Origin: Alphaproteobacteria bacterium
GTDB lineage: Bacteria > Pseudomonadota > Alphaproteobacteria > Rs-D84
Direction of reading: 5' to 3'
Assembly: GCA_017503725.1 (NCBI GenBank)
Contig: JAFVSL010000003.1
Coordinates: forward strand, 72,272-136,271
Length of the DNA: 64,000 bases
In this document: positions 1-64,000 of the stretch, one piece after another
How positions within the stretch are numbered: position 1 is the stretch's first letter
How the letters are laid out: each line of letters opens with the position of its first letter
Notes under the pieces: generated by a model
The model's database searches: none
What the model saw: only the letters and a program-made list of their open reading frames with translations
Told to the model about the DNA's origin: nothing
Program-made: the position numbers and the translations under genes

Positions 1-411
1 GGCGCCAGATATTGCACGCGCCAAACGCGAAATAATTCGTCGTAAAATAACGCACAGTTTTTGTGATATTGCAAATTATGGGATTAAACCAACCGAGCGT
101 TTTCTCGGTGGCACGGTTAACTATGTTCAATTCTTTTCAAAGGTTTGTCTGTTTTCAAAATTAGCCAAGAAAAATAAACGTAATATCACCTTGGTTGATC
201 CAACACGTCAAATGTCCGGCTGCTGGGGACAGCGTCATTGGTTTTTGACAAATATTCAAATGCACCATATGTCTCAGTGCAGAAAAAATTTATACGCAAA
301 ATATGAAAATTCCAGTGCAAAGTACGTTACATCAAAACGCAAGAAGGTGACGCCACAAATAACACGTGTTTCTGTGCCGGATTATTTTGGTTTGATGCCA
401 TTGACAGAAAA

Positions 412-1122
412 ATGGAAAAAATAATATCAATGAACTATGTTGATGCGCATTGTCATTTGAATGTGGACGAATTGCCCACCGATATTGCGGTGGCGATAAC
501 CAACGCCACGCACCCCGCCGATTGGTCTCGGGTCGCACACCACGACGGGCGGGGCGGTGTTTATGGTGCGGTTGGTGTGCACCCGTGGCGCGTTGCGAAC
601 CTGCCCGATGATTGGGCGGAAAAAATGCGCGAATTGTTGTTATCAAATCCAAATTTAATGATTGGGGAAATTGGTCTGGATAAAAATCATCCCGATATGG
701 GAACTCAGGTGGATGTTTTTATCACACAATTACAAATGGCGGCGACGTTAGGGCGGGTTGCGCATATCCACTGTGTGGGTGCGTGGGACCGCTTATTGGA
801 CGCGTTGCGTGCCACTGTGCCACCGGCAATTGTCTTGCACGGGACGGCCACGTCGCCGGAAATGATACGTGCATTACTAAAATATAATGTATATTTTTCA
901 TTTGGGCGGGCGATTTGTAATCCCGCACACGCACGTGCACACAAGGCTTTACAAGCCACGCCGCAAAACCGAATATTGTCGGAATCTGATTCTGATAACC
1001 CGATGAATGTTGTCGGCGTTGTACAGAAAATGTCTGAAATTTTGAACCGCCCCCTTGCAGAGATAAAAAATACGATTTACAATAATGCTATGGGTTTATT
1101 GAAAAATGGACAGATTGCATAG
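412..1122 (+). CDS. tatD: TatD-family metal-dependent hydrolase/DNase
   Basis: N-terminal HCHL motif typical of TatD (YDAHCHL); 236 aa; second paralog at 57846-58604. Confidence 0.8.
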   Translation: MEKIISMNYVDAHCHLNVDELPTDIAVAITNATHPADWSRVAHHDGRGGVYGAVGVHPWRVANLPDDWAEKMRELLLSNPNLMIGEIGLDKNHPDMGTQVDVFITQLQMAATLGRVAHIHCVGAWDRLLDALRATVPPAIVLHGTATSPEMIRALLKYNVYFSFGRAICNPAHARAHKALQATPQNRILSESDSDNPMNVVGVVQKMSEILNRPLAEIKNTIYNNAMGLLKNGQIA

Positions 1123-1780
1123 AACACGTTTATTGTTTGGTGATGCAGGCATTGAAAAACTGCGTGCGGCAACCGTAATGGTTGTGGGCTGTGGCGCGGT
1201 TGGTTCCTTTGCGATAGAGGCTCTGGCCCGCACCGGCATCGGTCATATTATCGTTGTGGATTTTGACAGTGTGGATGAATCTAATATCAATCGCCAGTTG
1301 TTTGCACTGGATTCAACCATTGGTGTGGCAAAGGTGGATGTGGCATGCGCCCGTATCCACGATATAAATCCCGACACACGCGTTACCGCATATAATATGT
1401 TCTGGGATGAAAATACAGACCTGGATGTGCGCCCAGACTTTGTAATTGATGCGATTGATACTGTCCCGTCCAAGGTTGCGCTTTATAAATGGTGCGCATC
1501 GCATAATGTCCCATTCGTTTCCAGTATGGGTGCGGCCCTTAAAATGGATGTGACGCAAATAAAGATTGCCCCAATATCCCGAACGACGGTGTGTCCATTG
1601 GCGGGCCGGGTTCGTCGTGCGACGCGTGAATTGGATTTGCCAGACTTTCCGGTTGTGTTTTCAACCGAACGCCCCGCGCCTGTATCTGGACACGCCAAGA
1701 ATATGGGCTCTAACGTGACGGTGACGGGAACTTTTGGATTGATGCTGGCCAATTTTGTAATTAAAAAACTGCTTTCATAA
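1106..1780 (+). CDS. tcdA: ThiF/MoeB-family tRNA threonylcarbamoyladenosine dehydratase (TcdA/CsdL-like)
   Basis: GCGAVGS Rossmann motif, E1-like fold, length 224 aa. Confidence 0.7.
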   Translation: MDRLHRTRLLFGDAGIEKLRAATVMVVGCGAVGSFAIEALARTGIGHIIVVDFDSVDESNINRQLFALDSTIGVAKVDVACARIHDINPDTRVTAYNMFWDENTDLDVRPDFVIDAIDTVPSKVALYKWCASHNVPFVSSMGAALKMDVTQIKIAPISRTTVCPLAGRVRRATRELDLPDFPVVFSTERPAPVSGHAKNMGSNVTVTGTFGLMLANFVIKKLLS

Positions 1781-1925
1781 AATACGGCAATTTGTAACTG
1801 TAAATATGCGGATAAGTAGCCTAGGGAACCTTTTCCTAAATGCCGTATTGCGATTGCGCGCGCCATAAAAAAAGTTTATAATAGTCTTGTCTTGTACCCA
1901 AGACATAACAAAGGAGAGAAAACAG

Positions 1926-2138
1926 ATGAGAGGACTAACAAGCTATGTTTTAATGCCATTGACATTTATCGGTGCCCTGAACTGGGGTCTGGTTGGTATC
2001 TTTGGTTTTGACTTGGTTGCGTTTTTGTTTGGGCCCGCCACATTGGCCAGTAACATTGTCTATGCGATAATTGGTATTGCGGCATTGATATGGCTGATAT
2101 GGATGTTCGTTGACCGTCCGACACGCAACGACCGCTAA
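1926..2138 (+). CDS. DUF378-family small membrane protein
   Basis: Two TM helices with GALNWGLVG motif; RBS AAAGGAGAGAA upstream of ATG 1926 (ORF track start 1887 is probably too early). Confidence 0.6.
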   Translation: MRGLTSYVLMPLTFIGALNWGLVGIFGFDLVAFLFGPATLASNIVYAIIGIAALIWLIWMFVDRPTRNDR

Positions 2139-2175
2139 TGATTTATTGCGGTTATATTACAATTAGTTTCATGTC

Positions 2176-2204
2176 CACGCCCCCAGAATTCGGGGCGTTT
2201 TTTT
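2176..2204. terminator. bidirectional intrinsic terminator (CGCCCC-loop-GGGGCG + T/A runs)
   Basis: GC hairpin flanked by A-run and T-run, between convergent DUF378 gene and tRNA-Leu. Confidence 0.6.
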
Positions 2205-2227
2205 TACAAATGTATAGTTGGATTTTA

Positions 2228-2312
<85 letters not shown>

Positions 2313-2484
2313 CTGTGGCGGGTATGGTGGCACTTCGTAGTCGCCATACCCGCGTTCCGTGTGTGGTCTGGGCCGTTAATTCACATAAAAAAAACACAGT
2401 TTTTACATTCTATGATAATTTTTACTTGATTTCCAGTAAAATTTAACCTAAAATCAGGCGCAGAATAATTAAAAGGTAACCAAA

Positions 2485-2664
2485 ATGGCATCTAAAAAAG
2501 GCAGTAAAGAAGTTGTAAAGCTGGAAAACAAAGAAACTGGCTTCTTTTATACAACTACTAAAAATACCAAGTCTGAAAGAACGGCTGGCAAAATGAAATT
2601 CCGCAAATATGATCCGAAATTGCGCAAGCATGTCGTATTTACCGAAGCGAAAATGCCTCACTAA
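2485..2664 (+). CDS. rpmG: 50S ribosomal protein L33
   Basis: 59 aa MASKKGSKEVVKLENKETGFFYTTTKNTKSERTAGKMKFRKYDPKLRKHVVFTEAKMPH. Not in ORF track (under 60 aa); followed by terminator 2681-2709. Confidence 0.85.
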   Translation: MASKKGSKEVVKLENKETGFFYTTTKNTKSERTAGKMKFRKYDPKLRKHVVFTEAKMPH

Positions 2665-2709
2665 TGGCAAATGGTATTTCAAAAAATCCCCCAATTGGGG
2701 GATTTTTTA

Positions 2710-2979
2710 TTACATTGCGCACGCGTCGCTAAATTCATATGTGCCAGAAACGCCTGTATAGGACACGCCCGCCGGCGCATACATTATGCAATTTGCTGCG
2801 GGATTTGATGTCAAACACGAATTTGCCGTTCCCGCCGAAACTGTATCCGATGGGCACGTTGTCGCAACAGATATTGCGGGTGCATTGACGGAAATATATC
2901 CCGCCGGACACTCTGTTGATGGCGTGGCGGCACTTGCGACAAATGGAACGCAAATAAATAAGAAACCTATTTTTTTCAT
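2710..2979 (-). CDS. secreted cysteine-rich small protein, family B (paralog of 44446-44715)
   Basis: Signal peptide; conserved TYEF(S/T)D(A/V)C C-terminus shared with the 44446 and 49610 proteins. Confidence 0.65.
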   Translation of the reverse strand: MKKIGFLFICVPFVASAATPSTECPAGYISVNAPAISVATTCPSDTVSAGTANSCLTSNPAANCIMYAPAGVSYTGVSGTYEFSDACAM

Positions 2980-3449
2980 CAGTTTTCCTCTAAGTTATTT
3001 AAAAATTTTAGCACTGTACTGGCATAGCCTTCGCCTTCGTCGCCATATGATACACATCCTTGTGCGCATAAAGCATTTGTAGTGACATCGGTCAATCCAA
3101 GTACGTCGGGACTTAAGTCCAGATACTGATGAGAGGCGGGTCTTATCCATTTGGACAAAACGGGATATATCATTTTGCAATAACAATAAACTCTTTCCGT
3201 AGCGATGCTGCCATCAGAGTCTAAATCATCTGCCACATCGCCAACATCTGATAGAGAAAATGTTGCAATCCCCCGATATTTTACGCCGTTGCATTTTACC
3301 CACCAATTCATACCATCAGGCATCTCCTCGGTTCCTTCATCACAAACCTCCCAATTATCCATTGTTGGTTTGAATACACACTGTTGCACTGCAAATGCTG
3401 GGGCGGTCATCATTGCCCCAACCGCGGTTAAGGTTAAAAGTTTTTTCAT
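2979..3449 (-). CDS. secreted cysteine-rich protein, family A (CYCKM-x-YP-x-SKW motif; paralog of 43995-44432 and 50463-50936)
   Basis: Signal peptide MKKLLTLTA-GA; conserved Cys pattern; same N-terminus as the 43995 protein. Confidence 0.65.
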   Translation of the reverse strand: MKKLLTLTAVGAMMTAPAFAVQQCVFKPTMDNWEVCDEGTEEMPDGMNWWVKCNGVKYRGIATFSLSDVGDVADDLDSDGSIATERVYCYCKMIYPVLSKWIRPASHQYLDLSPDVLGLTDVTTNALCAQGCVSYGDEGEGYASTVLKFLNNLEEN

Positions 3450-3480
3450 CTGTATCGCTCCCTTCTTTGTTTTATTCGCG

Positions 3481-3705
3481 AAAAAACAAAAACCACTGCG
3501 TAAAACGAGTGGTCAGGAGGTTCGAAACAATCCTTAGAATTGTGTGCTTATTCAATATATTCACAACCCTCCTGACGCTAAAACAGTCAGGAGTTTTCTT
3601 TTATGTCCGATATTTTCACCAGACACTAAGGAACGGGTTTCGACACCCCATTACAACCATCGGTTATAACACCTGCATTATAACGTATTGTTTTTGTTTG
3701 TGCAA
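3481..3705 (-). promoter_or_regulatory. conserved promoter + structured 5' leader with terminator (copy 1 of 3)
   Basis: -35 TTGCAC / -10 TATAAT, then ATGGGGTGTCGAAACCC box, hairpins CTCCTGAC/GTCAGGAG and GGTCAGGAGGGTT/AACCTCCTGACC, then terminator ACCACT-loop-AGTGGT + T8. Near-identical to 43716-43966. Confidence 0.6.
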
Positions 3706-3789
3706 TTGCTTAGATAAATAAAAGTTTAGTGGTTATCATTACGCGTTATGTGATATAATTCCCATTGCGGAAAACAAAGGAATGGAAAA

Positions 3790-4719
3790 ATGCTGCTTGA
3801 TTTGATTTTATTAGTTATTGGTTTCGTCTTGCTGATAAAGGGGGCGGATTATTTCGTTGATGGTGCGTCCAGTTTGGCAACCCGCCTGTGTATTCCGCCA
3901 ATTATTATCGGCTTAACCGTCGTTGCAATGGGAACCAGTGCGCCCGAGGCCGCCGTCAGCATATCATCCGCATTGCACGGTTCAAATTCGATTGCGATTG
4001 GGAATGTTTTGGGGTCTAATATCGCAAATATATTTCTTATTTTAGGTGTGACATCGATAATAACAACCCTGACGGTCCAGAAAAATACGGTTCGTTATGA
4101 AATTCCATTCGTGGCCTTGATTACAATATTATTATGTTGGATGGGGGCTCGGTATGGTATGATTTCGCGTGTGGGGGCGGGGTGCCTGTTGGGATTGTTT
4201 GCGGCGTTTTTAATCTATCTGTATGTTATATCACGCAATACCGAATGCGACATAGATGCCCCAAAGGCACTAAGTGCAACAAAAATTACATTGTTTATTG
4301 TGTTGGGGTTAATTGCCCTGGTCTGGGGCAGTAATTTAACCGTTGAATCCGCCGTATCTATTGCGCGATATATCGGCGTGTCTGAACGTGTCATTGGATT
4401 AACTATTATTGCCATCGGGACCAGTTTACCAGAACTGGTAACCAGTGTTATTGCCGCCCGCAAGGGGGAATCAGACATTGCCATTGGTAATATTGTGGGT
4501 TCAAATATCTTTAATATTTTGTTTGTGCTGGGGATTGCGGGTGTAATTTTACCAATTCCATTTAACCCGGCGTTTTTATTTGATGGCCTGCTTGCGGTCC
4601 TGGCGGTTGTGTTATTGTTTTTGTTCACCTGGGGCAAAAAAAGCCTAACGCGTTGGCCGGGAATGTTATTTGTTTTAATCTATATTGTGTATTTAATTTG
4701 GTTAATTCTGGATAAATAA
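3790..4719 (+). CDS. CaCA-family Na+/Ca2+ exchanger (YrbG-like) membrane protein
   Basis: Duplicated alpha-repeats with GTSAPE and GTSLPE motifs; about 10 TM; terminator 4719-4750. Confidence 0.8.
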
Positions 4720-4747
4720 AAAAAGCGCCCCATCTGGGGCGTTTTTG

Positions 4748-5986
4748 TTAATTGCATACGACAACATATGGTGGCTTTGATTTTTCAGTGTTTATTCCCG
4801 TTTCGCCACAATCTTTACAGTTAAAGCGTCTGTTTCGGGAATATTCCCCCCCTAATGGTACATTGATTCCATCGATTCCAGATTGATTTACATATTCACG
4901 ATTTGGAAAACCAAAGAACAATGCACGTGTTGGCCCCCCGCATTCGGATACATTCCCATTATAGCATCGTGGGTCTGTGATTTTTGTTTCGTCTGGAACA
5001 CACCGTGCAATACAGGTTTCATTATCCACAATCATTTTTTCGCAATCCGTACACGATGTTTGTGGTGCGCGCAATGTTGCGCCCGCCACGCCATAGGCCG
5101 CATTGTACCGAATGTGTTCGCATTTTTTTATTGTCTGTATATTGGATGGATCACCCACGCATTCCCATTCCAGTGTATTATAGTTTAATTGTGCAACCAT
5201 TTTGTCCGGGCAACTTTTTTCTGGGAACGGGCTTATGCATTCCCAAACACTGTCGACCATAACGGCGCTTTGATTATTCGCGCACAGTGGTTTGCGGGAT
5301 TCGTCCGGTACGCATTCCATCAAATCAGAATCCCACACCATATCCCCGCCACAGTTTGTTTTTGTGTTATAACCCGTACATTGCCAACGGCCAAAGCGAT
5401 AAATCTTGACCGTGCCGACGGGACAGGTGATGTCTTCGGTAATATTGACCGCAATTTCGGTTAATGTATCTGGTATTTCGTATTGTGTTAAGTACACCAA
5501 CTGTCCCGGTGTTAATTCCATTTTTTCTATGATAGATTTTGGTACAATTCGTTTCGTACTGGTCCCGCCAGACATAATCACGTTGTCATTAAATATTCCA
5601 AAAGTGCCCGCATCATTAAATTCAGATTCCAGAATTTCCATCATACCGTTATATTGTGCATCGTTAATTGGTGCGGTTGCGGTGACGATGTAACTGAATG
5701 CGGGTTTCTTGTTTCGTACAATTTCGCATTTGGTTATTCCCAATTTGGAATCCAGGCATATAAATTGGCTGATGATATTATTTTGTTGAACACACACGTC
5801 TTCGAAAGTTGTTCCCTTTATCTGGGCGTTGTGAACGGCGGCGGCGCACTGTGCAATCATTCGCAGGTCTGATTTTTCAATCGCATATTCTGTTTCGTGT
5901 TCTTGGATTTTCTGGCTGGGGCTGTCGATTATGTAATAGCCCGCCATAAACAAAGCCACCAAAATCATAATAAAAATATTCATCAT
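4748..5986 (-). CDS. hypothetical membrane-anchored cysteine-rich protein
   Basis: N-terminal TM helix followed by 412 aa with about 30 Cys in recurring C-x-D/C-x-x-C spacing; no family recognised. Confidence 0.5.
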   Translation of the reverse strand: MMNIFIMILVALFMAGYYIIDSPSQKIQEHETEYAIEKSDLRMIAQCAAAVHNAQIKGTTFEDVCVQQNNIISQFICLDSKLGITKCEIVRNKKPAFSYIVTATAPINDAQYNGMMEILESEFNDAGTFGIFNDNVIMSGGTSTKRIVPKSIIEKMELTPGQLVYLTQYEIPDTLTEIAVNITEDITCPVGTVKIYRFGRWQCTGYNTKTNCGGDMVWDSDLMECVPDESRKPLCANNQSAVMVDSVWECISPFPEKSCPDKMVAQLNYNTLEWECVGDPSNIQTIKKCEHIRYNAAYGVAGATLRAPQTSCTDCEKMIVDNETCIARCVPDETKITDPRCYNGNVSECGGPTRALFFGFPNREYVNQSGIDGINVPLGGEYSRNRRFNCKDCGETGINTEKSKPPYVVVCN

Positions 5987-6051
5987 TCTCCCTTGCGATT
6001 TATTAAAAGTGTAGCTAATATAAGTATAAACTGCAACAGGGAAGTTTATTT

Positions 6052-6525
6052 ATGAAAAAAATAATTTTATTGTTATTGGTACTGGCGGGATGCGGCTTTA
6101 CGCCTATGTATGTTGGTCGTGATTCTGATATTTATGTTGCGCCAATTCGCGGTATCAATGGGATTGAATTGCGCAATGCCCTGAATGCTAAATTTGGTGG
6201 TGCGCGCGATACAAATGCAAAATATACATTAAAGATAAATTTGGGCGAACCAATTACCCAGTACAAGGCACTGGAATCAACCGGTGACGCTACCTGGCAG
6301 GAAATATCTATGTCTGCATCATATTCATTAACGGATACCGCGACGGGCGCGGTTTTGGCAACGGGAACCGAACGTGCATCTGAATCATATACTTTTGTGC
6401 GATATCTGGTTGCGTCAAATGCGTCATACAATAATGCGGTTAAGAACTCGTTAACGGTATTGGCTGAAAAGATTGGCACGCGTGCAATTACCGCAACACA
6501 TACAAAAAATACTGATAAAAAATAA
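6052..6525 (+). CDS. lptE: LPS-assembly lipoprotein LptE-like
   Basis: Lipobox LAGCG; position immediately upstream of holA matches the conserved leuS-lptE-holA arrangement. Confidence 0.55.
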   Translation: MKKIILLLLVLAGCGFTPMYVGRDSDIYVAPIRGINGIELRNALNAKFGGARDTNAKYTLKINLGEPITQYKALESTGDATWQEISMSASYSLTDTATGAVLATGTERASESYTFVRYLVASNASYNNAVKNSLTVLAEKIGTRAITATHTKNTDKK

Positions 6526-7511
6526 TGAAATGGAAAGACGCTGATTTTAATTCTGGCATAGAATCCGTTCGCGCGGTGTTGATATATGGTCCCGACGCCG
6601 GCCAGGTTGATGAATACTGTGACCGTGCGATTGCAAAATTGGAAATTGAAAAAGACAACCTGTTTGCGCTGGATTCCGATGAGTTGCGTGAAAAACAGGA
6701 TGCGCTTTTCGCGGAAAGTTGTACCCCGTCTATGTTTGGTGGTCGCAAAATGGTTCTGGTTTCGAATGCGGGTGACGCATCGGCCAAGCAAATTGCAGAA
6801 TTGATAGCGCACCCCGGCCTGTGTGCGACGGTAATTGTGACGGGGGGTGACCTGCGCAGTGGTGGTGGCCTGCGGTCGTTATTCGAAGGGGGCGAAAACC
6901 TGGGGGCTTTGGCGTGCTATACCGATGATGCGCGAACCCTGGAACCGTTAATTAGAAATGAATTGGCGGCGGCGGGTATTGGGCGTATTCACCCCGATGC
7001 AATGGCATATATGACGGCGCACCTGGGGGGGGATCGCGGAATCACACGTGGTTTTTTAACCAAAATCGCCCTTTATGTAAATGACAAAAAGACCGTTGAC
7101 TTAGACGATGTGGAAAAATGTTTGCCGGATTCTGCGGCGGCGGATATGGATGATTTTTTATATTCGCTGACGGCGGGACATATTGCCCAGACGATGACGG
7201 CATTGGACCGATTGTTGTACGATAACGCGGAACCAAATATGTTGGTTCGTATGTTGGACGGTCATTTCAAGAAATTATTAACCGCGGTCGTTGATGGCCA
7301 GTTGCCACGTTTGTTCTGGAAGGTGGCGGAAAAGTTTAATAATGCGGTAAAGATTTGGCCCGCGGCCGAGATTACAAATGTTTTGATACGCCTAAATGAA
7401 CTGGAAAAGCAATTACGTACCACCGGTATGCCGGGCGAGGTTTTATTACGTGACTTTGCCTTGAAATTGTCTGTGCGTGCGGCACGACTTGCAATAAAAA
7501 GAAGGAATTGA
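6525..7511 (+). CDS. holA: DNA polymerase III delta subunit
   Basis: Length 328 aa, synteny with lptE, AAA-like lid-domain pattern. Confidence 0.65.
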   Translation: MKWKDADFNSGIESVRAVLIYGPDAGQVDEYCDRAIAKLEIEKDNLFALDSDELREKQDALFAESCTPSMFGGRKMVLVSNAGDASAKQIAELIAHPGLCATVIVTGGDLRSGGGLRSLFEGGENLGALACYTDDARTLEPLIRNELAAAGIGRIHPDAMAYMTAHLGGDRGITRGFLTKIALYVNDKKTVDLDDVEKCLPDSAAADMDDFLYSLTAGHIAQTMTALDRLLYDNAEPNMLVRMLDGHFKKLLTAVVDGQLPRLFWKVAEKFNNAVKIWPAAEITNVLIRLNELEKQLRTTGMPGEVLLRDFALKLSVRAARLAIKRRN

Positions 7512-8278
7512 TTAAAATGTTAGCATCTGTTTATGCCCCAAAGGATTTTAAGCGTCTGCGCGTGGTCGGTGACCTGGTTGCGCGTTGTTTTGATTTTATT
7601 TCACCACATATTCGGGCGGGCATTTCCACCGGTGAAATCGATCGTATGGTGGCCGAATTTTTAAAAGAAAATGGTGCGCGTTCATCTGATTTGGGGTACC
7701 AGGGGTATCCAAAGCATATTTGTACATCTGTTAACGATGTTATTGTGCACGGCATCCCCAGTGACGATGTAATTTTAAAAGATGGTGATATTGTAAATGT
7801 TGACCTGACGGCTGAATTCAAGGGCTTTCACGGCGATGCATCGCGTATGTTTATGATTGGAAATGTGTCGCCCACGGCGCGCAAATTGGTTAATGTATGC
7901 CAAGATGCCTTGAACGCGGCAATTTCAATCTGCGGCCCCGGTGTTCCGCTGTCTGAAATTGGTCGCGTAATAGAAGAGGTTGTAACCCCACACGGCTTTT
8001 CAATATCGCGTGATTTTGTTGGTCACGGCATCGGCAAGGTTATGCACGATGACCCACAAATATATCACTTTTATGATAAGCGCTGGGATAAAGTAAAGAT
8101 GGTGCCGGGCTTGGTATTTACGATAGAGCCAATGATTAACACGGGCCGTCCCGAATGCAAGATTGACGATGATGGCTGGACCGCGCGTACGGTTGATGGC
8201 GGTTTATCGGCCCAATGGGAACACACAATCGGTATTACCGAAGATGGCGCAATAATATTTACTGAAAAAATGGTCTAG
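7508..8278 (+). CDS. map: methionine aminopeptidase type I
   Basis: Pita-bread-fold motifs: DGDIVNVD, HGIGK, FTIEP. Confidence 0.9.
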   Translation: MIKMLASVYAPKDFKRLRVVGDLVARCFDFISPHIRAGISTGEIDRMVAEFLKENGARSSDLGYQGYPKHICTSVNDVIVHGIPSDDVILKDGDIVNVDLTAEFKGFHGDASRMFMIGNVSPTARKLVNVCQDALNAAISICGPGVPLSEIGRVIEEVVTPHGFSISRDFVGHGIGKVMHDDPQIYHFYDKRWDKVKMVPGLVFTIEPMINTGRPECKIDDDGWTARTVDGGLSAQWEHTIGITEDGAIIFTEKMV

Positions 8279-8287
8279 GGATACATA

Positions 8288-9013
8288 ATGCCAAAGTCTG
8301 ATCCATTGATGCGTGCGGGACACCGCGAACGTCTGCGCAAGAAATTCGAGGCCGGCAAAACCAGTGACGCCGAAGAGATGGAATTGCTTTTGACATATGT
8401 TATTCGTCGTCGTGATGTTCGTGTCCCGTCACGAAAGTTGACGGAAAAGTTTGATACCGCATATAATGCAATGATTGCAAATCCAGATGATATTAAATCT
8501 GTGCCCGGTGTGGGTGATGCGGTTGCGACATTCTTTAAATTATTGCACAGTATTGTGGCACGGGGATATTACGAACGGGACAAGAAAGAATCTGTTTTTA
8601 TGACGATGGACAGTTTAAAAGACTATTGTCGTATGCACTTGGCAAATAAACCCACCGAAGAAATGCGTGTCATGTATCTTGATACCAAGGGGCGTGTTCT
8701 ATGCGAAGAAATAAATGATATCGGTACGGCAAATCAATCTAATGTTTATCCGGATAAAATCTTGGCGCGCGCATTGCTTACCGGTGCGGCCAGTGTTGTA
8801 TTATTTCATAATCATCCGGTTGGTACCTGTGACGCATCAGAAGCAGACAGAGATATGACACTGGATCTGGGAAAAATGTTGTTACAGCATAAAATACGTA
8901 TTTACGATCATCTGATTATTGATAATTTTGGACAGATATACAGTATGCGCACGGCTGCGCATATGTTGGAACTGGATTTGGAAGAGGCCAGAATGGCCCT
9001 AAAACAAATCTGA
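8288..9013 (+). CDS. radC: RadC-family JAB/MPN domain protein
   Basis: HNHPVGTCDASEADRDMT JAMM-like motif; 241 aa. Confidence 0.8.
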   Translation: MPKSDPLMRAGHRERLRKKFEAGKTSDAEEMELLLTYVIRRRDVRVPSRKLTEKFDTAYNAMIANPDDIKSVPGVGDAVATFFKLLHSIVARGYYERDKKESVFMTMDSLKDYCRMHLANKPTEEMRVMYLDTKGRVLCEEINDIGTANQSNVYPDKILARALLTGAASVVLFHNHPVGTCDASEADRDMTLDLGKMLLQHKIRIYDHLIIDNFGQIYSMRTAAHMLELDLEEARMALKQI

Positions 9014-9619
9014 AACGTCGCACACCTGGCTCAGTTTTGTTGCGCCGCCCTGAATCATTTTATTGGTGTTTAGCGTGTATTCGGTTTTTGTTGCGACCGA
9101 CGGTGTGTCCCACGTATCAACAAACGGGCGCGAGATTATTGTTGCACCAAACACCGGGGTGAAATGAAACTGAATCAATCGCAACGCACAATCGGCACCG
9201 TGCGTTGTTCTGAAACCTTTTGGGGTGATATCGTTAAATATTCCGTTATTATTCATTTCAATTTTGTATTCGTCATAGTCGTGCGCATTCCCGGTTGCCA
9301 CGTGCGTACGTGTAATTCGGTCCATATGTCCATCATTGTTAATGTCGCGATTAAATTCGGCGACGCTTTCGATGCCTGCGCCAAATTCATCCAATGTGCC
9401 ACGTATTACGGCATCGGGTGCCCCCAATCCATCCGAAAATTCACCACCGGGTTTGATGGCGCTTGGTGCGCGTTTTGATATAGTTGGTGTTTCAAAGGCG
9501 GTTGTTGTACCCGACTTGCTAAAATCGCCCTTTAGCATCATAAACATCAGTGCGCATATCGCCGCCAGCATTAAAATCAATAATACATTAACCAGTGTTC
9601 CACCACGCTGAGATTTCAT
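8999..9619 (-). CDS. hypothetical membrane-anchored protein (pilin-like N-terminus)
   Basis: MKSQRGGTLVNVLLILMLAAI resembles a prepilin/pseudopilin N-terminal helix; remainder unknown. Confidence 0.45.
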   Translation of the reverse strand: MKSQRGGTLVNVLLILMLAAICALMFMMLKGDFSKSGTTTAFETPTISKRAPSAIKPGGEFSDGLGAPDAVIRGTLDEFGAGIESVAEFNRDINNDGHMDRITRTHVATGNAHDYDEYKIEMNNNGIFNDITPKGFRTTHGADCALRLIQFHFTPVFGATIISRPFVDTWDTPSVATKTEYTLNTNKMIQGGATKLSQVCDVSDLF

Positions 9620-9630
9620 TTTTTATTCCT

Positions 9631-10659
9631 TTATATCTGTTCTACACGTCCCGGTTTCCAGCCTTCGATTTGTCGAATGGCGCCAACTACTTTGTCCAGT
9701 TCCGCATCACTTAAATCCGAAATGCGCCGATTTATAGACAGGCCCGTCAGACGTTCAATACTGCGCTGATATGCGACTGTGTTGTTTTCCGATGGGGGTG
9801 CATATCGACTGACTGCGTTTGCTATTGTCAGGTTGTTGTAAGATCTGCCACGCAACAACTGTTTTACCGCGCGTTGTCCCGTTTGTTCATCTGGGAATAC
9901 GGCGAATCCGCCGGCCTCGCCGATGGCGCCGGCACGACGTGAAAAATCAGACATACGGATGTTGCCCGGGTTGTTATTGCGCCACGCGCGTGTTCCACCA
10001 ACGTGTTTGTATTGGGTATTGTCGGCGGCCACAAATATAACGTCCTTGCCGGATTGTATTGCGCGTACCGGCGTCATATTTTGCGCGGTCGCATTTTGAA
10101 TAGGTGTTGCATAGTGTTCAATATTATCAGGTTTTGTTGTGGGAACGTCAATATCGCCCGGCACGCCCGCCGATGCCAACGGCGCTTCTGAATATGGTGT
10201 TGCCACGATATTTACACCGGAATCATAGATATCTAATTCCTCGTACAGTTGGAATTCATCGTATTTTTTCATTTGTTTCTTGCGCAGGTCCAACAGCGCA
10301 TTTACCGTATCCAACGGTACAGCAATCGTCTTGCACCCCCGGCCAATTAAATCACCACCATATATTGTATTAACAAAAACCGGAATCGCGCATATTGTCC
10401 CCAGTATCAATATTAAATTTTTAACATTGTTTACTATGGACATCGTCTGTGCATTTTTTGATCCGCGTATCATCGCCCACGCCCAGCCCGCCAAAAGTAT
10501 CCCGACAATAAAAATCAGAATTGTCCACGCGTATTCAAAAAAAGTTTGGAAACTGCGAACGACACAGCCAGGATCTTCCATATATATATTGATATCATCC
10601 ACCGCCAGGTTTCGAAAACCCGAATTGTTCAGCAGTCTAAGTATCGTTTCGTTGTCCAT
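9631..10659 (-). CDS. hypothetical membrane protein with conserved C-terminal domain (WRNNNPGNIR motif)
   Basis: Two N-terminal TM helices; C-terminal 150 aa domain of unknown function. Confidence 0.5.
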   Translation of the reverse strand: MDNETILRLLNNSGFRNLAVDDINIYMEDPGCVVRSFQTFFEYAWTILIFIVGILLAGWAWAMIRGSKNAQTMSIVNNVKNLILILGTICAIPVFVNTIYGGDLIGRGCKTIAVPLDTVNALLDLRKKQMKKYDEFQLYEELDIYDSGVNIVATPYSEAPLASAGVPGDIDVPTTKPDNIEHYATPIQNATAQNMTPVRAIQSGKDVIFVAADNTQYKHVGGTRAWRNNNPGNIRMSDFSRRAGAIGEAGGFAVFPDEQTGQRAVKQLLRGRSYNNLTIANAVSRYAPPSENNTVAYQRSIERLTGLSINRRISDLSDAELDKVVGAIRQIEGWKPGRVEQI

Positions 10660-10675
10660 TCACGTGCATGCGTTT

Positions 10676-11638
10676 TTATTTTTGCCCCGCCACACCGGTA
10701 AAGAATCCCGGTATTGAAAAGTCTTCGTCGTTTGCGGCAATTCCGGCCCACCCAAACAGGTCGCCCATCAAACCATTGTCGTCCCGTTTCGCCTTTTTAA
10801 ACGGCAAGATATTTTTTAATTTCCCAATTTTACCATTCCCTGATGGTTTCGGAGATTCCGGAATTTTATCCTGGGTCTGGGCAAATTCATTGGCCAGTTG
10901 CGCCAACGTTGCATCGGTGTCCGCCATATCATCGGTCATAGAAACGGAAAAATCGTCATTGTTTGCATCTGATATCTCTTCTTCGGGGGTGGCGTTTGTG
11001 TCCGGTTCCACATCCGATATAATATCTTCGCCCAATGGCGTCATCGATTCCAGTAATTCTTCCAGTGTCTTTTCGTGCTCTACGACGGGCGCATCGTCTG
11101 TGACAACATCGTCAATTGATACGGTCAATGCGTCAATGCTTTCCGCAACATCTGGTTCAGGTTCGGATATGGGGGCGGTTGCATCCATTGCCGGGGCAAC
11201 CTCTGGTTCATCGACGGATGTGTCGGCTTTGTCATTTGCGGACAATATAGATAATATTGGAATTATTTTGTCGGATTCTGCCTCTGCGGTGATTTCGGGT
11301 GCTTCTTCAACAACTGGTTCAACAACTGTTTCTTCTGGAATAATTTCTGGGATTGATTCTGGCTCTTGTACCGCATCTGTCTCGGGTTCAACGGTGTCAA
11401 TTATTTCTGGGGTGGGTTCTTCGATTGTTTGGGTGATTTGTGTTTCTGTTATTACCTGTGTCGTGTTTGTTGCGACATTTGTCAATGCATCGTCAGCATC
11501 AACCGGAACGCCAAATAACACTGTATCCGCCCCCAGTCCCAACGCACCGCGCACTTCTTCAAAAGCAGCACGAATCTGGGCCATTTCGAACACTTCATTA
11601 CCAGAGATATAGATTATTTTTGTTTTCATCGAATTCAA
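10676..11638 (-). CDS. hypothetical acidic low-complexity protein (E/P/T/D-rich) with structured N- and C-terminal domains
   Basis: Minus ORF has a compact N-terminal domain and an RBS. The opposite-strand 314 aa Ser-rich ORF is judged a shadow. Confidence 0.5.
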   Translation of the reverse strand: MNSMKTKIIYISGNEVFEMAQIRAAFEEVRGALGLGADTVLFGVPVDADDALTNVATNTTQVITETQITQTIEEPTPEIIDTVEPETDAVQEPESIPEIIPEETVVEPVVEEAPEITAEAESDKIIPILSILSANDKADTSVDEPEVAPAMDATAPISEPEPDVAESIDALTVSIDDVVTDDAPVVEHEKTLEELLESMTPLGEDIISDVEPDTNATPEEEISDANNDDFSVSMTDDMADTDATLAQLANEFAQTQDKIPESPKPSGNGKIGKLKNILPFKKAKRDDNGLMGDLFGWAGIAANDEDFSIPGFFTGVAGQK

Positions 11639-11695
11639 TCCCCCACAAATTACCCATACATTATATCACATTTTAGGGTTGAACGCATATAAAAA

Positions 11696-11923
11696 ATGTC
11701 TTACACTGAGATTATGGCTGATATAAAACAACAGATTTTTCAAGAACTGGCCTCATTAGAAGAGGCGGCGGCCCGCCTGCGTGGCACCGCGGTTGCGGCC
11801 GGTAAACAAACGGATCTAGAGGTGGCAATTTTAACCGAACAGGTAAAAAACCTGCGTGATAAAAACGCCCGTGCCACCGATATGATTGATAAATCCATAG
11901 ATATATTAAAGAAGTTAGTATGA
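11696..11923 (+). CDS. small coiled-coil protein co-located with zapA (DUF4164-like)
   Basis: 75 aa coiled coil; overlaps zapA start (ATGA), as in alphaproteobacterial zapA loci. Confidence 0.55.
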   Translation: MSYTEIMADIKQQIFQELASLEEAAARLRGTAVAAGKQTDLEVAILTEQVKNLRDKNARATDMIDKSIDILKKLV

Positions 11924-12204
11924 GTGTAGTTACCATTCCAATCGTTAACAAGAACTATCCTATGGGCTGCGAAGACGGGCAAGAGGCACGTCTTATCGAT
12001 TTGGGTAAAATGGTTGATGCCCGTGCCCGCCAGATTTTGGATAAAATCGGACCCTTGCCGGAAAGCGCACTGTTGGCGACGTTGTGTATCGTTATGGCGG
12101 ATGAATTGCGGTCCAAGACAAACACCACCCCAAGTGTGACCGATGCAGACCTTAAAGAAATCTTGGCGCGCATTCGTGAAATCAAACATAAAATAGCCCA
12201 GTAA
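11920..12204 (+). CDS. zapA: cell division protein ZapA
   Basis: VTIPIVNKNYPMGCEDGQEARL matches the ZapA N-terminus (VTVTINGRQYTIACDDGQE). Confidence 0.75.
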   Translation: MSVVTIPIVNKNYPMGCEDGQEARLIDLGKMVDARARQILDKIGPLPESALLATLCIVMADELRSKTNTTPSVTDADLKEILARIREIKHKIAQ

Positions 12205-12272
12205 AAAATAATTGCCCGTAAAAAAATTCGGGCATTTTTTCTGTTGTTATTTTTTTTCAAATGTTCTAAATT

Positions 12273-14513
12273 TTGGGTACTATGGTAAAAGAAATTATCG
12301 AAAGAATTGATTCTCAGCAATTATCAGACGCATTGTCTGAACGCTATTTGTCATATGCGGTCAGTACGATTGTATCCCGTGCATTACCCGATGTTCGTGA
12401 CGGGTTAAAGCCGGTACATCGCCGTATTTTGTATTCTATGTTGCGCCAGAAATTATCCCCATCGGCCGCATTTCGTAAATGCGCAACGGTCGTTGGTGAT
12501 GTGTTGGGTCATTATCACCCCCACGGGGACAGTTCGGTTTATGATGCGATGGTTCGCCTGGCCCAGGATTTCTCTGTACGCTATCCATTGATTGATGGTC
12601 AGGGTAACTTTGGTAACATTGACGGTGACCCCCAGGCGGCGTATCGTTACACTGAATCCAAGATGACCGATGCCGCAATGTTGATTATGGAGGGTCTGGA
12701 CGAAGACAGTGTCGATATGATGCCGAATTTTGACGGCACGACAATGGAACCGGTTGTTATGCCGGGGGCGTTTCCGAATTTACTGGCAAACGGTGGTATG
12801 GGGATTGCGGTTGGTATGGCGACAAATATCCCAACCCACAACGTGGCCGAGGTTTGCGATGCCTTGAACCTGGTGGTCGATAAACCAGATGCCACCACCG
12901 CCCAAATTATGAAGAAAATGGTTGGTCCCGATTTTCCAACCGGTGGTATTCTGATTGATTCTTTTGAAACGATTGTCAAAAATTATGATACCGGCCGTGG
13001 TGCGTTTCGTGTTCGTGCGCGCTGGGCGGTCGAAGAATTGGAACGTGGCACGTACCAGGTTGTAATCACTGAAATCCCATACGGTATTGTGAAATCTAAA
13101 TTGGTTGAACAAATCGGGGCGTTAATTGACGGTAAAAAGTTGCCATTGGTTGATGATATTATTGATGAATCTACGACCGATGTCCGCATTGTTATTACAC
13201 CAAAGTCCAAGAATATCCCGGCGGACAAAATGATGGCGCATTTGTTTGCAATGACGGATTTGGAATCACGCTTTAACATGAACTTTAACGTGATTGATTC
13301 CAATGGTGCGCCCCGTGTTATGCCAATTGGTGACGTTTTGCGCGAATTTATCGCACACCAGAAAAGTGTTCTTTTGCGTCGTACAACGTGGCGACTGAAC
13401 AATATTGCGCGCCGTCTGGAAATCTTGGGCGGATTGCTGGTTGTGTATTTGAATCTGGACCGTGTTATTGAGATTATCCGAACCGAAGACGATGCCAAGG
13501 CGGTTTTGATTGCAGAATTCAACCTGACCGATATTCAGGTAGAGGCGATTTTAAACACGCGCCTGCGTTCATTGCGCAAACTGGAAGAAATGGAAATCAA
13601 ACGCGAAGACGCCGCCCTGCGCGAAGAACAGCGTCAACTGCAAGAATTGATGGCCAGTCCAGATATGCAAAACGAACAATTAAAGGCCTGGTTCACAGAT
13701 ATTAAAAAGCGTTATGATAAAAAGACCGCATTGGGGCGTCGTCGTACGACTTGGGCGGAACAAACCGAAGAGGTTGTCGTTGACGCGGACGAATTTATTG
13801 AAAAAGAACCATTAACAATAATTTTGTCGACGATGGCTTGGATTCGCGCGGCCAAGGGGCACCTGGATTTGAATGCGCTGGATATGAAATTCAAAGAGGG
13901 CGATGAATTACAGTTTGCGTTCCATGCGATGTCAACGGATAAAATCAATCTGTTTGCATCTGGCGGTAAAATGTTTACGTTGCCGGCGAATGAATTACCG
14001 TCCGCACGTGGTTTTGGTGAATCTGTGCGAATGATGGCGGATATTGGTGCGGATGAAACAATTGTGCGCGCATTTGTACTGGATACCAGGGCGAAATACC
14101 TGGTTGTGGGACGTCACGGTGTTGGCTTTGTTGTGTCGGGTGAAAACTGCCTGGCCCAGACCCGCAATGGAAAACAGGTTATGAACGTCGATGCGAAAAA
14201 TCCGGCGATTATGTGCGTGCCGGTTTCGGGTGATATGGTTGCAATGTCGGGTTCGAATGATAAATTGCTGATATTTGCGACATCTGAAATCCCAGAAATG
14301 TCCCGTGGCAAGGGGGTAATCTTGCAGAAATATAATGCCGAACGCACCTATGTGTTGGACGTTATGTTCTTTGATGCCTGTGATGGCTTTGGCTGGACAA
14401 CGGGTCGCGGTACAACACGGCTCGAAGATTGGAAACCGTGGGTTGCGCGTCGCGCGTCCCAGGGTCGAACAATCCCGGTCGGTTTCCCACGCAGTGGTAA
14501 ATTTGGAAAATAA
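12273..14513 (+). CDS. parC: DNA topoisomerase IV subunit A
   Basis: GyrA/ParC N-terminus [19 protein letters not shown], catalytic Tyr region; 746 aa without long GyrA-type C-terminal extension. Confidence 0.75.
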
Positions 14514-14767
14514 AATAATCCCGCGTTTGCGGGATTTTTTTAATAAACCGGATATTCGCGGGGATAGTTTGGGTTTGGGTGTTGCAGTGCGGATTTAACC
14601 CCACATCCGGCGATTATCACAGAAATCACAAATAAGATAAATATCGTTTTCTTCATACCTTAAATTATATATCGCCGGGGCAGGGGTGTCAATTTTTTAT
14701 ATATGCGATTAAATTCTTGGGAATTTTATGATATAATATACCGAACCCGTTCAGAGAGAGAATATAG

Positions 14768-15967
14768 ATGTCGTCGTCCAAACTGTCGCGTGATTTGCGA
14801 TTGTTGCTTGTTTTTTCTGCATTGCGCAATGTCACAGACCTGTTTTTGGGGACATTTTTAATCTCGTTCATTATGCGCCTTTCCCCGAACGAGATTTTGT
14901 CTGTTTCAATGTACAAGTTGTTTGAATACGCGGCAACGTCTGCGGGATTTTTTATGTTTGCGCATTGGTGCAAACGCTATAACAAGGTTTCTGTATTCGC
15001 ATTGAACCAGGTGCCAAAAATTGCACTGTTGCTTGCGATTATCTTGTTGGGTGATGATGTTGCTAAATATGTTATTCCGCTGGGGGTGCTGTATGGGATT
15101 GGCGCGGCAATGTACCATTTACCGATGAATTTGATGGTCGGTGAAAAAAGTACCCGTGAAACAGTTGGTCTTTATATGGGTGCAAAAACCGCCACCAACT
15201 ACGCGGTCAAGGTTGTCGTACCTGTTGTCTTGGGGTTCTTTATTGATACCGGCTCATATACATCGGTTGCATATGTTTTGCTGGGGCTGTCTGTGCTGGA
15301 ATTGTTTTTGATGGCGTTTTTGTCGCCATCGCGTCATCGTACGCGCCGGCCATTGGATTTTGGTGGCTTTTTCCGTTGTATGATGCGATTTTCGGTTGTT
15401 CGCACCCTTTTTGCGATGGAAATAATGCGTGGTTTTGGTATGGGCCTGTTAACGTCTGTAATAACGATGTATACGGTATTTATGTTCAAAACTGATTTGA
15501 ATCTGGGGATATTTACAACACTGTTTTCTGTGTTTTCAATACTTACATCGTGGCTGTTGGGGCGTTTTGGGCGGCCGCGGTATTATGTGTATATAATATT
15601 GGTTGCGATGTTTATAAGTGCGCTTGGGATTTCGTTATTTGTGTGGCGCACGACACCGATAACATTTCTGGGGTATAATCTGGTTTATGCGACGGCAATT
15701 GTTGCCCTGGACCAGTTGTGTTCCGTTAACACGTTTAAGTTATCTAATTCGAAATGTATAACCGCAAACCATAAAATAGAATATTTTGTGTTTCGTGACT
15801 TTGCGTTGTTTATTGGTCGTTGGATTGGGTATACGGGCCTAATGTATATCGGCGTGTTTGGTGGGTATGCCTGGTTACGTTGGTATTTGGTCGTTATTAC
15901 GTTGTCGATTATATTAGCGGGTGGATTTACAATGCAGATGTTACCATACTTTAAAAAAGGTAAATAA
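14768..15967 (+). CDS. MFS-like polytopic membrane transporter
   Basis: About 12 predicted TM segments, 399 aa. Confidence 0.5.
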   Translation: MSSSKLSRDLRLLLVFSALRNVTDLFLGTFLISFIMRLSPNEILSVSMYKLFEYAATSAGFFMFAHWCKRYNKVSVFALNQVPKIALLLAIILLGDDVAKYVIPLGVLYGIGAAMYHLPMNLMVGEKSTRETVGLYMGAKTATNYAVKVVVPVVLGFFIDTGSYTSVAYVLLGLSVLELFLMAFLSPSRHRTRRPLDFGGFFRCMMRFSVVRTLFAMEIMRGFGMGLLTSVITMYTVFMFKTDLNLGIFTTLFSVFSILTSWLLGRFGRPRYYVYIILVAMFISALGISLFVWRTTPITFLGYNLVYATAIVALDQLCSVNTFKLSNSKCITANHKIEYFVFRDFALFIGRWIGYTGLMYIGVFGGYAWLRWYLVVITLSIILAGGFTMQMLPYFKKGK

Positions 15968-16110
15968 ACACCGCCCAAAAGGTCGGTTTGAATTTTTGGC
16001 AGGGCCATCTGTGCAATTCACGAGTTGATTTTATGCGTGAAATTTTGTTGTTTGGGAAAGATGTTAAGGTGTTTTTGGATAGATATGTCAAAAAATAGTT
16101 TGAAATTCCT

Positions 16111-16878
16111 ATGCGTGTTGATACCATGCGTATCATGGAAATATTTGTAGTTGTTTTAATTATAGGACTGTTTGGTTTATTTATTAAATCAATTGGTAGT
16201 GCTGCTGGAAAAAGTTATACTATAAATATCTGGCCCAAAAGATATGATGAAAGATTAAATGAAATAACATCCGAAGAACGCGGAACTTGGTCAGAACGAA
16301 AACTGATTAGCGCTTTACTTGATTATGGTATTCCACCCAAGGCAATATTTCATGATTTATATGTAAAAAATGGAAAGTACGGTTTTTCGCAGATAGACGT
16401 TGTTGTCGCGACAAAAGTGGGTTTGATTGTCTTTGAAGTAAAAGATTATTCTGGTTGGATTTTTGGTAAGGGGCATCAAAATCAGTGGACTCAGAGTTTC
16501 TATGACAAATATAACCACGAAAAACATACATATCGTTTTTATAATCCTGTGTTGCAAAATGAAGCGCATGTCAAAGTTTTACAAAAACAATCCAAACAAT
16601 TCGCAAGCTTACCGTTTTATTCTGTGGTTGTTTTTTATGGTGACAGTGAATTAAGAGATATTAGTTTTATACCAAATGGAACGTTTGTTGTAAAGCCACA
16701 TAGGTTGGGTGATGTGTTAGATGTCATTTTAGATAATGACGATGCAGAATATACAGATAAATACGAAGTTATGCGAATTTTAAAATCTGCCGTTGACAAT
16801 GGGAATGATACAGATACTCAAACCGAGCACGCAGAAAAAATTAAAGATATGTTGGGAAAAGATAGGGTATTAGATTAA
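16111..16878 (+). CDS. NERD (nuclease-related) domain protein with N-terminal TM
   Basis: FSQIDVVVATKVGLIVFEVKDYSGWIFG ... YNPVLQNEAHVKVL typical of the NERD domain; sits in low-GC region. Confidence 0.65.
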   Translation: MRVDTMRIMEIFVVVLIIGLFGLFIKSIGSAAGKSYTINIWPKRYDERLNEITSEERGTWSERKLISALLDYGIPPKAIFHDLYVKNGKYGFSQIDVVVATKVGLIVFEVKDYSGWIFGKGHQNQWTQSFYDKYNHEKHTYRFYNPVLQNEAHVKVLQKQSKQFASLPFYSVVVFYGDSELRDISFIPNGTFVVKPHRLGDVLDVILDNDDAEYTDKYEVMRILKSAVDNGNDTDTQTEHAEKIKDMLGKDRVLD

Positions 16879-16932
16879 TTATTGCAAAAAATAGTGTTGC
16901 GGAATATAATCTTCCAAAAGAAAGGCTTAAAC

Positions 16933-17274
16933 ATGAACAGAATATGTTTACTTTTGGTGTCATTATTTTTATTTGGTTGTACAGGAATGTCCAAAGATGG
17001 CGAAATCTGTTTCGAATTCCAAACATTTGAGGTGTTGCAGGGTTTAGAGGGTGGAGCTTTGGCCTATGAATGTCCTTGGTATGAAGAAATGTGCTTTACT
17101 AGACCTGTTGTATACTTAACAAGTCCACAAGACGTTGATTATTACGATGAACAAAGTGTGTCGTCATCTTCAACAACGTGTTGGATTCAGGATGGTGTAT
17201 ATAGATACACAAACAAAAATGACATTATGAAAACAGTGCCGAGATTAAAGTTGGTTGAAAAAATGAAAAAATAA
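16933..17274 (+). CDS. hypothetical lipoprotein (paralog of 17289-17663)
   Basis: Lipobox LFGC; C-terminal YYD(E/D)Q...C...G.Y.Y..K.D.(M/L)KTVP shared with the next gene. Confidence 0.5.
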   Translation: MNRICLLLVSLFLFGCTGMSKDGEICFEFQTFEVLQGLEGGALAYECPWYEEMCFTRPVVYLTSPQDVDYYDEQSVSSSSTTCWIQDGVYRYTNKNDIMKTVPRLKLVEKMKK

Positions 17275-17288
17275 AAAAAGGAGACACA

Positions 17289-17663
17289 ATGAAAAAAATA
17301 TGGGTGTTTATTCTTGGAATCGTTACGGGGATTATTTTGACGATATTGTTTGCCACAGTATCATATATTTCTTCAACTGGTGGCAATTCTGGTTTGAATA
17401 TGTTTGAAGAGCCTGGCGAATGTCTGATAAGCAGGTCCAGTTTAAAAATATTTCAAGTTTTGGAACCTACAGCAGCATTAGCCATGATAAAAGACGATTT
17501 TTCATCAGGGGCATATTTGTTGGTCAATAATGAAGGTAAATCATATTATGATGACCAAGTAATTAAATTGCCGACAGGAAAATGCTTTAAGCAGATTGGT
17601 ACCTATCAATATCCTACTAAAGATGATAGATTAAAAACAGTACCTGTTGTTCAAATATTGTAG
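17289..17663 (+). CDS. hypothetical membrane-anchored protein (paralog of 16933-17274)
   Basis: N-terminal TM; shared C-terminal motif with the upstream gene. Confidence 0.5.
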   Translation: MKKIWVFILGIVTGIILTILFATVSYISSTGGNSGLNMFEEPGECLISRSSLKIFQVLEPTAALAMIKDDFSSGAYLLVNNEGKSYYDDQVIKLPTGKCFKQIGTYQYPTKDDRLKTVPVVQIL

Positions 17664-17811
17664 TATAGAATGTAAACTCGCCAAGATGGCGAGTTTTTTA
17701 TAAAAGTTCGTAAATCGTCAAAACGGGGTTAGTTTTTAACCGCCAACTTACGAACTGGTGAACATATTGAAAATCCAATAAAATCCCGCCCGTTTGGGCG
17801 GTTTTTATTTT

Positions 17812-17887
17812 TGGCAGCCCCAACCGGATTCGAACCGGTGTTCTCGCCTTGAAAGGGCGGTGTCCTAGGCCTCTAGACGATGGGGCC
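17812..17887 (-). tRNA. tRNA-Glu (anticodon TTC)
   Basis: Minus-strand GGCCCCATCGTCTAGAGGCCTAGGACACCGCCCTTTCAAGGCG...GGTTCGAATCCGGTTGGGGCTGCCA. Confidence 0.9.
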
Positions 17888-17951
17888 AAAACTGCCGTGT
17901 TCATATGAACGCCGACAAATTATACATATATTTTTGCCCCGTGTCAAGTTT

Positions 17952-18374
17952 TTATTCCGCCGGCGCCGCATTAGCTGCCAGTGGGTCGGATTCAACCATT
18001 GTGAACACGATTTCAGTGCCATTATCGGACGTCAGGACCAACGTACCATCGCGCAATTCGTATGTTGTGACCGTTGGCATAAATTGAAAGTATTCGGTTT
18101 CGGTCTGCATTGCGCCCGGTTCGCCCATCATCATCGTGGATGCGAATCCGTCAAATTTGATATTGTCGCCGTCGGCGGTGTATGCCCCGTTATAAAGGTT
18201 TACAACCTTGCCATTAACGCGCATTTCATCCGGCGCAAAAGACAGGACGATCGTCGCACCCGGCTGGTTCGCGACAAAGTGTTTCCCCTTTAACATATCT
18301 GGGTTTTGTGTATTCATATCACAGGCCGCCAATGCCATCGCGCACGCGCCAATTGCGAATAACTTAAATTTCAT
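17952..18374 (-). CDS. META-domain (HslJ-like) lipoprotein
   Basis: Lipobox ALAAC; YELRDGTLVLTSDNGTEIVF META-domain signature. Confidence 0.6.
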   Translation of the reverse strand: MKFKLFAIGACAMALAACDMNTQNPDMLKGKHFVANQPGATIVLSFAPDEMRVNGKVVNLYNGAYTADGDNIKFDGFASTMMMGEPGAMQTETEYFQFMPTVTTYELRDGTLVLTSDNGTEIVFTMVESDPLAANAAPAE

Positions 18375-18467
18375 ATATTGCTCCTTTTGCTTCGTATAGA
18401 ATCATTATAGACCAAAAATCAGAATAATAAATAAGAAAAAACACCGTCGAATGACGGTGTAAATACT

Positions 18468-18543
18468 GGCGGGATTGACGGGGCTCGAACCCGCGACCTT
18501 CTGCGTGACAGGCAGACGCTCTAACCAGCTGAGCTACAACCCC
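18468..18543 (-). tRNA. tRNA-Asp (anticodon GTC)
   Basis: Minus-strand GGGGTTGTAGCTCAGCTGGTTAGAGCGTCTGCCTGTCACGCAGAAGGTCGCGGGTTCGAGCCCCGTCAATCCCGCCA. Confidence 0.9.
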
Positions 18544-18630
18544 TTAAAGCGTTACGTATGATATATTGTCGGTGGAATAAATGCAAGTACTTTTTTTCAA
18601 AAAAATAAAAATCCCCAAACTGGGGATTGT

Positions 18631-18876
18631 TTAGCGTTCTTTTTGGTCGGTTTGTGTATTTGCTTTGACGAATATCTTTTTAATCGCCGCAAAGAATTTC
18701 TTGCGCTTTTCAGCGCGTTTTGCAGACTTTTCCCAGGCGCGTTCCAGCATTTCGTTTTCTTTTTCTTCGGCGCGACGCAGTTTTTCTGCACTGTATTCTT
18801 TCATTTCGCGACTCATTTTATCGTCCATTGGTTCGCGATAGTTTGCGTCTGTGATTGTGATGTTATCTTCGTCCAT
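18631..18876 (-). CDS. hypothetical small K/E-rich protein
   Basis: Start chosen at MDEDNITI with RBS AAGGAGAA. The longer ORF-track start would overlap the ATPase gene. Confidence 0.4.
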   Translation of the reverse strand: MDEDNITITDANYREPMDDKMSREMKEYSAEKLRRAEEKENEMLERAWEKSAKRAEKRKKFFAAIKKIFVKANTQTDQKER

Positions 18877-18895
18877 AAGATTCTCCTTTATCAAA

Positions 18896-19855
18896 TTAAA
18901 CAACCTCTGTAACGGCGCGCAGGGCCCCGTCGCGTGATAATTGAACAACGCGGATTTTCTTTTTCATTTCCGCGATTAAATCTGTGCGATCATATGCCGG
19001 CTGGGTGTGCAAGATGCGATCTGCGAATGCGGCGTATGCGGCCTCGGCACTTTCGGCGTGAATAGTGGTATAGAAATGGTCGTGTCCCGTTCCCAACATT
19101 TCCCACAAAATAGACGCGTTGTCGGTTGATATTTCCCCGCCAATAATAACGTCCGGGGTCATACGCACAACCAAATCCAGCAATCGTGCATAGTTCATAT
19201 CATTTGTCTGTTCGGTACGCGATAATACAAAGTGTACGCGATTTTGTTGTGGTACACGTATTTCGCGCGCGTCTTCGACGGTGATAACGCGACTGTTTTT
19301 ATCTATCAGTGTCAGCATATGGTTTAAAAACGTCGTCTTTCCGGTTGCGGTCGCACCACTAATTAAAATCGGACTGCCGTCATTGATTGCGCTCATCAGT
19401 CTTTCGTACGGGTCGTCTGGGCGAACATTTTCGCGTGGTTTAACCTTTAACAACGGACGCCCCCGTTCCAGGTGATAGTTTTCAAAACTGGTTTCCGGTG
19501 CGCCACCACCGCGAATATTCATTGCCACCCCGCCGGTGACATCGTTTTCATCGTATTGAACGTTTGGTCCCGCAATGGCGGTAAATCGATGGTTGCCGGG
19601 TAATGTTGCGTATACGACCGGCATTCCGTGAATTGGGTCAAATGGACGTTCGTAAATATTTGCAACCGTGTGAATAAGGTCGATTAAATACTGTTTGGAT
19701 AAAACTTCTGCCTGGTACGACACCCAGGGCACACGCGCCCCGTGCAGGCGCATCCAAACCTCGCCCGCGTGGTTGATTGCGATTTCTTCTACAAACGATG
19801 GTTTATAGAATTCTTCCAGTGGACGCAACAAAGATTCTAATACTACATTTGACAT
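18896..19855 (-). CDS. VirB11/TrbB/CpaF-family secretion ATPase (orphan)
   Basis: Walker A ILISGATATGKTT, hexameric secretion-ATPase architecture, 319 aa; no other T4SS genes nearby. Confidence 0.7.
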   Translation of the reverse strand: MSNVVLESLLRPLEEFYKPSFVEEIAINHAGEVWMRLHGARVPWVSYQAEVLSKQYLIDLIHTVANIYERPFDPIHGMPVVYATLPGNHRFTAIAGPNVQYDENDVTGGVAMNIRGGGAPETSFENYHLERGRPLLKVKPRENVRPDDPYERLMSAINDGSPILISGATATGKTTFLNHMLTLIDKNSRVITVEDAREIRVPQQNRVHFVLSRTEQTNDMNYARLLDLVVRMTPDVIIGGEISTDNASILWEMLGTGHDHFYTTIHAESAEAAYAAFADRILHTQPAYDRTDLIAEMKKKIRVVQLSRDGALRAVTEVV

Positions 19856-19934
19856 TTATGTATATTTTACCATAAATCGTGACTTGAATCAAAAAGGTTT
19901 ATTTGCTAAAATTAAAAAAAAGAGAGAAAGGACG

Positions 19935-20495
19935 ATGAAAAAAACAATTCTTTTTGCACTGTGTTCTGTGTTGTCGTTGGGCGCGTGTACAACGGGTGAT
20001 ACGCCATACAACGTTGACGATTTTGCAACCGGTGGTGCGGATGCGCCATTGTACAACGAACGGACCAGCACTTTTATGCAGGCGGATAATCAGTTTGCAA
20101 ACATTGATTCGTATAAACCAAAAACGGCCGCGGAAAAAGAACAAACCGCAAACCGCTGGAATACATCGCGTATGGAAACCCGTTGGCAGGAATATCGTGG
20201 CACAATGGTCCGCGTCCAGATTTTGTTGGGTAATTCAGACCTGCGCGAAATGCGTTTACGCCTGATGCAGAATGCGGACGGTATGGATATCAATGGCGAC
20301 ACGCGTACCATATTGGCCGCGGTCGCGGATTATGAAATGAAGCGTGTTTGTGGCCGCAATGCATCCAGCATTGTTATGGTCTATGACAAACCGTCGTTTG
20401 ATGTGATGCGTCCAACACCTTACTTTGATTACCGGATAGAGGCCGAGGGATCCACAATGCGCGAATATGGGTTCCGCTGTGTCTATAACAACTAA
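19935..20495 (+). CDS. hypothetical lipoprotein
   Basis: [18 protein letters not shown] lipobox; RBS AAGAGAGAAAGG. Confidence 0.5.
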
Positions 20496-20526
20496 ACAAG
20501 AACAACAAAACAAAAAAGGAAAGCAA

Positions 20527-20850
20527 ATGAAAAAATTGATGATTGCATTGGGTTTGTGTGGTGTATTGGGTGCCTGTGACAGTAATGCCGGCGCACAAAA
20601 TGGCGACACGGTTGTAATTAATTTTGCGGGCTATCTGGACGGGGTTCAGTTCCCAGGCGGCACCGCAGAGGGCTTTCCATTAAAATTGGGCAGTGGTCAA
20701 TTCGTTCCTGGCTTCGAAGAACAATTGGTTGGCGCGGTAAAGGGCGAAGAACGCGATGTTAACATCACATTCCCAACAGAATATGTCCCAGAATTGGCGG
20801 GCAAAGATGTCGTGTTCAAGGTGACGGTTGTTGATATTATCGAAGAATAA
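20527..20850 (+). CDS. FKBP-type peptidyl-prolyl cis-trans isomerase lipoprotein
   Basis: Lipobox LGAC; FKBP-domain motifs [20 protein letters not shown]; terminator 20866-20893. Confidence 0.75.
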
Positions 20851-20890
20851 AGTCAATATCTGATAAAAATCCCCCAATCGGGGGATTTTT

Positions 20891-21172
20891 TTATTCATTG
20901 CTTCGTATTGTCATTGGTTTCAGGGGATTTGCATCCGAATGCCGAAAGATTTCATCACGTGCCATTGTTAACCTTATTTTTGTTTCCTGATATCGGGCCT
21001 CGCGCTCGTACGTGCGTTTCAGGCTATAAAATATTTGTTCCATTTGTGAATATGCCAAAAAAATTTCGCTTAATAAATCAGATTGTTTCGGGCGATACAT
21101 TTCGGCAACCTTGAAATCCGCCTCTAAATCCGCCAGTGTGTCTTCTGTAATATCCATATCGTTTACCCCCAT
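20891..21172 (-). CDS. hypothetical small cytoplasmic protein
   Basis: 93 aa ORF directly downstream of leader copy 3. Confidence 0.45.
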   Translation of the reverse strand: MGVNDMDITEDTLADLEADFKVAEMYRPKQSDLLSEIFLAYSQMEQIFYSLKRTYEREARYQETKIRLTMARDEIFRHSDANPLKPMTIRSNE

Positions 21173-21180
21173 TGTTTATT

Positions 21181-21401
21181 GTTTATAAAAATAAAAAACC
21201 GCATCTGAAAATCAAAAGCGGTTGGAGGTTAAAGACTATTCTAGAAAGATAGTGCTGTTTATTGGATATTCACAGCCCTCCAACCGACGGTTGGAGATTT
21301 TTTACGTCATCACAGACGTTCTAGAAAGGGTCTTTACACCCCATACTGAACAAAAACATTCAGTACCCGTCAATTATACCCCACAAAAAATCATATTGCA
21401 A
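21181..21401 (-). promoter_or_regulatory. conserved promoter + structured 5' leader with terminator (copy 3 of 3)
   Basis: -35 TTGCAA / -10 TATAAT, ATGGGGTGTAAAGACCC box, hairpins CTCCAACC/GGTTGGAG and GGTTGGAGGGCT/AACCTCCAACC (compensatory relative to copies 1 and 2), terminator CCGC-loop-GCGG + T-run. Confidence 0.6.
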
Positions 21402-21417
21402 ATAATTCGATGAATAA

Positions 21418-23472
<2,055 letters not shown>

Positions 23473-23506
23473 AAAAATCCCCCCGGTCGGGGGGATTTTT
23501 TAAATC

Positions 23507-23857
23507 TTAGTGCAACCGATTTGCCAATTTCCCCAGTTCGCTTTGCATTACTGCGCCACGTGTGGAATTAAAGCGTGTAACCATTGCGCGATTGTCCAAT
23601 GCGTGCTTGAACGCGGCCATTGAATCTGCATCGCTATATGTTGCAACGATTGTGTTAAATGTTTTGTTTTTGATAACAATATTTTTAACAATTGTTTCTT
23701 CTTTGTCGGCGAATGTGATTTCCGCTTTGAATTTATCACCAACGGAATAGTGTGCCTTGCCGTATGCATAATCGCGCGTGTTTTTCGTTCCGTCCAAGAA
23801 TACATCAACACGATGAACGGCGACGTTGTTAATCAATGCTAAGAACTGATCTTTCAT
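23507..23857 (-). CDS. hypothetical protein
   Basis: 116 aa ORF with RBS; no family recognised. Confidence 0.45.
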   Translation of the reverse strand: MKDQFLALINNVAVHRVDVFLDGTKNTRDYAYGKAHYSVGDKFKAEITFADKEETIVKNIVIKNKTFNTIVATYSDADSMAAFKHALDNRAMVTRFNSTRGAVMQSELGKLANRLH

Positions 23858-23966
23858 ATATTTTTCCTTTTACTTACTTTTTTTATCTTGGGACAGGTAT
23901 TTTAACGAATTTATTACACCTGTCCATAAAAAAATAAAGCGTCGGGTTATAACGACGCCTTATTTA

Positions 23967-24485
23967 TTATTTCTGGTTTTGTTGTTGAGCATCGGTTATC
24001 TTTTTAAATGTTTCTTTTGCGGATGCCAGTGCTTCTTGTGATTTTGCTAGCATATCTTCGCGTTTAAACAACGCCGATGTCACGCGAGAAACCAAGAAAG
24101 GTTTGGTTATGCGTTCAATAATCTTGCCAGATTTACGGTCAATAACCGTTACAATGCGCGGTCGCGCGTAATTATGTTTATTTTCTGGATCTTGTTTGTT
24201 TTCGATTTCCAGTCTGAAATCATCAACATCGTAAATATCTGTTGGCATTGCACGCTTCTTGGATTCTAAATCCTTGCGATGTGTGATTTTTGTTGTGTTG
24301 TTAATAACGGCAATAACCTTATTCGCAAATTTACGATCTTTGGCAGGGGCGATAATCAGCGCGTCTGTCAAGACATAAAAGTTATAACGTTTGTCTGCGG
24401 CGGTAAAACGTGGTGTAAACGTGATTTTTACCGGCTGTTCCGTTACGATTTGTTCGTTTACTGGTACAGATCCTAAATCTTCCAT
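23967..24485 (-). CDS. hypothetical protein
   Basis: 172 aa ORF followed (minus strand) by hairpin CGTCG-loop-CGACG + T-run. Confidence 0.45.
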   Translation of the reverse strand: MEDLGSVPVNEQIVTEQPVKITFTPRFTAADKRYNFYVLTDALIIAPAKDRKFANKVIAVINNTTKITHRKDLESKKRAMPTDIYDVDDFRLEIENKQDPENKHNYARPRIVTVIDRKSGKIIERITKPFLVSRVTSALFKREDMLAKSQEALASAKETFKKITDAQQQNQK

Positions 24486-24627
24486 TTTACTTCTCCGTTG
24501 TTAATTCTTTACATATTTAGTATAGACAAATTACAGTAAATGTCAAGTCTTTTTTACCTGTTGCGGGACGATTATTTTAGTGATATATTTTTACCTGTCC
24601 AATAAAAAATAACAAAAGGAATATTTA

Positions 24628-25437
24628 ATGTTATTAAAGGGTAAAAAGATTTTAATCACGGGCGTTGCCAACGATTGGTCTATGGCGTGGGCGATTGCCA
24701 AACGTGCGTCGGAAATGGGTGCTGAAATCGCGATGCCATACGCGATGCCGGCGTTGGAAAAACGTGTTCGTCCATTGGCGGAATCGATCGGGGCTAAATT
24801 TGTTCAGGAATGCAACGTTCAAAACGATGAACAATTGGATGATTTGTTTAATAAGATTGGGGCCGAATGGGGGCACCTGGATGGGATGTTGCACGCGATT
24901 GCGTTTTCGGATAAAAATGAATTAACCGGCCGCTATGCCGATACAACACGTGATAATTTCAAGAATACGATGGATATTTCTGTCTATTCATTGGTTGATT
25001 TAACGCGTCGCGCATCTAAATTGATGGACAATGGTGGTTCTATTGTGACCCTGACATATTATGGTGGGGAAAAATCCGTGCCAAATTATAACGTAATGGG
25101 TGTGGCAAAATCCGCCCTTGACAGCAGTGTTCGTTATCTGGCATCTGATTTGGGGCGCGACGGTATTCGCGTCAATGCAATCAGTGCGGGTCCGATTATG
25201 ACCCTGGCGTCCAGTGGGGTTGGCGGGTTCAAGGCGATGTTGCGCCTGAATGCGGAACAAACACCATTGCGTCGCAATATGACGCTGGACGACGTTTCGG
25301 GTGCGGCAATGTATTTGTTCAGTGACCTGTCATCGGCCGTCACCGGCGAGGTTCATCACGTCGACTGTGGTTATTCCACAACCGGTATGATGCCAAATGA
25401 AATGAAAGATATTTTGTTAAAGAATCTTGATAATTAA
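24628..25437 (+). CDS. fabI: enoyl-[acyl-carrier-protein] reductase (NADH)
   Basis: SDR fold, N-terminal KKILITGVAN, Y-x6-K catalytic region; terminator 25437-25468. Confidence 0.9.
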   Translation: MLLKGKKILITGVANDWSMAWAIAKRASEMGAEIAMPYAMPALEKRVRPLAESIGAKFVQECNVQNDEQLDDLFNKIGAEWGHLDGMLHAIAFSDKNELTGRYADTTRDNFKNTMDISVYSLVDLTRRASKLMDNGGSIVTLTYYGGEKSVPNYNVMGVAKSALDSSVRYLASDLGRDGIRVNAISAGPIMTLASSGVGGFKAMLRLNAEQTPLRRNMTLDDVSGAAMYLFSDLSSAVTGEVHHVDCGYSTTGMMPNEMKDILLKNLDN

Positions 25438-25464
25438 AAAAAATCCCGCATTTCGCGGGATTTT

Positions 25465-26289
25465 TTATTCGTCCAATGCGACGATAAATATCCCACGCTT
25501 GTCGGCATGTTTTATAACGGCGGGTTTGTTGACGACAAAGCACGTCTTGGTATTTACCACAATCCCACGCAGGTTTGCGTCCGCCACCGCGTTCACCGTA
25601 TCAACGCCAATCGCCGGGATATCAATGCGTAAGTCCTGGCCGGGTTTCGTCATTTTTGCAAAGACACCACTTTTACGCTTGTGATTTGTGCGCATTTCAA
25701 CCACACGGTTCAGCATACGTGCCGTTCCCTCGGCGGCCTCGACCGCGATGACCTGTTTATCAACGACGACGGATGCGCCAATATCGGCGGCACCAATGGT
25801 GTGTGAAACCTCTATTGCGCGTTCAATGTTCTTTTTGTCGGCGCCGGTTGGTTTTGTCTTGGTTTGTACGCCCGCCGTTTCAAAGGCCAATTCTGGGGCC
25901 AAATCTTGGGCCGCGACAATTTCAAATCCCTGTTTTTCCAGAACGCTATTTAATGCAACCGCCATAGAATCATACCCCCGTTGATTTTTTAATATTTTTA
26001 ACAATGTCCAAAATGTCCACCAGTCTGGTCGAATGTCCGAAAAATTCGGATGCCCCAGCGCCCCAACCATCGTAATTTTTTTGATGCCGCGGCGTTTAAA
26101 TTCGCGTATGGCGCGCCCGCTGCCCCCCAGGCGTACGGTCAAATCGGGGTTTAGTTCCGGGTTAACAAAATTCTTTAACCCGACAACAAACACGTCCCAT
26201 CCCGCGCGTTTCAGTGCATCGCGCGTAAAAAACGGCAGGTCCAACGCCCCCGCAACCAGTGCTATTTTTTTATCTGTGTTTTTCTTCAT
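25465..26289 (-). CDS. lpxI: UDP-2,3-diacylglucosamine hydrolase LpxI (DUF1009)
   Basis: KIALVAGALDLP N-terminus and overall LpxI-like pattern; start trimmed to MKKNTDKK. Confidence 0.7.
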   Translation of the reverse strand: MKKNTDKKIALVAGALDLPFFTRDALKRAGWDVFVVGLKNFVNPELNPDLTVRLGGSGRAIREFKRRGIKKITMVGALGHPNFSDIRPDWWTFWTLLKILKNQRGYDSMAVALNSVLEKQGFEIVAAQDLAPELAFETAGVQTKTKPTGADKKNIERAIEVSHTIGAADIGASVVVDKQVIAVEAAEGTARMLNRVVEMRTNHKRKSGVFAKMTKPGQDLRIDIPAIGVDTVNAVADANLRGIVVNTKTCFVVNKPAVIKHADKRGIFIVALDE

Positions 26290-26374
26290 AATTCCAATGG
26301 TACGCATAAAAGGCACTGGAATCAAGTTTCAATTTATGTTAAAATTCCATATAAATAAAACCTGGGTTATTGTA

Positions 26375-27139
26375 ATGAAAAAAGTATCTTATGTTTTGCT
26401 GTCTGCAATGCTGGCGTCGCCGTCATATGCAAAAATTGATGCAGATATGTTTATTGACGAGGTTTCACGCGGTGTTGACGTTGTCGCCGCCCCACGTGTT
26501 GCGCCAAATGTTGTTGACGATGCGCCCGGCGCCCTTGGGGCAGAGGTTTATGAAACCGCCGGCATAATCGAAAATGGTGATATGCGTATGTTTATCCCAA
26601 CGTCAATGTATGTGCGTATGGGTGGTGGATTAAACCTGGGGTTTGCGACGTCGCGCGCAACGTATGATGGGGCTCGGTATGAATCCTCTGGATCGTATTC
26701 GACACAAATCGGCCTGGGGTGGAATTTGTCGTCTTTTGTTCGCACAGAATTGGATTTCCAAACAACGACACTGAAATTTTCAGACGTTGAAAATATGGAC
26801 GCCAATTATCAGACGCTTGGCGGAATGTTGTACTTTGATTTGGCGCGTCGCTATGTTCAAATGGGGGATATAACGCATCGTCGTACATTTGTTCCATTTA
26901 TGGGTGTTGGTGCGGCGTTTGGCGCGTATCGGTTTAATGGCGCAAACGGTGCGGATGGTGCGATTTTGGCGGTGCCACGTGCGGTATTGGGTTTCAATGT
27001 AATGTTTAATGACCTAATCGGTCTGGACGTTTATTATCAGTACCAGATGATGATTGGCAACGGCTTTGGTTGGGATGCACCACGTGGTGGTGTGGACAGC
27101 ATAAGTAACATTATGGCATCTTTCCGGGTGAATTTCTAA
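26375..27139 (+). CDS. outer-membrane beta-barrel protein (OmpA-like/Omp25-type porin family)
   Basis: Signal peptide MKKVSYVLLSAMLASPSYA; alternating amphipathic strands; C-terminal aromatic (RVNF). Confidence 0.6.
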   Translation: MKKVSYVLLSAMLASPSYAKIDADMFIDEVSRGVDVVAAPRVAPNVVDDAPGALGAEVYETAGIIENGDMRMFIPTSMYVRMGGGLNLGFATSRATYDGARYESSGSYSTQIGLGWNLSSFVRTELDFQTTTLKFSDVENMDANYQTLGGMLYFDLARRYVQMGDITHRRTFVPFMGVGAAFGAYRFNGANGADGAILAVPRAVLGFNVMFNDLIGLDVYYQYQMMIGNGFGWDAPRGGVDSISNIMASFRVNF

Positions 27140-27154
27140 ATGGGGGTATGGGAT

Positions 27155-27802
27155 ATGAATAAAAAGGTTTTGTTTTCAGTATTTGCGTTAATGCCAATGG
27201 TGGCAAATGCCGCAATTCCATACCGTGTGGAAATGGTTGAAATGCCGGTTATAATCCCAGAATCTGGTAACGATCCGGAATCTTTTGCGCGCGAACATCG
27301 TTTTTATATTGGTGGGGCATATAATTTTTCAATGTGGTCTGATGATAATGACGGTCAAATTGCAATCAACGGCAAAAACACTTCGTCATTTGACGTCAGT
27401 GCCGGTATCCGTATTTACGACACTTTTAGATTAGAGGCAAACTATATCCGCAACAACGCCGAATGGGATGCGTTCAAGATAACGGGTGATATGGCATTTA
27501 TAAACGCCATATTTGATGCCAGAATCGACAGTATGTACCGTCTTTTCCGGTCCCAGATGATTGTTCCATACGTTGGATTTGGTGCGGGGTTGTCTTGGAA
27601 TCGGGCGGAAAACGCGACGTTGGATAAAAAAATAAGTCCGGCGGCGGCGGCCCTGGCGGGGATTGCGGTTGAATTTGGTGAACACTTTACATTGGATTTT
27701 GGATACCGTTATATGTATATGTTTGAGCCGGGATTGGACGCGATTGCTGATTTTAGTCCCATCGCGCACCAGTTTCGTGCGGGCGCGCGTATAAACTTCT
27801 AA
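27155..27802 (+). CDS. outer-membrane beta-barrel protein (tandem paralog)
   Basis: Signal peptide, C-terminal RINF; similar architecture to upstream gene. Confidence 0.6.
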   Translation: MNKKVLFSVFALMPMVANAAIPYRVEMVEMPVIIPESGNDPESFAREHRFYIGGAYNFSMWSDDNDGQIAINGKNTSSFDVSAGIRIYDTFRLEANYIRNNAEWDAFKITGDMAFINAIFDARIDSMYRLFRSQMIVPYVGFGAGLSWNRAENATLDKKISPAAAALAGIAVEFGEHFTLDFGYRYMYMFEPGLDAIADFSPIAHQFRAGARINF

Positions 27803-27812
27803 GGGGCGCGGG

Positions 27813-28736
27813 ATGAAGACCTGTCCTTTCTTTGGTCGCTGTGGCGGGTGCAAGTTTGATTTTACCGCCCCAGATTATCACGATGCTAAGATTTCGGCAC
27901 TGCCGAATTTGCCAGTGACGGATGCACCGGTGTGGATTGATGCGGGACTGCGCCGTCGTGGGGACTTTTGTTTTGCGCCGGGTGTCTTTGGTCTGTTTGA
28001 AGGGGGAACAAAAAATATTATCCCCATAACAAATTGTCCGAATATGGCACCGGAAATTAACGCGGTCTTGCCGGAATTGGCGGGATTACCGTGGACGGGC
28101 GCGGGTGCGTGCCTGGTGACGGTGTGTGATAATGGGGTGGATGTGAATATAACATCGTCTGTCCCATATATAAGCCCAGAATTAAGGAACGCGGTGCTAG
28201 AACTGCCCGTTTTGCGTGTAACCTGGAATGATAAAGTTATTTTTGAAAAATCTAAACCCGTAATAAGTTTTGGTGATAAATCCGTCGAATATCCATCACG
28301 CGCATTTTTACAGCCCACAATCAGTGGTGCGGATGCGTTGCGTAATATGGTTGCGCACGCGGCACACGGTGCGGGGCGTGTGGCGGATTTATTTTGTGGA
28401 CTGGGGAATTTTACATTTGCCCTGAATGCGGATGGTTTTGATGTGGTTGGTACGGGTGCAAAGCGGGATTTGTTCAAGCACCCCCTGACGGTTGGAATGC
28501 TGAACACATATGATTGTGTGGTAATGGATCCACCACGTGCCGGTGCCGATGCCCAGTGTCGGGAACTGGTAAAAAGTAATGTCGGACGTGTGATTTATGT
28601 TTCTTGCAATCCGCAGACATTTCGTCGTGATATGGAAATATTAACACGTGGCGGATATAAACTGCGTACCTTAATCCCGGTTGACCAGTTTGTCGGCAGT
28701 GCACATTGGGAAATCTTTTCAGTATTTGAAAAATAG
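27813..28736 (+). CDS. class I SAM-dependent RNA (uracil-5)-methyltransferase, RlmD/TrmA family (no TRAM domain)
   Basis: DLFCGLGNFTFAL SAM motif I; VVMDPPRAGA and YVSCNPQTFRRD catalytic motifs. Confidence 0.75.
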   Translation: MKTCPFFGRCGGCKFDFTAPDYHDAKISALPNLPVTDAPVWIDAGLRRRGDFCFAPGVFGLFEGGTKNIIPITNCPNMAPEINAVLPELAGLPWTGAGACLVTVCDNGVDVNITSSVPYISPELRNAVLELPVLRVTWNDKVIFEKSKPVISFGDKSVEYPSRAFLQPTISGADALRNMVAHAAHGAGRVADLFCGLGNFTFALNADGFDVVGTGAKRDLFKHPLTVGMLNTYDCVVMDPPRAGADAQCRELVKSNVGRVIYVSCNPQTFRRDMEILTRGGYKLRTLIPVDQFVGSAHWEIFSVFEK

Positions 28737-29159
28737 TTTTTGTATCGAAAAAAATACCGCCGTTGCCGGCGGTATTTCCGAATGCCCCGAAAGGAAGGAA
28801 AGGAGAAAAAGAAATTGGGCATTCTAAAAAAATGTTCTGGGGTCCACGGTCCAGAGGAGAGAGAATGTAGGAGGGAGTCTGAATCCCTGGACCCCACAGA
28901 TGCTTTCGCACCTGGTCATCGGCTTTGCTTCCTTTGACGAATCGAAATATAATACAGATATTTGCTTTTGTCAAGTGTTTTGTCAAAAAATTTTTTAGTA
29001 TTGTCATTTTTTTCTAAAAATTCCTAAAAAAAGCCCGAAATATCCCTAAAAACCTAGGAAATGGTACTTGTTGTATGAATTGGTGCCGGGGCATAAAATT
29101 TGTGGTGTGCTGGAACGTTCTGATGGATTCTGGCGAATATCGAAGAAGGAGAGAGAAAA

Positions 29160-29408
29160 ATGACCCACGAAGATGTATGGCGGGCAATAGAACGCTTTGC
29201 AACCGAACACGGTATGTCTTGTTCTGGATTGGCAAAGTGCAGTGGTTTGGACCCAACGACCTTTAATAAAAGCAAGCGTTGGTCCAAAGAAGGACAGCCC
29301 AGATGGCCGTCGACAAACAGTATTTCCAAAATTTTGTCGTCGACCGGGGCGCGAATCCAAGACTTTACCAAGTATATTGATTCGCCCCAGGATTCTGGAC
29401 GCGACTAA
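29160..29408 (+). CDS. small helix-turn-helix DNA-binding protein (phage-repressor-like N-domain)
   Basis: WRAIERFATEHGMSCSGLAKCSGLDPTTFNKSKRW HTH pattern; strong RBS GAAGGAGAGAGAAAAATG. Confidence 0.55.
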   Translation: MTHEDVWRAIERFATEHGMSCSGLAKCSGLDPTTFNKSKRWSKEGQPRWPSTNSISKILSSTGARIQDFTKYIDSPQDSGRD

Positions 29409-29490
29409 GCACACTTTTTATGCACGGTTTCGACACCCCAAAAACCACGCGCACTATGCACGTGGTTTTTTGTTGGACAATCGGGGTGCT

Positions 29491-29928
29491 ATGGGGTATT
29501 GTATCTATATGCTATCGGGAATAAGAATCTTTTCAGACGATCAAATCTGGCGGCAAATTTTGTCCGAATTAAACGCCACGGTATTGGATGCGCCCACGGT
29601 AACGGATGTTGATATGGCAAATCTGGATATCTCGGCCCCGATCCATCCAATGGAATTAAAGGCGCGAATACTGTCGGCGACGGATAATTCGCGTTTGTTG
29701 GGCCAGATTTTTGGCACGCCAACAACGTTACCGTATATTCAGGGGAAATTGGTAATCGCACTTTATAAAAGTGGCGGTATGTCATCATCAGATTTGAAAC
29801 GTGCGCTGGGATATGCGGCGGACACATCTACGCATACGGTGGATACCGCGATTTATCAGTTGCGCCGAAAATTCGGTCGTGATTTTATTGTTACAAATAA
29901 TGGGGTATATAAACTTGGCCGGATATAA
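29491..29928 (+). CDS. hypothetical protein with OmpR/PhoB-type winged-helix C-terminal domain
   Basis: C-terminal THTVDTAIYQLRRKFGRDFIVTNNGVYKLG resembles a trans_reg_C winged helix; start uncertain. Confidence 0.45.
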   Translation: MGYCIYMLSGIRIFSDDQIWRQILSELNATVLDAPTVTDVDMANLDISAPIHPMELKARILSATDNSRLLGQIFGTPTTLPYIQGKLVIALYKSGGMSSSDLKRALGYAADTSTHTVDTAIYQLRRKFGRDFIVTNNGVYKLGRI

Positions 29929-30586
29929 GGTATTTTCTTTTGATAAAATCCCCAGCACCCAGGATGCTGCGCACGAATTAATTGCCAGCGGACACGGGGC
30001 AAATCGTACGGCGGTTGTTGCCCAGGCGCAAAGTGCGGGGCGGGGGCGTCATCGTCGTAAATGGGTATCGCATCACGGAAATTTGTACGTCAGTTTTATT
30101 TACGATTGTGATGTGCGTGATGGGCGCCTGGCGTATGCGGTGGCGGTGGCGGTGGCGGAAACGTTGGCGACATACGGCATCGCGCCAACAATTAAGTGGC
30201 CAAATGATATCTTGATTGATGGCAAAAAGGTTTGTGGAATTTTAATCGAATATTCTGGGCCCTATGTCATTGTGGGAATCGGTATAAATATTCAGACCAA
30301 CCCAACGGTACGCGAATATAAAACGACCAAGTTGGATAATTATACCCCAGGTTTATCGCCAAATGATTTGCTGGGGGAATTGATGCGCAATTTGGATAAA
30401 TGGCGTCGCACAGAATTTTCGGTTGTACGCGCACGCTGGATGCAGTTGGTTGAACATTTAAACAAAGATGTTCTGTACCAGGGGGCACCCGCCGAATTGA
30501 TTGGAATAAATGAAAACGGTGCACTGATTTTACGTCGCGATACACGGTATTTGTTGGTGTATGGTGATGAAATAACAATGCTGTAA
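29900..30586 (+). CDS. birA: biotin--[acetyl-CoA-carboxylase] ligase (class I, no HTH)
   Basis: GRGRHRRKW biotin-binding loop (GRGRRGRxW), KWPND motif; start uncertain (overlaps upstream gene by 29 nt). Confidence 0.75.
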   Translation: MGYINLAGYKVFSFDKIPSTQDAAHELIASGHGANRTAVVAQAQSAGRGRHRRKWVSHHGNLYVSFIYDCDVRDGRLAYAVAVAVAETLATYGIAPTIKWPNDILIDGKKVCGILIEYSGPYVIVGIGINIQTNPTVREYKTTKLDNYTPGLSPNDLLGELMRNLDKWRRTEFSVVRARWMQLVEHLNKDVLYQGAPAELIGINENGALILRRDTRYLLVYGDEITML

Positions 30587-30619
30587 GTGGCGGAATCCTG
30601 CGGGTTTGCAAATATATGC

Positions 30620-30648
30620 TTGACATTTATTTAAAAATATGATATACT
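30620..30648 (+). promoter_or_regulatory. near-consensus sigma70 promoter (TTGACA-17-TATACT)
   Basis: Exact -35 hexamer, 17 nt spacer, TATACT -10; followed within 30 to 90 nt by two intrinsic terminators. Confidence 0.55.
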
Positions 30649-30674
30649 TGACACCATCAAAGACATAAATAATG

Positions 30675-30741
30675 CCCACAACAACTGTTGGGGATTTTTT
30701 TTGTCTGTTTTTTAGCCGCACATTTTTGTGCGGTTTTTTTT
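30675..30741 (+). terminator. tandem intrinsic terminators (CCCACAAC-loop-GTTGGGG-T8, then GCCGCACA-loop-GTGCGG-T8)
   Basis: Two GC hairpins each followed by T8 on the plus strand, lying between promoter and RBS of the hydrolase gene. Confidence 0.6.
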
Positions 30742-30775
30742 ATTTGTCACAAATCATATGGGGGGATTTTCAGAA

Positions 30776-31186
30776 ATGAATCTAAGACTGATAAAGAATC
30801 CAGACGAAACGAAAAAGTTATCATATCAAATTGCGCGTGTTGTTTATGCGGAAACATCCGCATCATCACTGACCGCGGTCGAGGCACTGGTATCAATGAT
30901 AAACAATGCATCACGTGCCAGCGGCAGAAGTTTCGCACAAATAATATCTGATACCGATATGTTTGAATCATTAAATGAAACATCCGTTCGTCACGAAATG
31001 TTATCGGTTCCCCCACTTTCACGCGGATTTCAAATGTGCTTGCGGGTTGTTGGTCGAATGCTGATGGGTGGGTTGCCGGATATGTGTCGTGGTGCAACAC
31101 GCTTTCATCACGGTGATGTAAATCCAGATTGGGCACGTTCACGTGGGTATATATTGGATATTGATGAATTACTGTTTTATTTATAA
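30776..31186 (+). CDS. SleB-like cell-wall hydrolase (Hydrolase_2 family), probable endolysin
   Basis: IARVVYAE...ALVSMINN...FHHGDVNPDWARSRGYI matches the SleB/Hydrolase_2 consensus; followed by holin-like gene. Confidence 0.6.
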   Translation: MNLRLIKNPDETKKLSYQIARVVYAETSASSLTAVEALVSMINNASRASGRSFAQIISDTDMFESLNETSVRHEMLSVPPLSRGFQMCLRVVGRMLMGGLPDMCRGATRFHHGDVNPDWARSRGYILDIDELLFYL

Positions 31187-31199
31187 GTGGAAATAAAAA

Positions 31200-31397
31200 A
31201 TGAACAAGTTTTACAAGGGCGGATTCCTAAGCGGCTATCGAACATATATTATGTCATCGGTTGGAATCTTGTCGGCGATTGCGGCCTATGCGGTCGGGGA
31301 CAGTGATATTTTCATAACACTGCAAAGTATTTTTACATTGGGTGGAATTTTCTTTTTACGCAAATCGAATGAACCAAAGGATAAATCAAATGGATAA
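31200..31397 (+). CDS. holin-like small membrane protein (2 TM)
   Basis: 65 aa, two hydrophobic helices, charged C-terminus, immediately after the hydrolase. Confidence 0.5.
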   Translation: MNKFYKGGFLSGYRTYIMSSVGILSAIAAYAVGDSDIFITLQSIFTLGGIFFLRKSNEPKDKSNG

Positions 31398-32046
31398 AGT
31401 TCCAGAAAAATTTTTAAACGAAGACGGTACATTAAATGCAGATGCATTGATGAAATCTTATTCAGAACTTGAACGCAAAATCGGAACAATGATAACGGTG
31501 CCGACCGATGGGTGTGATGAAAGTGTTCGTGCGCGCTTTAATCGCGCGATTGGTGTGCCGGAAACATCTGATGAATATCCAACAAATGAAATATTTGATG
31601 ATGAAAATTTGAAAAATAAATTTCACGAAATTGGATTAACATCAACCCAGGTTGAAAAAATTTATGATATTGCAAATGAATTTCTTGCACCTGTGATATC
31701 AGATTTATATAACACGCAAAATGAAAAAGATGCACTTGCAGAATTAAAAAACTTTTTCGGTGGAACGGAAAAAATGAATGATGCATTGCGTGCAATAGAT
31801 GCGTTTGGTAAAAAGTTTTTACCCGCCGATGCATTTGATGAACTGTGCTCCTCGCCCCAGGGAATCCAAGGGATTTATCGTATGATGCAATCAATGGAAC
31901 CAAATGTTGAAACCGAAAAAAATGAAATAAAAAATTTAACGGATTCAGATTTACGACGTATGATGCGTGATCCAAAATATTGGCGTGATGGCGATGCAGA
32001 ATACATACGCAAAATAGAAAATGGTTTTAAAAAATTATATTCATAA
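31393..32046 (+). CDS. putative phage scaffolding protein (T7 gp9 position)
   Basis: Acidic helical 218 aa protein immediately upstream of the capsid module; assignment by position and composition only. Confidence 0.4.
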
Positions 32047-32155
32047 GAAAAAAAATTCACTTTCTTCTTTACTAATTTTTGATATTCATATAAAATACCA
32101 AGTAAGAACAAAACAAATTTGTTCTATCCAAAAAATAGAAGAGAAGGAGAGAAAT

Positions 32156-32635
32156 ATGGTCTTTGGCCTGTTCAAAAAATCTGCAAAGAAAGCAGTTGTA
32201 AAACCAGCCGCAAAACCGGTTGCAAAAAAAGAACCTGCAAAGAAAGCGCCAGCAAAGAAAGTTGCTGCAAAAAAGCCAGCTGCAAAACCAGTTGCAAAGA
32301 AAGCACCTGCGAAAAAAGTAGTTGCAAAACCAGTTGCAAAGAAAGCACCTGCAAAAAAAGTAGTTGCAAAACCAGTTGCGAAAAAAGCACCTGCAAAAAA
32401 AGTAGTTGCAAAACCAGTTGCGAAAAAAGCACCAGCGAAAAAAGTAGCGGTTAAAAAACCAGTTGCGAAAAAAGCACCAGCGAAAAAAGTAGCGGTTAAA
32501 AAACCGGTTGCAAAAAAAGCACCTGCGAAAAAAGTAGTTGCAAAACCAGCAGCGAAAAAAGTTGCAGTTAAAAAAGTTGCTGCAAAACCAGTTGCAAAGA
32601 AAGCGTGTGCAAAAAAATGTGCAAAAAAGAAATAA
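32156..32635 (+). CDS. histone H1-like / AlgP-like lysine-alanine-rich repeat protein
   Basis: About 20 tandem [14 protein letters not shown] repeats encoded by 45 nt DNA repeats; RBS GAGAAGGAGAGAAAT. Confidence 0.65.
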
Positions 32636-32853
32636 TATAATTTCTTAACGCTATTAACCCGAACGATTGTTCGGGTTTTTCTTTTGAAAATTTCAGTCAG
32701 ATGAAATATACAGTCTGACTGAATTTTTTATTGCGGACAAGTCTTGCCACCCCGCATTTATTTTATGTTTACGGCGCATTTATTGCATAACCGTTTCATA
32801 AAATCGTCGCGCAAATTGCGCATTTTTCATTTAACCAAACAAAGGAAATAAAT

Positions 32854-33681
32854 ATGTCCGTTTCAATTGATCAGGTCTTCGTAAAGCAATTCGAGGCCGA
32901 TGTTCATTTGGCCTATCAACAGATGGGCACAAAACTGCGTTCAACCGTTCGCAGCAAATCAGGTGTTGTTGGCGCATCTACCACATTCCAAAAGGTTGGT
33001 CGTGGCACCGCCAGCACAAAATCACGTCACGGTATTGTACCGGTAATGAATTTGAACCACGAACCTGTGGAATGTATGTTAACTGATTACTATGCGGGTG
33101 ATTGGGTTGATGCATTGGATGAATTAAAGGTAAATATTGATGAACGCCGTGTTGTTGCGTCTGCTGGTGCGTATGCCCTGGGGCGCAAGACAGACGAATT
33201 GATTATCGATGCAATGAACACATCAACATTGTCTGTTGGTGATTATACAACCGGCTTGACCAAAGATTTGATTTTATCAGCGGTTGAAATTTTAAACACA
33301 AACGATGTCCCAGATGATGGTCGTCGCTTTGCGGTTATTGGCGTACACCAGTGGAATGAACTGTTGTCGATGGATGAATTTGTATCGGCCGATTATGTTG
33401 GTGATGCAAATCCATTGGTAAATGGTTTTGAGGCAAAAAAATGGTTGGGTATTACATGGGTTCTGCATAACGCATTGCCGGTATCCCAAACGAACCGAGA
33501 TTGCTTTATCTATCACGCGTCCAGCGTTGGGCACGCCTGTGGCCAGGAAGTAAAAACAGACATTTCTTGGCACGGTGAACGTGCGGCGCATTTCATCAGC
33601 AACAGTATGTCCCAGGGTGCCGTTTTAATCGACAATGACGGTATCGTTCGTGTCAAATGTTCTGATGCGCCCGCTGCCTAG
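32854..33681 (+). CDS. phage major capsid protein, T7 gp10-like (short form)
   Basis: TKLRSTVRSKSGVVGASTTFQKVGRGTA parallels T7 gp10 TSRHMVRSISSGKSAQFPVLGRTQAAY; 275 aa. Confidence 0.7.
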   Translation: MSVSIDQVFVKQFEADVHLAYQQMGTKLRSTVRSKSGVVGASTTFQKVGRGTASTKSRHGIVPVMNLNHEPVECMLTDYYAGDWVDALDELKVNIDERRVVASAGAYALGRKTDELIIDAMNTSTLSVGDYTTGLTKDLILSAVEILNTNDVPDDGRRFAVIGVHQWNELLSMDEFVSADYVGDANPLVNGFEAKKWLGITWVLHNALPVSQTNRDCFIYHASSVGHACGQEVKTDISWHGERAAHFISNSMSQGAVLIDNDGIVRVKCSDAPAA

Positions 33682-33719
33682 GTGTAAAAAACAACCACTT
33701 TAACCAAAGGATAAATCTT

Positions 33720-33953
33720 ATGGCATTTCAAAATAAAAATCTGTCGGTGATTGCGTATGCAAATGGCTTTACATTGTGGCATTATGCATCTGCAACAGAA
33801 ACTATTGCGACGATTTCTGCGACCGGCTTTTTCAATGATGTTAAAACATTGATGAATATTGGTGATGTTGTAATTATCAACGCGTCTGATAACACCGCAA
33901 TCAAGAAAATAAACATCACGGCCAGCAACGTCACAACCGGTGCATTGGCATAA
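33720..33953 (+). CDS. hypothetical small protein in capsid-tail module
   Basis: 77 aa ORF with RBS AAGGATAAAT; function unknown. Confidence 0.4.
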   Translation: MAFQNKNLSVIAYANGFTLWHYASATETIATISATGFFNDVKTLMNIGDVVIINASDNTAIKKINITASNVTTGALA

Positions 33954-34026
33954 TAATTTATTATCGTCAAATGGTGGTGCAATTTTGCACCACCAATATT
34001 TTTTATTAACAACAGTGGGGGCAATT

Positions 34027-34545
34027 ATGCTTACAAAAATAGATTTATGTTCAATGGCGCTATTAAAACTGGGGGAACAACCAATTCAGTCTTTCAGTGA
34101 CGATACCGCCACCGCACAGTTGGCACGAACCTTATTTGATCCCATAACAGATGCATTGATTGCGTCGCATCCGTGGCGTTTTGCAACCCGTCAATTAACA
34201 TTGACCAAAAATTCAGATGGTGATTTCCTGATTCCATCAGATGTTTTACGGGTACTGAAATCGGGCGGTGATATTGTTGGTAACAAGATTGTTGCACCAA
34301 CAGATAACCTGACAATAACGGCCTGTACGCGTGTTGGGGTTGATATGTTTCCGGGCTATTTTGTGTCATTGGTGGCGACAAAATTGGCGATGGAATTTTG
34401 TATCCCGCTTTCTGGTGACCAGACCGTGTTCAGAATGCTGGCGGCGCTTTATGAATCAGAATTACAGTCTGCAAAATTCATCGACAGCACAACCGCACCC
34501 GGTGCAAAAATAGACAATTTTTCGTTAATAAATGCACGGTTTTAA
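34027..34545 (+). CDS. tail tubular protein A, T7 gp11-like
   Basis: LLKLGEQPIQSFSDDTATAQLARTLFD...SHPWRF parallels T7 gp11 ILASIGEPPVSTLEGDA...RGWTF. Confidence 0.65.
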   Translation: MLTKIDLCSMALLKLGEQPIQSFSDDTATAQLARTLFDPITDALIASHPWRFATRQLTLTKNSDGDFLIPSDVLRVLKSGGDIVGNKIVAPTDNLTITACTRVGVDMFPGYFVSLVATKLAMEFCIPLSGDQTVFRMLAALYESELQSAKFIDSTTAPGAKIDNFSLINARF

Positions 34546-36272
34546 TGGGGGGCAAAATGGCAAATTTTATTAAAACACAGAATTCTTTTGCCCACGGTGT
34601 GGTGTCATCTGAGTTTTTTACGCGTGATGATATTAACGGATTGTCGTGCCTTGAAAATATGGATGTTTTGCCGGGGGGCGGTCTGACGCGTCGTCGCGGA
34701 TTAGCACATATTGCGAATTTACCGGGTGTTGCACGCCTGGTGCCATTTTCTGTATCGGAAACAGAAAACTATGTCTTGGCAATAACATCGGTGCATATAA
34801 TTATTTATTCTGGTACGCAGATGATGGGCGACTTGTTTGCGCCCTGGGGGGCGGACGATTTGTCGCGCCTGCAATACGCCCAGCGTTTTGACACAATGAT
34901 ATTTGTGCACCCAGATTATCGTCCGCAAATTTTGAAAAAAACCGAAACAGGCTTTGAATTGGGTGACTTTATATTTGCGCGCAATGATGCCGATATGTCG
35001 ATGAATATTCCGTTTATGCGGTTCGAGGATACGTCTGATATAAAAATTTCAGTCAGCACCAGTGACCGAGGCAACAACTATGCTAAATTCACGACCAGTT
35101 CAGATTTCTGGACCCCTGAATATGTGCGAACACGCTTTATGCTGTTGGACCGTCAGTGGATAATTGATGAATACATCAGTCCGACCGAGGTTATCGCATA
35201 TGTCAACGGTACATACACCGCGCCCGGCGCGCCGGTAACCGATTGGTTTGAATCCGCGTTCAGCACCCCGCGTGGCTGGCCGTGCAGTATAACATTTCAC
35301 CAAGATCGATTGGTTTTTGGTGGTTCGCGTTCCTATCCGGCGGGCGTATGGATGTCCCGTGTTGGTCAACATAAAAACTTTAACGTTGGCACCGGTCTGG
35401 ATGACGAAGCAATTTTTATAACCCTGCTGTCCCAGCAGCGACAACAAATTTGTACCGTGGTCAGTGGCGATAATCTTCAAATTCTGACCACTGATGGCGA
35501 ATGGGCGATTTCCAGCAAACCATTAACCCCATCGGTCGTTGATATAAAACAGCACACGTCCGTTGGATCTTGTGCATCAAGATATTTACCACCCCAGAAG
35601 ATAGAAGACGCCACCATATTCGTGTCCAAGACAATGCGTGATATTCGCGAATTGTCTTTGGATGATTTGGGTGAAAATTATAACGCAACTGATTTATGCG
35701 CATTTGCCAAGCATTTGATGACATCGCCGGTGGATATGGCGTACAACGATGCAACCCGGCAATTATTCGTGGTCCAATCAGACGGTAATATGGCTGTCTT
35801 GAACCAGAATGGGGCATTGGGGATATCGGCGTGGGCCGAATACAAAACATATGGCAAATTTATATCTGTAACGGTTGTAGACGGGAAAACATATGTCGTA
35901 TCGCTGCGTGATGATGCGTATAACATTGAATGTTTTTCAGATTCTGTGATGCGGGATGCAGATAAATATGATTTTGCATACCAGGCGGCGTCTTTGCCAT
36001 TTCGTGTGTCTCATCATAATGTGTCGCGTTTGCGCATTCGCCGGGTGTCACTGCGCCTGCTGAATACTAAATCAGTATTTATAAATGGCGCGCGTGCCAC
36101 ATTGCCAAATGAAATTTATTCAGAAAATCATCCGGGTTATTCGGGTGACGTGTCTGTAAATTTGCTGGGTGGATGCCTATCGTGTTTGTCGCCATATTGG
36201 ACCATACACGGAAACGAGCCCCAGCCAATAACGGTTTTATCTGTTTGTGTGTCCGGCGGATACAGTGTTTAA
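34545..36272 (+). CDS. tail tubular protein B, T7 gp12-like (shortened)
   Basis: N-terminus FIKTQNSFAHGVVSSEFFTRDDINGLSCLENMDVLPGGGLTRRRG parallels T7 gp12 IKNLKGGISQQPDILRYPDQ...ETEGLQKRP. Confidence 0.65.
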   Translation: MGGKMANFIKTQNSFAHGVVSSEFFTRDDINGLSCLENMDVLPGGGLTRRRGLAHIANLPGVARLVPFSVSETENYVLAITSVHIIIYSGTQMMGDLFAPWGADDLSRLQYAQRFDTMIFVHPDYRPQILKKTETGFELGDFIFARNDADMSMNIPFMRFEDTSDIKISVSTSDRGNNYAKFTTSSDFWTPEYVRTRFMLLDRQWIIDEYISPTEVIAYVNGTYTAPGAPVTDWFESAFSTPRGWPCSITFHQDRLVFGGSRSYPAGVWMSRVGQHKNFNVGTGLDDEAIFITLLSQQRQQICTVVSGDNLQILTTDGEWAISSKPLTPSVVDIKQHTSVGSCASRYLPPQKIEDATIFVSKTMRDIRELSLDDLGENYNATDLCAFAKHLMTSPVDMAYNDATRQLFVVQSDGNMAVLNQNGALGISAWAEYKTYGKFISVTVVDGKTYVVSLRDDAYNIECFSDSVMRDADKYDFAYQAASLPFRVSHHNVSRLRIRRVSLRLLNTKSVFINGARATLPNEIYSENHPGYSGDVSVNLLGGCLSCLSPYWTIHGNEPQPITVLSVCVSGGYSV

Positions 36273-36297
36273 TCAATACAACAAAAAGGAATTTATT

Positions 36298-36645
36298 ATG
36301 GGACAACTTGTATCAGATGTTAGTGAAATCTTGGATTACAAAGATGAAAAGAAACAGGCAAAATCTGCCCGTCAGGAAATCTTGAAACAGATGGCCGCAG
36401 ACGATGCCGAAAAAACAAACCTGGTCAAAAAGGTGTTGGCGACCCAGCGTGCAAAATATGGCGCATCGGGCGTGTCGTCGCGCGGACTCAGCCAGGGGGC
36501 GGTCCTTGCGCGGTTGAAATCAGAAACCGAACAACCATACACTGAAAAACGCAACGCGAATTTGAAAAAATTAAAATCAACACGTGCCAAGAAACCTAAT
36601 TTATTAAAAACAATATTGTCGCGCTTTGATGACTTAGTCGGCTAG
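36298..36645 (+). CDS. hypothetical basic virion/packaging-associated protein
   Basis: 116 aa K/R-rich ORF between tail tube B and fiber genes. Confidence 0.4.
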   Translation: MGQLVSDVSEILDYKDEKKQAKSARQEILKQMAADDAEKTNLVKKVLATQRAKYGASGVSSRGLSQGAVLARLKSETEQPYTEKRNANLKKLKSTRAKKPNLLKTILSRFDDLVG

Positions 36646-36661
36646 GAATAGGGGGATAATT

Positions 36662-37210
36662 ATGCATAAAATCTCTTACATAGCAGATGGTGTCACGACT
36701 GAATTTGAATTTGCATTTCCATTTTTTCAGGCGGCAGATATCCGCGTCGCCAAGAACGAGGTCATTTTAACCACTGATGAATATTCAGTTGTTGAAAATG
36801 TATCTTTTGATGGTGGACGTGTTGTGTTTAATGTTGCGCCCACCGCGGACACACGTATTGATATCTATCGCGTTGTCGCATTGTCGCGCGTCATAGATTA
36901 TCAGCCAACCGCAAAAATAGACCCAGAACATCTAAATTCGGACTTTAATTTTTTAATCGAGGCCCTAAAAGACCTTCACGCACCCGATGTTGATATCGAG
37001 GCCTGGCGTAACACGCACACAAACGTGGTGAATTTCTTGGAATATACGAACAGTCTAATCCAAGATAAATTAACCGGTGGCGGTGTGCTGGGGATTTATC
37101 GCAATTTAATAGCGGTGCTGGATAACGCATTACCAAATCTGATTAACGACTATGGATACATTACGGATTCGGCCGACGACGCCACGTGCGACGATTACGG
37201 ATTATTGTAA
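36662..37210 (+). CDS. tail fiber N-terminal (tail-attachment) domain only, T7 gp17-like
   Basis: YIADGVTTEFEFAFPFFQAADIRV parallels T7 gp17 YQLDGSNRDFNIPFEYLARKFVVV; only 182 aa, no distal receptor-binding domain. Confidence 0.55.
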   Translation: MHKISYIADGVTTEFEFAFPFFQAADIRVAKNEVILTTDEYSVVENVSFDGGRVVFNVAPTADTRIDIYRVVALSRVIDYQPTAKIDPEHLNSDFNFLIEALKDLHAPDVDIEAWRNTHTNVVNFLEYTNSLIQDKLTGGGVLGIYRNLIAVLDNALPNLINDYGYITDSADDATCDDYGLL

Positions 37211-37214
37211 TTTT

Positions 37215-37793
37215 ATGGATACGTGGAACCATACCCTGGGGCAGACAACACCCACACACCACCGTAAAATAATGGAATTTCTGGTGGATGTTCTGGGGGA
37301 CGATATGCACCGGGGACTGCTGATGGCGTTTCGACATTCGGGCAAATCGACCGTTGTCGGGATTTTTGCAGCGTGCACATTGTACCTGTTCCCGTGTACG
37401 CGCATACTGATTTTGTCGGCGCACACGACATTGGCATCGCGAATGGTCGGGCATATCAGACATATCTTGGAAAATCATCCCTGGTGTGCGGATTTATTGC
37501 CCACATCGCGTCGTGATTGGTCGTCGGGACACATTACTATCAACCGACCAATAGGCATACGCGAACCATCTGTAATATGCCAGGGCATCCACGGCAACAT
37601 CACCGGAATGCGCGCAGATTTAATAATCTGCGATGACGTAGAGGTGCCAAACACATCAAACACCCCGCAAAAGCGTGAAAATCTGCGTGAAAGATTACGT
37701 GAACTGGATTTTATCTTGTCGCCCACGGGCACGATGATTTACATCGGTACACCACACACAATGGATACGATTTATCGTACCAGCGATGACTAG
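37215..37793 (+). CDS. terminase large subunit, N-terminal ATPase part (split gene)
   Basis: Walker A FRHSGKST, Walker B LIICDDVE, coupling motif IYIGTPH; ends at a stop without a nuclease domain. Confidence 0.65.
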   Translation: MDTWNHTLGQTTPTHHRKIMEFLVDVLGDDMHRGLLMAFRHSGKSTVVGIFAACTLYLFPCTRILILSAHTTLASRMVGHIRHILENHPWCADLLPTSRRDWSSGHITINRPIGIREPSVICQGIHGNITGMRADLIICDDVEVPNTSNTPQKRENLRERLRELDFILSPTGTMIYIGTPHTMDTIYRTSDD

Positions 37794-38446
37794 GCGTTAT
37801 CTTCGGCTTTTACCGAACTGATAAACGTGCGCAACCGCCCCAACAGTTCGTTTCCTGCATCCCCAAACATCGGCAGGTATGTTTCATATTCTGGCATATC
37901 GGCCTGGATTTCTGCGCGTGCACGTTCATCCAGTGGTGCGTTAATAATTTGATTCGCCGTATCCCACAATTGATACGCGCGATATGTTTTTGTAACGACC
38001 GCCCATTGATTTTGCATATCCGGATGCTTGTCCAGTGCATCGTGAATTGCGTTTGCCCATTCTTCGCCAAATCTGCGTACCACATTAAGGCCACGTATAC
38101 GATTCAGGCCGTCTGGATCGGGGGTAAAAGAATTTAACACAGATTGTAATTCAGAAATATCTTTCTGGGACAAAATGGTGTCGGTCACACTGGATTGTGT
38201 CATCAATCCACCATATGGAATCAATTCTGGTTCAATGGAATCCATTGGTGTTTTGCCACTGCGCAGATTTTCAATATGCCGGATAAGCATTTTACCGGTT
38301 GGCATTTCGCGCAACTCTTTGATTACGTCATCGGTGGCCTCGTCTATAAAGACTGGGTTAATCGCAGACCATCCGCCAACGATAACGTGTTCCTGGCGAT
38401 AAAGGTTTAACAATCTTTGTGCCGTGGCGGCGATACGTGCTTTCAT
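37790..38446 (-). CDS. hypothetical protein
   Basis: 218 aa ORF in the block interrupting the terminase. Confidence 0.45.
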   Translation of the reverse strand: MKARIAATAQRLLNLYRQEHVIVGGWSAINPVFIDEATDDVIKELREMPTGKMLIRHIENLRSGKTPMDSIEPELIPYGGLMTQSSVTDTILSQKDISELQSVLNSFTPDPDGLNRIRGLNVVRRFGEEWANAIHDALDKHPDMQNQWAVVTKTYRAYQLWDTANQIINAPLDERARAEIQADMPEYETYLPMFGDAGNELLGRLRTFISSVKAEDNA

Positions 38447-38480
38447 AATGTGCCTCTCTCTCCGGTATTATGTTGATGAA

Positions 38481-39488
38481 TTATTCCATCACAATCATAA
38501 CAACTTTGTGCATTGTTTGCGCGTTAATTTTTTCTTCTGGGCTGGATATTTGACCGTATATTTTCCCTTTGGAATCTTGACGTACACTAACAATTTGCGC
38601 GTTGACGGTTGTTTCTGAATCCAATGCATCAAAGTCCGTATCAATGCATACCGCCAAATCGCCCGCCACAATTGGTGCATCTACATCGGCAAATACGTAT
38701 GATTTTTCAGGGATAAATCCGCCCAAGCGCTTTGAATTTGGCATAACCGCGTAAATACCACTGCGGCCCTCTAATGACATTGGGGCAACAATCATCGTTT
38801 TGTCAGATTTTTTAAACGCAATTGATTTACCAGACGGCATACCGAACACCGGGACCAGTTTTTTGCGTGCACTGTCATACAATTTTGCGCCATACAAGCC
38901 GCCACTCATATCAATGCCAGATAATGGGTTGCCCGGTTCCAGTACGGATTTAACGCGTTCCTTGACCTTGTTAATCTGTTTGTTTAATTCGCCGCTTTTA
39001 TACAGGGTTGCGATTTTATCAAACATACTTTCGACCGTCATCGCGAACGATTGTGCCAATGGTTCAATTTCATTTTCATAGATTTCGCGTTGTCCAACCT
39101 CGATTTTATGATACACAGACAATGTCATACCGGCATCTTTGGCGGCACGTGCGATAGTTTTTCCAGATTGCTGGCGAATTTTGCGCAGACCACTGCCGAA
39201 AATTTTCAGGCCACCATCTTCGTTATCATTCAGACGGCGTTTGATTTCGGTTTGCCATTGTTCTGCAACCTCGTCAGATTCTTTGATGAAAATGTCGGAC
39301 AGTTTGCACCCCAAGATATTACAGATATTCAGCAACTGTTTCTGGTTCAAGCGGCGTACACCCTTTTCAATTTTTGAAACCGCGGACAGGGACAAACCCG
39401 CGCGTCGCGCCAGTTCCGTCATCTTCATCCCATTTTTCAGGCGGATGTTTCTGATATTATTTGGAAAAATAATTTCTTCTTGGGCCAT
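38481..39488 (-). CDS. XRE-family transcriptional regulator with two HTH domains and CI/LexA-like C-terminal domain
   Basis: Two Cro/C1-type HTH segments (MTELARRAGLSLSAVSKIEKG; IARAAKDAGMTLSVYHKIEVG) plus C-terminal beta-rich domain. Confidence 0.6.
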   Translation of the reverse strand: MAQEEIIFPNNIRNIRLKNGMKMTELARRAGLSLSAVSKIEKGVRRLNQKQLLNICNILGCKLSDIFIKESDEVAEQWQTEIKRRLNDNEDGGLKIFGSGLRKIRQQSGKTIARAAKDAGMTLSVYHKIEVGQREIYENEIEPLAQSFAMTVESMFDKIATLYKSGELNKQINKVKERVKSVLEPGNPLSGIDMSGGLYGAKLYDSARKKLVPVFGMPSGKSIAFKKSDKTMIVAPMSLEGRSGIYAVMPNSKRLGGFIPEKSYVFADVDAPIVAGDLAVCIDTDFDALDSETTVNAQIVSVRQDSKGKIYGQISSPEEKINAQTMHKVVMIVME

Positions 39489-39563
39489 TGTGCAACTCCT
39501 TAAAAACTATAATCTTGACAAAATAATAGTCAATTTTTAAGGCTTGCGCAAGTAAATAATCAC

Positions 39564-41120
39564 TTACAGTGGCATATCATCCGGGATTGCATCGATATCA
39601 ATTGGCGTTGGTGAAAATTCAGATCCATCCAATGGTATGCTGGCGGTTGGTTGTGATGTGACGTTTTCACCACGTGTGTCAAATTCATCCGGCAGATTGT
39701 CGAACAAACTGTAATCGCCAAAGAATGCGGTGCGTACGGTTTCCGGACGTCCGTGACGGTTTTTTCCGATGATAATATCGGCCTTGCCACGGGATTGTTC
39801 GTAACGTTTTTGCCACGATTCCACCATTGCGGAATTTGTTGTGTTTGAAATTCTTTCTGATGGATTACGGTTCGCCAGATAGTATTCTTCGCGGTACGTA
39901 AACATAACAATGTCGGCGTCTTGTTCAATAGATCCAGATTCACGCAAGTCCGCCAATTGTGGACGTTTGTCATCGCGCTGTTCAACGCTACGTGACAACT
40001 GTGACAGGGCAATTACCGGCACATCCAATTCCTTGGCCAGCATTTTTAGCCCTCGTGTAATTTCGGAAATTTCTTGGACACGGTTGTCGCTGCGCTTGCC
40101 ACCGGGGGACGTCATCAATTGCAGATAGTCCACCACAATCAACGCAATTCCACCATATTTCCGTGCCAGGCGTCTTGCACGTGTGCGCATCATCGGTACC
40201 GACATACCCGGCGTATCATCAATGCACAGTGGAATCTTGCTGATTGCGTCGGCGTATTGTGTCATTTTAAGCATATCTTCATCCGTCAGGTTTCCTTCAC
40301 GCATTGCGGATGCGGGCACCTTGGACTGGGATGATAAAACACGTGCCGCTAATTGGGAATGCGACATTTCAAGACTGAAAAATACGACGGCGCCCTTGTA
40401 ATTTTTATTGGCCGTGCCATAGTGTATTGCATTTGCCGCATTAAACGCGATATTCATCGCCAACGTGGTTTTACCCATCGCCGGACGACCCGCTACGATA
40501 ATTAAATCCGAATGGTGCAGACCACTGATTGATTTATCCAGCGCCGTCAGTCCCGTTGTCAGACCCGATAATTGCCCGTCGGCCTTGTACGCGGTTTCGG
40601 CTTCCCTTAATGCGGCCTGTAATGCGGTTGCGATTGAAACAACGTCACGTTCGGACGAACCCGTGGTTGCCATATCGAATAATTTCTGTTCGGCAACCTC
40701 TATTTGTCGATTAACTGGATTGTCCAGGTCTTCGACAAATGCGCCATCCATAATATCCTGGGCCAGGTTGATTAACTGTCGTCTTTGTGCATGTTCGTAT
40801 ACGATGCGACCATATTGTTCAACGTTAACAACGGTTGCCCCCGCACCCGATAATTGGGTCAGGTAATCCACACCACCCACCGATTCCAAGACCCCCTGTT
40901 GGTCCAGATAGTTTTTAGCGGTAATAATATCGAACGGGATACCGGCGGCAAATTGACGTTCCGCCAGTTTATAAATTTCCTGGTGTGCGGGATGCGAAAA
41001 GTGTTCCGCATTCAAGAATTCTGACACACGTTCCAACGCGCGATTATTCATCAACACCGCGGCCAGTACGGCCTGTTCTGCTTCCAGATTGGTTGGCAAA
41101 GTCTTAGGGGTAAAATCCAT
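39564..41120 (-). CDS. dnaB: replicative DNA helicase DnaB
   Basis: DnaB N-domain NLEAEQAVLAAVLMN, Walker A AGRPAMGKTT, RecA-like core; start set at MDFTPKTL; acidic C-terminal tail of about 60 aa. Confidence 0.8.
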   Translation of the reverse strand: MDFTPKTLPTNLEAEQAVLAAVLMNNRALERVSEFLNAEHFSHPAHQEIYKLAERQFAAGIPFDIITAKNYLDQQGVLESVGGVDYLTQLSGAGATVVNVEQYGRIVYEHAQRRQLINLAQDIMDGAFVEDLDNPVNRQIEVAEQKLFDMATTGSSERDVVSIATALQAALREAETAYKADGQLSGLTTGLTALDKSISGLHHSDLIIVAGRPAMGKTTLAMNIAFNAANAIHYGTANKNYKGAVVFFSLEMSHSQLAARVLSSQSKVPASAMREGNLTDEDMLKMTQYADAISKIPLCIDDTPGMSVPMMRTRARRLARKYGGIALIVVDYLQLMTSPGGKRSDNRVQEISEITRGLKMLAKELDVPVIALSQLSRSVEQRDDKRPQLADLRESGSIEQDADIVMFTYREEYYLANRNPSERISNTTNSAMVESWQKRYEQSRGKADIIIGKNRHGRPETVRTAFFGDYSLFDNLPDEFDTRGENVTSQPTASIPLDGSEFSPTPIDIDAIPDDMPL

Positions 41121-41145
41121 GTCAAAATCCTTTTCCTTAACGCCA

Positions 41146-41985
41146 ATGGTATATGAAAAAAATGCTTTTTCAATGCCTTTTTTATCGGGATATAAAATAT
41201 TGAAAATTCCGATAGTTGACGCCAATGGTACGCCCGCGTGGCCGGAACTTTTCCCGATTGAAAAGGTTGCCCAGATGCGGCAAATCGTCGGCCCCCGGCA
41301 TTTTTCAGCACAAATGATGCTGGAATTTGTGCCACCTGAACGTATTCGTCTGGACCCGGGGCAAATACATTTCTATGAATATATGCTGGATATTCATTCG
41401 GCACGTCTGGGGCCGCATTTGATAACGGGTGCGTCTGTGTATTGGGATCCGTCCACCGGCCGCCATAAATCAGACCACAGTGTTTGTGTTCTGATATATC
41501 GTGATGATAAAAATCATAATGTTTTTATACACGATGTTATGTATATGACGGTTTCTGATACCGAAACCCACCCCTTGAATGCCCAGTGTGAACGGGTGAT
41601 TGATTTTATGCACCGATACGGTATGCGCCGAATAACAATCGAGACAAATGGACTGGGCAATGCATTGCCGGAAATAATGCGCGATGTGGCGGTGCGTCGG
41701 GGTCAAAACATATACGTAAATAAAATCACTAATAACCGGAACAAGTCCGACAGAATCTTGGATGCGATTGAACCCCTGCTGACCTCGGGGCACCTGTATG
41801 CCAATATGCGTGTGCAACATACGCCACTTTTGTCGGAAATGTTGGGTTGGTCACCCGTTGGCGGGGTGGGGCACGATGACGGCTTGGACGCGATTGCGGG
41901 TGCGATTGCGCAAACGCCGATTGTCCTGCGTCCGTCCGGGGGGATGTCCCGTCCAGTTTATGCAAATACAAATTTCACAATATAA
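41146..41985 (+). CDS. terminase large subunit, C-terminal nuclease part (split gene)
   Basis: RNaseH-like nuclease motifs VYWDPSTGRHKSDHSVCVLI and GHDDGLDAIAGAI; start uncertain (41119-41173). Confidence 0.65.
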   Translation: MVYEKNAFSMPFLSGYKILKIPIVDANGTPAWPELFPIEKVAQMRQIVGPRHFSAQMMLEFVPPERIRLDPGQIHFYEYMLDIHSARLGPHLITGASVYWDPSTGRHKSDHSVCVLIYRDDKNHNVFIHDVMYMTVSDTETHPLNAQCERVIDFMHRYGMRRITIETNGLGNALPEIMRDVAVRRGQNIYVNKITNNRNKSDRILDAIEPLLTSGHLYANMRVQHTPLLSEMLGWSPVGGVGHDDGLDAIAGAIAQTPIVLRPSGGMSRPVYANTNFTI

Positions 41986-42011
41986 AACAACACAAACAAA
42001 AAGGATAAAAT

Positions 42012-43241
42012 ATGCAATCTAATTTATTGCAAATGTACAAACGTGCGCTGGATATGCGCGATCCGTGGTTGCGTCGTTGGGCGGATGCACGCCGGTATAC
42101 AATGCCGGAAACCGATGACGACACGGCAACGCTGTTTGATGCAACCGCAATGGATGCGGTTGATAATCTGGCGGCATCACTTTATACATTATTGACCCCA
42201 CCGGAATCATTGTGGCTGAACCTGGTCCCGGAAAGTGATTTGTCACCCGATGCAGGCACCGCGACGGATGTGTTGCGTGCAAACTTAAATGATTCTAATT
42301 TTTATACGACCGTGCACCAATGTTATTTGGATTTGGTCACGTTGGGAACAGCGTGTTTGTTTATGGCGGAAAATCCGATTGGTGCGTCATCTGCATTTTC
42401 GTTCACCGCGATTCCAATGTCAGATATTGCAATTTTACCAAACGCGGTATTTCACACCACATCAATGTCCGCGCGTGATGCGATGGAAAAATATCCGACA
42501 TGGACGGTGCCGGCAAACCTGCGTGATACAATAAAACAAGACCCCGACACCCCAATTAAACTGGTACAGAGTTTGGTTGGAACTGAATTTACAGCGTGGT
42601 TGGATGCCGGTGGCGACATTGAAAACAACATTGTTGCAACGGGAACATTTGAAACAAATCCGTATTTGATTTTCCGTTGGTCGGTGACGTCCGGCGAAAT
42701 TTATGGGCGTGGCCCGGTCTTGCGTGCGTTGCCAGATATTAAAACCGCGAACAAGGTTGTGGAATTAGTCTTGAAAAACGCGACAATATCCGTATCTGGT
42801 ATCTGGATGGCGGACGATGACGGCGTGATAAATTTGAATAACATCAGCCTGACGCCGGGTGCGATTATACCAAAGGCGGTTGGTTCGTCGGGCCTGACAC
42901 CATTGACCAGTGGTGCAAACTTTGATGTGTCCCAGATTATTTTAAAAGATCTGCGGGAACGCATCCGTCACGCATTGTTGGCGGACCGGTTGGGCCTGTT
43001 AAGCGAAAAAGAAATGACCGCAACCGAGATTATGGCCCGTAATTCCGATATGATGCGAATCTTGGGTGCGACCTATGGTCGATTACTGCACGAATTTATA
43101 AGGCCATTGTGCGAACGCGGTTTGCAGATTTTATCACGCCGTGGTGTGATTGAACCAATAACCCTGCACGGGGATGCAGAATTAAAATACATTGCACCAA
43201 TTGCACAAATGGTTGCGCTGGAATCAATTGCGGGGGTGTAA
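42012..43241 (+). CDS. phage portal (head-to-tail connector) protein, T7 gp8-like (shortened)
   Basis: MYKRALDMRDPWLRRWADARRYTMPE...AVDNLAASLYTLLTPPESLWLNL parallels T7 gp8 YERLKNDRAPYETRAQNCAQYTIP...GLNNLASKLMLALFPMQTWMRL. Confidence 0.65.
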   Translation: MQSNLLQMYKRALDMRDPWLRRWADARRYTMPETDDDTATLFDATAMDAVDNLAASLYTLLTPPESLWLNLVPESDLSPDAGTATDVLRANLNDSNFYTTVHQCYLDLVTLGTACLFMAENPIGASSAFSFTAIPMSDIAILPNAVFHTTSMSARDAMEKYPTWTVPANLRDTIKQDPDTPIKLVQSLVGTEFTAWLDAGGDIENNIVATGTFETNPYLIFRWSVTSGEIYGRGPVLRALPDIKTANKVVELVLKNATISVSGIWMADDDGVINLNNISLTPGAIIPKAVGSSGLTPLTSGANFDVSQIILKDLRERIRHALLADRLGLLSEKEMTATEIMARNSDMMRILGATYGRLLHEFIRPLCERGLQILSRRGVIEPITLHGDAELKYIAPIAQMVALESIAGV

Positions 43242-43244
43242 TAA

Positions 43245-43439
43245 ATGTCGGAAAATATCGCACAAGATTTTGCGCGCACATTTTGCACCCCATCGGGTGC
43301 GCGTGTGATTGAGCATTTACGCAAAATAACTATTGAACGGGTACTGGGGGCGAACGCGACGGACGCAGAATTGCGCGGGGTTGAGGCCCAACGTGCCCTT
43401 GTTCACCAAATTGAAAATATGATAGAACGGGGGAAATAA
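43245..43439 (+). CDS. hypothetical small protein
   Basis: 64 aa ORF tightly packed after portal gene. Confidence 0.4.
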   Translation: MSENIAQDFARTFCTPSGARVIEHLRKITIERVLGANATDAELRGVEAQRALVHQIENMIERGK

Positions 43440-43441
43440 AA

Positions 43442-43699
43442 ATGACGACGCAACCCAGTGCCATTGGCATCCTAGATTTTTTACGCGACAGTTGGTTTTT
43501 AATCGCCTTTATTGCGGGGTGTGTCTACTGGGTTGCGCGCCAGGATTCGTCCGTTGCGGAACTGGAACGTGTTGATGCCCGTATAACATCGCTTGAAAAT
43601 CGCACAACGGTCTTGGAAACGGGTATCGGCCAAATTCAAATAAAAATAGACGATATCAAAGAAGACCTGAACCTGATAAAAGGCGCAGTTATTAAATAA
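43442..43699 (+). CDS. hypothetical TM + coiled-coil protein (holin/spanin-like)
   Basis: One TM helix followed by heptad coiled coil; 85 aa. Confidence 0.4.
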   Translation: MTTQPSAIGILDFLRDSWFLIAFIAGCVYWVARQDSSVAELERVDARITSLENRTTVLETGIGQIQIKIDDIKEDLNLIKGAVIK

Positions 43700-43715
43700 A
43701 AGTTTATCTAAGCGA

Positions 43716-43966
43716 TTGCGTAAGTGGAAACATTTGGTTATAATGTGATTGTTATGGTGACTTTGCCATAATGGGGTGTAGAAACCCGACTTACGCGTCG
43801 AAACATAAATAAGCGGAAATATGCCGGACGGTTGTGTTTTGATGAAATAAAACTCCTGAACTTTATTGGTCAGGAGGGTTGCGAATATATTGAATAAGCA
43901 CACAATTCGTAAGATTGTTTCTAACCTCCTGACCACTTGAATTTATTCAGTGGTTTTTGTTTTTTC
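43716..43966 (+). promoter_or_regulatory. conserved promoter + structured 5' leader with terminator (copy 2 of 3)
   Basis: -35 TTGCGT (43716-21), 17 nt spacer, -10 TATAAT (43739-44); ATGGGGTGTAGAAACCC box; hairpins CTCCTGA/GTCAGGAG and GGTCAGGAGGGTT/AACCTCCTGACC; terminator ACCACT-loop-AGTGGT + T-run. Confidence 0.6.
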
Positions 43967-43994
43967 GCGAAAAACAATGAAAGGAGTTGAACAA

Positions 43995-44432
43995 ATGAAA
44001 AAACTTTTAACCTTAACCGCGCTTGGTGCGATTCTTGCCGCACCGGCAATCGCCGCAACCCAATGCGTTAAGCAGGTTGATGCAAATACCCCCTGTACGA
44101 ATTTAACCAATGGAAATTCGGATTGGATAATTCAGTGTGGCGGGCAAAGATACAGAGGGGTCATTTTCCTTGGTGAATATCAACCTGAGGGCAGCACCGC
44201 AGATAGTCTGGAAACGGGTGTTGCAGATGACCCACATAGGGCGGATGATGGCTGTTGGTGTAAAATGACATATCCGGTGGAATCAAAATGGGTTTCGGTT
44301 GGGTATACGCCGGGTTCTGGTGGATTTTTTACGTGTTCCCAACGTTGTTCTTGGGGTGACACCGATTTGGGGCTTTTTTACAGCAAAGATCTTGTAAATG
44401 ATTACTATTTACCAAATTTAATCTCTGACTAG
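43995..44432 (+). CDS. secreted cysteine-rich protein, family A (CWCKMTYPVESKW)
   Basis: Signal peptide MKKLLTLTALGAILAAPAIA; paralog of 2979-3449. Confidence 0.65.
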   Translation: MKKLLTLTALGAILAAPAIAATQCVKQVDANTPCTNLTNGNSDWIIQCGGQRYRGVIFLGEYQPEGSTADSLETGVADDPHRADDGCWCKMTYPVESKWVSVGYTPGSGGFFTCSQRCSWGDTDLGLFYSKDLVNDYYLPNLISD

Positions 44433-44445
44433 GTAGGGGGGGAAA

Positions 44446-44715
44446 ATGAAAAAAATAGCATTTATAATTGCGTTTATGCCGATGTGTGCATATTCCGTCG
44501 CCCCATCCACCAGTTGCCCCACAGGATACGTAACCGTTACGCGTTCTAATTTTATTATGGCGACTGTGTGTCCAACGGGATATGTGGCGGCACGAAAGTT
44601 AAATTCTTGCCTGAACAATGCAACGTATGATTGTTGGCTGTATACGCCGGCCGGCGTCAGTTACACCGACGGTCTCGGCACGTATGAATTTACCGATGTG
44701 TGCCCAATGTCATAA
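44446..44715 (+). CDS. secreted cysteine-rich small protein, family B
   Basis: Paralog of 2710-2979 (both 89 aa; shared CPTGY...TYEFTDVC). Confidence 0.65.
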   Translation: MKKIAFIIAFMPMCAYSVAPSTSCPTGYVTVTRSNFIMATVCPTGYVAARKLNSCLNNATYDCWLYTPAGVSYTDGLGTYEFTDVCPMS

Positions 44716-44758
44716 AAAATCCCGCCATCGGCGGGATTTTTTTCTTTTCCTTTCTCTA

Positions 44759-45391
44759 TTAACGAGAATAGAATTCGACAACCAATTCTGGGAACATCTG
44801 AACCGGATATGGAACATCTTCGAACGCTGGTACGCGTACGAATGTCGCCGTAAAGTTCGCACTGTCCACAGAAACATAGTCTGCAAAATTGCGTTCCGCA
44901 GATTCCAATGCCAAAACGACCAATGGCATCTGTTTTGCTTTTTCGCTGACTGTGATAACGTCACCCGGTTTTACGCGATATGATGCAACCTTAACGCGCT
45001 GACCGTTTACATAGATGTGACCGTGGCTGATTAACTGACGAGAACTAAATACAGTTGGTGCCAATTTTGCACGATATACAACCGCATCCAAACGGCGTTC
45101 CAGCAAACCGATTAAGTTTTCTGGTGTGTCGCCCTTCATATTATCTGCTTCCAGATAATATGCGCGGAACTTCTTTTCGCCAATATTGCCATAGTAGCCC
45201 TTCAATGTCTGTTTTGCACGCATCTGTTTTGCGTAATCAGACGAATTGCCACCACGTGATGTAGGACCGTGCTGGCCCGGTTTGTATTTACGTTTGTTAA
45301 ATGGGGATTTTGCCTGGCCCCACAGATTAACGCCCAATGAACGTCCAATCTTTAATTTACGAGTATTGCGCTTTGCGCCTGCTCTTGCCAT
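44759..45391 (-). CDS. rpsD: 30S ribosomal protein S4
   Basis: GQHG, S4 RNA-binding domain pattern, 210 aa. Confidence 0.9.
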   Translation of the reverse strand: MARAGAKRNTRKLKIGRSLGVNLWGQAKSPFNKRKYKPGQHGPTSRGGNSSDYAKQMRAKQTLKGYYGNIGEKKFRAYYLEADNMKGDTPENLIGLLERRLDAVVYRAKLAPTVFSSRQLISHGHIYVNGQRVKVASYRVKPGDVITVSEKAKQMPLVVLALESAERNFADYVSVDSANFTATFVRVPAFEDVPYPVQMFPELVVEFYSR

Positions 45392-45510
45392 AGTTTATAT
45401 CCTTTTTTTGGTTTTTACTTGTGCCGAATATTTTAACAGAATCCTTATCACGGATGGGACCAAAAACGCACCACCGTTTAATCAGTTCTGATTACCCAGC
45501 GGGGCTTAGT

Positions 45511-46371
45511 TTATAGTGTTTTTTTACGAAAATCAAGTAATTTCTGCAATGAAACAAAGTTTTTAATACCGTTGTTCCGTGCCTGAACGAATGCCAGTTG
45601 AAAATCACGCCCAATGCGGTCGACGTCGTGTGCATCATCAGATATCAATACCGGAACATTATATTCGGCAATCATTTTCATTATGTTTGTCCCCGGATAT
45701 GGCTGAAGGGTTCCGATTTTATATCCACTGGTGTTAATTTCGACGGGTACGCCGGATTTAGCAATTATTTTAATCGTTTCGCGTTTTATCGCGTCCCATT
45801 TTCTATGTTCCCCCAGGTTCTTCTTCTTGGGTAAATCCAGGTGCGCAATCCAATTAAACATACCGCTTTTTACCAGTTCTTGGATGTTTTTCCAATAAAT
45901 ATTCAGCATTTCGTCGCGTATTTTCGCATCCACCGCCGCCATATCGTGCACATTACAGACCGTGCCACCATATTCAACAAAATGTGCCGCCCCAATTAGA
46001 TAGTCTGGTTTTAATATTTCGCACGCACGTGCAAAGCCATCCGCCCAGGCATCCGTTGGGAAACGGTCGACCTCCATCCCACGTAAAATGCGGATGTCTG
46101 GATTTTCATCTTGCAGACGTGCCAATTCATCATAGTGTGGCTGAAACTTGGCCAAGGCCTCATCAAAACTGGTGTTGTACATTGTGCTGTATCCGCCCGC
46201 CACGGCCGCACCATACATCTTTGTGCGTCGAATTTCGGGATGCACGATAAAGTGATTAGATATCCCAATTGTCTTGAATCCGGCATTGCGTGCCGCGGCA
46301 ATCATATGTTCGGGTGTATTTTTTCCGTCAAATCCAATTGTATGCGTATGTAATGTAAAATCTTGTGCCAT
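45511..46371 (-). CDS. PHP-domain phosphoesterase (HisJ-type histidinol-phosphatase family)
   Basis: LHTHT N-terminal metal-binding motif, later H and D ligands; start trimmed to MAQDFTLHTHT. Confidence 0.65.
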   Translation of the reverse strand: MAQDFTLHTHTIGFDGKNTPEHMIAAARNAGFKTIGISNHFIVHPEIRRTKMYGAAVAGGYSTMYNTSFDEALAKFQPHYDELARLQDENPDIRILRGMEVDRFPTDAWADGFARACEILKPDYLIGAAHFVEYGGTVCNVHDMAAVDAKIRDEMLNIYWKNIQELVKSGMFNWIAHLDLPKKKNLGEHRKWDAIKRETIKIIAKSGVPVEINTSGYKIGTLQPYPGTNIMKMIAEYNVPVLISDDAHDVDRIGRDFQLAFVQARNNGIKNFVSLQKLLDFRKKTL

Positions 46372-46373
46372 TT

Positions 46374-47258
46374 TTATATAATTCTTTTCTTGATTGCGCC
46401 AAACAATGCAAAACCAACCAACAACACCATAATTGCGATAAATATAGAAACCGCCATTTTTGGGTTTTCTGCGAATGGTAATTGCATATTCATTCCATAG
46501 TATCCAACAATCACCGTCGGAATAACCAACACAATGTTCCACATTGTTAAACGGTTAATGTTGGTATTAGAATCCATATTGATAACACTTTCGAATGTTT
46601 CTTTGATTGCTTTCAGCATTTTGCTATATGATGTCACAACTTCGGTTGCCTGGGCTAATTCGATGCGTGCATCCTCGGCCAGTTCTTTGGCCTCGTCCGT
46701 TTTAACGAAACCCCGAACCTTTTCCAGTTTGTCCAGCACCGCAATATTTCCCCGAATTCCCGCCATATACAGGGTATAACTGTTTTCAACCTCTAATAAA
46801 TCCATCAATTCTTTTTTGCGGATGCGTTCCAACAACACGCGCTTTGACGCCAGAACACGCTTGTTCAATTCCTTTAACATACGCAGGTACGATTCCGCGA
46901 TATAGTACATAACATTCAAGATAAATTCTTCACGTGACGTCTTTTCCGATTTTTTAATTTTATCCAACAAATCACACCGCTTGCGACAGACGGTTATAAC
47001 GCGGTTAGACGTGTAAATAATAGACAACGGCTCTGTATGCCACAGGGTGTCGTTTTCACGGTTAATAATTGGGAAACGCACAATTATAACCTTGTAATCA
47101 TCTTCGATTTCAAAGCGTGGCTGTTCATCCGGGTCCAGAATGTCGGAAATAGTATCTTCGTCAATTTTGTATTCGTTTTGCAGTTTTTCAAAATCTTTAT
47201 GATCGGGATTGCCAACATTTACCCACGAAAAATTTTCCAGTTTTTCTGTTACAAACAT
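46374..47258 (-). CDS. corA: CorA-family magnesium/cobalt transporter
   Basis: C-terminal two TM with YGMNM signature (GMN motif). Confidence 0.8.
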   Translation of the reverse strand: MFVTEKLENFSWVNVGNPDHKDFEKLQNEYKIDEDTISDILDPDEQPRFEIEDDYKVIIVRFPIINRENDTLWHTEPLSIIYTSNRVITVCRKRCDLLDKIKKSEKTSREEFILNVMYYIAESYLRMLKELNKRVLASKRVLLERIRKKELMDLLEVENSYTLYMAGIRGNIAVLDKLEKVRGFVKTDEAKELAEDARIELAQATEVVTSYSKMLKAIKETFESVINMDSNTNINRLTMWNIVLVIPTVIVGYYGMNMQLPFAENPKMAVSIFIAIMVLLVGFALFGAIKKRII

Positions 47259-47393
47259 CCGCGCCCCCTTTGATTATGATTGTCGTCATATTTTACCCCT
47301 TAAATTTTAAATTGCAAGATTTTCCCGCGGAATATAAACCCGTATAATGTTTATTTTTCCCGTGCTATGATTTACCACAACAGGGGGGACAAA

Positions 47394-47843
47394 ATGGCCA
47401 AGAATACGGAATATCAAACCAATGTCTTTACAATTGCGCACTATATTTTATTGTTTATGGTAACGGTTACCTGTGCCAGTATTGTTACGTGGCTTATTCT
47501 TGATCGATACAACACCCAAAAATTCAACAGTACAAATATAACGTATATTATGAATAATGATCCGTGTGTGAAACAAACCCGTGACGCGGTATCACGTATG
47601 TGGTCATTTAACCAGGAACTTATTCCCACGCGCTACAAAACGATTGCAGATGCATATTCCAATGATGCGGTTTTAACGCGAATAACCGGATATTGTGATG
47701 GTGTTCCATTTATGTGTCGCGCGGGCCAGTTGCGTCGCACCTGTGATCCGTGTGCAATTCGAACCGGTCGCCACCACGCAATGGAAATGCACATTGCCGA
47801 TATGATACGTGCCAATTGTGGGTACGATATTGATAAAAAATAA
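47394..47843 (+). CDS. hypothetical membrane protein
   Basis: One TM near N-terminus; Cys-containing C-terminal region. Confidence 0.45.
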   Translation: MAKNTEYQTNVFTIAHYILLFMVTVTCASIVTWLILDRYNTQKFNSTNITYIMNNDPCVKQTRDAVSRMWSFNQELIPTRYKTIADAYSNDAVLTRITGYCDGVPFMCRAGQLRRTCDPCAIRTGRHHAMEMHIADMIRANCGYDIDKK

Positions 47844-48086
47844 AACGGGCCCAAGACCCGTTTAAATTTATATGGCTTGTCATACGAAGCCTTGGCGAAG
47901 TATGGTCACCGTTGACAGGATTCCCTTGGGCTTGTGCCCTGCGGGGCATTCGTTAGCACTCGAACTTCACTGCGTTCGTTCTCGCTTACTCATTGTCGAA
48001 CCCGGCAACTGCGTTGCGATGTATCGAACCGACATACCCACTGATATAAATTAAAACGGGTACAAGACCCGTTTAAATTTATATGG
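47843..48086. repeat. tRNA-Pro-associated element: 33 nt direct repeats (47843-47875 and 48054-48086) flanking a 178 nt core
   Basis: Direct repeats AAACGGG(C/T)(C/A)CAAGACCCGTTTAAATTTATATGG. Core carries a partial copy of the tRNA-Pro 3' end (GAATCCTGTCA) and is homologous to 62563-62696. Confidence 0.6.
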
Positions 48087-48162
48087 TCGGGGTGACAGGA
48101 TTCGAACCTGCGACCCCTTGCACCCCATGCAAGTACTCTACCAGGCTGAGCTACACCCCGAC
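48084..48162 (-). tRNA. tRNA-Pro (anticodon GGG)
   Basis: Minus-strand GTCGGGGTGTAGCTCAGCCTGGTAGAGTACTTGCATGGGGTGCAAGGGGTCGCAGGTTCGAATCCTGTCACCCCGACCA. Confidence 0.85.
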
Positions 48163-48217
48163 ATAACGCGCATAATATAACAAATTTGAATAAAACACAA
48201 ATTATTTTTATGATACA

Positions 48218-48859
48218 ATGGTCTTTGGATTTATTTATGGAGATGGTATGTACAATAAAGAATTTTGGAATCGGGTTTATAGTGGCAGGGTTAAGCCGTG
48301 GCTACAAGATGATTTCGCACGCTTTATGATTGACAGTGTGCGCGACTATCTAAAACCAGAAAAGTCAATTATGTTGGATTATGGATGTGGAAATGGTGCT
48401 GTTGCGGCATATTTTAGAAATAGTGGTGCAATTGTTGATACGGCTGAAATTGCGGATGACATGGTTGCGTTGCTGCGTTCTACTTATTCTGGAACAAATG
48501 TGTATTCGGTTAATACACCATCAGATATTCCGCACAAACATTATTATGATAATGTTCTGTGCTTAAATGTTTTTCATCACATATCGCCCGAATATTGGGA
48601 TGTGTTTTTAGACCAGTTACACACATTGATAAAGCCAGGTGGTCGTTTAATTATATCTGGCTGGGATGATTCCGATTATTATCTAAATCAAAATAATAAT
48701 GTTGCCCTGGCCACCCAGTGTACCAGTTGGACAATAACATCCCTTGTCCGTCATTTTGTGCTGTCCCAATGGTCGCTGATTGATAATACGGTTCGTAAAT
48801 TCAAGTATGCGGGTTTCGAAGAACGTTCTATGCGCTTTTATTGTTTGGTTGCCAAATAG
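48218..48859 (+). CDS. class I SAM-dependent methyltransferase
   Basis: MLDYGCGNGAVAAYF motif I, acidic motif II DTAEIADDM. Confidence 0.65.
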   Translation: MVFGFIYGDGMYNKEFWNRVYSGRVKPWLQDDFARFMIDSVRDYLKPEKSIMLDYGCGNGAVAAYFRNSGAIVDTAEIADDMVALLRSTYSGTNVYSVNTPSDIPHKHYYDNVLCLNVFHHISPEYWDVFLDQLHTLIKPGGRLIISGWDDSDYYLNQNNNVALATQCTSWTITSLVRHFVLSQWSLIDNTVRKFKYAGFEERSMRFYCLVAK

Positions 48860-48958
48860 TCAATCCGAATTCATGCATATTGCTGGCATGTGGTATGCGG
48901 TGTATGATATTTGTGTCCGGACTTTAATTAAATAACAACAAAACAAAAAGGATATAAA

Positions 48959-49066
48959 ATGTCAAAAAATGATGATAAACAGTGTAAATGCAAGAATTGC
49001 AGTGGTTTAAATTCTGGCCACGAAGACAAGAAATCTGGGGGCGACAAAAAGAAATGTGATAAATAA
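48959..49066 (+). CDS. small lysine/cysteine-rich peptide (35 aa)
   Basis: MSKNDDKQCKCKNCSGLNSGHEDKKSGGDKKKCDK; RBS AAAAGGATATAAAATG; followed by terminator 49071-49098; not in ORF track. Confidence 0.4.
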   Translation: MSKNDDKQCKCKNCSGLNSGHEDKKSGGDKKKCDK

Positions 49067-49188
49067 ATCATACCGGCAATTTTTTGCCGGTATTTTTATA
49101 TATTTTATGCTTGCACGAATCGGATAAATATTACTAGTATGCGCATATCAAGTTTAACTTAAATCACACAACGAAGGGAGAAATCGTT

Positions 49189-49566
49189 ATGATAGTTGGC
49201 ATCGGAATTGACTTGGTTGAATGCGACCGTTTTCTGGATTGGTCTGCATTCAAGAAGCAGCGCATATTCACAAAGAAAGAATTAGAATACGCCGACAACG
49301 ACAATGCAAATTCGGAAAAACATTTGGCGAATTTCTGGGCCGCACGCGAGGCTTTCTTAAAAGCGCTTGGCACGGGCTTTGGTGATGATATTTCTTTTTC
49401 TGATGTCTCGGTTGCCCATAACGATGCGGGCCGTCCTGAATTGGTTATATCCGGTGGTGCCCGTGCGATATTAAAGCAAATTGCCGGCACAGATGCGCGG
49501 ATACACCTTTCCCTGACGGACCAGGGGGATTATTGCGCCGCAATGGTTGTAATAGAGGTTCAATAA
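49189..49566 (+). CDS. acpS: holo-[acyl-carrier-protein] synthase
   Basis: MIVGIGIDLVE N-terminus, 125 aa; terminator 49571-49600. Confidence 0.85.
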   Translation: MIVGIGIDLVECDRFLDWSAFKKQRIFTKKELEYADNDNANSEKHLANFWAAREAFLKALGTGFGDDISFSDVSVAHNDAGRPELVISGGARAILKQIAGTDARIHLSLTDQGDYCAAMVVIEVQ

Positions 49567-49609
49567 TAATAAAAAAACCGCCATCCGGCGGGTTTTTTAT
49601 TTGTTGATG

Positions 49610-50437
49610 TTACTCGCTAAATTCATTACATACACTGGCAAAGCCGTATGTACCAACATCATCCGTGAAACCGGCACCTTGATCATACACGGCGAAACAT
49701 TGGCGCGTGGCCTCTTGTCTTTCTACGTCTCTACAGGAAAAGACAACATTAGTACCAGTATAGGACAGATTTCCAAGGGTTGACGCGGTACCTTGGGTCT
49801 CATGAACGCCACAGGGCGCAGGGGTCACGCCCTGGCGTATAACGGGAATATGGCCATCAATAATACATGACTCGGCGTTATAATTCAGGTTGACAAGATC
49901 ACTGCCATAGCCATTACGTCCTACTTTTGTCTGGGGGCTAAAATAATTGGCCTGCACACCGTTATTTTGCCCAAACCAGAAATTACAATGATATGAACAG
50001 TCAGTTAAACATGAATCAAGCGTTGCGCCCACTACTCCGTGGGGGGCCATAAACCACGTGGAAACGATGGGGGAAATCATCTTGCAATAGCAATATGCGT
50101 CGCTTGAATCATCTACGCCAATAAACGGGTTCTCTGTTCCATAGCCTACGGGCTCATTTTGCTTGTTAAGACCGTCGCATCGCGCCATTACAATAGTTTG
50201 TTTATAATAAGACGTATACCCGGATTCTGGTTTTTCGTTGACTGTAACATTATAGCCTAAAATGTTCTTTCTAGTATGTGTTGTATCTGTTACATCCGTT
50301 GATTGTGAGTTGGTCCATTCGCTTTGTCCGATGGCAAAATGCGTTGGATTTATGCACAGGGTTAGACTTTTATCGGTTGCGTTGGCATCACCAACATATA
50401 ATGCACAGACCAAAATGGGAAAAATATAATGTTTCAT
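49610..50437 (-). CDS. secreted cysteine-rich protein, fused family A+B architecture
   Basis: Signal peptide; internal CYCKMISPIVSTW (A motif) and C-terminal GTYGFASVCNEF (B motif). Confidence 0.6.
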   Translation of the reverse strand: MKHYIFPILVCALYVGDANATDKSLTLCINPTHFAIGQSEWTNSQSTDVTDTTHTRKNILGYNVTVNEKPESGYTSYYKQTIVMARCDGLNKQNEPVGYGTENPFIGVDDSSDAYCYCKMISPIVSTWFMAPHGVVGATLDSCLTDCSYHCNFWFGQNNGVQANYFSPQTKVGRNGYGSDLVNLNYNAESCIIDGHIPVIRQGVTPAPCGVHETQGTASTLGNLSYTGTNVVFSCRDVERQEATRQCFAVYDQGAGFTDDVGTYGFASVCNEFSE

Positions 50438-50462
50438 AAAAATTTCCTTGTTGTGTTAATTG

Positions 50463-50936
50463 TTAAAACATAACCACGGTACCAAGCAGATACTGGCGTG
50501 CGCCCACGGCGACACTAGCAGTGCCTGTCAAAAGGTCGGCGCAGCGACCGTAGCATTCGTTAAGGCACTCAACCCCATCAGTAAACTCTTTTTTGGAATA
50601 AACAAATTGCGATAATGTTGGTTCAATTCTGGTGCACCAACAATATCTTGCCATATGTTGCGAATTATAACCTGCGGGAATGGTGGTTACATGAGATGAA
50701 GCCGACCCCGAACAAATTGGCATCACGGTGATGTGCACGGTGTCGACCTGTCCCAGACTGGGGCATTCCGCCTGTACTAAATCATAACTTGTGCGAACAA
50801 TGGTGCACGGATTTCTGTAAGTTGTCGTGATGGTAGCGCTATACGGATGACAAAGACCCAACGATGCATCCACAATTTGTGGAAACAAAAATTCACCCAT
50901 TAAACATATTGTTGACCAAAACAAATTTCGTTTCAT
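50463..50936 (-). CDS. secreted cysteine-rich protein, family A (CWCTRIEPTLSQF)
   Basis: Signal peptide; A-family Cys pattern. Confidence 0.55.
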   Translation of the reverse strand: MKRNLFWSTICLMGEFLFPQIVDASLGLCHPYSATITTTYRNPCTIVRTSYDLVQAECPSLGQVDTVHITVMPICSGSASSHVTTIPAGYNSQHMARYCWCTRIEPTLSQFVYSKKEFTDGVECLNECYGRCADLLTGTASVAVGARQYLLGTVVMF

Positions 50937-51116
50937 TTATTATCCCTCCACTAGGAAAACGGTCCCTTGGATTCGGCATAAAATCGGATTGACAAGGTGT
51001 ACAAAACTGGGGTAAAATAGGGTCAATGAAACACCGAAAATAAACCACCGTTTGGATTCGGCATAACAAATTCAAATTATTTGTTGTAAAATCAACATAT
51101 TATTTTTGAAAAAAAC

Positions 51117-52412
51117 TTATTTTATTAAATCACCAGATTTTATGTATTCGGCATCGGTTTTCTTTAAATATTTTTGCGCGCGGCGTGCATATTCGCCCGC
51201 CTGTTCATCGTCACCACGCATCGCATAATATTCCGCCATTGCCCACGCGTGACGCCCCATATCCGCATCACCATAGCATCGCGCCAAAACCCAATACGCC
51301 AATGGTGTCGGCTGGGTTAAAATTACACGCTTGGATAATTCAATCGCACGTGCGTTGTCGCCCGGCTTGCCCCGTTCCGCCAGCACCAACGCCAACGCCG
51401 TTTCAATCTGGGGGGCGTCCTTTACCAATGCCAACGATTTTTCATATGCGCGCACACTGTCATCATAGTGTCCAAACTGAAATTCAATATCCCCCAATAA
51501 TTCATAGAAATATCCATTGTTTGGGTTGCGGGAAATCAGTGTCTGGGTTCCCATACGCGCCCCGTCCAGATTACCACCACGCATATTCGCGATTGCGCGC
51601 GCATAAAGGGCCGCATCCGATTTATCTGCGTATGGATATTTTGCCAAAACATTTTTTGCATCATCCAAATATCCAACCAACTTGGCCCGCACCAATTCAT
51701 ATTGCGCATCACGGGTGGCGGTATCGGGCGCGCGATAATTTGGTGCGTGTTCGGCAATATATTCACGTGCGTTCTTTAACCGTTCACGTGTCAGCGGGTG
51801 ATTTATCCGATTTGGATTTATTGTGTTTTCCATCGCACCGGTTAAATCGTTCATCTGTTCAAAGACGGTTATAAATCCATTTGGATTTTGCCCGGCGCGT
51901 ATCATCAAATCAATCCCCAGGTTATCCGCAATACGTTCTTCGTCCCGGGAAAATGCCAACAAAGACTGGGTCGCAACCCCGGACGAACCCGCCAGCACCC
52001 CCGCCCCCAGTGATGGATTCCCCCCGGCGACCATTAACCCGACCCCCAATGCCTGAATCAGCATTGTGCGTTTCATTTCTGCATCCGACCGTGCCGATAA
52101 TTGCGCCATATGTCCACCAATGGTGTGACCCAATTCGTGCGCAATCACCGCCACCAACGCATCTGGATTTTTTATTTGTTTCAGCAGGCCCGTGTAAACA
52201 TAGACATCTTCGCCACTGCGCACAAACGCGTTAAAATCATCATCGTCTATGATGTGAACATTCAAGCGGCCCGCCCCAATGTCGGCCGCCGTCCCCAGTG
52301 GTGCAACCAGTTCTGATAAAAAATGCTCGGTCTCTGTATCGTTAATAAGTGTTGCCCCAAATGTCGGCATCACCATAAAAACAGATAACAAAAATGCAAA
52401 TATTTTACGCAC
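51117..52412 (-). CDS. M48-family Zn metalloprotease with C-terminal TPR repeats (BepA-like)
   Basis: HELGHTIGGH HExxH motif, signal peptide, TPR-like C-terminal half. Confidence 0.7.
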   Translation of the reverse strand: MRKIFAFLLSVFMVMPTFGATLINDTETEHFLSELVAPLGTAADIGAGRLNVHIIDDDDFNAFVRSGEDVYVYTGLLKQIKNPDALVAVIAHELGHTIGGHMAQLSARSDAEMKRTMLIQALGVGLMVAGGNPSLGAGVLAGSSGVATQSLLAFSRDEERIADNLGIDLMIRAGQNPNGFITVFEQMNDLTGAMENTINPNRINHPLTRERLKNAREYIAEHAPNYRAPDTATRDAQYELVRAKLVGYLDDAKNVLAKYPYADKSDAALYARAIANMRGGNLDGARMGTQTLISRNPNNGYFYELLGDIEFQFGHYDDSVRAYEKSLALVKDAPQIETALALVLAERGKPGDNARAIELSKRVILTQPTPLAYWVLARCYGDADMGRHAWAMAEYYAMRGDDEQAGEYARRAQKYLKKTDAEYIKSGDLIK

Positions 52413-54462
52413 CCTGAATCACCCCACGGTCAAATATGTACATTAAATCGCGTGTCCATTCGTCAGCATCATTATCGCGTGCTGCATTCGCCGCCAACTT
52501 AAACAAATCACGATGTTCGCGATAATCTACAAAATGATATTGTATCCAACCGCTTTGACGGGTGCCCATCAATTCACCAACGCCACGCATCATTAAATCC
52601 TGTTCGGCAATTACAAATCCATCATCTGTCTCGCACAGGACGTCCAGACGCTTTATTCCATCATCAGACAGGTTATTGCCAAAGATTAAAACACAATACG
52701 ATTGCGTGTTGCCGCGTCCGACGCGCCCACGCAACTGGTGCAAGGCCGCCAAACCGAACCGTTCGGCATTCTCAATAACGATGATAGATGCACGGGGTAC
52801 GTCAATTCCAACCTCTATGACCGTGGTCGCAACCAGGATACGCATATCAGAATCGTTATCGGCAAATTTTTCCATAACCGTGTCGCGCTGTTTCTTGTCC
52901 ATTTGCCCATGAACCAGGCCCGCCGTCGGAAAATATTGGCACAACATCTTGTGCCGTTCGACCACCGCCGTCATATTGGCATCACCACTTTCTGATTCTT
53001 CGACCAGGGGGCATACCCAGAAAACCTTGGCCCCGGTGGCAATTTGCATCTGCAACCGCCCCACCAGTTCATTTATTCGCATCATTGGTAACTTGGTCGT
53101 TTTTATTGGTTTGCGTCCGGCGGGTTTCTCGTTAATAATCGATACATCCATATCGCCATACATCGTCATAGACAGTGTTCGCGGAATCGGCGTCGCAGAC
53201 AACGCCAACAAATCTGGATTGTTTCCTTTTTGTCGCAGAGCTTCGCGCTGGGCCACGCCAAATCGATGCTGTTCATCAATAATAACCAGGCCCAAATCGC
53301 GGTATTCAACGTCCGCCGAAAATAATGCGTGCGTTCCGACAACCAAACGTGTCCGCCCCGACTTTAACGATATTAACTTTTCACGGCGGGCCACACCTTT
53401 GTCGCGCCCCGTCAGGATATCACACACAATCCCGATTTTATCACACATTGGCTTTAATTTGGCAAAGTGCTGCTGGGCCAGGGTATCCGTTGGTGCCAGC
53501 AAAGCCGTGGCCGCGCCCGTTTCCGCCATTTTAACCGCCGCCGCCAGGGCAACAATTGTTTTTCCCGATCCAACATCCCCCTGGACCAGGCGCATCATCG
53601 GAACATTCTTTTGCAGGTCATCGAATATTTCATCGCACGTACGACTTTGCGCGCCCGTCATTTCAAAGGGCAGGGCCGCATAAAACTTTTCCATCAAATC
53701 ATATTTTTTTGGACGCACAGCGCGACGGTTCTTGACGTCGGCACGATTGCGACGACTGATTACAATTGCAGACTGGTGCGCGAATAATTCACAATATGCC
53801 AATTTCGCCATATAGGTCGCATTCGGCATTAAATCATCGGCAGACGTGGGAAAATGAATATGTTGCAACGCATCAAAAAATTCCAAGACGCGTTCTTCGC
53901 CCTCGCCACGTAATTTGTCGGGCAATATTTCAAATATCTTGTCACGGACGTTGGCGAACACTTTCTGGGTTAATCCCTCGCCCGCGGGATAAATCGCCTG
54001 AATAGACGGTATCTTGGACGCGTTTTGCATTTCTTCGATAAAGTCTGGATGACTGATTGTTGGGCGCGCCCCACGTTCCAGTTTGCCCGAAATCATACGC
54101 CAATCACCGATTGGTAATTTCTTTAACCAATAATCCAGATAGTTCACATTAAAGAACTGAATCACAACCGGGTTGCCCATTTTATCGTTGCACAGTATCT
54201 GGGTCGGTCGCCGCCGTCCACGAAAGACACCGCCGGACTTGTGGCTTTTAACCAACAGTGGGATTGTTATCACATCCCCCGGGGTTGCATCCATAACATT
54301 GTCGGTTATGTCGCGCGCACGCACATATGCCGGACGATGCAATAAAAAATCCAGCACGCGTCGCCCCCCCAACACATCGTCAAAGCGCGCCGCCAGAACC
54401 GGTCCCACCCCCTTGATGAATTGCAGGTCTGTATTTAAAAAATCAATCAGTTCACGTTTCAT
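52405..54462 (-). CDS. recG: ATP-dependent DNA helicase RecG
   Basis: Wedge domain N-terminus, helicase motifs GDVGSGKT and DEQHRFGV, 685 aa. Confidence 0.85.
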   Translation of the reverse strand: MKRELIDFLNTDLQFIKGVGPVLAARFDDVLGGRRVLDFLLHRPAYVRARDITDNVMDATPGDVITIPLLVKSHKSGGVFRGRRRPTQILCNDKMGNPVVIQFFNVNYLDYWLKKLPIGDWRMISGKLERGARPTISHPDFIEEMQNASKIPSIQAIYPAGEGLTQKVFANVRDKIFEILPDKLRGEGEERVLEFFDALQHIHFPTSADDLMPNATYMAKLAYCELFAHQSAIVISRRNRADVKNRRAVRPKKYDLMEKFYAALPFEMTGAQSRTCDEIFDDLQKNVPMMRLVQGDVGSGKTIVALAAAVKMAETGAATALLAPTDTLAQQHFAKLKPMCDKIGIVCDILTGRDKGVARREKLISLKSGRTRLVVGTHALFSADVEYRDLGLVIIDEQHRFGVAQREALRQKGNNPDLLALSATPIPRTLSMTMYGDMDVSIINEKPAGRKPIKTTKLPMMRINELVGRLQMQIATGAKVFWVCPLVEESESGDANMTAVVERHKMLCQYFPTAGLVHGQMDKKQRDTVMEKFADNDSDMRILVATTVIEVGIDVPRASIIVIENAERFGLAALHQLRGRVGRGNTQSYCVLIFGNNLSDDGIKRLDVLCETDDGFVIAEQDLMMRGVGELMGTRQSGWIQYHFVDYREHRDLFKLAANAARDNDADEWTRDLMYIFDRGVIQGA

Positions 54463-54596
54463 ACACTATAAATTTAGTGAAAAATCCCCGAATATTCAAT
54501 AATAAAAAACGCTCGTGTTTTCCCCTTGTATTTAATCGGCCGTTGTTCTAATATTCCGGTATAAGAATCCATATTGATGGCATTCGGGGGGATTGT

Positions 54597-56726
54597 ATGA
54601 AAAAGATAGTTTTACTGACTTTTCGTTGCCTTGTGACATCCGTCGTGCTCGCGGTTGTTGGTGGTTCTGGTTCAATGGGTGGAATCATCACTGGATGTAC
54701 GGGGTATGACACTATGTTGAATTGTAACAGCACATCGGATCCCTATACGTGCTATTGGGGATATACGCGCAAATATACTGGTGGACAGCCGTCGTACAAT
54801 TGTTATGAATGTACCAATTTGCCATTGGCGGATAATATCCTGGTATCCAGTAATACAGAGACTCAACCTACAATTTCTTGGCTAACCGCTAAAACAGAAT
54901 ACGTTGACCCCTATGGCAATTATCGTGAATTTCCTAACGTGGATGGTTTTTGCCCAATTTTGGTTTCGTGTCCCGCCGGGTATGGATTAAAACTTTATAT
55001 AAACCCAAAATGCAATACGTTAAATGCGGTGTCAGACTGTCGTTATCAGATTAGTTGTGAAGAGTGTGCTATGGGAACATTTGATCGTGAAACCCGATTG
55101 GTGCGTTTATATGCGCCCAGCGCCCTTGAGGATTATGGACTGTATTACGTTCGTGGTCAGTTTGATGATATTGATGGGACCAGTACTTTTATACTAGATA
55201 ATACGGATATGGTTGACAGTAAAATATACGGCTGTGGCGCGTGTGGGGCTAATGCTCATGTAAATACAGATGGCAATAATTGTGACTGTGACGATGGATA
55301 CAGATACTATGATATTGCCGGTCGGGCGATCACCACAAATATTGGGGAACGCGATTGTGTGCCACGTACATACAAAATATATTTGAATACTGGTACCTCT
55401 GCATCCAGTAGCAGTCCGTATATAAACTATCGGCCCGGCACGGGATACGATTTAGATTTAGATGGTGTATACGGTGACGATGGGACCAGTTTGGATTCCG
55501 TTGTAACCGTTACAGTGCCCAAGCAAAATTTTACTGGTTGGTATTTTTGCCCAATGATTACTGGTATTGGTGCGACTATTTGTGGGAATCCAATGTGGTC
55601 AACAAATTCATTTAGCAACAGTGATGATATCATTACCACTTGTAACGGTATTACGCAGTGCAGTATAGACGAATATGATGCAATAAACTTATACAGACAA
55701 TATTCTTGGAAAACTTATACGGTAAAATATGCCGATGGTTCCAATAAAACGAAAACGTGTACATATAATTCAGACTGTAAGATTGATTATACACCGACAA
55801 CCACTATTCCCGGTGGTCAGTTGTTTAAAAACTGGACATATCCCGGTTTTGTGATAAACGTTGGTGATAACATCAAGACCATTGAACAATCGCAACCCAG
55901 TGAATTTAGCAGTAATCAGATTAGCCTTGGCGTCAGTTATACGGAATGTCCGGCCGGCTATTATTGTAAAAATAATGTTCAAACCGAATGTCCCGCGGGC
56001 CACTATTGCCCGGGCGAGACCGCAACCCCAATCCCGTGTGAGGGGGGATATTATTGCCCGGCAAAAAGTGAATCCCAAACAGAGTGTCCCGCGGGCCACT
56101 ATTGCCCGGGCGAGACCGCAACCCCAATCCCGTGCGAGGGGGGATATTATTGCCCGGCAAAAAGTGAATCCCAAACCGAATGTCCCGCGGGCCACTATTG
56201 CCCGGCCAATACCGTAACTCCAATCCCGTGCGATGGCGGATATTATTGCCCGGCAAAAAGTGAATCCCAAACAGAGTGTCCCGCGGGTCACTATTGCCCG
56301 GCCAAGACCACAACCCCAATTCCGTGCGATGATGGGGCATATTGTCCCGCCGGCAGTGCTGCCCCAAACCAGTGTCCCGGGGGGTACTATTGTTCGGAAA
56401 AAAGTTCGGAACCGATTCCGTGCGATGGCGGATATTATTGTCCCGCCGGCAGTGCCACCCAAACACCGTGTAATGTTGGGTATTATTGCCCGGTAAAAAG
56501 CGCCACCCAAACACCGTGCGATAGCGGCTATTATTGCCCAGCAGAATCCGCAGAAATGAAAAATTGTCCCGTTGGCACAACCAGTGATGCTGGACGTTCC
56601 GGTGTTGCCGGTGCCAAGGCCGCAACCGATTGCTATGTCAGTGATATGACCAAATTCAAAGACAGTGGTTTTAGTTTTACCCTGCCAATAACATCGGGAA
56701 CCGTGAAATACAAGGGCAGGGGTTAA
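54597..56726 (+). CDS. large secreted cysteine-rich tandem-repeat protein (GCC2/GCC3-like CPxGxYC repeats)
   Basis: N-terminal signal/TM; about 12 repeats of ECPAGHYCP(G/A)xTxTPIPC(E/D)GGYYCPAKSESQT; near-identical 90 bp DNA repeats 55940-56560. Confidence 0.7.
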   Translation: MKKIVLLTFRCLVTSVVLAVVGGSGSMGGIITGCTGYDTMLNCNSTSDPYTCYWGYTRKYTGGQPSYNCYECTNLPLADNILVSSNTETQPTISWLTAKTEYVDPYGNYREFPNVDGFCPILVSCPAGYGLKLYINPKCNTLNAVSDCRYQISCEECAMGTFDRETRLVRLYAPSALEDYGLYYVRGQFDDIDGTSTFILDNTDMVDSKIYGCGACGANAHVNTDGNNCDCDDGYRYYDIAGRAITTNIGERDCVPRTYKIYLNTGTSASSSSPYINYRPGTGYDLDLDGVYGDDGTSLDSVVTVTVPKQNFTGWYFCPMITGIGATICGNPMWSTNSFSNSDDIITTCNGITQCSIDEYDAINLYRQYSWKTYTVKYADGSNKTKTCTYNSDCKIDYTPTTTIPGGQLFKNWTYPGFVINVGDNIKTIEQSQPSEFSSNQISLGVSYTECPAGYYCKNNVQTECPAGHYCPGETATPIPCEGGYYCPAKSESQTECPAGHYCPGETATPIPCEGGYYCPAKSESQTECPAGHYCPANTVTPIPCDGGYYCPAKSESQTECPAGHYCPAKTTTPIPCDDGAYCPAGSAAPNQCPGGYYCSEKSSEPIPCDGGYYCPAGSATQTPCNVGYYCPVKSATQTPCDSGYYCPAESAEMKNCPVGTTSDAGRSGVAGAKAATDCYVSDMTKFKDSGFSFTLPITSGTVKYKGRG

Positions 56727-56775
56727 TCCATATCCCAACCATATACAGAATTAAAAATCCGCCAATCGGCGGGTT

Positions 56776-57246
56776 TTAATTTCCTTTTAATATGCGTGCT
56801 TTGTTTTTATCCCATTCGCGCTGTTTTATTGTTTCGCGCTTGTCGACCTTGTTTTTACCGTATCCGATGCCCAGCAAGACCTTTAATTTTCCGCGATTAT
56901 TAAAATACAGTTTCAGGGGCACAATTGTTGCACCTTTTTCTTGTAATTTTCCGATTAAACGGTTGATTTGATTTCGGTGTAATAATAATTGGCGACTGCG
57001 CCGTTCGTCAAAGTTTACAATGCGTGCCGCGGTTGGTAATTTTTGAATTTCCACCCCGGCCAAGAATAAATTATCGCCACGCCGTTGCACAAATCCATCA
57101 ACGATGGTTACCAAACCATATCGAATGGATTTTATTTCCGCGCCGGTTAATGAAATACCGGCCTCTATCGTATCTTCAATAGAGTAATTGAACCGCGCTT
57201 TGCGATTTTCAGAAACCTGACCAAATTTTATAATTTGACGTGCCAT
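56776..57246 (-). CDS. smpB: SsrA-binding protein
   Basis: KARFNYSIEDTIEAGISLTGAEIKS N-terminal pattern, 156 aa. Confidence 0.9.
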   Translation of the reverse strand: MARQIIKFGQVSENRKARFNYSIEDTIEAGISLTGAEIKSIRYGLVTIVDGFVQRRGDNLFLAGVEIQKLPTAARIVNFDERRSRQLLLHRNQINRLIGKLQEKGATIVPLKLYFNNRGKLKVLLGIGYGKNKVDKRETIKQREWDKNKARILKGN

Positions 57247-57342
57247 AATGGGCGTATTCTACACCAATAATTAAAAGATTGCAAATTTAATAAACGGTGC
57301 TAAGATTACGCCCGAATATAAACATAGCGCCAAGGACAAATT

Positions 57343-57822
57343 ATGAAAAATGAAGAGTATTCTATGGATCAATTCTGTGATTATACAACAGACAGATTTA
57401 ATACCGCTCAACCCGATATGCCGGCACCTTCATTTGTTAAGCAATTGTGGTATGGTATTGGTCGTATAGAATCATTATATCAAATTAACAATACCACTGT
57501 TGCAGAACTGCAATGTGGCGCGTATGGTAAACCAGAGGTTGTTTTTACGCCATATCTAAATTTGGGGTGGTTCCGCACTGATCGAGATGTCAGAATTTTT
57601 GCAAGAAATCACGCTGAAAAGCATTTGTGTATTTTGGGTTTTGAAACAATCGTTAATACTGCGACAGATAAATCTAGATTACCAGATATATCTGTTGTTG
57701 TACCGTTAAATACAAAACGTAATATTAATCGTATGCGTATATTTGGTCCATATATGTTGTTTGATAAAAGAAAGATGTTAACATCTGCGGTATTGTCGCA
57801 AATGGAATCCAAGACAAAATAA
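57343..57822 (+). CDS. hypothetical protein
   Basis: 159 aa ORF; terminator 57821-57850. Confidence 0.45.
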   Translation: MKNEEYSMDQFCDYTTDRFNTAQPDMPAPSFVKQLWYGIGRIESLYQINNTTVAELQCGAYGKPEVVFTPYLNLGWFRTDRDVRIFARNHAEKHLCILGFETIVNTATDKSRLPDISVVVPLNTKRNINRMRIFGPYMLFDKRKMLTSAVLSQMESKTK

Positions 57823-57845
57823 AAATCCCCCATCTGGGGGATTTT

Positions 57846-58604
57846 TTATAATTTCATCTTTGGGTACAATCTGTGCGTGTTTTCTGTCAGAATCTGTTCC
57901 AACTCAGTTAATTTTACACCCTTAACATCCGCTAACACGCGTGCGGTCTCGATTACCATTGCGGGCTCGCACGGTTTGCCACGGTATGGAACCGGGGCGC
58001 AATATGGACTGTCGGTTTCGATAACAATCCGGTCGATTGGAATTTTTGAAAAAGTTTCACGAATGTCACCCGAATTTTTAAATGTCAAAATGCCACTGGC
58101 CGAAAACATAAAACCACGGTCCAACATCTTTTTTGCTAAATCCCACGAACTGGTATAGCAATGCATAACACCACATACATCACCGTTTAAAATTTGCGCG
58201 GTGTCGGCCTCGGCCTCGCGCGTGTGAATTGCGACGGGCAGGGCACATTTCTTTGCAATTGCCAATTGCCGTTCGAATAATTCAATTTGTTGCATACGCG
58301 TGTCTGCATTATAGTGGTAATCCAGACCGATTTCCCCAATCCCAACAACGCGCGGGTCGTTTAATATGTCGTCTGTTAACAAATCGTCGGGGTTTGTGTT
58401 AATGTATTCTGGGTGAATTCCAATTGTGCAAAAAACATTATCGTGCATATGCGCAATGTGCAACGCGCCCGGAATATCATTCGGGTCGGCGGTGGGACAA
58501 ATCATAATACCAACGCCCGCGGCCATCGCATTTGCGATTGCGCGGTCTGCATCCCCATCGTTACAGTGCCGGTCGGTCAAGTGACAGTGTGTATCTATAA
58601 ACAT
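57846..58604 (-). CDS. TatD-family hydrolase (second paralog)
   Basis: MFIDTHCHL, later His and Asp ligands; 252 aa. Confidence 0.8.
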   Translation of the reverse strand: MFIDTHCHLTDRHCNDGDADRAIANAMAAGVGIMICPTADPNDIPGALHIAHMHDNVFCTIGIHPEYINTNPDDLLTDDILNDPRVVGIGEIGLDYHYNADTRMQQIELFERQLAIAKKCALPVAIHTREAEADTAQILNGDVCGVMHCYTSSWDLAKKMLDRGFMFSASGILTFKNSGDIRETFSKIPIDRIVIETDSPYCAPVPYRGKPCEPAMVIETARVLADVKGVKLTELEQILTENTHRLYPKMKL

Positions 58605-59500
58605 TTTTTTATTTCGCTTATTATTTTAAATATTGCAATTTCAGGTTCCAGATAGATTCGATTAACATCCGCGATTGCGTGCGTAACCATTGGATATAAG
58701 TCCGCCAGACCGAAATGCGCCACCGCATCCAACAGAATTTGATATATTTCCGGATTTGGTGCAATCTTTTTCGCAATGGCCATCATATCGCCCGCGTTTG
58801 CCCGCGGGTTATTAAGTATATCAATCAGGTGTTCGTAAATCTCATCTCCGCCCGATGATTTAAGATTCGCGATTTTCCCAAAACAACCATTCGCCAGGCG
58901 CAATGTATCGGTGCTGATATCATCTTCGGGCATAAATCGCGCGCACAGTTCCCGCATCTGGGATATGGTTAACGGCCGCATTTTTTCCACACGCGCACGT
59001 GAACGCACCGTCGGTAATACGTTTGATAATTGGTGCACCACCAACAGGAATAACGTTTGTGCCGGTGGCTCTTCCAGTAATTTTAATATCGCATTCGATG
59101 CCGCTGTATTTAATTCATCCACAGAATCAATCAGTACAACCCGCCATCCGCCCGACATAGACGACATCTGCATTTTATCAATCATCGCGCGCACGGTGTA
59201 TACTGAAATAACCTTGCCGTCGGATTTTATGTTTCCGTTTTTATCAATGTTTCTGTCTTGGTCCACGATAAAGAAATCCCCGACATTTCCATAAACCATT
59301 TTTGCGATTTTATACGCCAGTGTCGCTTTACCAATGCCGCGCGGACCGGTTAACATCCATACCGGGTGAATGGGATGCGTATCACGATTTTCCCACGCAT
59401 TCATAAACGTGCGCAGTGTATCACTGTGCCCCACCAGGGCTTCATTTTCCATTGGATGGGGAAATACGTATTCTGAACTTTTCTTTTTTCTTGGTGCCAT
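58595..59500 (-). CDS. holB: DNA polymerase III delta-prime subunit
   Basis: AAA-like P-loop LTGPRGIGKATLA, 301 aa, overlaps tatD start. Confidence 0.7.
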   Translation of the reverse strand: MAPRKKKSSEYVFPHPMENEALVGHSDTLRTFMNAWENRDTHPIHPVWMLTGPRGIGKATLAYKIAKMVYGNVGDFFIVDQDRNIDKNGNIKSDGKVISVYTVRAMIDKMQMSSMSGGWRVVLIDSVDELNTAASNAILKLLEEPPAQTLFLLVVHQLSNVLPTVRSRARVEKMRPLTISQMRELCARFMPEDDISTDTLRLANGCFGKIANLKSSGGDEIYEHLIDILNNPRANAGDMMAIAKKIAPNPEIYQILLDAVAHFGLADLYPMVTHAIADVNRIYLEPEIAIFKIISEIKKCL

Positions 59501-59502
59501 TT

Positions 59503-60708
59503 TTAAATCCCAAACATTACCCGAATATTTTTAATAACGCGTCCCATAAATTGAATCTTGCGCACGCGTTCTTTTGCCACCAGTGGTGCCCGCGCGATAA
59601 CACGACCGTCTTGTTCCGCGATTATTTCGCCGATTTGTGCGCCCGCATCAATTGGTGCGGCAATTGGTTCGTCAAATCGGGCCAAGACACGGACATCTTT
59701 TAATCCGTCTTTTTTATCAACCGTGATTGCGAATGGCTTGGCGACCGTTGCGACAACGGTGTCTTGTTTCCCATACCATACCGGAATATCAACAACCTTG
59801 TCGCCGGGGCGATAAAAAACCTTGTTCATTGTGGTCGAAAAGCCGTGGTTTAATAACTTTTTCATCTCGTTCGCTAATGCATCGTGCCCCTTGCCGTTGA
59901 ATCCGTTAATCACCGCCACCAGGCGTCGTCCGCCAACCTTTGCACTGGCAACCATACCGTATCCACCGTCATTTGTGTGCCCCGTTTTAAGGCCATCCGC
60001 CCCCGGCATAATAAACAGCAATTTGTTATAGTTTACCGTATGTGTACGCCCCCATTCACGACACCAGTCTGTCTGGTGTTCATTAAATTCAAATCGCTTG
60101 GTCGCAAACATCGGGTACAGGTCTGGATAGTCCCCAATCAAATGCAACGCCAATGTGGCCAGTTCACGACTGGTCATCAGATTGTTTGGATTGGGCAAAC
60201 CGCTGGCATTCCCGAACGTAGACTGTTCCATACCAATACTGCGTGCCTTTTGTTCCATTAACTGTGTGAATGCACCCTCGGACCCGGCTAATTTTTCCGC
60301 CACGACAACGGATGCATCGCCCCCCGATTGCACAATCAGGCCCAATATCAAATCACGTACGGAAATTGTCTGACCCGCGCTAAGGCAAATCTTGCTTGCT
60401 GGGTACCATTTTGGATCGTTATAGTCTGCGTTTTCGCTGACCGGGAAACGCGTGTCCAACGTGATATTTCCGGCCTTTATCTCGTCAAACAATACGGCCA
60501 ACGTCATCAGTTTAATCATCGATGACGGCGGCATCAGTTTATCGGCATTTTTTGCCACAATCTCGACACCGGAATCATAGTCAATCAGGAATGCAGACTT
60601 TGCCTTGGTCTTAAATTCTGTGGCATTTGCCACACCACAAACAATCGATAAAAATAATGCAAATAATTTCTTTTTCATAGATCTGATAATAGCAACATCA
60701 AACACCAT
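59503..60708 (-). CDS. dacC: D-alanyl-D-alanine carboxypeptidase (PBP5/6, S11 family)
   Basis: Signal peptide; SxxK (SMIK) and KTG (LKTGHT) motifs; C-terminal beta-domain. Confidence 0.75.
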   Translation of the reverse strand: MVFDVAIIRSMKKKLFALFLSIVCGVANATEFKTKAKSAFLIDYDSGVEIVAKNADKLMPPSSMIKLMTLAVLFDEIKAGNITLDTRFPVSENADYNDPKWYPASKICLSAGQTISVRDLILGLIVQSGGDASVVVAEKLAGSEGAFTQLMEQKARSIGMEQSTFGNASGLPNPNNLMTSRELATLALHLIGDYPDLYPMFATKRFEFNEHQTDWCREWGRTHTVNYNKLLFIMPGADGLKTGHTNDGGYGMVASAKVGGRRLVAVINGFNGKGHDALANEMKKLLNHGFSTTMNKVFYRPGDKVVDIPVWYGKQDTVVATVAKPFAITVDKKDGLKDVRVLARFDEPIAAPIDAGAQIGEIIAEQDGRVIARAPLVAKERVRKIQFMGRVIKNIRVMFGI

Positions 60709-60722
60709 TTCAAATATATTTT

Positions 60723-61952
60723 TTATTGAATTTTTCCAACAAATGTATCGCCCTGAATTTCAGTGATAACTGCGTTGCAAATTGTCCGTGGCGGAATAGG
60801 CGTGCCAACAATTTTAACGGAAATATCGTGTGGGCAACGTGCGATGTTGTTTTCTTCGACCAGTACTTGAACGGTTTGCCGCGCTTGTGATTGCATAAAA
60901 TTGGCACGATTTTCATTTGCCGCGTCATTTATTATTTTTACACGTTGTTTGGAAATTGCGCGATTAACCTGGTTTGGCATAGTTGCTGCAACGGTATTGG
61001 GGCGGGGCGAATATGGAAACGCGTGAATCTTAATCGGCTTTAATTCGCGCACCAATGCCAAGGTCTCGTTAAACAATTCTTCGCTTTCCCCGGGAAAACC
61101 GCAAATAATATCCCAACTGAATGTTATATTGTCACCCGCCATTTGCACCCATTTTCGAACCGTGTCTGCGGTATGACGGCGACGCATAGATTTTAAAATT
61201 GTGTCCGAGCCCGACTGCATCGAAAAATGCATATGTGGCATCATACGTGCATCGGATTTAATCAGGTCTATGATTTTTCCAACCTCTGGCACCGCCGGAT
61301 CCATCGACGACAGGCGCAGTCGTCGTATCCCCGGCACATCCGCCAATAATTTTTTGCACAAATCAGAAATTAAAAATGCCCGCCCATCATACACCCGTGC
61401 ATATGATGCGATATCAACCCCGGTTAAGACTATTTCGCCGAACCCGGCGTCCATCGCCGCACGCACATCGGCCAAGATTTCGTCGTATTCAAATGAAACC
61501 GCGCCCCCCCGCAACAGGCGTGTCACACAATATGTGCAATCGTGATTGCATCCATTTTGAATTTGAACGAACTTTTTTGATAATTTTTCATCTGTATCGC
61601 GGAAATTGTCGATGGTTGCGCCCCCAACAATATTGCACGGGGTGCGTGCCATCGCATCCATATATGCGTTCAGATTTCTTTTTTGAAAATTATCGACAAC
61701 GATAACATTTGGTATGTCGCAAAACATTTCCGGGTTACGGGTTGCCGCACACCCGGTAACGAATATTGGGGTGTTTTTATTCTCGCGTGCGATGCGTCGG
61801 ACGGATTGGCCTGATTGCCGTTCGGCTTCGCCTGTGACGGCGCAAGTATTCACGACAATCGCAGTTTCCAGGACATTTTTCAGCATACTTTGAATCTTTT
61901 CAGATTCCAACGCGTTCAGCCTACAACCAAAAGATAATGTTTTAATACTCAT
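60723..61952 (-). CDS. MiaB/RimO/MtaB-family radical-SAM methylthiotransferase (size suggests MtaB)
   Basis: N-terminal MTTase Cys triad (FGCRLN...), radical SAM CxxxCxxC (CNHDCTYC), C-terminal TRAM. Confidence 0.75.
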   Translation of the reverse strand: MSIKTLSFGCRLNALESEKIQSMLKNVLETAIVVNTCAVTGEAERQSGQSVRRIARENKNTPIFVTGCAATRNPEMFCDIPNVIVVDNFQKRNLNAYMDAMARTPCNIVGGATIDNFRDTDEKLSKKFVQIQNGCNHDCTYCVTRLLRGGAVSFEYDEILADVRAAMDAGFGEIVLTGVDIASYARVYDGRAFLISDLCKKLLADVPGIRRLRLSSMDPAVPEVGKIIDLIKSDARMMPHMHFSMQSGSDTILKSMRRRHTADTVRKWVQMAGDNITFSWDIICGFPGESEELFNETLALVRELKPIKIHAFPYSPRPNTVAATMPNQVNRAISKQRVKIINDAANENRANFMQSQARQTVQVLVEENNIARCPHDISVKIVGTPIPPRTICNAVITEIQGDTFVGKIQ

Positions 61953-62033
61953 TTTTTTATTTTTCTGCTTGCATTTTTACTATCTATAAGGCATTATAAC
62001 CAGGCTAAAAATGATTTCAACAAAGGATTTAAA

Positions 62034-62426
62034 ATGGCCCGTACAACAAATTCTGATACATTACCATATGTAGAAAGCCGTTATGAACTGGGGATGTTGG
62101 CGTCTCAGCGTGTTCGTGATTTGAACGGTGGTGCGGAAGCGGTTGTGGACAAAGAAAATGACAAATTGACGGTTGTAGCCCTGCGCGAAATTGCCAGTGG
62201 TAAATTGGATGTGAATGCCGTACGTCACGAATTTGTTCAGTCTTACAAAGAAACACCTGCATTGGCAGATGGCGAAGAATCATTGGAAATCGGAACCGAG
62301 GATCCATTACTGCGTGAAATTGATGCGGAATTGGAAAATGCCTTGGCGGACGATGCGCCGATTGCGGATGCCGCGGACGTTATGGACGAAGTAATGGCCG
62401 ACGACGCATCCATTGACGAAGAATAA
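62034..62426 (+). CDS. rpoZ: DNA-directed RNA polymerase omega subunit
   Basis: SRYELGMLASQRVRDL...DKLTVVALREIASGKL parallels the RpoZ core; acidic C-terminal tail. Confidence 0.8.
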   Translation: MARTTNSDTLPYVESRYELGMLASQRVRDLNGGAEAVVDKENDKLTVVALREIASGKLDVNAVRHEFVQSYKETPALADGEESLEIGTEDPLLREIDAELENALADDAPIADAADVMDEVMADDASIDEE

Positions 62427-62433
62427 ACGGATA

Positions 62434-62524
62434 CGGAGACGTCGCATAGTTGGTCTAGTGCGCTACATTGGAAATGTAGTATACTCGCAAGGGTATCAAG
62501 GGTTCGAATCCCTTCGTCTCCGCC
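62434..62524 (+). tRNA. tRNA-Ser (anticodon GGA), type II
   Basis: GGAGACGTCGCATAGTTGGTCTAGTGCGCTACATTGGAAATGTAG-long arm-AAGGGTTCGAATCCCTTCGTCTCCGCCA. Confidence 0.85.
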
Positions 62525-62710
62525 ACAAAAATCAAACGCCCATTGTGGGCGTTTTATTTTTGTGCCGAAATCGGGGTTCGAACCCGGTAAAGCCACGACA
62601 GTGGCGTGGGTTCGACAATGAGTAGGTTTTGCAAACATAGTACAGCAAAACCGTCAGGAATGCCCCACAGCCCCGCCACTCGCGGGGCGAGGGAATACTT
62701 CGTCTCCGCC
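62525..62710. repeat. tRNA-Ser-associated element ending in a 14 nt direct repeat of the tRNA 3' end (CTTCGTCTCCGCCA at 62697-62710)
   Basis: Core 62563-62696 is homologous, in the same orientation relative to the tRNA, to the tRNA-Pro-associated core (shared ACTCATTGTCGAACCC, GGGGCATTC, GGGAAT). Confidence 0.55.
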
Positions 62711-62869
62711 AGGAATAATCAAAACCCCGACAAAATCTGTTGGGGCTTTGTTTTTAGGCGGATTCCAGCCACTTTTTCACCACAAGGTTACCAGTATGTA
62801 CAACGAAGTTATCAAATAATCGAATATTTGCACTGCTTACATACATTGCCCAAAACCATCGTGGCAATT

Positions 62870-63178
62870 TTAGTTTTTCTTACCCTTAAAACTATAATCT
62901 GTGCCAAAGTCTCTTGCGTCCTGTTTATGGGCTTTCCAATGAGCTTGTTGACTAGCGAACACAAACAGGTTTGATGGCCTATTGTCCTGTTTGTTTCGGT
63001 TGATATGATGTACAACCTCACCACGTCGCAGTGGTCTGCCAAGTTTCATCTCTGCCATATGCCGATGAACCAATATGCCAGTATCTTTATATACTCTGTA
63101 TCCATTGGCGTTTGTGTACGATTTTGTTTGATTGCGAGGATGTGTGAAATGTTTATTTTTCATTTTCATCACTTCCAT
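62870..63178 (-). CDS. HNH endonuclease
   Basis: GYRVY...HRHMAEMKLGRPLRRGEVVHHINRNKQDNRPSNL HNH motif; low-GC region. Confidence 0.7.
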   Translation of the reverse strand: MEVMKMKNKHFTHPRNQTKSYTNANGYRVYKDTGILVHRHMAEMKLGRPLRRGEVVHHINRNKQDNRPSNLFVFASQQAHWKAHKQDARDFGTDYSFKGKKN

Positions 63179-63875
63179 TGTCGTTCTGTATTTCTGCTGG
63201 CATCAAATCAATCAAATTGCCATTACATGTGGGATAATGCTTACACATAATTTCTTTAAAATCATCTTCTTGGCCGTCGTTGTACTCTGGCTTTAGTCGT
63301 CTAACTTTCACTTCCTTGAACGCAAACTGCTTGCCGCAATGTATGCATTCTACAATTGTGTCTGGCTCAAATCCCATTCCGTACTTTCGGCATTCATCAA
63401 TACCATCTTGCCAGTCCTTTCCAGAAAGTTCTTCATGATAAGGCACATCACTATCCAATGGTTCGTGTGAATATTCTGTTATTTCACGACCATCAGGTGT
63501 AAAATTATGCGATATAAAACTTGTACATCCATATTCATTATGAATACTTCTTTCTAGTGATTTACGGGCTTTTAATTGATCTGTTTCTGGTGCTGTTGTT
63601 AAATCTTTCCAGCTGGCAAACCCTGCCATTTGGGCAATTAAATGCTGCGCATTACCCAATTTAAATTCAAAGTTTTTATCATCGTCCATTATCCCATATT
63701 CAAGGAATATACCTACGATATCAAAAAACTTTGGTTCGTATTCATAAATATCACCATCTTCAGAAAGATAGCGGGTTTGGTAGTCTTTAAGCAAATTTTT
63801 TGCTTGTAATTTAAAGTAGTCTATATTTTTCATAATATAATCCTTTACCGCATTTGCGGAGTTGCCCAAGTTCAT
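63153..63875 (-). CDS. hypothetical protein (low-GC, probably mobile-element associated)
   Basis: 240 aa ORF overlapping HNH gene start; Cys pairs CxxC near C-terminus. Confidence 0.45.
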   Translation of the reverse strand: MNLGNSANAVKDYIMKNIDYFKLQAKNLLKDYQTRYLSEDGDIYEYEPKFFDIVGIFLEYGIMDDDKNFEFKLGNAQHLIAQMAGFASWKDLTTAPETDQLKARKSLERSIHNEYGCTSFISHNFTPDGREITEYSHEPLDSDVPYHEELSGKDWQDGIDECRKYGMGFEPDTIVECIHCGKQFAFKEVKVRRLKPEYNDGQEDDFKEIMCKHYPTCNGNLIDLMPAEIQNDNGSDENEK

Positions 63876-64000
63876 TATCTAATATTGATTTTGCGTTCGT
63901 AGTCTCTTGGCTTAGATAATAAGCTCGGAGGTTTATATTATTTTATTTGTTGGATGATGAAATCTTTACACGAACGGGCTAGCCTTCCAACAGGCATGCA

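Follow-up and report, generated by a model that had tools for sequence, protein, structure and literature searches.

The 64-kb window, by which we mean the whole stretch of DNA that was analyzed, derives from Candidatus Enterousia, a gut alphaproteobacterium of the order Rs-D84 with genomes below 1 Mb. Animal guts are widely inhabited by Candidatus Enterousia and by the Rs-D84 order at large, whose genomes of less than 1 Mb lack standard transporters; partner dependence of these bacteria was inferred in a published study, and neither the route of metabolite supply nor the target of attachment is established (PMC12306168). Six open reading frames (ORFs) encoding cysteine-rich proteins, set out in a preliminary description of this DNA, were all found where it had placed them, and family profiles bore out its arrangement of two adjacent A-B pairs and one operon in which a third A copy accompanies a fused A+B gene. 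In the first pair, A1 (2979-3449, minus strand) encodes 156 aa with a signal peptide and seven cysteines in the mature protein, and B1 (2710-2979, minus strand) encodes 89 aa with a signal peptide and five cysteines, its start codon overlapping the A1 stop codon (TGATG); a terminator hairpin follows B1 (2687-2701, strand not given). The second pair comprises A2 (43995-44432, plus strand), of 145 aa when counted from MKKLL and again with seven cysteines in the mature protein, and B2 (44446-44715, plus strand; 89 aa, five cysteines), followed by a terminator (44714-44742, plus strand). At the third locus, A3 (50463-50936, minus strand) is a divergent A copy of 157 aa with nine cysteines, no canonical leader and a weaker signal peptide, and is accompanied by the gene for a fused protein of 275 aa (49610-50437, minus strand; 12 cysteines in the mature protein), in which the A domain is matched at residues 99-167 (49937-50143) and the B domain at residues 228-271 (49625-49756), and behind which lies a terminator-like hairpin (49569-49608, minus strand). 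Upstream of A3 are two copies of GCCGAATCCAA(A/G), 85 nt apart (50966-51062, minus strand), a pair which constitutes an alternative upstream element of A3-type cassettes. The 64-kb window holds no further A or B copies.

With profiles that drew on more than 100 homologues per family, these genes fall into a paralogous family, as had been proposed, and the similarity among the window copies is far above chance. The A profile scored A1 at 2e-34, A2 at 5e-32, A3 at 6e-14 and the fused protein at 7e-14; the B profile scored B1 at 1e-43, B2 at 6e-40 and the fused protein at 1.8e-5. Pairwise BLASTP linked A1 to the fused protein (5e-6) and B2 to its C-terminus (2e-5), and similarity between A2 and A3 was undetectable by the same means. 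A joint alignment of A, B and fused sequences was dropped because B was misaligned onto A. The motif C[YW]C[KT][MR][IT]xPxxS[KQT][WF] recurs in all four A units, although the position described as exclusively K or Q is T in the fused copy, and both B1 and B2 end, as described, in GTYEF[ST]D[AV]C. An identical 275-aa fused protein is called on nine contigs from different assemblies, which argues that the fusion is genuine and not an assembly error.

On the evidence of profile searches, A (886 representative clusters) and B (at least 342 clusters) are large, lineage-restricted and unnamed families. B lies directly 3' of A in 14 of 15 distinct cassettes, at spacings from a 1-nt overlap to a 14-nt gap, and cassette copies occupy three loci in the window and at least seven in the MAG SIG48. 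That the family lacks named homologues, as first suspected, was upheld for both A and B by Pfam, NCBIfam, PHROGs, PDB sequence profiles and Foldseek. The six window proteins gave no match at or above curated thresholds in Pfam, NCBIfam or PHROGs; 144 A members matched nothing consistently in Pfam, with no family hit by more than three of them; and sequence-profile searches of the PDB with A and B returned no match. Foldseek, one of the checks suggested at the outset, was run with the A model against the PDB and BFVD and with the B model against the PDB, and yielded no match with E<0.3. The AF2 models themselves are mediocre for A (pLDDT 68.6) and poor for B, which was built from 113 sequences and is mostly coil with short strands (pLDDT 63.8, pTM 0.32). 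Pfam searches with 113 B members produced sub-threshold EGF-like matches only, to cEGF (PF12662, 44 members), CC (PF04942, 32) and Furin-like_2 (PF15913, 17), all below curated thresholds with best E-values of 3e-4 to 2e-2, that for cEGF being 9e-4. B resembles EGF-like, furin-like and CC repeats in its two 'C-P-x-G-Y' hairpin-type units; however, an EGF-like domain has six cysteines and B has five, and the C-terminal YTDxxGTYEFTDxC part of B is without counterpart. Searches of the literature on the motif and on the lineage retrieved no description of A or B proteins. Family size, the greater conservation of B than of A, the odd cysteine counts, and the structure, terminator and third copy of the leader are points absent from the preliminary description.

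A conserved leader does precede both canonical pairs, as that description had it. In cassette 1, a sigma-70-type promoter (TTGCAC-17-TATAAT; 3677-3705, minus strand) accompanies a structured leader RNA (3452-3722, minus strand; nhmmer E=4e-74, single-sequence fold z=-4.2), and neither GTTATAAT nor TTG varies among 14 homologous leaders. The predicted helices of this copy, all on the minus strand, include the P1 hairpin (3650-3670), a long-range pairing of 3637-3649 with 3512-3528, and a hairpin at 3569-3593; an intrinsic-terminator-like hairpin with a U-run (3481-3514, minus strand) lies inside the leader, some 30 nt ahead of the start codon of A1, and its helix (helix 6) carries compensatory changes in seven of ten pairs. 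Cassette 2 has an equivalent promoter (TTGCGT-17-TATAAT; 43716-43744, plus strand) and leader (43703-43993, plus strand) with an internal terminator at 43931-43965. A third, divergent leader (21166-21418, minus strand; nhmmer E=7e-11, covariance model 93 bits, E=2e-19), with its own promoter (21373-21401) and terminator (21187-21222) on the same strand, stands upstream of an unrelated 93-aa ORF which lacks a signal peptide (20891-21172, minus strand) and is a candidate co-regulated gene or regulator. The same arrangement of leader copy and small ORF recurs in L022, and the two small ORFs behind these variant leaders share marginal homology only (E=0.034). Most cassette copies have this leader; A3 and the fused gene do not.

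Covariation across the leaders is extensive. The 44 consensus pairs are 96% paired, against 39-54% in slid controls, and 24 of them show compensatory changes, compared with 8.6 +/- 1.9 in shuffles. An alternative 9-bp helix is 100% paired with three compensatory pairs, a third covarying version of this pairing was read by eye in L022, and every copy has a hairpin with a U-run some 30-40 nt upstream of the ATG. The leader is thus a predicted cis-regulatory structured RNA with covariation, a terminator and an alternative pairing. Canonical cassettes would be transcribed from the conserved sigma-70 promoter, the transcript passing through a roughly 230-270-nt structured leader which ends in an intrinsic terminator. 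As three mutually complementary leader segments would permit alternative pairings, some ligand or factor probably decides between termination and read-through and thereby controls cassette expression. In its long conserved 5' extent, covarying helices, terminator just ahead of the start codon and pairings that exclude one another, the cassette leader resembles riboswitch and attenuator leaders, of which c-di-GMP riboswitches are an example controlling surface or secreted proteins. Unlike known leaders of this kind, it is without an Rfam match, and one copy precedes a small ORF of cytoplasmic type. None of 4227 Rfam families was matched at the gathering score, nor did a cutoff relaxed to E<=10 for the leader, or to E<=0.5 for the whole window, bring up a match; of two metagenome pattern scans for the leader, the first found nothing and the second found seven chance matches without a leader.

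The second pair directly follows a T7-like phage cluster containing portal, Bbp19 and XhlA-like genes, in agreement with the early account of its position. A phage origin for A and B was rejected, as no relatives were found in IMG/VR contigs and the surroundings of other cassettes are not those of a phage. A distance of 40 kb separates cassettes 1 and 2, which are inverted repeats; an inversion between them as the explanation of the phage position was also rejected, since the compared strains keep the same leader-side neighbors.

B is far more conserved than A. Median identity of the mature proteins across 55 cassette pairs is 37% for A and 69% for B, and the median dN/dS of A is 0.62, with B at about 0.19; the two closest A allele pairs gave ratios of 1.6 and 1.9, which are based on about 19 substitutions and are not significant. 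Strain-level hypervariability of A was seen at locus 1 only, where flanks, leader, signal peptide and B are 97-100% identical between two strains and mature A is 32-70% identical. At locus 2, A2 alleles are 95% identical between strains, and a variable patch lies at the C-terminus of B2. The pattern of several paralogues per genome, with a variable center between conserved ends, is that of a multigene family. A diversity-generating retroelement was considered as its source and discarded, as the window contains no repeat of the variable region and the divergence spans the whole of mature A.

Signal peptides had been ascribed to all six proteins. Those of A1, A2, B1, B2 and the fused protein look canonical, having by inspection a K/R-rich start, a hydrophobic core and an AxA-type site, but that of A3 is weaker owing to a Glu within the hydrophobic core. 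A signal peptides end in ...PAxA|VQ(Q/K)C and B signal peptides in ...A|(A/T)PSTSC, so that their cysteine lies four to six residues past the AxA-type site; a lipoprotein reading was rejected, as no lipobox L-[ASTVI]-[GAS]-C closes the signal peptide. The cysteines follow a regular pattern, with an odd count in 128 of 137 stand-alone A proteins, exactly five in 109 of 112 B proteins, and 12 in the fused protein. In A, the pairs C36-C53, C64'-C124' and C91-C132 are each lost together, and C24, C89 and C128 form the invariant remainder. Arrays of A cores are also found within proteins 784 to 6218 aa long, and these tandem cores lack the C24 arm, 21 of 26 having six or eight cysteines (mostly six). 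The AF2 model of A (pLDDT 68.6) sets CxC on a strand (86-95) and CxxxC on a helix (121-138). From the co-lost cysteines and the six-cysteine tandem cores, we infer that C89-C128 and C91-C132 are parallel disulfides.

Together these features suggest a mechanism. Signal peptides and the conserved-cysteine pattern indicate that both products would be Sec-exported and disulfide-folded. The A core would be a small beta-sheet with a C-terminal helix which, judging by AF2 secondary structure and the co-lost cysteines, may be stapled to a strand by the CxC...CxxxC disulfides. One cysteine of A would be left unpaired, most likely C24, residue 4 of the mature protein, and A and B may form a heterodimer through a single intermolecular disulfide, with A as the fast-evolving exposed face and B as the conserved adaptor. 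Alternatively, the odd counts could mean that A and B each form homodimers, or that the odd cysteine stays a free thiol or binds a metal. As the A core is also found in tandem in giant proteins with Flg_new repeats, the A-B complex would be placed outside the cell or on its surface, where its role would be in contact with partner or host cells or in escaping attack on such a surface; contact is probably the function, and would suit a bacterium that needs metabolites from others. Taken whole, we give an even chance to an exported A-B heterodimer that is linked by a disulfide, presents a variable A face and serves in cell contact, from cassettes gated by a leader terminator. The tandem A domain in giant Flg_new-repeat proteins and the hypervariability of A lean the evidence toward an adhesin or recognition role, and the lack of a catalytic signature in A, with at least seven cassettes in a genome below 1 Mb, leans it away from a toxin.

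A Sec signal by itself takes the proteins of a diderm bacterium no further than the periplasm, and our searches found no outer-membrane export route, lipobox or anchor for A or B. The proteins might then remain periplasmic, as inhibitors or immunity proteins directed at incoming enzymes, for instance lysozyme or contact-dependent effectors, or in thiol or metal handling via CxC and CxxxC, motifs which would sit well with such chemistry, as would the odd cysteine count; multi-copy, fast-evolving periplasmic immunity genes are moreover known in gut bacteria. We regard this as unlikely. In Pfam and NCBIfam no inhibitor or immunity family was matched, Ivy, MliC and PliC-type families included, the co-lost cysteines point to structural disulfides and not to redox-active pairs, and the giant Flg_new-repeat proteins suggest an extracellular setting for the A core. 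Further, specific inhibitor pairs usually co-vary, whereas here B is conserved and A variable.

Strict antigenic variation, in which A segments are swapped by recombination between leader/signal-peptide and B arms, with inversion between oppositely oriented copies included, is also unlikely. The hypervariable mature A between near-identical arms at locus 1 is what such swapping might leave behind. Likewise, leader and signal peptide are better conserved than mature A at the nucleotide level, synonymous divergence of A and B is discordant within the same cassette pairs, the inverted orientation of cassettes 1 and 2 would be suitable, and the contigs with the alternative A1 allele are all shorter than 1 kb, which points to assembly breaks. 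Anaplasma Msp2/P44 and Mycoplasma Vsp/Vlp/Vsa are variable surface-protein multigene families of host-associated bacteria with reduced genomes, and the cassettes resemble them in having many paralogues in a very small genome, and a hypervariable center with conserved ends, the 5' region and signal peptide being conserved among paralogues. However, A and B have no sequence or fold relationship to those proteins, comprise two subunits instead of one, and lack a lipoprotein signal or beta-barrel. Each A-B copy is whole and has both a promoter and an RNA leader to itself; partial, silent cassettes were not observed, nor does a recombinase or invertase adjoin the cassettes. A mosaic donor of the divergent A1 allele was not identified either, and locus 2 is stable between strains.

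The putative disulfides also invite comparison with the CS-alpha-beta fold of defensins and scorpion toxins, in which a helix CxxxC is tied to a strand CxC by two parallel disulfides, as may be the case for C128-C89 and C132-C91 in A. The proteins are predicted to be secreted and are variable, and could accordingly be large defensin-like antimicrobials or competition factors, with B as helper. That is very unlikely, given that mature A has about 125-135 aa against the 30-50 aa of defensin-type peptides, its strand motif precedes its helix motif in a reversal of the usual order, and its domain of about 100 aa would have additional disulfides and four strands in its sheet. None of the genes adjoining the cassettes is for transport, processing or immunity, and Pfam yielded no defensin profile match among family members beyond a single chance-level one.

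Most improbable is an AB-type secreted toxin with A as the active and B as a small receptor-binding subunit, for although an A gene with a small B gene overlapping it or close behind, both with signal peptides, recalls the AB5-toxin operons ctxAB and stxAB (cholera-like, Shiga-like), and mature B has about 70 aa with non-significant matches to the Stx1e B subunit (in the signal-peptide region only) and to STb, searches of Pfam, NCBIfam, PDB sequences and folds tie A to no catalytic family (the AB5 A-subunit domains ADP-ribosyltransferase, N-glycosidase and subtilase being missing by Pfam, NCBIfam, PDB profile and Foldseek alike), a variable A beside a conserved B ill suits a conserved enzymatic subunit, one MAG holds at least seven cassettes of this variable, multi-copy A, giant surface-type proteins carry the A core as a repeat module, and B, which is not confidently modelled and shows only short strands in its model, has neither a supported OB-fold nor a PDB match.

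Returning to the exported A-B heterodimer, the cassette would combine a fast-evolving exported subunit with a core domain common to giant repeat proteins, and its repetition at least seven times in so small a genome makes it a prime candidate for contact molecules. A more elaborate version is speculative, and we doubt that all of it would hold: the cassettes may be a recombination-shuffled, RNA-gated recognition system of disulfide-linked A-B heterodimers, in which the hypervariable A head binds a partner or host surface and the conserved B anchors that head to the cell, A heads are exchanged via the leader and B arms, and the copies are switched jointly by a riboswitch or by a leader-bound protein of 79-93 aa, for which the small protein that is itself encoded behind a leader copy would be a candidate. 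If that were true, this gut alphaproteobacterium, as one that depends obligately on a partner, would offer three novelties at once: a protein fold family, a class of regulatory RNA and a mechanism of attachment. The leader appears to be a well-supported, unclassified structured RNA with a termination platform, and could constitute a new riboswitch class tied to surface-protein expression; together, the two protein families, with hundreds of clusters each, and the RNA could enter Pfam and Rfam as new entries.

Among the giant proteins, P0027 (4750 aa) joins A cores to Flg_new repeats and an Endonuclease I domain. Fusions occur in opposite orders, as A+B in the window protein and as a B-like domain, with a weak score of 12 bits, followed by an A core in P0125. 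In L001, an Mtd_N-like phage gene lies 4 kb from the cassette.

The A-B proteins, judged from their sequences, most likely form an exported, disulfide-linked heterodimer family in which a variable A face is presented with a conserved B partner. All six of the originally described genes for these cysteine-rich, signal peptide-bearing proteins are in place, and each is matched by family profiles for A and B, which were built from more than 100 homologues apiece. At locus 1 (reverse strand), the stop codon of A1 (2979-3449, 156 aa; profile score 2e-34) overlaps the start codon of B1 (2710-2979, 89 aa; 1e-43) in TGATG. At locus 2 (forward strand), A2 (43995-44432, 145 aa; 5e-32) precedes B2 (44446-44715, 89 aa; 6e-40). 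At locus 3 (reverse strand), 25 nt separate A3 (50463-50936, 157 aa; 6e-14) from the proposed fused gene (49610-50437), whose 275 aa product is matched in profile searches by A at residues 99-167 (7e-14) and by B at residues 228-271 (1.8e-5). Pairwise BLASTP also detected similarity of the fused protein to A1 and to B2, and none between A2 and A3. As an identical protein is called on nine contigs from separate assemblies, the fusion is real. No further A or B copies were found within the 64-kb window. Public gene calls at locus 1 (2710-3082, and the homologous loci L001 and L036) omit B1, with an opposite-strand ORF of 98 to 119 aa called there, so annotation of B is incomplete in some MAGs.

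The preliminary description was correct, and the family proves larger and more organised than the sequence alone revealed. Exhaustive profile searching returned 886 representative clusters for A at E<=1e-3 (350 of them at E<=1e-10), and at least 342 clusters were found for B, nearly all 90-92 aa long; these relatives, from Alphaproteobacteria or Enterousia MAGs, are always annotated as 'hypothetical protein'. The suspected lack of named homologs was upheld by searches of Pfam, NCBIfam, PHROGs and PDB sequences, and neither family was found in IMG/VR viral contigs. No fold in PDB or BFVD matches the AF2 model of A (pLDDT 68.6, pTM 0.67), which has four strands, with two helices at the C-terminus, and B yields a poor AF2 model even from 113 sequences, its sole consistent signal being sub-threshold similarity of its 'CPxGY' units to cEGF, CC and furin-like repeats. 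In both sequence and fold, the two protein families are new, as is the leader RNA upstream of canonical cassettes.

The two genes form a fixed cassette: A precedes B in every fetched locus with room, and B directly follows A in 14 of 15 distinct cassettes, usually overlapping it by 1 nt or starting 10-14 nt behind it, and never lying more than about 50 nt away. The order in homologous locus L020 is A-A-B, and locus 3 is arranged likewise, except that its second A is fused to B. Homologous locus L009 and its relatives encode a 159-aa B with an additional N-terminal cysteine-rich part, for which L009 gives a weak Colipase hit; directly upstream of that cassette (L009 1-5433) lies a giant protein (>3374 aa) of Listeria-Bacteroides (Flg_new) repeats. 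At least seven cassettes were recovered from one MAG, SIG48, by a restrictive pattern scan. A near-identical contig is present in an ENA metagenome assembly, and the closest genome records are animal-gut MAGs of Candidatus Enterousia sp. and 'Alphaproteobacteria bacterium'. Enterousia, of order Rs-D84, has genomes of 0.75-1.0 Mb without respiration, TCA cycle or standard transporters, and the authors inferred that it lives as an obligate symbiont or parasite (PMC12306168). Most likely, a minimal genome here carries many copies of one cassette, most of them lying behind an unclassified structured leader predicted to gate them; in kind, the system is similar to the families of variable surface-protein genes found in other host-dependent bacteria with reduced genomes.

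Variation is concentrated in A. Across 55 pairs drawn from 11 cassettes, median identity is 37% for mature A and 69% for mature B (protein), and 76% for the leader and 83% for the A signal-peptide region (nucleotide). Median dN/dS is 0.62 in A against 0.19 in B; for the two most similar pairs of A alleles it reaches 1.6 and 1.9, with few substitutions behind both figures. Between the window and strain L001, locus 1 is 97-100% identical in its flanks, leader, signal peptide and B, whereas mature A is only 32-70% identical. Every contig bearing a third A1 allele is shorter than 1 kb, as expected where strain variation breaks assemblies. Locus 2 is far more stable, its A2 alleles being 95% identical and B2 diverging in a single patch at its end. 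Some 4 kb from the A1-type cassette, L001 encodes a 206-aa protein (10120-10740) with Mtd_N, which is the phage major tropism determinant's N-terminal domain; neither a template repeat nor a reverse transcriptase was seen.

A cores also occur in arrays of 2-7 inside proteins of 327 to 6218 aa, including P0027 (4750 aa), where they are combined with Flg_new repeats and an Endonuclease I domain, a make-up suggestive of an extracellular or surface protein. Such giant proteins, together with the variability of A, favour exposure of A-B. A periplasmic location stays a serious alternative, because A and B carry Sec signals only, with no lipobox, anchor or outer-membrane route found. The proteins probably serve in contact with the host or with other cells.

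Cysteine counts bear on how A and B may associate. After the signal peptide, stand-alone A has an odd number of cysteines in 128 of 137 sequences (mostly 7 or 9), B has exactly 5 in 109 of 112, and the fused protein has 7 + 5 = 12. Cysteines are co-lost in the A alignment as C36+C53 (26 sequences), C64'+C124' (11) and C91+C132 (3), and C24, C89 and C128 are lost in none. A cores of multi-domain proteins begin after the C24 arm and mostly have 6 or 8 cysteines (21/26), so C24, residue 4 of mature A, is most likely the odd cysteine of stand-alone A and C89-C128 a pair. The AF2 model places C89 and C91 in strand 86-95, with C128 and C132 in helix 121-138, and we infer a helix-to-strand double staple like that of the cysteine-stabilised helix motif, with the sequence order reversed in A. 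Fusions exist in both orders, A+B in the window and, as a weak match (12 bits), an A core immediately preceded by a B-like domain in protein P0125. Homodimers or a free thiol could stand in place of an A-B disulfide, but odd cysteine counts, co-loss and fusions, taken together, favour a heterodimer, which would be held by one intermolecular disulfide.

Cassettes 1 and 2, described as lying behind a conserved leader, do have a promoter (TTGCnn-17-TATAAT) and a ~270-nt leader in common with 12 homologous cassettes. RNAalifold predicted 51 pairs, with compensatory changes in 15. A curated structure of six helices (5' hairpin, long-range helix with inner extension, two internal hairpins and terminator hairpin) is 96.2% paired across 14 sequences, against 39-54% in slid controls, with compensatory changes in 24 of 44 pairs against 8.6 +/- 1.9 in shuffles. 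The terminator hairpin and its U-run end ~30-40 nt upstream of the start codon. Three leader segments, CUCCUGAC, GUCAGGAGG and CCUCCUGAC, are mutually complementary. The second can alternatively pair with the third, and this pairing is preserved in 100% of cells; it covaries as CUCCAACC / GGUUGGAGG / CCUCCAACC in the divergent copy and, read by eye, as UCCAAACCC / GGGGUUGGA / UCCAACCCC in homologous locus L022. Because the long-range helix and the terminator base each share nucleotides with the third segment, a termination/read-through switch is plausible; no Rfam family matches the leader. A third, divergent copy (21166-21418, reverse strand) lies upstream of a 93-aa helical ORF (20891-21172, reverse strand) with neither signal peptide nor Pfam match, and L022 (1-389) has a like arrangement with a 79-aa ORF of marginal similarity to it. 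As copies precede small ORFs in both places, the leader's predicted control would extend beyond A-B cassettes; we speculate that a small protein behind its own leader copy is a candidate leader-binding factor or regulator. The canonical leader is absent upstream of the A3-fused operon, where two copies of GCCGAATCCAA(A/G) lie 85 nt apart (50966-50977 and 51051-51062, reverse strand). A3-like genes of other MAGs likewise have two conserved copies ahead of them (L020-L022 upstream regions), and the element may be a protein-binding site replacing the RNA leader in A3-type cassettes.

The phage-like cluster said to abut one pair ends 4 nt before leader 2. This T7-like, prophage-like cluster (31342-43699), of permuted gene order, encodes a scaffold, a Lys/Ala-rich HC2-like repeat protein, capsid, tail tube A/B and a tail-fibre N-domain, followed by HTH, DnaB, a partial terminase (C-terminal nuclease domain only), portal, Bbp19 and XhlA-like proteins. 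Strain L002 instead carries similar LplA and T7-scaffold genes next to the A1-B1/L33/tRNA-Leu locus. Tandem arrays comprise 12-15 nt repeats (32186-32659) in the HC2-like protein gene (32021-32635) and five 96-nt repeats (55980-56555) in a 709-aa ORF (54597-56726) without Pfam match. Two 45-nt direct repeats (47831-47875 and 48042-48086), 91% identical and 211 nt apart, each contain a hairpin, and the second ends at tRNA-Pro (48084-48160, reverse strand).

Follow-up and report, generated by a model that had tools for sequence, protein, structure and literature searches.

The leader RNA described here is, on balance, a new cis-acting transcription attenuator of a riboswitch-like kind, representing a new RNA family in gut Alphaproteobacteria of the order Rs-D84, and it looks like a new genetic switch placed before genes that mostly encode secreted proteins. 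We recovered ~155 distinct copies of it (E-values down to 1e-34), hosted by gut Alphaproteobacteria of this order (Candidatus Enterousia, with genomes near 1 Mb) and by one distant relative. The leader is ~190 bases long and the nascent RNA ~160-220 nt, and each unit opens with a sigma70-type promoter and continues through hairpin P0 at the 5' end and a structured core to a hairpin with a U-run, behind which, in most copies, lies an ORF preceded by an SD.

In the model that we propose, a strong sigma70-type promoter would start the transcript at the first base of P0, and the RNA could then take either of two exclusive folds. In state A, the 5' box (GGGGUGU-NNNN-AC) and the hypervariable segment following it would pair with the sequence preceding the terminator, forming helices P1 (~12 bp) and P2 (6-10 bp), which would enclose P3, P4 (CUCCNNNC/GNNNGGAG) and P5; CCUCCNNNC would be partly locked in P1, the terminator would form and transcription would stop ~25 nt before the ribosome-binding site of the ORF. 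In state B, the 5' box would fold on itself (GGGU/ACCC), P6 (ACWAU/AUWGU) would form with the 3' strand of P2 as its loop, and the GGAGG arm would quit P4 and pair with CCUCCNNNC(C), giving alt-P4 (9-11 bp). The three-way junction of alt-P4, P5 and P6 would then claim the lowest 2-4 nt of the terminator's short stem, leading to read-through.

The analysis concerned a stretch of 64,000 nucleotides (hereafter the window), in which an earlier note had placed three copies of the element, at 3481-3705 on the minus strand (copy 1), 21181-21401 on the minus strand (copy 2) and 43716-43966 on the plus strand (copy 3). All three were recovered there: the 17-nt pattern of the 5' box has three exact matches in the window against 0.28 expected by chance, and the covariance model scores the copies at 127-173 bits and detects no further copy in the 64 kb. 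A candidate fourth 5' box (29425-29441, minus strand) was rejected as a terminator beside a chance match, lacking the other motifs and a covariance-model match. The features of copy 1 are the following:

3677-3705, minus strand: promoter, with the -35 TTGCAC at 3700-3705, a 17-nt spacer and the -10 TATAAT at 3677-3682 (a simple scan lists a 16-nt register, TGCACA)
3650-3670, minus strand: P0, the 5'-terminal hairpin GUUAUAACC-GAU-GGUUGUAAU, from folding
3635-3649, minus strand: 5' box GGGGUGUCGAAACCC, the 5' strand of P1 in state A and the local hairpin GGGU..ACCC in state B
3626-3632, minus strand: P2a, UCCUUAG, pairing with P2b at 3531-3537 in the MFE structure
3604-3625, minus strand: P3, a variable hairpin, from folding
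3568-3593, minus strand: P4, composed of CUCCUGAC (3586-3593), a loop and GUCAGGAGG (3568-3576), with an A-rich tract before it
3545-3565, minus strand: P5, a covarying stem of 3 bp closed by the 15-nt loop GAAUAUAUUGAAUAA (3548-3562)
3517-3543, minus strand: switch region, with P6a ACAAU (3539-3543), P2b CUAAGGA (3531-3537), P6b AUUGU (3527-3531) and P1b GUUUCGAACCUC (3517-3528)
3512-3520, minus strand: 3' arm of alt-P4, CCUCCUGAC, partner of GUCAGGAGG (3568-3576) and 3' strand of the putative antiterminator
3481-3512, minus strand: terminator, an imperfect stem CCACUCG..CGCAGUGG with a U-run at 3481-3492, from folding
2710-3449, minus strand: cassette of a 156-aa secreted Cys-rich ORF (2979-3449, with an SD-like GGGAG) and an 89-aa secreted Cys ORF (2710-2979)

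Copy 2 is organized as follows:

21373-21401, minus strand: promoter (TTGCAA, 17-nt spacer, TATAAT), listed by the simple scan
21193-21366, minus strand: the whole RNA, whose 5' part holds P0 (21343-21366), the 5' box (21328-21342), P2a (~21319-21326) and P3 (21305-21318)
21278-21296, minus strand: P4 (CUCCAACC/GGUUGGAG), followed by P5 (21255-21275), P6a (21249-21253) and P2b (21239-21246)
21225-21239, minus strand: P6b/P1b, followed in the 3' part by the alt-P4 3' arm (21220-21228), the terminator (21199-21221) and the U-run (21193-21198)
20891-21172, minus strand: downstream ORF of 88-93 aa, with no signal peptide and no family match, likely starting at the ATG at 21157, which GGGGG precedes

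Copy 3 contains:

43716-43744, plus strand: promoter (TTGCGT, a weak -35; 17-nt spacer; TATAAT), not called by the simple scan
43751-43965, plus strand: the whole RNA, whose 5' part holds P0 (43751-43772), the 5' box (43773-43787), P2a (43790-43795) and P3 (43796-43844)
43853-43877, plus strand: P4, followed by P5 (43880-43900), P6a (43902-43906), P2b (43908-43913) and P6b/P1b (43914-43928)
43925-43934, plus strand: alt-P4 3' arm, followed by the terminator (43933-43953) and the U-run (43954-43965)
43995-44715, plus strand: cassette of a secreted Cys-rich ORF of 145 aa with a partner ORF of 89 aa (44446-44715)

The 145-aa protein of copy 3 is a paralog of the 156-aa protein of copy 1 (40% identity). 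A phage remnant adjoins copy 3.

The promoter reported in the earlier note, with a 17-nt spacer and TATAAT, can be read in all three copies (TTGCAC, TTGCAA and TTGCGT), and so can its conserved box and interior, although copy 2 deviates in both (box ATGGGGTGTAAAGACCC, interior GAATATCCAATAAACAGCACTATC). The labels it gave to the sequence variants were swapped: copies 1 and 3 carry CTCCTGAC/GTCAGGAG, and it is copy 2 (21181-21401), not copy 3, that carries CTCCAACC/GGTTGGAG. The hairpin it named P1 is our P4, found as CUCCNNNC/GNNNGGAG in each copy, and its P2 is our alt-P4; a second copy of CCUCCNNNC lying downstream can pair with the same GGAGG arm. The mutual exclusion that it drew between these two hairpins and the terminator was supported: in 117 of 124 copies, the 3' arm of alt-P4 extends 2-8 nt (mostly 2-4) into the terminator stem at its base. 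Folding detected the terminator hairpin and U-run in each copy, but these terminators are imperfect, with bulges in the stem or long loops, and a simple consensus scan called none of the three, nor the promoter of copy 3. As for the antiterminator logic, the switch elements are present as described, but a second and stronger competitor, the long-range P1+P2, had been missed: the 5' box pairs just upstream of the terminator (P1), and next to it lies a hypervariable helix (P2).

The earlier note had presented the RNA as a novel candidate, and comparison with Rfam 15 agreed, giving no match at gathering or permissive thresholds. At gathering thresholds only tRNAs passed in the window and four other loci, and permissive scans of copies 1 and 3 yielded chance-level matches only (E >=0.16). 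A literature search found no RNA element described for Enterousia or Rs-D84.

The element is multi-copy and lies beside variable genes for secreted proteins that share the invariant signal peptide MKKLLTLTA, features that, together with the phage remnant next to copy 3, would suit a mobile or recombinational repeat (MITE-like, or the boundary of a surface-protein cassette) with no function at the RNA level. This explanation is very unlikely, as it is contradicted by covariation: column identity among family copies averages ~50%, with compensatory changes, and hundreds of pairing-preserving compensatory substitutions indicate selection on RNA structure, not recent transposition. Moreover, a reading of the three copies and of the family alignments revealed no terminal inverted repeats or target duplications, and of 90 matches to the 5' box pattern in IMG/VR viral contigs, none was accompanied by the rest of the element, so that a phage origin was rejected as well.

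The covariation claimed in the earlier note for three copies extends to the whole family: compensatory changes abound in what is a structured, conserved RNA. The transcribed strand could be assigned since G-U pairs are frequent (G7-U35 in 85, G16-U27 in 87 and G38-U322 in 101 of 115 copies). The distance from the start of the -10 to the 5' box is fixed at 32-33 nt in most family copies. The first base of P0 is the probable transcription start, and across 115 copies 8 of the 9 pairs of this hairpin are changed on both sides. Within the state A helices, 97.6% of cells are paired and 675 are changed on both sides, compared to 75.9% and 192, respectively, in shuffles, and pairing falls to 35-49% when the partner strand is slid. 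P1 covaries at 4 variable positions, and P2 takes 106 distinct sequences in 128 copies, its cognate duplexes averaging -8.2 kcal/mol against -2.1 for non-cognate ones (96% of cognates lie beyond the non-cognate 5th percentile). P3 opens with a conserved GCGUC and differs greatly in length among family members. At least 7 of the 8 pairs of P4 form in 141 of 151 copies. The P5 loop reads GAAUA-N4-GAAUAA, with the AAUA of its second half 100% invariant, and is single-stranded in both folds.

The helices of state B covary as well: 98.3% of their cells are paired, and 617 cells have changes on both sides compared to 163 in shuffles. The local hairpin pair 38:80 is GC in 85 copies, GU in 16 and AU in 12, and the P6 pair 294:311 is AU in 77 and UA in 37. 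In alt-P4, three successive pairs are changed on both sides in 31-34 copies, and covariation runs three ways, between the 5' arm of P4, the GGAGG arm and the 3' arm; this alt-P4 signal comes mainly from two sequence classes, and therefore reflects few independent events. The GGAGG arm has a better complement in the 3' arm (-19.6 kcal/mol) than in the 5' arm of P4 (-13.7 kcal/mol). The distant copy L114 retains P1, P2, P4, alt-P4 and P6 with entirely different helix sequences, and has no U-run behind its 3' hairpin.

States A and B are mutually exclusive, and both covary. P1 draws on nucleotides that also serve alt-P4, P6 and the local hairpin, and P2b is the entire loop of P6; a pseudoknot in which P2 and P6 coexist was rejected on geometry, as the P6 loop would be fully paired and the linkers are 0-1 nt long. 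The element combines what is generally found in riboswitches, namely a covarying structured domain in the 5' UTR of a gene and an expression platform with mutually exclusive terminator and antiterminator.

The 5' box opens with AUG in 97 of 132 copies (AUG GGG UGU ...), and an internal GGAGG is alternately sequestered by CUCC within a long-range 5'-3' helix, as in the hok and aapA1 mRNAs, observations that could point to leader-peptide attenuation or to a type I toxin mRNA with hok-like 5'-3' pairing. The likeness to hok and aapA1 further includes a local 5' hairpin that forms first and is displaced later, a long-range helix that closes the molecule, CU-rich strands as the sequestering partners, an own promoter and terminator and many chromosomal copies. 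Unlike those mRNAs, the leader lacks both a conserved small ORF and an antisense RNA, and behind its terminator comes a separate ORF. We consider a leader peptide or toxin scarcely conceivable: the start triplet is not conserved, 21 of 132 copies having one other than AUG, GUG or UUG (mostly GCG, ACG and UCG); no SD precedes it, since P0 directly adjoins the box; the 'codons' are altered by substitutions that compensate each other in the RNA; and the three window copies differ in their stop positions and have no conserved frame. Nor is there a conserved ORF after GGAGG, copy 2 lacking the UUG-initiated frame of copies 1 and 3. An upstream ORF was accordingly rejected on its unconserved start triplet and missing SD.

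State A was computed to be more stable than state B by ~8-10 kcal/mol at every transcript or prefix length tested, and the idea that the two folds are iso-energetic before the terminator is made was discarded, state A being ahead by ~8 kcal/mol at that point. Because of this difference, state A is probably the default, with expression off, and an effector would be needed to turn it on; since state B is disfavoured at equilibrium at all lengths, we infer the switching itself. The shortness of the terminator overlap (2-4 nt), the missing U-run of L114, the failure of the simple scan to call the terminators and the few events behind the alt-P4 covariation likewise weigh against the attenuator. 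The same energetics, with state A as ground state at all lengths, would fit a module that needs no effector, in which a strong promoter is joined to a compact 5' structure that stabilizes and insulates the mRNA, a leaky terminator sets a fixed expression level, and state B is just passed through during co-transcriptional folding or results incidentally from the direct repeat of CUCCNNNC. The terminator hairpins are indeed weak (mean -9.1 kcal/mol, mean U-run 5.6), and the module precedes unrelated genes. We nevertheless find such a module unlikely, given the covariation in helices that belong to state B only (alt-P4 beyond P1, P6 and pair 38:80). Selection on state B is also argued for by L114, which keeps the state B helices with different sequences, and by the better fit of the 3' arm to the GGAGG arm.

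A same-strand ORF with an SD lies behind 129 of 152 copies. Counted from where the model match ends, with the terminator inside the match, its start codon is a median of 28 nt away, and no more than 60 nt away in 102 of these 129. The 129 ORFs form 48 protein clusters, mostly of unknown secreted proteins, and ~75-80% of them carry signal peptides. These clusters are unrelated, in line with the portable regulatory module that the earlier note had suggested, and share no pathway or metabolic theme that would point to a ligand; the link to the same protein family is at the same time kept across species. Searches of Pfam, NCBIfam and PDB sequences gave no identity for the main downstream family (the Pfam scan covered ~20 window ORFs, mostly neighbours of the three copies). 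A homologue search returned 9 homologues of it, all unnamed or labelled hypothetical, and its structure model (pLDDT 72) had no Foldseek match with E <1.

This gene context also bears on whether the unit is mainly the gene of an abundant trans-acting sRNA, multi-copy ('sibling') or protein-sequestering, whose folds govern the activity or maturation of the free RNA and whose downstream expression is incidental read-through. Each unit stands independently, with its own strong promoter and terminator, and bears the 5' and 3' terminal hairpins typical of stable sRNAs. Units occur in tandem arrays, each with its own promoter and terminator (four units in L240, at least four in L292), and 12 of 141 assessable copies (~8%) have no ORF directly behind them; both points count against a leader that acts only in cis. 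The invariant P5 loop, unpaired in both folds, could be a seed or a protein site, and the density is high, at three copies per 64 kb by the covariance model in genomes of ~0.9 Mb (PMC12306168). We regard a primary role in trans as rather doubtful all the same. The ORFs that follow on the same strand, most of them starting within 60 nt, and the linkage to one protein family maintained across species speak for a function in cis, and the scanned regions of the three window copies, which run from upstream of the promoter to past the start codon, hold no second promoter-like site on the element's strand. In addition, both folds keep the anti-SD-like CCUCC motifs in base pairs; no complement of the P5 loop is prominent in the window (11 matches at <=3 mismatches against 5.6 expected, two of them being the elements themselves); and it is not obvious what a free RNA would need the conserved overlap of alt-P4 and terminator for. 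Sibling sRNAs such as the CcsR or 'cuckoo' RNAs with CCUCCUCCC motifs and AbcR1/2 likewise have alphaproteobacterial hosts, tandem copies and CCUCC-type motifs, but their motif is a hairpin-loop seed, whereas that of the leader is paired in both folds, and the leader RNA is much larger and lies directly before ORFs. With the attenuator as the preferred reading, the short terminated RNA may still accumulate and have a second role, and a trans-acting one is possible because the tandem arrays carry their own promoters.

Among known attenuators, the closest layout is that of ON switches of the pbuE (ydhL) adenine riboswitch type, which are likewise 5' leaders in which the 3' strand of a three-way junction, built of a closing helix and two hairpins, overlaps the 5' arm of a terminator, the terminator fold is the more stable one and the junction fold must be stabilized for read-through. 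The leader differs from these in matching no Rfam riboswitch in sequence or structure, in having two additional upstream competitors (the 5' arm of P4 and the 19-bp P1+P2) and in preceding genes without a metabolic theme. A small-molecule riboswitch, in which a metabolite or second messenger binds either the multi-helix junction of state A (OFF) or the alt-P4/P5/P6 junction (ON, pbuE-like), is possible but doubtful. It would account for covarying helices around conserved unpaired nucleotides, for the terminator/antiterminator platform and for the many copies per genome upstream of surface and secreted proteins, as in c-di-GMP regulons, and would suit reduced genomes, assumed to have few transcription factors. 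c-di-GMP riboswitch (GEMM) regulons do have many copies per genome, often terminator-based, before surface, secreted and adhesion genes; the likeness of c-di-GMP-I/II is limited to the regulon, the leader architecture being unrelated and without a GEMM match in the Rfam scans. On the other hand, the need to pair in either of two helices already accounts for most invariant nucleotides, P1+P2 (~19 bp) greatly exceeds the usual length of a ligand-dependent P1, the 48 downstream clusters lack a common metabolic theme and no Rfam riboswitch resembles the leader. A T-box is not indicated either, with no Rfam match and with the Stem I specifier loop, T-box sequence and antiterminator bulge absent from the alignment.

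Protein-dependent antitermination leaders (BglG/LicT-RAT, ANTAR, PyrR, HutP/TRAP) share with this one a default of termination and an alternative fold that overlaps the terminator and needs stabilizing, and the GAAUA repeated twice in the leader could bind a dimer. The leader has, in contrast to RAT, ANTAR, HutP and TRAP targets, no RAT sequence, no ANTAR-type hexaloop pair and no series of UAG/GAG repeats; the loops of its state B hairpins measure 15 nt in P5 and a variable 5-11 nt in P6, again with no Rfam matches. In the attenuator model, the effector would act either by holding or occluding the 5' box and P2a, or by clamping the three-way junction via the invariant P5 loop; it might be a small molecule, a protein, an RNA or the kinetics of the polymerase. 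A trans-acting macromolecule and a metabolite are each no better than tentative candidates, and we lean slightly to the macromolecule because the two GAAUA half-sites resemble a dimer site. As a more far-reaching suggestion, also tentative, the leader may be a new switch class that gates much of the secretome of a gut symbiont with a reduced genome via dozens of paralogous leaders, either as a riboswitch for a global signal (a second messenger or host-derived cue sensed by the P5 loop and junction) or as a self-contained kinetic switch responding to polymerase speed, and the terminated 190-nt RNA might act in trans too.

If this model holds, one RNA module would control a large share of the secreted and surface proteins of an uncultured, genome-reduced lineage, Rs-D84, that is common in human and ruminant guts; should the density of the window hold genome-wide, there would be several dozen copies per ~0.9 Mb genome. 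For annotation, the leader explains errors in which ORF callers translate through leader sequence. For RNA biology, it offers a well-supported bistable RNA with covariation in both conformers, a test case for co-transcriptional switching and an orphan switch, and for microbiome biology, it marks a candidate host-interaction regulon in which almost all proteins are of unknown function.

The three copies of the leader RNA lie at the positions and on the strands assigned to them in the earlier note:

3481-3705, minus strand: copy 1
21181-21401, minus strand: copy 2
43716-43966, plus strand: copy 3

Aligned over ~320 nt, they have a mean column identity of 70%, and the pattern of their 5' box (ATGGGGTGTNNARACCC) matched the window exactly three times, against 0.28 matches expected; a fourth near-match, at 29425 on the minus strand, was rejected as a copy, as it had no other part of the element. 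As described, the -35 and -10 of each copy are 17 nt apart, and each copy also contains the 5' box, a hairpin (CUCCNNNC/GNNNGGAG), another CCUCCNNNC farther downstream, a conserved interior, and a hairpin followed by a U-run. Two copy labels had been swapped: CTCCTGAC/GTCAGGAG occurs in copies 1 and 3, and CTCCAACC/GGTTGGAG in copy 2. A simple consensus scan found a promoter for copies 1 and 2, missed that of copy 3 and called none of the three terminators, whose stems are bulged or long-looped; folding detected them. In the regions scanned for the three copies, which reach beyond the start codons, the element's strand showed no second promoter-like site. Some copies (3706-3725, minus strand; 43700-43715, plus strand; and the relatives L030 and L092) conserve, directly ahead of the -35, an A/T-rich block, (A)CTTTTATTTATC-NAAG, that may serve as an UP element or operator.

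A box-pattern scan of a genome collection returned 117 loci, ~20 of them true homologues, all in gut MAGs labelled Candidatus Enterousia or uncultured Alphaproteobacteria; Enterousia belongs to the order Rs-D84 and has genomes of ~0.75-1.0 Mb (PMC12306168). We built a covariance model from 23 copies, and the search that the earlier note had proposed recovered no copies in the window other than these three, and additional, more divergent copies in fetched loci. A metagenome scan with a 3'-half pattern gave 120 loci; on 100 of these the model made 109 matches, with the full element in nearly all, and nhmmer gave 157 matches (155 distinct sequences). The rest of the element was present in none of 90 viral contigs matching the box. 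Neither the window copies nor other members matched Rfam 15 at gathering or permissive thresholds, in support of the novelty proposed, and literature searches found no description of the RNA element.

When upstream regions were aligned, most copies had a TATAAT-like -10 whose distance from the box is constant at 32-33 nt, and TTGCA/TTGAC lay 17 nt farther upstream; this spacing makes the first base of P0, the 5'-terminal hairpin, the probable transcript start. Two long-range helices that had been overlooked emerged from the MFE folds of copies 1 and 2: P1, in which the 5' box GGGGUGU-NNNN-AC pairs with GU-NNNN-AACCUC immediately upstream of the terminator, and P2, in which the 6-10 nt after the box pair with the segment just 5' of the P1 3' strand. 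In a 115-sequence alignment, P0, P1 and the inner helix P5 were 97.6% paired (75.9% in shuffles), with both-side changes in 675 cells (192 in shuffles); sliding the partner reduced pairing to 35-49%, and the four variable positions of P1 each showed three or four pair types. P2 was tested per sequence, since it cannot be aligned by column: 128 copies hold 106 distinct sequences, the cognate duplex energy is -8.2 kcal/mol versus -2.1 for non-cognate combinations, and 96% of cognates lie past the 5th percentile of non-cognates. Which strand is transcribed follows from the many G-U pairs. We call the fold containing P1, P2 and the hairpin P4 (the earlier note's P1), with its terminator intact, state A.

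RNAalifold, applied to the first alignment, returned a structure other than the MFE fold, here state B, with the following helices:

local hairpin, within the 5' box: GGGU with ACCC
alt-P4, the proposed antiterminator (the earlier note's P2): GNNNGGAGG with CCUCCNNNC
P6: ACWAU with AUWGU

P5 joins them to give a three-way junction. In this fold, 98.3% of cells are paired and both sides changed in 617 cells, versus 163 in shuffles. In alt-P4, 31-34 copies carry both-side changes at three successive pairs; pair 294:311 of P6 is AU in 77 and UA in 37, and local hairpin pair 38:80 is GC in 85, GU in 16 and AU in 12. Three-way covariation links the P4 5' arm, the GGAGG arm and the 3' arm (AACC/GGUU/AACC, UGAC/GUCA/UGAC, UGCA/GGCA/UGCC). 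The compensatory changes claimed earlier are borne out in helices of both folds. A distant copy with a GC content of 53% (L114:7240-7452, minus strand, on a 1.79-Mb contig of an alphaproteobacterial MAG of higher GC) retains the helices of both folds (P0, P1, P2, P4, alt-P4 and P6), although their sequences are wholly different (P6 AGCCU:GGGCU; P2 GUUUCAUAUG:CAUAUGAAAC; P4 triple CUCCUCGACC/GGUCGGGGAG/CUCCCCGAUC). Its 3' hairpin lacks a U-run and stops 20 nt short of the start codon, and so its expression platform may differ from that of the rest of the family.

States A and B cannot coexist, because alt-P4, P6 and the local hairpin all use nucleotides of P1, and the 3' strand of P2 (P2b) fills the P6 loop. 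As P2b constitutes the whole of this loop, with linkers of 0-1 nt, the geometry should rule out that P2 and P6 coexist as a pseudoknot. The need to pair in both folds explains the invariance of most invariant nucleotides; the main conserved segment without such an explanation is the P5 loop, GAAUA-N4-GAAUAA, whose second AAUA is 100% conserved and which tolerates an inserted hairpin between its halves.

A terminator could be detected in 124 copies, and in 117 of these the 3' arm of alt-P4 runs into the 5' base of the terminator stem, with an overlap of 2-8 nt (mostly 2-4). The terminator hairpins are short (mean -9.1 kcal/mol, mean U-run 5.6) and should cease to work once the basal G-C pairs bordering the U-run are lost. 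For the full RNA, state A is the more stable by ~10 kcal/mol, and prior to terminator synthesis by ~8 kcal/mol; it is also the MFE fold at each prefix length, with P2 and the local hairpin folding before the P1 core and the outer P1 last. Alt-P4 is intrinsically stronger than P4 (-19.6 versus -13.7 kcal/mol), and therefore the real competitor of state B is P1 together with P2. Since these models favour state A, termination would be the default and the element is probably off unless induced; state B would be reached when something blocks the 5' box and the P2 5' strand, or clamps the three-way junction.

On the antisense strand, P4 and the conserved A-tract 5' of it resemble an intrinsic terminator (CTCCAACCGACGGTTGGAG then ATTTTTT; 21278-21296, plus strand, and the equivalent place elsewhere), an A-run of at least 4 preceding P4 in 81 of 109 copies, and the unit might also stop antisense transcription. 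Longer variants (L041:761-983, L001, L031, L049, L053 and L115) carry in the P3 region a conserved terminator-like hairpin, GCGCC-N4-GGCGU then U6, whose U-run is able to pair with an upstream A-rich strand.

Some relatives hold tandem arrays, with four complete units in L240:151-1010 (plus strand) and at least four in L292:~8450-9400 (plus strand), each with its own -35/-10 and terminator; a divergent subtype in L292 (5' box GGAGCUUCACGACUCC, P6 GAUA:UAUC) is followed by small HTH-type ORFs. Because such arrays and the 5' and 3' terminal hairpins suit a stable free RNA, the element could act in trans, alone or additionally, though no enriched complement of the P5 loop was found within the window. 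The more probable reading is a terminator/antiterminator leader RNA.

A complete 3' end was available for 152 copies. A same-strand ORF with an SD follows 129 of them, starting a median of 28 nt past the model match (terminator included); three precede another unit, nine lack an ORF in the 300 nt that follow, and for 11 the contig ends first. A crude signal-peptide test, which missed several clear signal peptides, passed 95 of the 129 ORFs, and 60 have at least 4% Cys. The downstream ORFs form 48 clusters, the largest (55 members) being the ~145-aa family behind copies 1 and 3, with an invariant signal peptide (MKKLLTLTA), usually an 89-aa Cys-containing partner, and no Pfam, NCBIfam, PDB or Foldseek fold match. 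Other clusters include an OMP beta-barrel, an ephrin-receptor-like Cys repeat protein, a hexapeptide transferase and small HTH proteins.

The window itself is bacterial chromosome (L33, S4, LigA, Na/Ca exchanger, FKBP isomerase, T2SSE-type ATPase, five tRNAs), in which we noted the following:

2710-3449, minus strand, and 43995-44715, plus strand: paralogous two-gene cassettes, each encoding a 145-156-aa protein and an 89-aa secreted Cys-containing protein
4748-5986, minus strand: Cys-rich ORF of 412 aa, hydrophobic in an N-terminal segment and matching no family; it is 1 kb away from copy 1, without its own leader
42012-43699: apparent phage remnant, directly followed by copy 3 (head-to-tail connector, portal, PF12236, E 2e-84; Bbp19-like protein; 85-aa coiled-coil or membrane ORF)
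3395-3721, plus strand, and 43499-43936, minus strand: long spurious ORFs opposite copies 1 and 3

Ribosomal protein S4 lies on the far side of the copy 3 cassette. The public gene call of P0007, a homologue of 2982-3449, begins with 39 spurious residues (MEYQIHGTILTIVLNLLTTRIYSVVFVFSRIKQKKGVEQ) translated from the leader RNA. The cassette proteins share the invariant signal peptide and are only ~40% identical in their mature parts, a pattern resembling a diversifying surface-protein family.

To summarize, the proposal of a novel, portable attenuator or riboswitch-like module is supported and extended by two covarying folds, the 48 downstream clusters and the lack of an Rfam 15 counterpart. 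The element is a bistable leader with both conformers under selection and, judging from the genes that follow it, probably governs mainly secreted proteins of a gut lineage with reduced genomes.

Follow-up and report, generated by a model that had tools for sequence, protein, structure and literature searches.

A clade of uncultured Alphaproteobacteria from gut and rumen carries a conserved block of about 15 kb that is probably (we put this at roughly 0.6) what remains of a temperate T7-like podovirus, domesticated, inherited vertically and akin to the gene transfer agents (GTAs). We studied it in a 64,000-nt window (contig JAFVSL010000003.1 of GCA_017503725.1, positions 72,272-136,271, forward strand; Alphaproteobacteria bacterium, Rs-D84), in which the cluster under study lies at 30620-43700 and the conserved block reaches further left. 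Profile searches, with Pfam, PHROGs and NCBIfam among the databases used, indicate that the block encodes a full minimal set of head, short tail, packaging and lysis proteins. They bear out the calls that a sequence-only reading had made for lysin, scaffold, capsid, tail tubes, fibre domain, split terminase and portal, and sequence features agree with its holin. As that reading also held, the large ORFs and annotated genes in the window showed no RNA polymerase, DNA polymerase, primase or integrase. The block encodes no genes for self-replication or integration, and the rest of the window is housekeeping (parC, ligA, lpxI, recG, smpB, holB and others). To judge from its genes, the element looks like a new, podovirus-type relative of the gene transfer agents; no earlier description of such a cluster was found in the literature searched. 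Selection has preserved its genes intact over the same time span as its hosts' own housekeeping genes.

Conservation and inheritance of the block

The idea of domestication competes with two simpler ones, a decaying prophage and a join made during assembly. The block is neither, given that over 60 independent contigs, representing many species, carry it with all ORFs intact. At least nine GTDB species have a syntenic, intact copy, as do about 60 more contigs from metagenomes or IMG/VR, and the architecture is common to L006, L007, L009-L012, L014, L016, L017, L152 and 58 IMG/VR contigs. In a public assembly collection, the exact capsid sequence of the window is indexed in 36 blocks (22 contigs read) and the capsid of one relative in 444, on contigs of more than 1 Mb.

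Decay is further contradicted by the patterns of substitution. Throughout the clade, all genes, both terminase pieces included, are intact and evolve under purifying selection, with dN/dS of 0 to 0.07. Compared between the window and L002 (dS 0.02-0.2), dN/dS is 0 for capsid, 0.008 for portal, 0.025 for terL-C, 0.04 for terL-N and 0.06 for tail tube B, against 0.016 for dnaB and 0.066 for birA. Across 40 loci, divergence is slower in capsid and portal than in DnaB (mean distances 0.157, 0.197 and 0.228, respectively), and their distances change in step with those of DnaB (r = 0.64-0.87). GC3 of the block is host-like. Intact synteny, purifying selection and co-divergence with DnaB thus lend strong support to the earlier proposal of a domesticated element, and we regard domestication as well supported. 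It seems rather probable that the block is fixed in the clade, and that selection preserves the building of a podovirus-like particle and lysis of the producer cell, which would make the element a GTA-like "viriform" of podovirus type. Particle formation, random packaging of host DNA, DNA transfer and other functions of the element are predictions from the gene content.

Head, tail and lysis genes

The structural and lysis genes, all on the plus strand, flank the terminase genes described below.

30776..31186, +, endolysin, SleB/cell-wall-hydrolase-like (phrog_938, E 4e-8)
31200..31397, +, holin candidate, 65 aa, with two TM/hydrophobic segments
31390..32046, +, T7 gp9-type scaffolding protein (PF05396, E 7e-9, above cutoff)
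32156..32635, +, histone-H1/Hc2-like polycationic protein with AKKPA repeats (PF07382 HC2, E 1e-12)
32636..32853, +, structured leader preceding the capsid gene (terminator 32656-32677 and conserved hairpins)
32854..33681, +, major capsid protein (PF19821, E 3e-73; phrog_3437, E 2e-73)
33720..33953, +, p77, small conserved protein after the capsid gene (phrog_18004, E 2e-11)
34027..34545, +, tail tubular protein A, gp11-like (phrog_394, E 3e-33; PF17212, E 3e-5)
34545..36272, +, tail tubular protein B, gp12-like (phrog_376, E 4e-82)
36298..36645, +, p115, basic coiled-coil protein in the gp13/gp14 position (weak phrog_418, E 0.014)
36662..37210, +, T7 fibre N-terminal (tail-attachment) domain (phrog_1640, E 2e-14; PF03906, E 1e-4)
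42012..43241, +, portal, T7 gp8-type head-tail connector (PF12236, E 2e-84)
43245..43439, +, Bbp19-like small phage protein (PF25181, E 2e-9)
43442..43699, +, p85, N-terminal TM segment and coiled coil, XhlA-like (weak XhlA, E 0.004 and 9e-4)

The endolysin also has a Pfam Hydrolase_2/SleB-type match (E 0.002, under the curated cutoff) and a homologue at the equivalent position in L153. The adjoining 65-aa ORF, which has no profile match, is a candidate holin by its sequence features and its position beside the lysin. At the right end of the block, p85, the last conserved gene in L006, L007 and L152, is a candidate lysis accessory.

Between scaffold and capsid, every species has a gene for a histone-like protein of 97-159 aa, which in the window also matches NF038053 (E 5e-11); orthologues from nine species share an N-terminal MAFTFLK and a C-terminal CAKKK. 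The nearest phage-like relatives lack this gene, as is evident for L151 from a scaffold-capsid gap of only about 20 nt. In the capsid leader, a conserved hairpin, TTCAGTCAGAT..GTCTGACTGAA, with a T-run (about 32692-32729) is followed by two more covarying hairpins with an invariant GCATAACC; RNAalifold on 21 sequences gave 30 pairs, 20 of them with compensatory changes.

By its profile matches, the capsid is a member of the PF19821 family, within the HK97-fold lineage of small T7-like podoviruses. Its best 120 homologue clusters all show 84-92% identity, and its dN/dS ranges from 0 to 0.05. Relatives have an ORF of 85-90 aa in the p77 position, where p77-like tblastn matches fall. Homologues of p115 follow tube B in L161 and L153, and since phrog_418 is an internal virion protein, p115 may be a minimal version of one; in the same two loci, Bbp19-like homologues adjoin the portal gene. 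The fibre protein, found in about 40% of lineages, consists of the N-terminal domain and some 80 aa only. No gp15/gp16-like ejection proteins and no full fibre are present in the locus, and no small terminase was recognised among the cluster proteins.

The sequence-only reading had put the structural proteins at 70-80% of their T7 lengths and took such uniform shrinkage to reflect selection towards a minimal particle. The lengths are indeed roughly 70-88% of T7, but those of capsid, scaffold and tube A are normal for their own family; the nearest relatives share capsid, scaffold and tube sizes, and the portal alone is clearly short (409 aa vs 505-512 in relatives, about 100 aa less). Also counter to a minimal particle, the phage-collection records that contain capsid-family relatives measure 31-37 kb. 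Given such genomes in the family's free relatives, the head may be able to hold the whole 15 kb block, which would be atypical for GTAs.

A terminase split by an antisense dnaB operon

The large terminase is encoded in two pieces, as had been noticed. Overlooked was what separates them: 3.3 kb on the minus strand (37790-41120), inserted in terL with zero spacer and encoding dnaB, a two-HTH XRE regulator and a 218-aa protein.

37152..37793, +, TerL-N, RecA-like ATPase core, stand-alone ORF (phrog_38, E 2e-41)
37790..38446, -, hyp218, last gene of the operon, no assignment; its stop overlaps the TerL-N stop (CTAG)
38481..39488, -, XRE-family regulator; two HTH domains, C-terminal domain uncharacterised (HTH_3, two stretches, E 8e-20)
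39564..41120, -, dnaB, replicative DNA helicase (NF006606 equivalog, 605 bits vs cutoff 540)
41119..41985, +, TerL-C, rest of the ATPase domain and RNaseH-like nuclease (phrog_38, E 4e-38)

TerL-N matches residues 49-215 of T7-type gp19 (PDB 8dgc/4bij, E 7e-22), and 8dgc_E is the best match for its AF2 model (E 1e-12; model pLDDT 80). TerL-C also matches PF22530 (E 5e-8), and Foldseek places its model nearest to 8dgc_E (E 5e-11) and then to terminase nuclease domains, so that the two pieces model onto one T7-type TerL chain. TerL-N has an invariant Walker A, Walker B and C-motif, and the nuclease motifs of TerL-C are likewise invariant. In the TerL-C model, residues 80-265 are confident and 1-75 are not; these first 75 residues are highly conserved though not confidently folded alone, as would be expected if they folded against TerL-N. 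Every close homologue examined has the split, and the best 120 homologue clusters of TerL-N are all 186-221 aa. No precedent for a terminase cut within the ATPase domain was found in the literature searched, and the split enzyme might be inactive in packaging.

By its equivalog match, with a Phage_DnaB (TIGR03600) score under that model's cutoff, dnaB is of the alphaproteobacterial chromosomal (host) type rather than phage; DnaB relatives at up to 50% identity belong to other Alphaproteobacteria that lack the element. The operon is closely interlocked with the terminase. The first codons of TerL-C contain the dnaB promoter (TTGAAA-17-TATACT), synonymous-site constraint is confined to TerL-C codons 2-21, and the ATGs of dnaB and terL-C overlap in the palindrome CATG, in frame in about 50 loci. 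At the other end, 37 of 66 loci have a 4-nt overlap between the stop codons of hyp218 and TerL-N. The XRE regulator is 71-88% identical across intact loci; hyp218 has no match in Pfam, PHROGs, NCBIfam, PADLOC or PDB. One lineage (L015) has lost most structural genes and retained dnaB, XRE and hyp218, showing which block genes are dispensable.

Late-gene control and the left edge

The left part of the block carries regulatory features and a housekeeping gene.

28757..28940, -, candidate small RNA, about 190 nt, at the block's left edge
29160..29408, +, orf82, HTH-only protein just left of birA (Pfam HTH_26, E 7e-4)
29509..29928, +, orf140, candidate late-gene regulator (weak C-terminal winged-helix signal, OmpR/PhoB-type)
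29900..30586, +, birA, biotin-protein ligase, housekeeping (TIGR00121, 154 bits vs cutoff 83)
30620..30648, +, late promoter, near-consensus sigma-70 type (TTGACA, 17 nt, TATACT, extended -10 TG)
30675..30743, +, two tandem intrinsic terminators between late promoter and first late gene

Because orf82 (87-96% identical across species) matches the repressors of L161 (64% identity, E 1e-32; HTH_26 plus Peptidase_S24) and L153 (45%, E 2e-21), it is, on sequence grounds, a homologue of the N-terminal HTH of CI-type repressors that has lost the S24 autocleavage domain. More distant, phage-like relatives, whose capsids are 57-68% identical, combine an unsplit TerL with full CI/S24 repressors, whereas in the element TerL is split and only the repressor HTH is left. 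These repressors argue against the earlier view of T7-like phages as obligately lytic and not known to integrate, as do T7-like pelagiphages that integrate (bioRxiv 10.1101/410191) and the temperate features of LUZ100 (PMC10134795). With the truncated repressor and the dnaB operon, the description of the cluster as having no replication or early genes does not strictly hold. Of the flanking genes birA and rpsD, named earlier as a test of synteny, birA stands to the left of the late genes in every locus extending that far and keeps its linkage across species; rpsD does not.

The late promoter matches consensus at 11/12, and its architecture (TTGACT-N17-TATnnT) is kept in 18 loci. Both terminator hairpins (30675-30693 and 30714-30735, each followed by a T-run) are present in 15/15 lineages folded, with differing stem sequences and, in hairpin 2, compensatory changes in 6/7 pairs. 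The histone-like gene and p77 are likewise followed by conserved terminators, and the one after p77 (33972-33995) is conserved in structure. From this arrangement, a promoter followed by two covarying terminators appears to gate the late genes, reminiscent of lambda PR'-tR', where transcripts stop at terminators.

We propose that transcripts from the late promoter would halt at the tandem terminators until freed by an antitermination or activation signal. No antiterminator was identified; candidates for the signal are orf140, XRE and hyp218. Found in all full loci, orf140 has sub-threshold Trans_reg_C and HTH_24 matches recurring in three orthologues, consistent with a role as late-gene regulator. 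Antiterminated RNA polymerase would then transcribe the whole late unit, including the 3.3 kb antisense to dnaB-XRE-hyp218; such read-through would reach terL-C, portal, Bbp19 and p85, for which no conserved promoter was found, and would occlude the dnaB promoter inside terL-C. TerL-N (RecA core) and TerL-C (lid and nuclease) would reassemble non-covalently into a working terminase. If a small terminase is indeed absent, this enzyme would fill heads with host DNA, possibly together with the histone-H1-like protein. Since the particles would have no gp15/gp16 ejection proteins, and often no fibre, delivery would rest on recipient functions, a dependence that can be likened to that of RcGTA.

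The candidate small RNA forms three stem-loops and an intrinsic terminator, with two invariant CU-rich (anti-Shine-Dalgarno-like) loops; RNAalifold gave 37 pairs, 7 with compensatory changes, and a search of Rfam returned no match. Its promoter (TTGACA-17-TATATT, 28974-28946) is conserved in the window, L006, L007, L010, L095, L126 and L140, regardless of the flanking gene, and this linkage suggests that the RNA belongs to the element.

Gene content and ancestry of the block

The ~15 kb block that runs from orf82 to p85, conserved in a clade of gut and rumen Alphaproteobacteria, is best interpreted from its sequence as a probable domesticated module, that is, a vertically inherited, podovirus-derived and GTA-like set of particle and lysis genes. 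Profile searches supported every gene that the sequence-only reading had named, apart from the holin-like ORF, which was recognised by its features only.

Principal features of the block, with window coordinates, strand and best profile evidence as available

29160-29408 (+), orf82, HTH-only protein
29509-29928 (+), orf140, candidate regulator
30776-31186, endolysin, phrog_938 (E 4e-8); SleB-type Pfam match sub-threshold
Holin-like ORF, 65 aa, two TM
Scaffold, T7 gp9-type, PF05396
32854-33681, major capsid, PF19821 (E 3e-73)
Tail tube A, phrog_394 (E 3e-33)
Tail tube B, phrog_376 (E 4e-82)
Fibre protein, 182 aa, T7 fibre N-terminal domain only
37152-37793 (+), TerL-N, and 41119-41985 (+), TerL-C, large terminase in two ORFs, phrog_38 positions 272-459 and 468-702
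XRE regulator, 335 aa, two HTH domains, in the antisense operon between the terminase ORFs
Portal, gp8-type, PF12236 (E 2e-84)

The left part of the block consists of orf82, orf140 and birA, then a promoter and terminators, then lysin, holin, scaffold, a histone-like gene, capsid and p77. The right part continues with tube A, tube B, p115, a fibre gene that may or may not be present, terL-N, the antisense genes hyp218, XRE and dnaB, and finally terL-C, portal, Bbp19 and p85. All structural genes match T7-type podovirus families in profile searches (PF05396, PF19821, PF17212, PF03906, PF12236 and PF22530) and include the T7-type morphogenesis set gp8, 9, 10, 11, 12, 17 and 19; long-tail genes, such as a tape measure, were not detected among the cluster's proteins. 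Set against Autographiviridae and other T7-like phages, the block has the morphogenesis genes and lacks the virus RNA polymerase, the replication genes and gp14-gp16. Tube B is followed only by a 115-aa protein with a weak match to an internal virion protein (E 0.014), beyond which no internal core or ejection protein of the gp14-gp16 type was found in the locus. A fibre gene occurs in only ~40% of lineages and is frequently missing altogether, and no small terminase was recognisable among the cluster's proteins. Because proteins of the gp15/gp16 type, often a fibre and a recognisable small terminase are all lacking, the gene content would fit both recipient-dependent delivery and packaging without sequence specificity. 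The head-gene module also carries an inserted gene for a conserved AKKPA protein that resembles histone H1, which suggests a role in DNA condensation or co-packaging.

Outside the block, the 64 kb window carries housekeeping genes (parC, ligA, lpxI, trmA, recG, smpB, holB, rpoZ and others). As the sequence-only reading had held, the window's annotated genes and ORFs of at least 130 aa include neither a polymerase or primase nor an integrase or phage RNA polymerase; virus-type single-subunit RNA polymerase and DNA replication genes were also absent from the flanks of related loci. Its statement that the cluster has no replication genes does not stand. The 3.3 kb between the two terminase ORFs (37790-41120) are occupied by a three-gene operon on the minus strand, which that reading had missed and which contains the sole replication gene of the block, a host-type dnaB. 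Profile searches of the block and nearby found no integrase or recombinase domain. Satellites (PICI and capsid-forming PICI) have an integrase, a replication initiator of their own and dependence on helper tails; the block has no replication initiator, primase or rep gene and carries its own tail tube genes A and B. Neither does it have the integrase, att repeats and cleavable CI/LexA-type repressor of an inducible temperate prophage.

The closest entries in phage collections are a 5 kb human-faecal fragment (MT838907, capsid 62% identical) and Pelagibacter phage Hodr, the closest cultured relative (capsid 45% and portal 32% identical). IMG/VR has further relatives with capsids 57-68% identical, for example L153, L154, L161, L163, L165, L169-171, L187, L189 and L191. 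These have a single TerL of 498-510 aa, portals of 505-512 aa, and contiguous portal, Bbp19, scaffold and capsid genes; they have no dnaB, XRE or hyp218, and the few examined for it have no histone-like gene. The gap between scaffold and capsid is ~20 nt in L151, and the corresponding span in L153 and L161 has room for a small ORF only. They carry a divergently oriented CI-type repressor of 207-210 aa (HTH_26 plus Peptidase_S24), whose HTH is 45-64% identical to orf82. We take these relatives to show, as far as sequence can tell, the ancestral state. Since the HTH is shared with CI/S24 repressors, orf82, which is 87-96% conserved in the clade, corresponds to a repressor minus its autocleavage domain, and the presence of such repressors in the relatives points to a temperate T7-like podovirus as ancestor. 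The premise that T7-like phages do not integrate is contradicted by this temperate ancestry, by the CI/S24 relatives and by published T7-like phages with integration or temperate features (bioRxiv 10.1101/410191; PMC10134795).

The relatives also account for what had been described as a uniform shrinkage of the structural proteins. Sizes in the relatives are equal (capsid 274-277 aa, scaffold 227-266 aa, tube A 189-218 aa, tube B 626-634 aa), so the apparent shrinkage is an artefact of using T7 itself as the yardstick; the portal alone is clearly shorter. With temperate T7-like podoviruses and prophages (HTVC019P-type pelagiphages, LUZ100, L153 and L161) the block shares structural gene families, local gene order and, through orf82, homology to a CI-type repressor. 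In contrast to the block, those phages have an unsplit TerL of 498-510 aa, a repressor with both HTH and S24 domains, larger portals, early or replication regions and long fibres (in L161, a collagen-repeat protein of 802 aa), and they do not share one fixed host locus. Within this capsid family, phage records span 31-37 kb, and the capsid equals that of the relatives in length; the head may therefore hold the whole ~15 kb block, unlike that of a classical GTA.

Conservation, selection and mobility

The exact capsid sequence is indexed in 36 blocks of public assemblies, and the places shown share the architecture. Looking for synteny, we found the block in other species too, its ORFs at full length and the contigs as long as 1 Mb. 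All GTDB genomes with DnaB at least 71% identical (L009-L017) have it, and overall it occurs in at least nine species and ~60 contigs; none of its genes lies within 10 kb of dnaB in Alphaproteobacteria with DnaB 50% identical or less. It also occurs in 58 IMG/VR "proviruses". Among the 120 best capsid homologue clusters all are 84-92% identical, and lengths in the 120 best clusters of each terminase piece are similarly confined: 186-221 aa for every TerL-N, and 279-288 aa for TerL-C barring one 236-aa entry and one 402-aa variant, which sits in the same gene arrangement.

dN/dS between two close strains (dS 0.02-0.2)

Capsid, 0
Portal, 0.008
terL-C, 0.025
terL-N, 0.04
Tube B, 0.06
dnaB, 0.016
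birA, 0.066

In 40 complete loci, mean distances for capsid (0.157) and portal (0.197) are both below that for DnaB (0.228). Pairwise distances correlate with those of DnaB at r = 0.76-0.79 for capsid and portal, 0.87 for tube B and 0.865 for XRE, within an overall range of r = 0.64-0.87; the host marker in this comparison, DnaB, is encoded in physical linkage with the block. Only the lysin, scaffold and histone-like genes depart from a host-like GC3.

An ordinary prophage in decay, hitch-hiking beside the essential genes birA and dnaB, or an artefact of assembly, could explain an interrupted terminase gene and the loss of integrase, replication genes and distal fibre, and one lineage (L015) truly decays. 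We find this barely credible for the block in general: hitch-hiking does not yield dN/dS of 0 to 0.07, full ORFs, invariant motifs and conserved hairpins, and the conservation spans dozens of lineages whose DnaB differs by up to 33%. An assembly join is ruled out by the same junctions on more than 60 independent contigs from different studies. In this respect the idea of the sequence-only reading, a domesticated module and not a decaying prophage, is strongly supported by intact ORFs, low dN/dS and those same recurrent junctions. In L015 a fusion joins capsid codons 1-85 to the final 32 codons of terL-N, the portal gene has been lost and dnaB lies in inverted orientation, while dnaB, XRE and hyp218 are intact despite the loss of structural genes. 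This decay indicates that the phage-derived genes are dispensable in principle and actively kept elsewhere.

Alternatively, the block could still be mobile, either as a defective phage or satellite mobilised by a helper or by homologous recombination via birA and dnaB. IMG/VR pipelines label it viral, the head may be big enough for it, its flanks vary by species, and it is inverted with respect to them between loci L006 and L007. We nevertheless consider mobility improbable, given that neither an integrase or recombinase nor a replication initiator or att repeats were found, that birA accompanies the block in every case and a host-type dnaB lies within it, that its composition is host-like, and that its distances track DnaB. 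Moreover, no copy was found on a phage-like or plasmid-like contig, and the dnaB insertion is present in all close IMG/VR matches.

The only flanking repeat detected is a 26-nt one, 77% identical, between the 3' end of birA and the region after p85; as an attachment site it was rejected, since it scores like shuffled sequence and has no counterpart in seven other species. Between the L006 and L007 species, the whole of orf82-p85 is inverted relative to shared flanking genes (trmA on one side, UPF0102/DUF4223 on the other), from which we conclude that the block acts as a unit in chromosomal rearrangements.

A terminase gene in two pieces around dnaB

The dnaB product matches the alphaproteobacterial replicative-helicase equivalog NF006606 with 605 bits against a cutoff of 540, and falls under the phage_DnaB cutoff. 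When a second dnaB was sought, the 80 best matches listed included no further DnaB from the nine assemblies with the embedded gene (L009-L017). Of its two partners in the operon, hyp218 (218 aa) has no match in any library searched or in PDB, and a PADLOC search gave no defence-system match apart from generic HTH. In an outgroup alphaproteobacterial MAG without the element (L026:6179-9334) rpsD lies ~1.1 kb from dnaB, and in the window it lies ~3.6 kb away with terL-C to p85 in between. Because rpsD is near dnaB in this outgroup, the arrangement hints that the phage landed beside dnaB, rather than dnaB having moved into the phage.

Host and phage genes abut, with no spacer at either end of the insertion. 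The stop codons of terL-N and hyp218 overlap by 4 nt in 37 of 66 loci, and the palindrome CATG is common to the dnaB start and an in-frame TerL-C start in all ~50 intact loci examined, which places the beginning of TerL-C at 41119. Codons 2-21 of terL-C form the sole stretch with synonymous-site constraint in eight genes tested, and embedded within them on the opposite strand is a nearly leaderless dnaB promoter (TTGAAA-17-TATACT). At 41118-41175, dnaB is apparently nearly leaderless in most species, with the -10 box ~9 nt from the ATG; in the window's lineage an 18-nt insertion before dnaB supplies a Shine-Dalgarno sequence.

TerL-N aligns with T7-type gp19 residues 49-215 in PDB (E 7e-22) and has the Walker A, Walker B and C-motif signatures, and its AlphaFold model (pLDDT 80) is a RecA-like core whose best match is the PhiV-1 T7-type TerL (8dgc_E, E 1e-12, TM 0.74), followed by the ATPase domains of the P74-26, HK97 and T4 terminases. 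For TerL-C, a sequence search against PDB gave only E 0.09 to a T7-type TerL and a fold search was needed: the model has a confident RNaseH-like domain at residues 80-265, again with 8dgc_E as best match (E 5e-11) and with further matches to nuclease domains of HSV, P22, RB49, Sf6 and SPP1. Residues 1-75 of TerL-C are modelled without confidence, though many are invariant; a segment that completes the ATPase domain and takes up its fold solely in contact with TerL-N would be expected to look like this. In neither piece do the catalytic motifs vary in any aligned lineage (10 to 44 sequences per alignment). TerL-N is ~35% identical to TerL in 2744 phage records, most of them from hosts of T7-like phages; the TerL of phage Hodr belongs to another family, and its alignment with the two pieces is uninformative. 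We conclude that the most likely state is a non-covalent terminase of two chains. No precedent for a naturally split TerL was found in the literature searched.

Could the gene instead be rejoined in producing cells, through programmed excision of the 3.3 kb dnaB segment, as with the skin element in sigK, or as an intron or intein? In favour, the pieces align to neighbouring parts of the TerL profile with hardly a gap between them, and the intervening genes run on the opposite strand, a feature of some elements that are excised during development. We regard rejoining as very unlikely, considering that there are no direct or inverted repeats at the junctions and no recombinase in or near the block, that each piece has its own conserved stop and start codon in all lineages, and that these codons overlap those of the inserted genes, leaving no room for an intein or intron.

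Three loci depart from the common arrangement. The 402-aa TerL-C, encoded at L152:8228-9436, is ~120 aa longer in an otherwise identical architecture. In a termite-gut locus (L013:170-4800), a 692-aa ORF lies between terL-C and dnaB, and at L015:600-5700 the structural genes are largely deleted and the inverted dnaB is translationally coupled to an intact terL-C. The survival of terL-C in the aberrant L015 and L013 loci could reflect a role of its own.

Late transcription, function and known systems

Directly after birA is a near-consensus sigma-70 promoter with an extended -10 (30620-30648), conserved in 18 loci. Two consecutive hairpins with U-tracts follow ~25 nt past it; their stem sequences vary by lineage and the structures persist, with compensatory changes in six of the seven pairs of hairpin 2. 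More conserved terminators lie after the histone-like gene and after p77. This layout resembles an antitermination-controlled late operon. The block also carries an HTH-only CI remnant, XRE, a winged-helix candidate, a lysin and a holin-like gene. The likeness of the late-gene layout is to lambda PR'/tR'/Q, with its strong constitutive promoter, intrinsic terminators within ~50-90 nt, long lysis and morphogenesis operon and internal terminators; unlike in lambda, profile and Rfam searches found no Q-like protein or known RNA antiterminator, and the mechanism is read from anatomy. Candidates for the antiterminator are orf140 (weak winged-helix signal), XRE and hyp218. No conserved promoter was detected for terL-C to p85, from which we infer read-through across the antisense dnaB operon; such read-through would also interfere with dnaB expression. 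A consensus match for an internal terL-C promoter within dnaB (40825-40854) was rejected, being unconserved in a gene without synonymous-site constraint.

The capsid gene has a 218-nt leader (32636-32853) with four hairpins, 30 RNAalifold pairs (20 with compensatory changes) and an invariant GCATAACC, and may be a new cis-regulatory RNA. It is missing in the nearest phage-like relative, where scaffold and capsid are ~20 nt apart. Divergent from orf82 on the minus strand (28757-28940) is a candidate small RNA of ~190 nt in which two CU-rich loops, CUCCCUCCUACAUUCUCUCUCCUCU and UUUCUUUUUCUCCUUUCCUUCCUUUC, are invariant; the direct repeats of TTTGTCAA, two conserved copies between it and orf82 (28966-28990), could be operators. 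Rfam has no family for the leaders or the small RNA.

The most far-reaching interpretation would be a working podovirus-type GTA, universal in this animal-gut alphaproteobacterial clade, with a late operon running antisense through the dnaB operon; we give this joint reading a probability of about one in five. Antitermination of late transcription would make the two-chain terminase and would at the same time silence dnaB, whose promoter lies in terL-C and whose start overlaps that of terL-C. Silencing of dnaB would commit the producer cell to replication arrest and lysis, the arrangement would make the element very hard to lose, and the histone-H1-like protein would be co-packaged with host DNA.

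A doubtful alternative to the GTA-like interpretation is that a phage-derived particle and lysis module is kept for a use other than transfer, such as bacteriocin-like killing, decoying of related phages, or a programmed lysis that sets the cell's contents free. In that case the terminase would persist only because DNA-filled heads are what T7-type tails assemble on, or as a nuclease or ATPase with some other task. Purifying selection shows that there is a function and not which one; ejection proteins are absent and fibres often so, the terminase is split within its ATPase domain, and the decayed L015 keeps terL-C alone intact, coupled directly to dnaB, which hints at a role independent of particles. 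Counter to this, capsid, scaffold, portal and both terminase halves keep their catalytic and structural motifs together in ~60 loci, and a histone-like DNA-binding protein in the head module points to heads that contain DNA.

The GTA-like interpretation can be set against known systems. As expected of GTAs and other viriforms, the block is a chromosomal structural cluster without genes for self-replication or integration, inherited vertically under purifying selection. Like RcGTA in Rhodobacter and Caulobacter, it resides in the chromosome, derives from a phage, passes vertically through an alphaproteobacterial clade under purifying selection, and encodes head, tail, packaging and lysis functions without replication, integration or cytoplasmic-injection proteins. 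RcGTA-like elements form the family Rhodogtaviriformidae, with a homologous HK97-type siphovirus head-tail cluster, which the block does not have: its short-tail genes are of gp8/9/10/11/12/17N/19 types, without architectural homology to RcGTA. It further differs in its two-piece terminase around dnaB, its histone-like gene and its possibly large head. Host-type transcription with antitermination, likely for the block, would be a point of resemblance to the Caulobacter GTA cluster, which is under activation and anti-termination control (bioRxiv 10.1101/2023.11.12.565669).

FpGTA of Faecalibacterium prausnitzii is a gut GTA-like element that is thought to be podovirus-like, packages host DNA as shown experimentally, and has been called the first GTA-like element of podovirus type, as well as the first from the human gut (PMC12946183, 2026). 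Like the block, it has structural and lysis operons without a complete prophage; unlike the block, it occurs in a Firmicute host at two separate loci, and the paper on it describes neither a T7-type gene set nor a dnaB-split terminase.

In Bartonella, BaGTA is associated with run-off replication, in which a phage-derived origin amplifies DNA. There too an alphaproteobacterium has a domesticated phage particle system with a physical and functional link to replication. The block differs in that a host-type replicative helicase gene lies antisense in the late operon, with no sequence relationship to BaGTA, and by this comparison the dnaB arrangement suggests at most shut-off, not amplification.

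No description of the element was found in the literature searched. What is new relative to known domesticated phages and GTA-like viriforms is the T7-type ancestry inside Alphaproteobacteria, the terminase split by a host replicative helicase operon with overlapping codons, the truncated CI repressor, and the histone-like gene together with terminator-gated late genes. If particles are made, this would be a second, independent GTA-like origin inside Alphaproteobacteria, from a T7-like podovirus, and an unrecognised route of gene flow in gut microbiomes; the host bacteria are widespread in rumen, pig, poultry, deer, termite and human gut metagenomes. Virus-prediction pipelines file these loci as proviruses, and all 58 close IMG/VR matches are this element. 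The unusual anatomy, with host dnaB nested antisense through overlapping start and stop codons in a terminase gene whose halves are both under selection, offers a natural test case for split packaging motors and for how the making of particles could be coupled to replication shut-off. Candidates for new regulatory RNAs are the conserved leaders and the CU-rich small RNA.

Two further regions of the window deserve mention. Between p85 and rpsD (43950-44715) are genes for two small cysteine-rich proteins, of 160 and 89 aa, with no family match and with hydrophobic N-termini that suggest secretion; L006, L007 and L152 have other genes at this position. The stretch 15000-18500 is low in GC (0.36-0.38 compared to ~0.45) and holds a NERD-domain gene, small ORFs without assignment, tRNA-Glu and tRNA-Asp, perhaps as a small island that has nothing to do with the block.

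Follow-up and report, generated by a model that had tools for sequence, protein, structure and literature searches.

The region lies in a 64-kb window, the whole stretch of DNA that was analysed, from the Candidatus Enterousia lineage of the order Rs-D84. Both Enterousia and the wider order are Alphaproteobacteria of the gut, so far uncultured, whose genomes are under 1 Mb (PMC12306168). A promoter and two terminators, together called the cassette here, are located between the host gene birA and a gene for a cell-wall hydrolase. The following features were assigned to this part of the window.

29900 to 30586, + strand: birA, biotin-protein ligase, a host gene (TIGR00121, E = 7.5e-45; PF03099)
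30620 to 30625, + strand: -35 hexamer TTGACA (alignment columns 1 to 5 invariant, 2.0 bits, 81 species)
30640 to 30648, + strand: extended -10 element TGaTATACT (TG plus TAnnnT; the TG and the T-A...A-T are invariant or near-invariant)
30655 to 30656, + strand: predicted transcription start, a pyrimidine-purine CA 7 to 8 nt past the -10, in a conserved CAT
30656 to 30674, + strand: unstructured 19-nt leader, consensus ATMAAnAGnAnARATTnTRT, running into the TCC that opens the T1 stem
30668 to 30673, + strand: -10-like hexamer AATAAT (family consensus nATTnT at +13 to +18)
30675 to 30702, + strand: T1, hairpin CCC(A)CAAC/AACT/GTTGGGG at 30675 to 30693, then A plus U8 at 30695 to 30702
30702 to 30713, + strand: optional outer helix, TGTCT pairing with AGACA at 30661 to 30665, then T6 (in a subset of species)
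30714 to 30741, + strand: T2, hairpin AGCCGCACA/TTTT/TGTGCGGTT, then a U8 run
30760 to 30766, + strand: Shine-Dalgarno-like GGGGGGA (the loci carry a purine-rich block 6 to 12 nt before the ATG)
30776 to 31186, + strand: SleB-like cell-wall hydrolase (endolysin-like), 136 aa, ATG at 30776 (phrog_938 endolysin, E = 5.7e-8)

The birA gene call of 228 aa was taken from locus L001. The birA stop codon is 34 nt upstream of the -35 hexamer, and birA has no other terminator. The spacer of 160 bp before the hydrolase is read as the control region of the operon. The first-pass annotation had placed the ribosome-binding site (RBS) of the hydrolase at about 30762, and GGGGGGA was found at 30760 to 30766. 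The hydrolase had a weak match to PF07486 in the window, and this domain was precomputed on its homologues. The family contained more than 120 clusters, all of about 136 aa. Relatives were retrieved from 214 species-representative genomes, and the named ones were Candidatus Enterousia or unclassified gut Alphaproteobacteria.

The hydrolase is followed on the + strand by a 65-aa membrane protein, a T7 gp9-like scaffold, and a Lys/Ala-rich histone-H1-like protein. Next are the major capsid protein (PF19821, E = 3e-73) and a 77-aa protein, then tail tube A, tail tube B, a fibre N-terminal domain, and the ATPase half of the terminase large subunit, all on the + strand. A 3.3-kb segment on the opposite strand splits the terminase large subunit. 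It encodes orf218, a 335-aa regulator with a double helix-turn-helix (HTH), and DnaB. Past the dnaB segment are the nuclease half of the terminase, the portal, a Bbp19-like protein, an XhlA-like protein of 85 aa, and two small ORFs. ORFs of 85, 160, and 89 aa are at 43442 to 44715. The divergent starts of dnaB and terL-C are only 25 nt apart. A search for repeats at the borders of this terL-splitting dnaB segment gave nothing convincing. The cluster region contained no integrase, no replication module, and no RNA polymerase. The cluster contained three more terminator features.

32656 to 32821, + strand: capsid-leader terminator cluster with three terminator-like hairpins
33972 to 33995, + strand: internal terminator after capsid-orf77 (47/63 species)
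44714 to 44742, + strand: strong terminator (13-bp stem) closing the phage-like region, ahead of the host gene rpsD

Gene order, including the split terminase, was conserved in essentially all of about 80 species. Identity across species was 81 to 100% for the capsid versus 56 to 97% for birA. The capsid protein, encoded 2 kb downstream of the cassette, was identical on 22 metagenome contigs. The nearest capsid of a cultured phage was that of Pelagibacter phage EXVC031P, with 45% identity. The cluster looks domesticated because its gene order is conserved, its capsid is more conserved than BirA, and the nearest phage capsid is only 45% identical. By its sequence, it looks like the GTA-like, vertically inherited remnant of a T7/pelagiphage-like podovirus. 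It is a phage-derived cluster of structural and packaging genes, vertical, at a fixed locus, and free of replication and integration genes, as a GTA is. The lysis/structural operon that the first-pass annotation had proposed downstream is, by gene content, a phage-derived lysis/structural cluster with GTA-like features.

The cassette begins with a near-consensus sigma70 promoter. It had been described as TTGACA-17-TATACT at 30620 to 30648, and it is present there. The -10 hexamer TATACT is at 30643 to 30648, and the TG at 30640 to 30641 is inside the 17-nt spacer after the -35. The promoter scored 11/12 and was the best + strand match of a 10-kb scan. Most species have TTGACT as the -35, and in all of them C is 5' and TT is 3' of the element. 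The spacer between the -35 and the -10 is partly conserved in the alignment of 81 species. The start at 30655/30656 is predicted from the fixed spacing and the conserved CAT. Generic promoter-like matches in the region were at chance level (25 observed versus 25.3 expected). They are not enriched, and a single window is therefore unable to prove function. The motif CTTGACWTT-N12-16-TGNTANNMT had one match in 64 kb and 0 in 100 shuffles. The tRNA-Glu promoter, TTGACA-17(TG)-TATAAT at 17947 to 17919, is of the same class as the cassette promoter, and it is an example of the consensus sigma70 promoters in use by this organism.

The same layout was recovered from 81/81 species-level loci, 10 more divergent contigs, and about 48 metagenome contigs. 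The total is about 140 related gut-bacterial sequences that carry the cassette before the phage-like cluster. All 80 further species-level loci contained the promoter TTGAC(T/A)-17-TAnnnT with TG at the extended -10. A strict double-terminator scan was passed by 79/81 loci, and L030 and L066 visibly carry both terminators. The divergent contigs had the same layout in 10/10 cases, with hydrolase identity of 49 to 56%. A metagenome scan for the promoter and start motif matched 80 contigs. T1 was present in 44 matches before a hydrolase gene and in 2 on contigs that end before any gene. Another 32 matches had neither T1 nor a hydrolase and look like unrelated promoters. There was exactly one full-length copy per locus in the 1.48 Mb searched with nhmmer and a covariance model of the leader plus T1. 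A second copy was absent upstream of the terL-C/portal operon and from the rest of the loci, and the metagenome contigs scanned contained no cassette in another gene context. The order promoter, T1, T2, RBS was invariant, and the cassette was always directly upstream of the hydrolase. The observation of the whole cassette is confirmed, far beyond chance, and it is the conservation that decides.

Both T1 and T2 are GC-rich hairpins directly before a U-tract in the window, the form of an intrinsic terminator. Hairpins with T8 had been noted at 30675 to 30702 and 30715 to 30741, and both were recovered. T1 was missed by the consensus terminator scan owing to its bulged A and was recovered by RNAfold. 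The median free energy of its stem was -8.4 kcal/mol across species. Compensatory changes were found in 7/8 pairs, for example a switch from G-C to A-U in 28 sequences. There were 88 double-change cells versus 30±4 in shuffles, and 0/500 shuffles reached the observed number. The stem cells were 90.1% paired versus 77.5% in shuffles. In a slid-partner control, the covariation score dropped from 0.33 to 0.06 or less when the 3' partner was shifted. The alignment behind these values was fitted to a covariance model, but the switches are also visible in an anchor-based table that did not use the model. Applied to the raw MAFFT alignment, RNAalifold gave no structure; differences in loop length misaligned the 3' arm, and the covariance model solved this. 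T1 is only moderately stable, and a factor-free leak is conceivable.

The T2 hairpin at 30714 to 30735 contained 9 bp with 5 GC pairs and a 4-nt loop, and its T8 extends to 30741. Its stem differs wholly in sequence among species, yet in every case it forms a perfect GC-rich hairpin with a T-run behind it. The median free energy was -13.1 kcal/mol across species. The T1 stem is kept by compensatory change, and the T2 stems differ but pair. From the inferred start, the predicted RNA is about 47 nt if it ends at T1 and about 86 nt if it ends at T2. Across species the 3' ends are at +44 to +54 for T1 and at +74 to +116 for T2. The termination efficiencies of both are predictions. The outer helix is striking in some species (AAACAGGA/TCCTGTTT and AAATAGA/TCTATTT). 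It was rejected as a general part of the cassette, with mean scores of 4.69 versus 4.64 for an A-rich/T-rich background and a marginal tail permutation test (6/500).

Hairpins this close to the end of a gene that has no other terminator might be the 3' terminators of birA, insulating against host read-through, and the promoter would then be incidental. The promoter precedes the terminators in all loci, not the reverse, and T1 is at a fixed distance from the start site. Two loci contradict this explanation. The birA/orf82 block is inverted in L064, and birA is absent from L054, which has a different gene upstream; both terminators are retained in each. We consider it very unlikely that the hairpins serve birA. 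The cassette stays with the hydrolase in L054 and L064 and therefore belongs to the operon, not to birA. Since the order of promoter and then terminators is conserved, the selected trait is the stopping of transcripts from this promoter.

The leader between the start and T1 is of fixed length. The distance from the C of CAT to the CC of the T1 stem was 20 nt in 77/81 species. No covarying column pairs and no alternative pairing inside the leader were found in the 81-species alignment. The leader is conserved by sequence without covariation and is therefore read as single-stranded RNA or DNA. The conserved bases A+14, T+15, T+16, and T+18 had 1.1 to 1.9 bits. They are in nATTnT at +13 to +18, which is possibly a sigma70-dependent pause element or a loading site, judging by its resemblance to a -10. 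Elements like the -10 in the initially transcribed region induce a sigma70-dependent pause at lambdoid PR' promoters. An equally good reading of the conserved leader bases is as an operator or as the seed of an sRNA acting in trans.

Attenuation in cis would also place terminators before a gene's start, whether it works through alternative folding of the RNA or through translation of a leader peptide (riboswitch, T-box, RAT, or trp type). The window has an ATG at 30672 with an open frame of 35 codons, which extends across both terminators as far as the hydrolase start, where it ends in ATGA. The three frames are about equally open across species (145/243 frames), and in 38/81 species no frame that begins in the leader extends to the hydrolase start (19 without a start codon in the leader and 19 with only a short ORF). 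The frame has no RBS. For an alternative fold, the leader offers only 19 nt and no covarying alternative pairing, and it had no Rfam match. Attenuation of the leader-peptide or riboswitch type was rejected for the lack of frame-specific ORF conservation, leader covariation, and an Rfam match, and we give it almost no credence.

The cassette may also be an autonomous sRNA gene, which the first-pass annotation had given as one of its two options, with an RNA of 50 to 90 nt. Its product would then be an abundant RNA that acts in trans, about 47 nt long, or 86 nt past T1, with a 19-nt 5' seed, and gating of the operon would be secondary. The layout is the classic one: the promoter is strong, the 5' region is conserved and unstructured, and a terminator hairpin closes the unit. 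The unit has its own promoter, its own terminator, and a conserved unpaired stretch that could act as a seed. Its leader bases are conserved by sequence and not by pairing, and the leader length is fixed. Any firing of the promoter must give the RNA of about 47 nt, which is conserved in sequence in its 5' part. Set against this, in about 140 loci the unit occurred only with the hydrolase operon. A target search for the leader within ±12 kb in 81 loci gave no recurrent or conserved complementary site. No Rfam family reached its gathering score in the window; there were sub-threshold matches, terminator-driven, only at 30500 to 30850 and 32600 to 32900. An sRNA gene would also not need a second terminator or the lack of any other operon promoter. 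We therefore consider a primary role as an sRNA gene unlikely. It is compatible with gating of the operon, and the two are not mutually exclusive.

The gap between T2 and the hydrolase is short. From the end of T2 to the ATG it was a median of 21 nt (range, 4 to 40 nt) and about 35 nt in the window, and the stretch contained nothing conserved besides the RBS. A gap of 4 to 40 nt leaves no room for a sigma70 promoter with a 5' UTR. T2 is close to the ATG and there is no other conserved promoter, so all operon transcripts must cross both terminators.

More terminators are present inside the operon. The capsid-leader cluster contained a GC hairpin plus Ts at 32656 to 32677, a long palindrome (TTCAGTCAGA..TCTGACTGAA) plus Ts at 32685 to 32730, and a hairpin plus Ts just 5' of the capsid RBS at 32808 to 32821. 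The capsid leader at 32636 to 32853 folds far better than shuffles (z = -6.5). A terminator was present between the scaffold and the capsid in 61/63 species. No promoter was recognisable before the capsid gene in the window scan. Terminators in series before the gene for the most abundant structural protein argue for processive antitermination over a simple leak.

That leak is the core of another explanation, passive attenuation. The terminators would scale down a strong promoter or filter noise, control would be at initiation, and a small fixed fraction of transcripts would leak through. The moderate stability of T1 fits such a leak. Candidates for a repressor or activator are also at hand, as two conserved HTH regulators flank or interrupt the cluster. 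One is orf82, which is two genes upstream, has a weak Cro/CI-type HTH, and is 85 to 100% conserved. The other is the 335-aa double-HTH protein. Its own promoter has a conserved palindromic operator, TTGAC-N9-GTCAA, around the -10 in 55/64 species. A TTGAC-N-GTCAA repeat is present in the spacer of some cassette promoters (9/81 species, or 14/81 with a relaxed pattern). An operator common to both promoters was rejected, as the palindrome of the 335-aa protein was in only 9/81 cassette promoters. The cassette promoter is near-consensus in every species and has no universal operator, and the candidate operator is confined to those 9/81. A fixed leak through at least five to six serial conserved terminators before the tail genes would leave near-zero capsid, which is expected to be the most abundant product. 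Passive attenuation is, in our judgement, improbable.

We lean towards reading the region as a terminator-gated late promoter like lambda PR'-tR', with an operon that needs read-through, probably by means of a processive antiterminator. The near-consensus extended -10 promoter would start RNA at about 30656. By default the RNA would stop at T1 (about +47) or else at T2 (about +86), which would give short abortive RNAs. Every operon transcript would have to pass T1 and T2 and then the conserved terminator clusters on both sides of the capsid gene. Read-through would most likely depend on a processive antitermination factor that loads at the promoter or at the fixed-length leader, by the logic of Q, AlpA, and GafZ. 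The element would be switched on in few cells only. The gating step is well supported by the layout as compared across the loci. The antiterminator, in both its existence and its identity, is inferred.

No match to Q, AlpA, GafZ, or a NusG-like protein or NusG paralogue was found in Pfam and PHROG scans of the cluster ORFs, orf82, and orf218. No homologues of GafY/GafZ (GafA) were seen in the 64-kb window and the ±10-kb loci. The product of orf218 contained 218 aa and belongs to a family restricted to this clade. It has a helical model (pLDDT 77.5) with no fold match in a comparison with the PDB. The first-pass annotation had offered a promoter-proximal terminator cassette released by an antiterminator. 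Its terminator-gated cassette stands, on the invariant order, the linkage to the operon, the lack of space for another promoter, and the internal terminators. Its antitermination part was left without a candidate, as no antiterminator was found among the cluster ORFs.

The cassette resembles the lambda PR'/6S RNA/tR'/Q system and its relatives, which include the Q proteins of phages 82 and 21 and AlpA of P. aeruginosa. As in those systems, a strong sigma70 promoter that looks activator-free has an intrinsic terminator shortly downstream, so that a short RNA would be the default, and the lysis and structural genes are located beyond it. Both have more terminators inside the operon. The cassette also has a conserved -10-like hexamer at the place of the lambdoid sigma-dependent pause element, for which it is a candidate. 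Unlike the lambda-type systems, the cassette has no Q or AlpA homologue nearby. The gene beside the promoter is the host birA and not a member of the Q family. Lambda has one terminator at +194, whereas the cassette has two in tandem within 90 nt. A spacer repeat like the Q-binding element is present here in a minority of species. The cluster is inherited vertically in a genome under 1 Mb and is not a lambdoid prophage.

Lambda Q, AlpA, and GafZ, the antiterminator of the Caulobacter GTA, load at the promoter and bypass terminators (PMC11150451). In the Caulobacter GTA, GafZ is needed to pass a terminator early in the cluster, and its proposed loading site is between the -35 and the -10 (PMC11150451). 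The Caulobacter crescentus GTA (CcGTA), with GafY/IHF and GafZ, is also an alphaproteobacterial domesticated phage cluster with a sigma70-dependent promoter and an early terminator (PMC11150451). Its promoter is activator-dependent, whereas the cassette promoter looks constitutive, and its terminator consists of three 150-bp GC-rich repeats after the first gene, whereas canonical terminators of hairpin plus U-tract precede the first gene here (PMC11150451). CcGTA is of the siphovirus/HK97 type, and the Rs-D84 cluster is podoviral and T7/pelagiphage-like.

Type III toxin-antitoxin systems (ToxIN) also have one promoter that gives a short terminated RNA and read-through protein genes, with a terminator that sets the ratio. 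Unlike ToxIN, the cassette has no tandem RNA repeats and no ToxN-like endoribonuclease, and its product is a virion/lysis operon of roughly 7 kb. The cluster itself resembles the known GTAs (RcGTA, BaGTA, CcGTA, Dd1, and VSH-1) and the podovirus-like FpGTA of Faecalibacterium (PMC12946183) in having head, tail, and packaging genes without replication or integration genes. Like the known GTAs, it is at a single fixed chromosomal locus across its clade and under purifying selection. Unlike them, it combines podovirus-type genes with an alphaproteobacterial host and is known here from its genes alone. It also differs in its terminase large subunit, which is split into two ORFs by the opposite-strand dnaB/HTH segment.

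A bolder extension of the terminator-gated reading is that the cassette is the sole entry to a new processive-antitermination system, which drives an undescribed podovirus-type GTA conserved throughout Rs-D84. We regard this as quite unlikely, more so than either the sRNA gene or passive attenuation. If it is true, a modified polymerase would run for about 14 kb, from 30656 to the strong terminator at 44714 to 44742, past at least six internal terminators. On the way it would transcribe the dnaB/HTH/orf218 segment in antisense and silence the helicase and the regulator. Read-through would then take it into the second half of the split terminase and on to the portal and the holin-like genes, none of which has space for a promoter.

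Despite genomes under 1 Mb, Rs-D84 bacteria retain 14 kb of phage-derived particle genes, with a capsid more conserved than a housekeeping gene. The element under control appears to be undescribed, and it may be more interesting than the control region. The control principle of the cassette would be of an already known kind, that of lambda PR'-tR'. The cassette is the most conserved non-coding feature of the cluster and an obvious experimental handle. It predicts RNA ends at 30655/6 (5') and at about 30700 and about 30740 (3'). The 160-bp cassette could be used as a reporter to find the factor that licenses read-through. If such a factor exists, it would extend control of the Q/AlpA/GafZ type to a podovirus-derived GTA-like element in a host that has not yet been grown.

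The 5' end of the leader, which runs from the start site to the stem of the first terminator (T1), can pair with sequence beyond T1:

30661-30665 with 30702-30706: outer helix, leader 5' end paired just past the T1 U-tract

A transcript could form this helix only if transcription had continued past T1. It is limited to a subset of the related loci (e.g., L013, L057, L067, L079, and L081) and is not a general feature. The match is perfect over 7 to 8 bp in some species.

A second, well-conserved promoter family, TTGACTTCCyCyGAAACTTsTGrTACAAT-N6-CATGAACAGC, is unrelated to the promoter-terminator cassette. It was derived from metagenome matches without the hydrolase gene (L101, L110, L112, L115, L116, L122, L125, L138, L158, L167, and L170). 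Its ATG coincides with the predicted start site, and it looks like a leaderless mRNA promoter of other, GC-richer organisms.

Two HTH-protein genes lie near or within the phage-derived cluster:

29160-29408, + strand: orf82, weak Cro/CI-type HTH protein containing DPTTFNKSKR
39533-39489, - strand: palindrome AATTGAC-TAWTATTTT-GTCAAGA, promoter of a 335-aa double-HTH regulator

The gene orf82 is located two genes upstream of the cassette. Its product is 85 to 100% identical across species with BirA only ~65% identical, and it is a candidate cluster regulator. The palindrome occupies the same position in 55 of 64 loci. Its centre is the -10 element of the regulator's promoter, and it looks like an autoregulatory operator. 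Near-identical strains differ upstream of orf82: L002 to L005 carry an inserted 320-aa ORF (4941-5903) in the interval that separates orf82 from the rlmD-like gene. It is missing from the window (compare 28737-29159) and from L001.

The scaffold and capsid genes flank the gene of a Lys/Ala-rich protein, and the capsid gene has a structured 5' leader:

32156-32635, + strand: Lys/Ala-rich, histone H1/Hc2-like protein (PF07382, E = 1.4e-12)
32636-32853: capsid 5' leader, conserved and highly structured (z = -6.5)

The Lys/Ala-rich protein may condense DNA or be an internal component of the virion. The capsid leader had no Rfam match. It contains a GC hairpin with Ts; a palindrome, TTCAGTCAGA-N7-10-TCTGACTGAA, with Ts, which shows compensatory changes among species; a GGACAA..GGACCC element; a hairpin, NNGG-C-GCA-loop-TGC-AYAA-CCNN; and a final hairpin with Ts immediately 5' of the RBS. 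The outer pairs of the NNGG-C-GCA hairpin are compensatory (ATGG/CCAT, ACGG/CCGT, and GTGG/CCAC), and its internal-loop bases are conserved.

The terminase large subunit is split by an opposite-strand segment:

37152-37793, + strand: terL-N, ATPase half (phrog_38 positions 272-459)
37790-41120, - strand: orf218, the double-HTH regulator, and DnaB
41146-41985, + strand: terL-C, nuclease half (phrog_38 positions 468-702)

The stop codons of terL-N and orf218 overlap (CTAG). Only 25 nt separate the dnaB and terL-C starts, which leaves no room for a promoter. No repeats were found at the segment borders. The split is kept across species.

The scaffold, capsid, and terminase genes belong to one cluster:

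30620-44742: T7/pelagiphage-like head, tail, and packaging cluster, 14 kb (counterparts in loci L007 to L085)

It encodes no integrase, replication genes, or RNA polymerase. Its chromosomal site (birA ... rpsD) and gene order are constant across ~80 species, in a lineage with genomes of <1 Mb. The capsid is better conserved between species (81 to 100% identity) than BirA (56 to 97%). FpGTA of Faecalibacterium was recently named the first podovirus-like gene transfer agent (GTA) (PMC12946183). The 14-kb cluster appears to be a previously undescribed podovirus-type GTA-like element.
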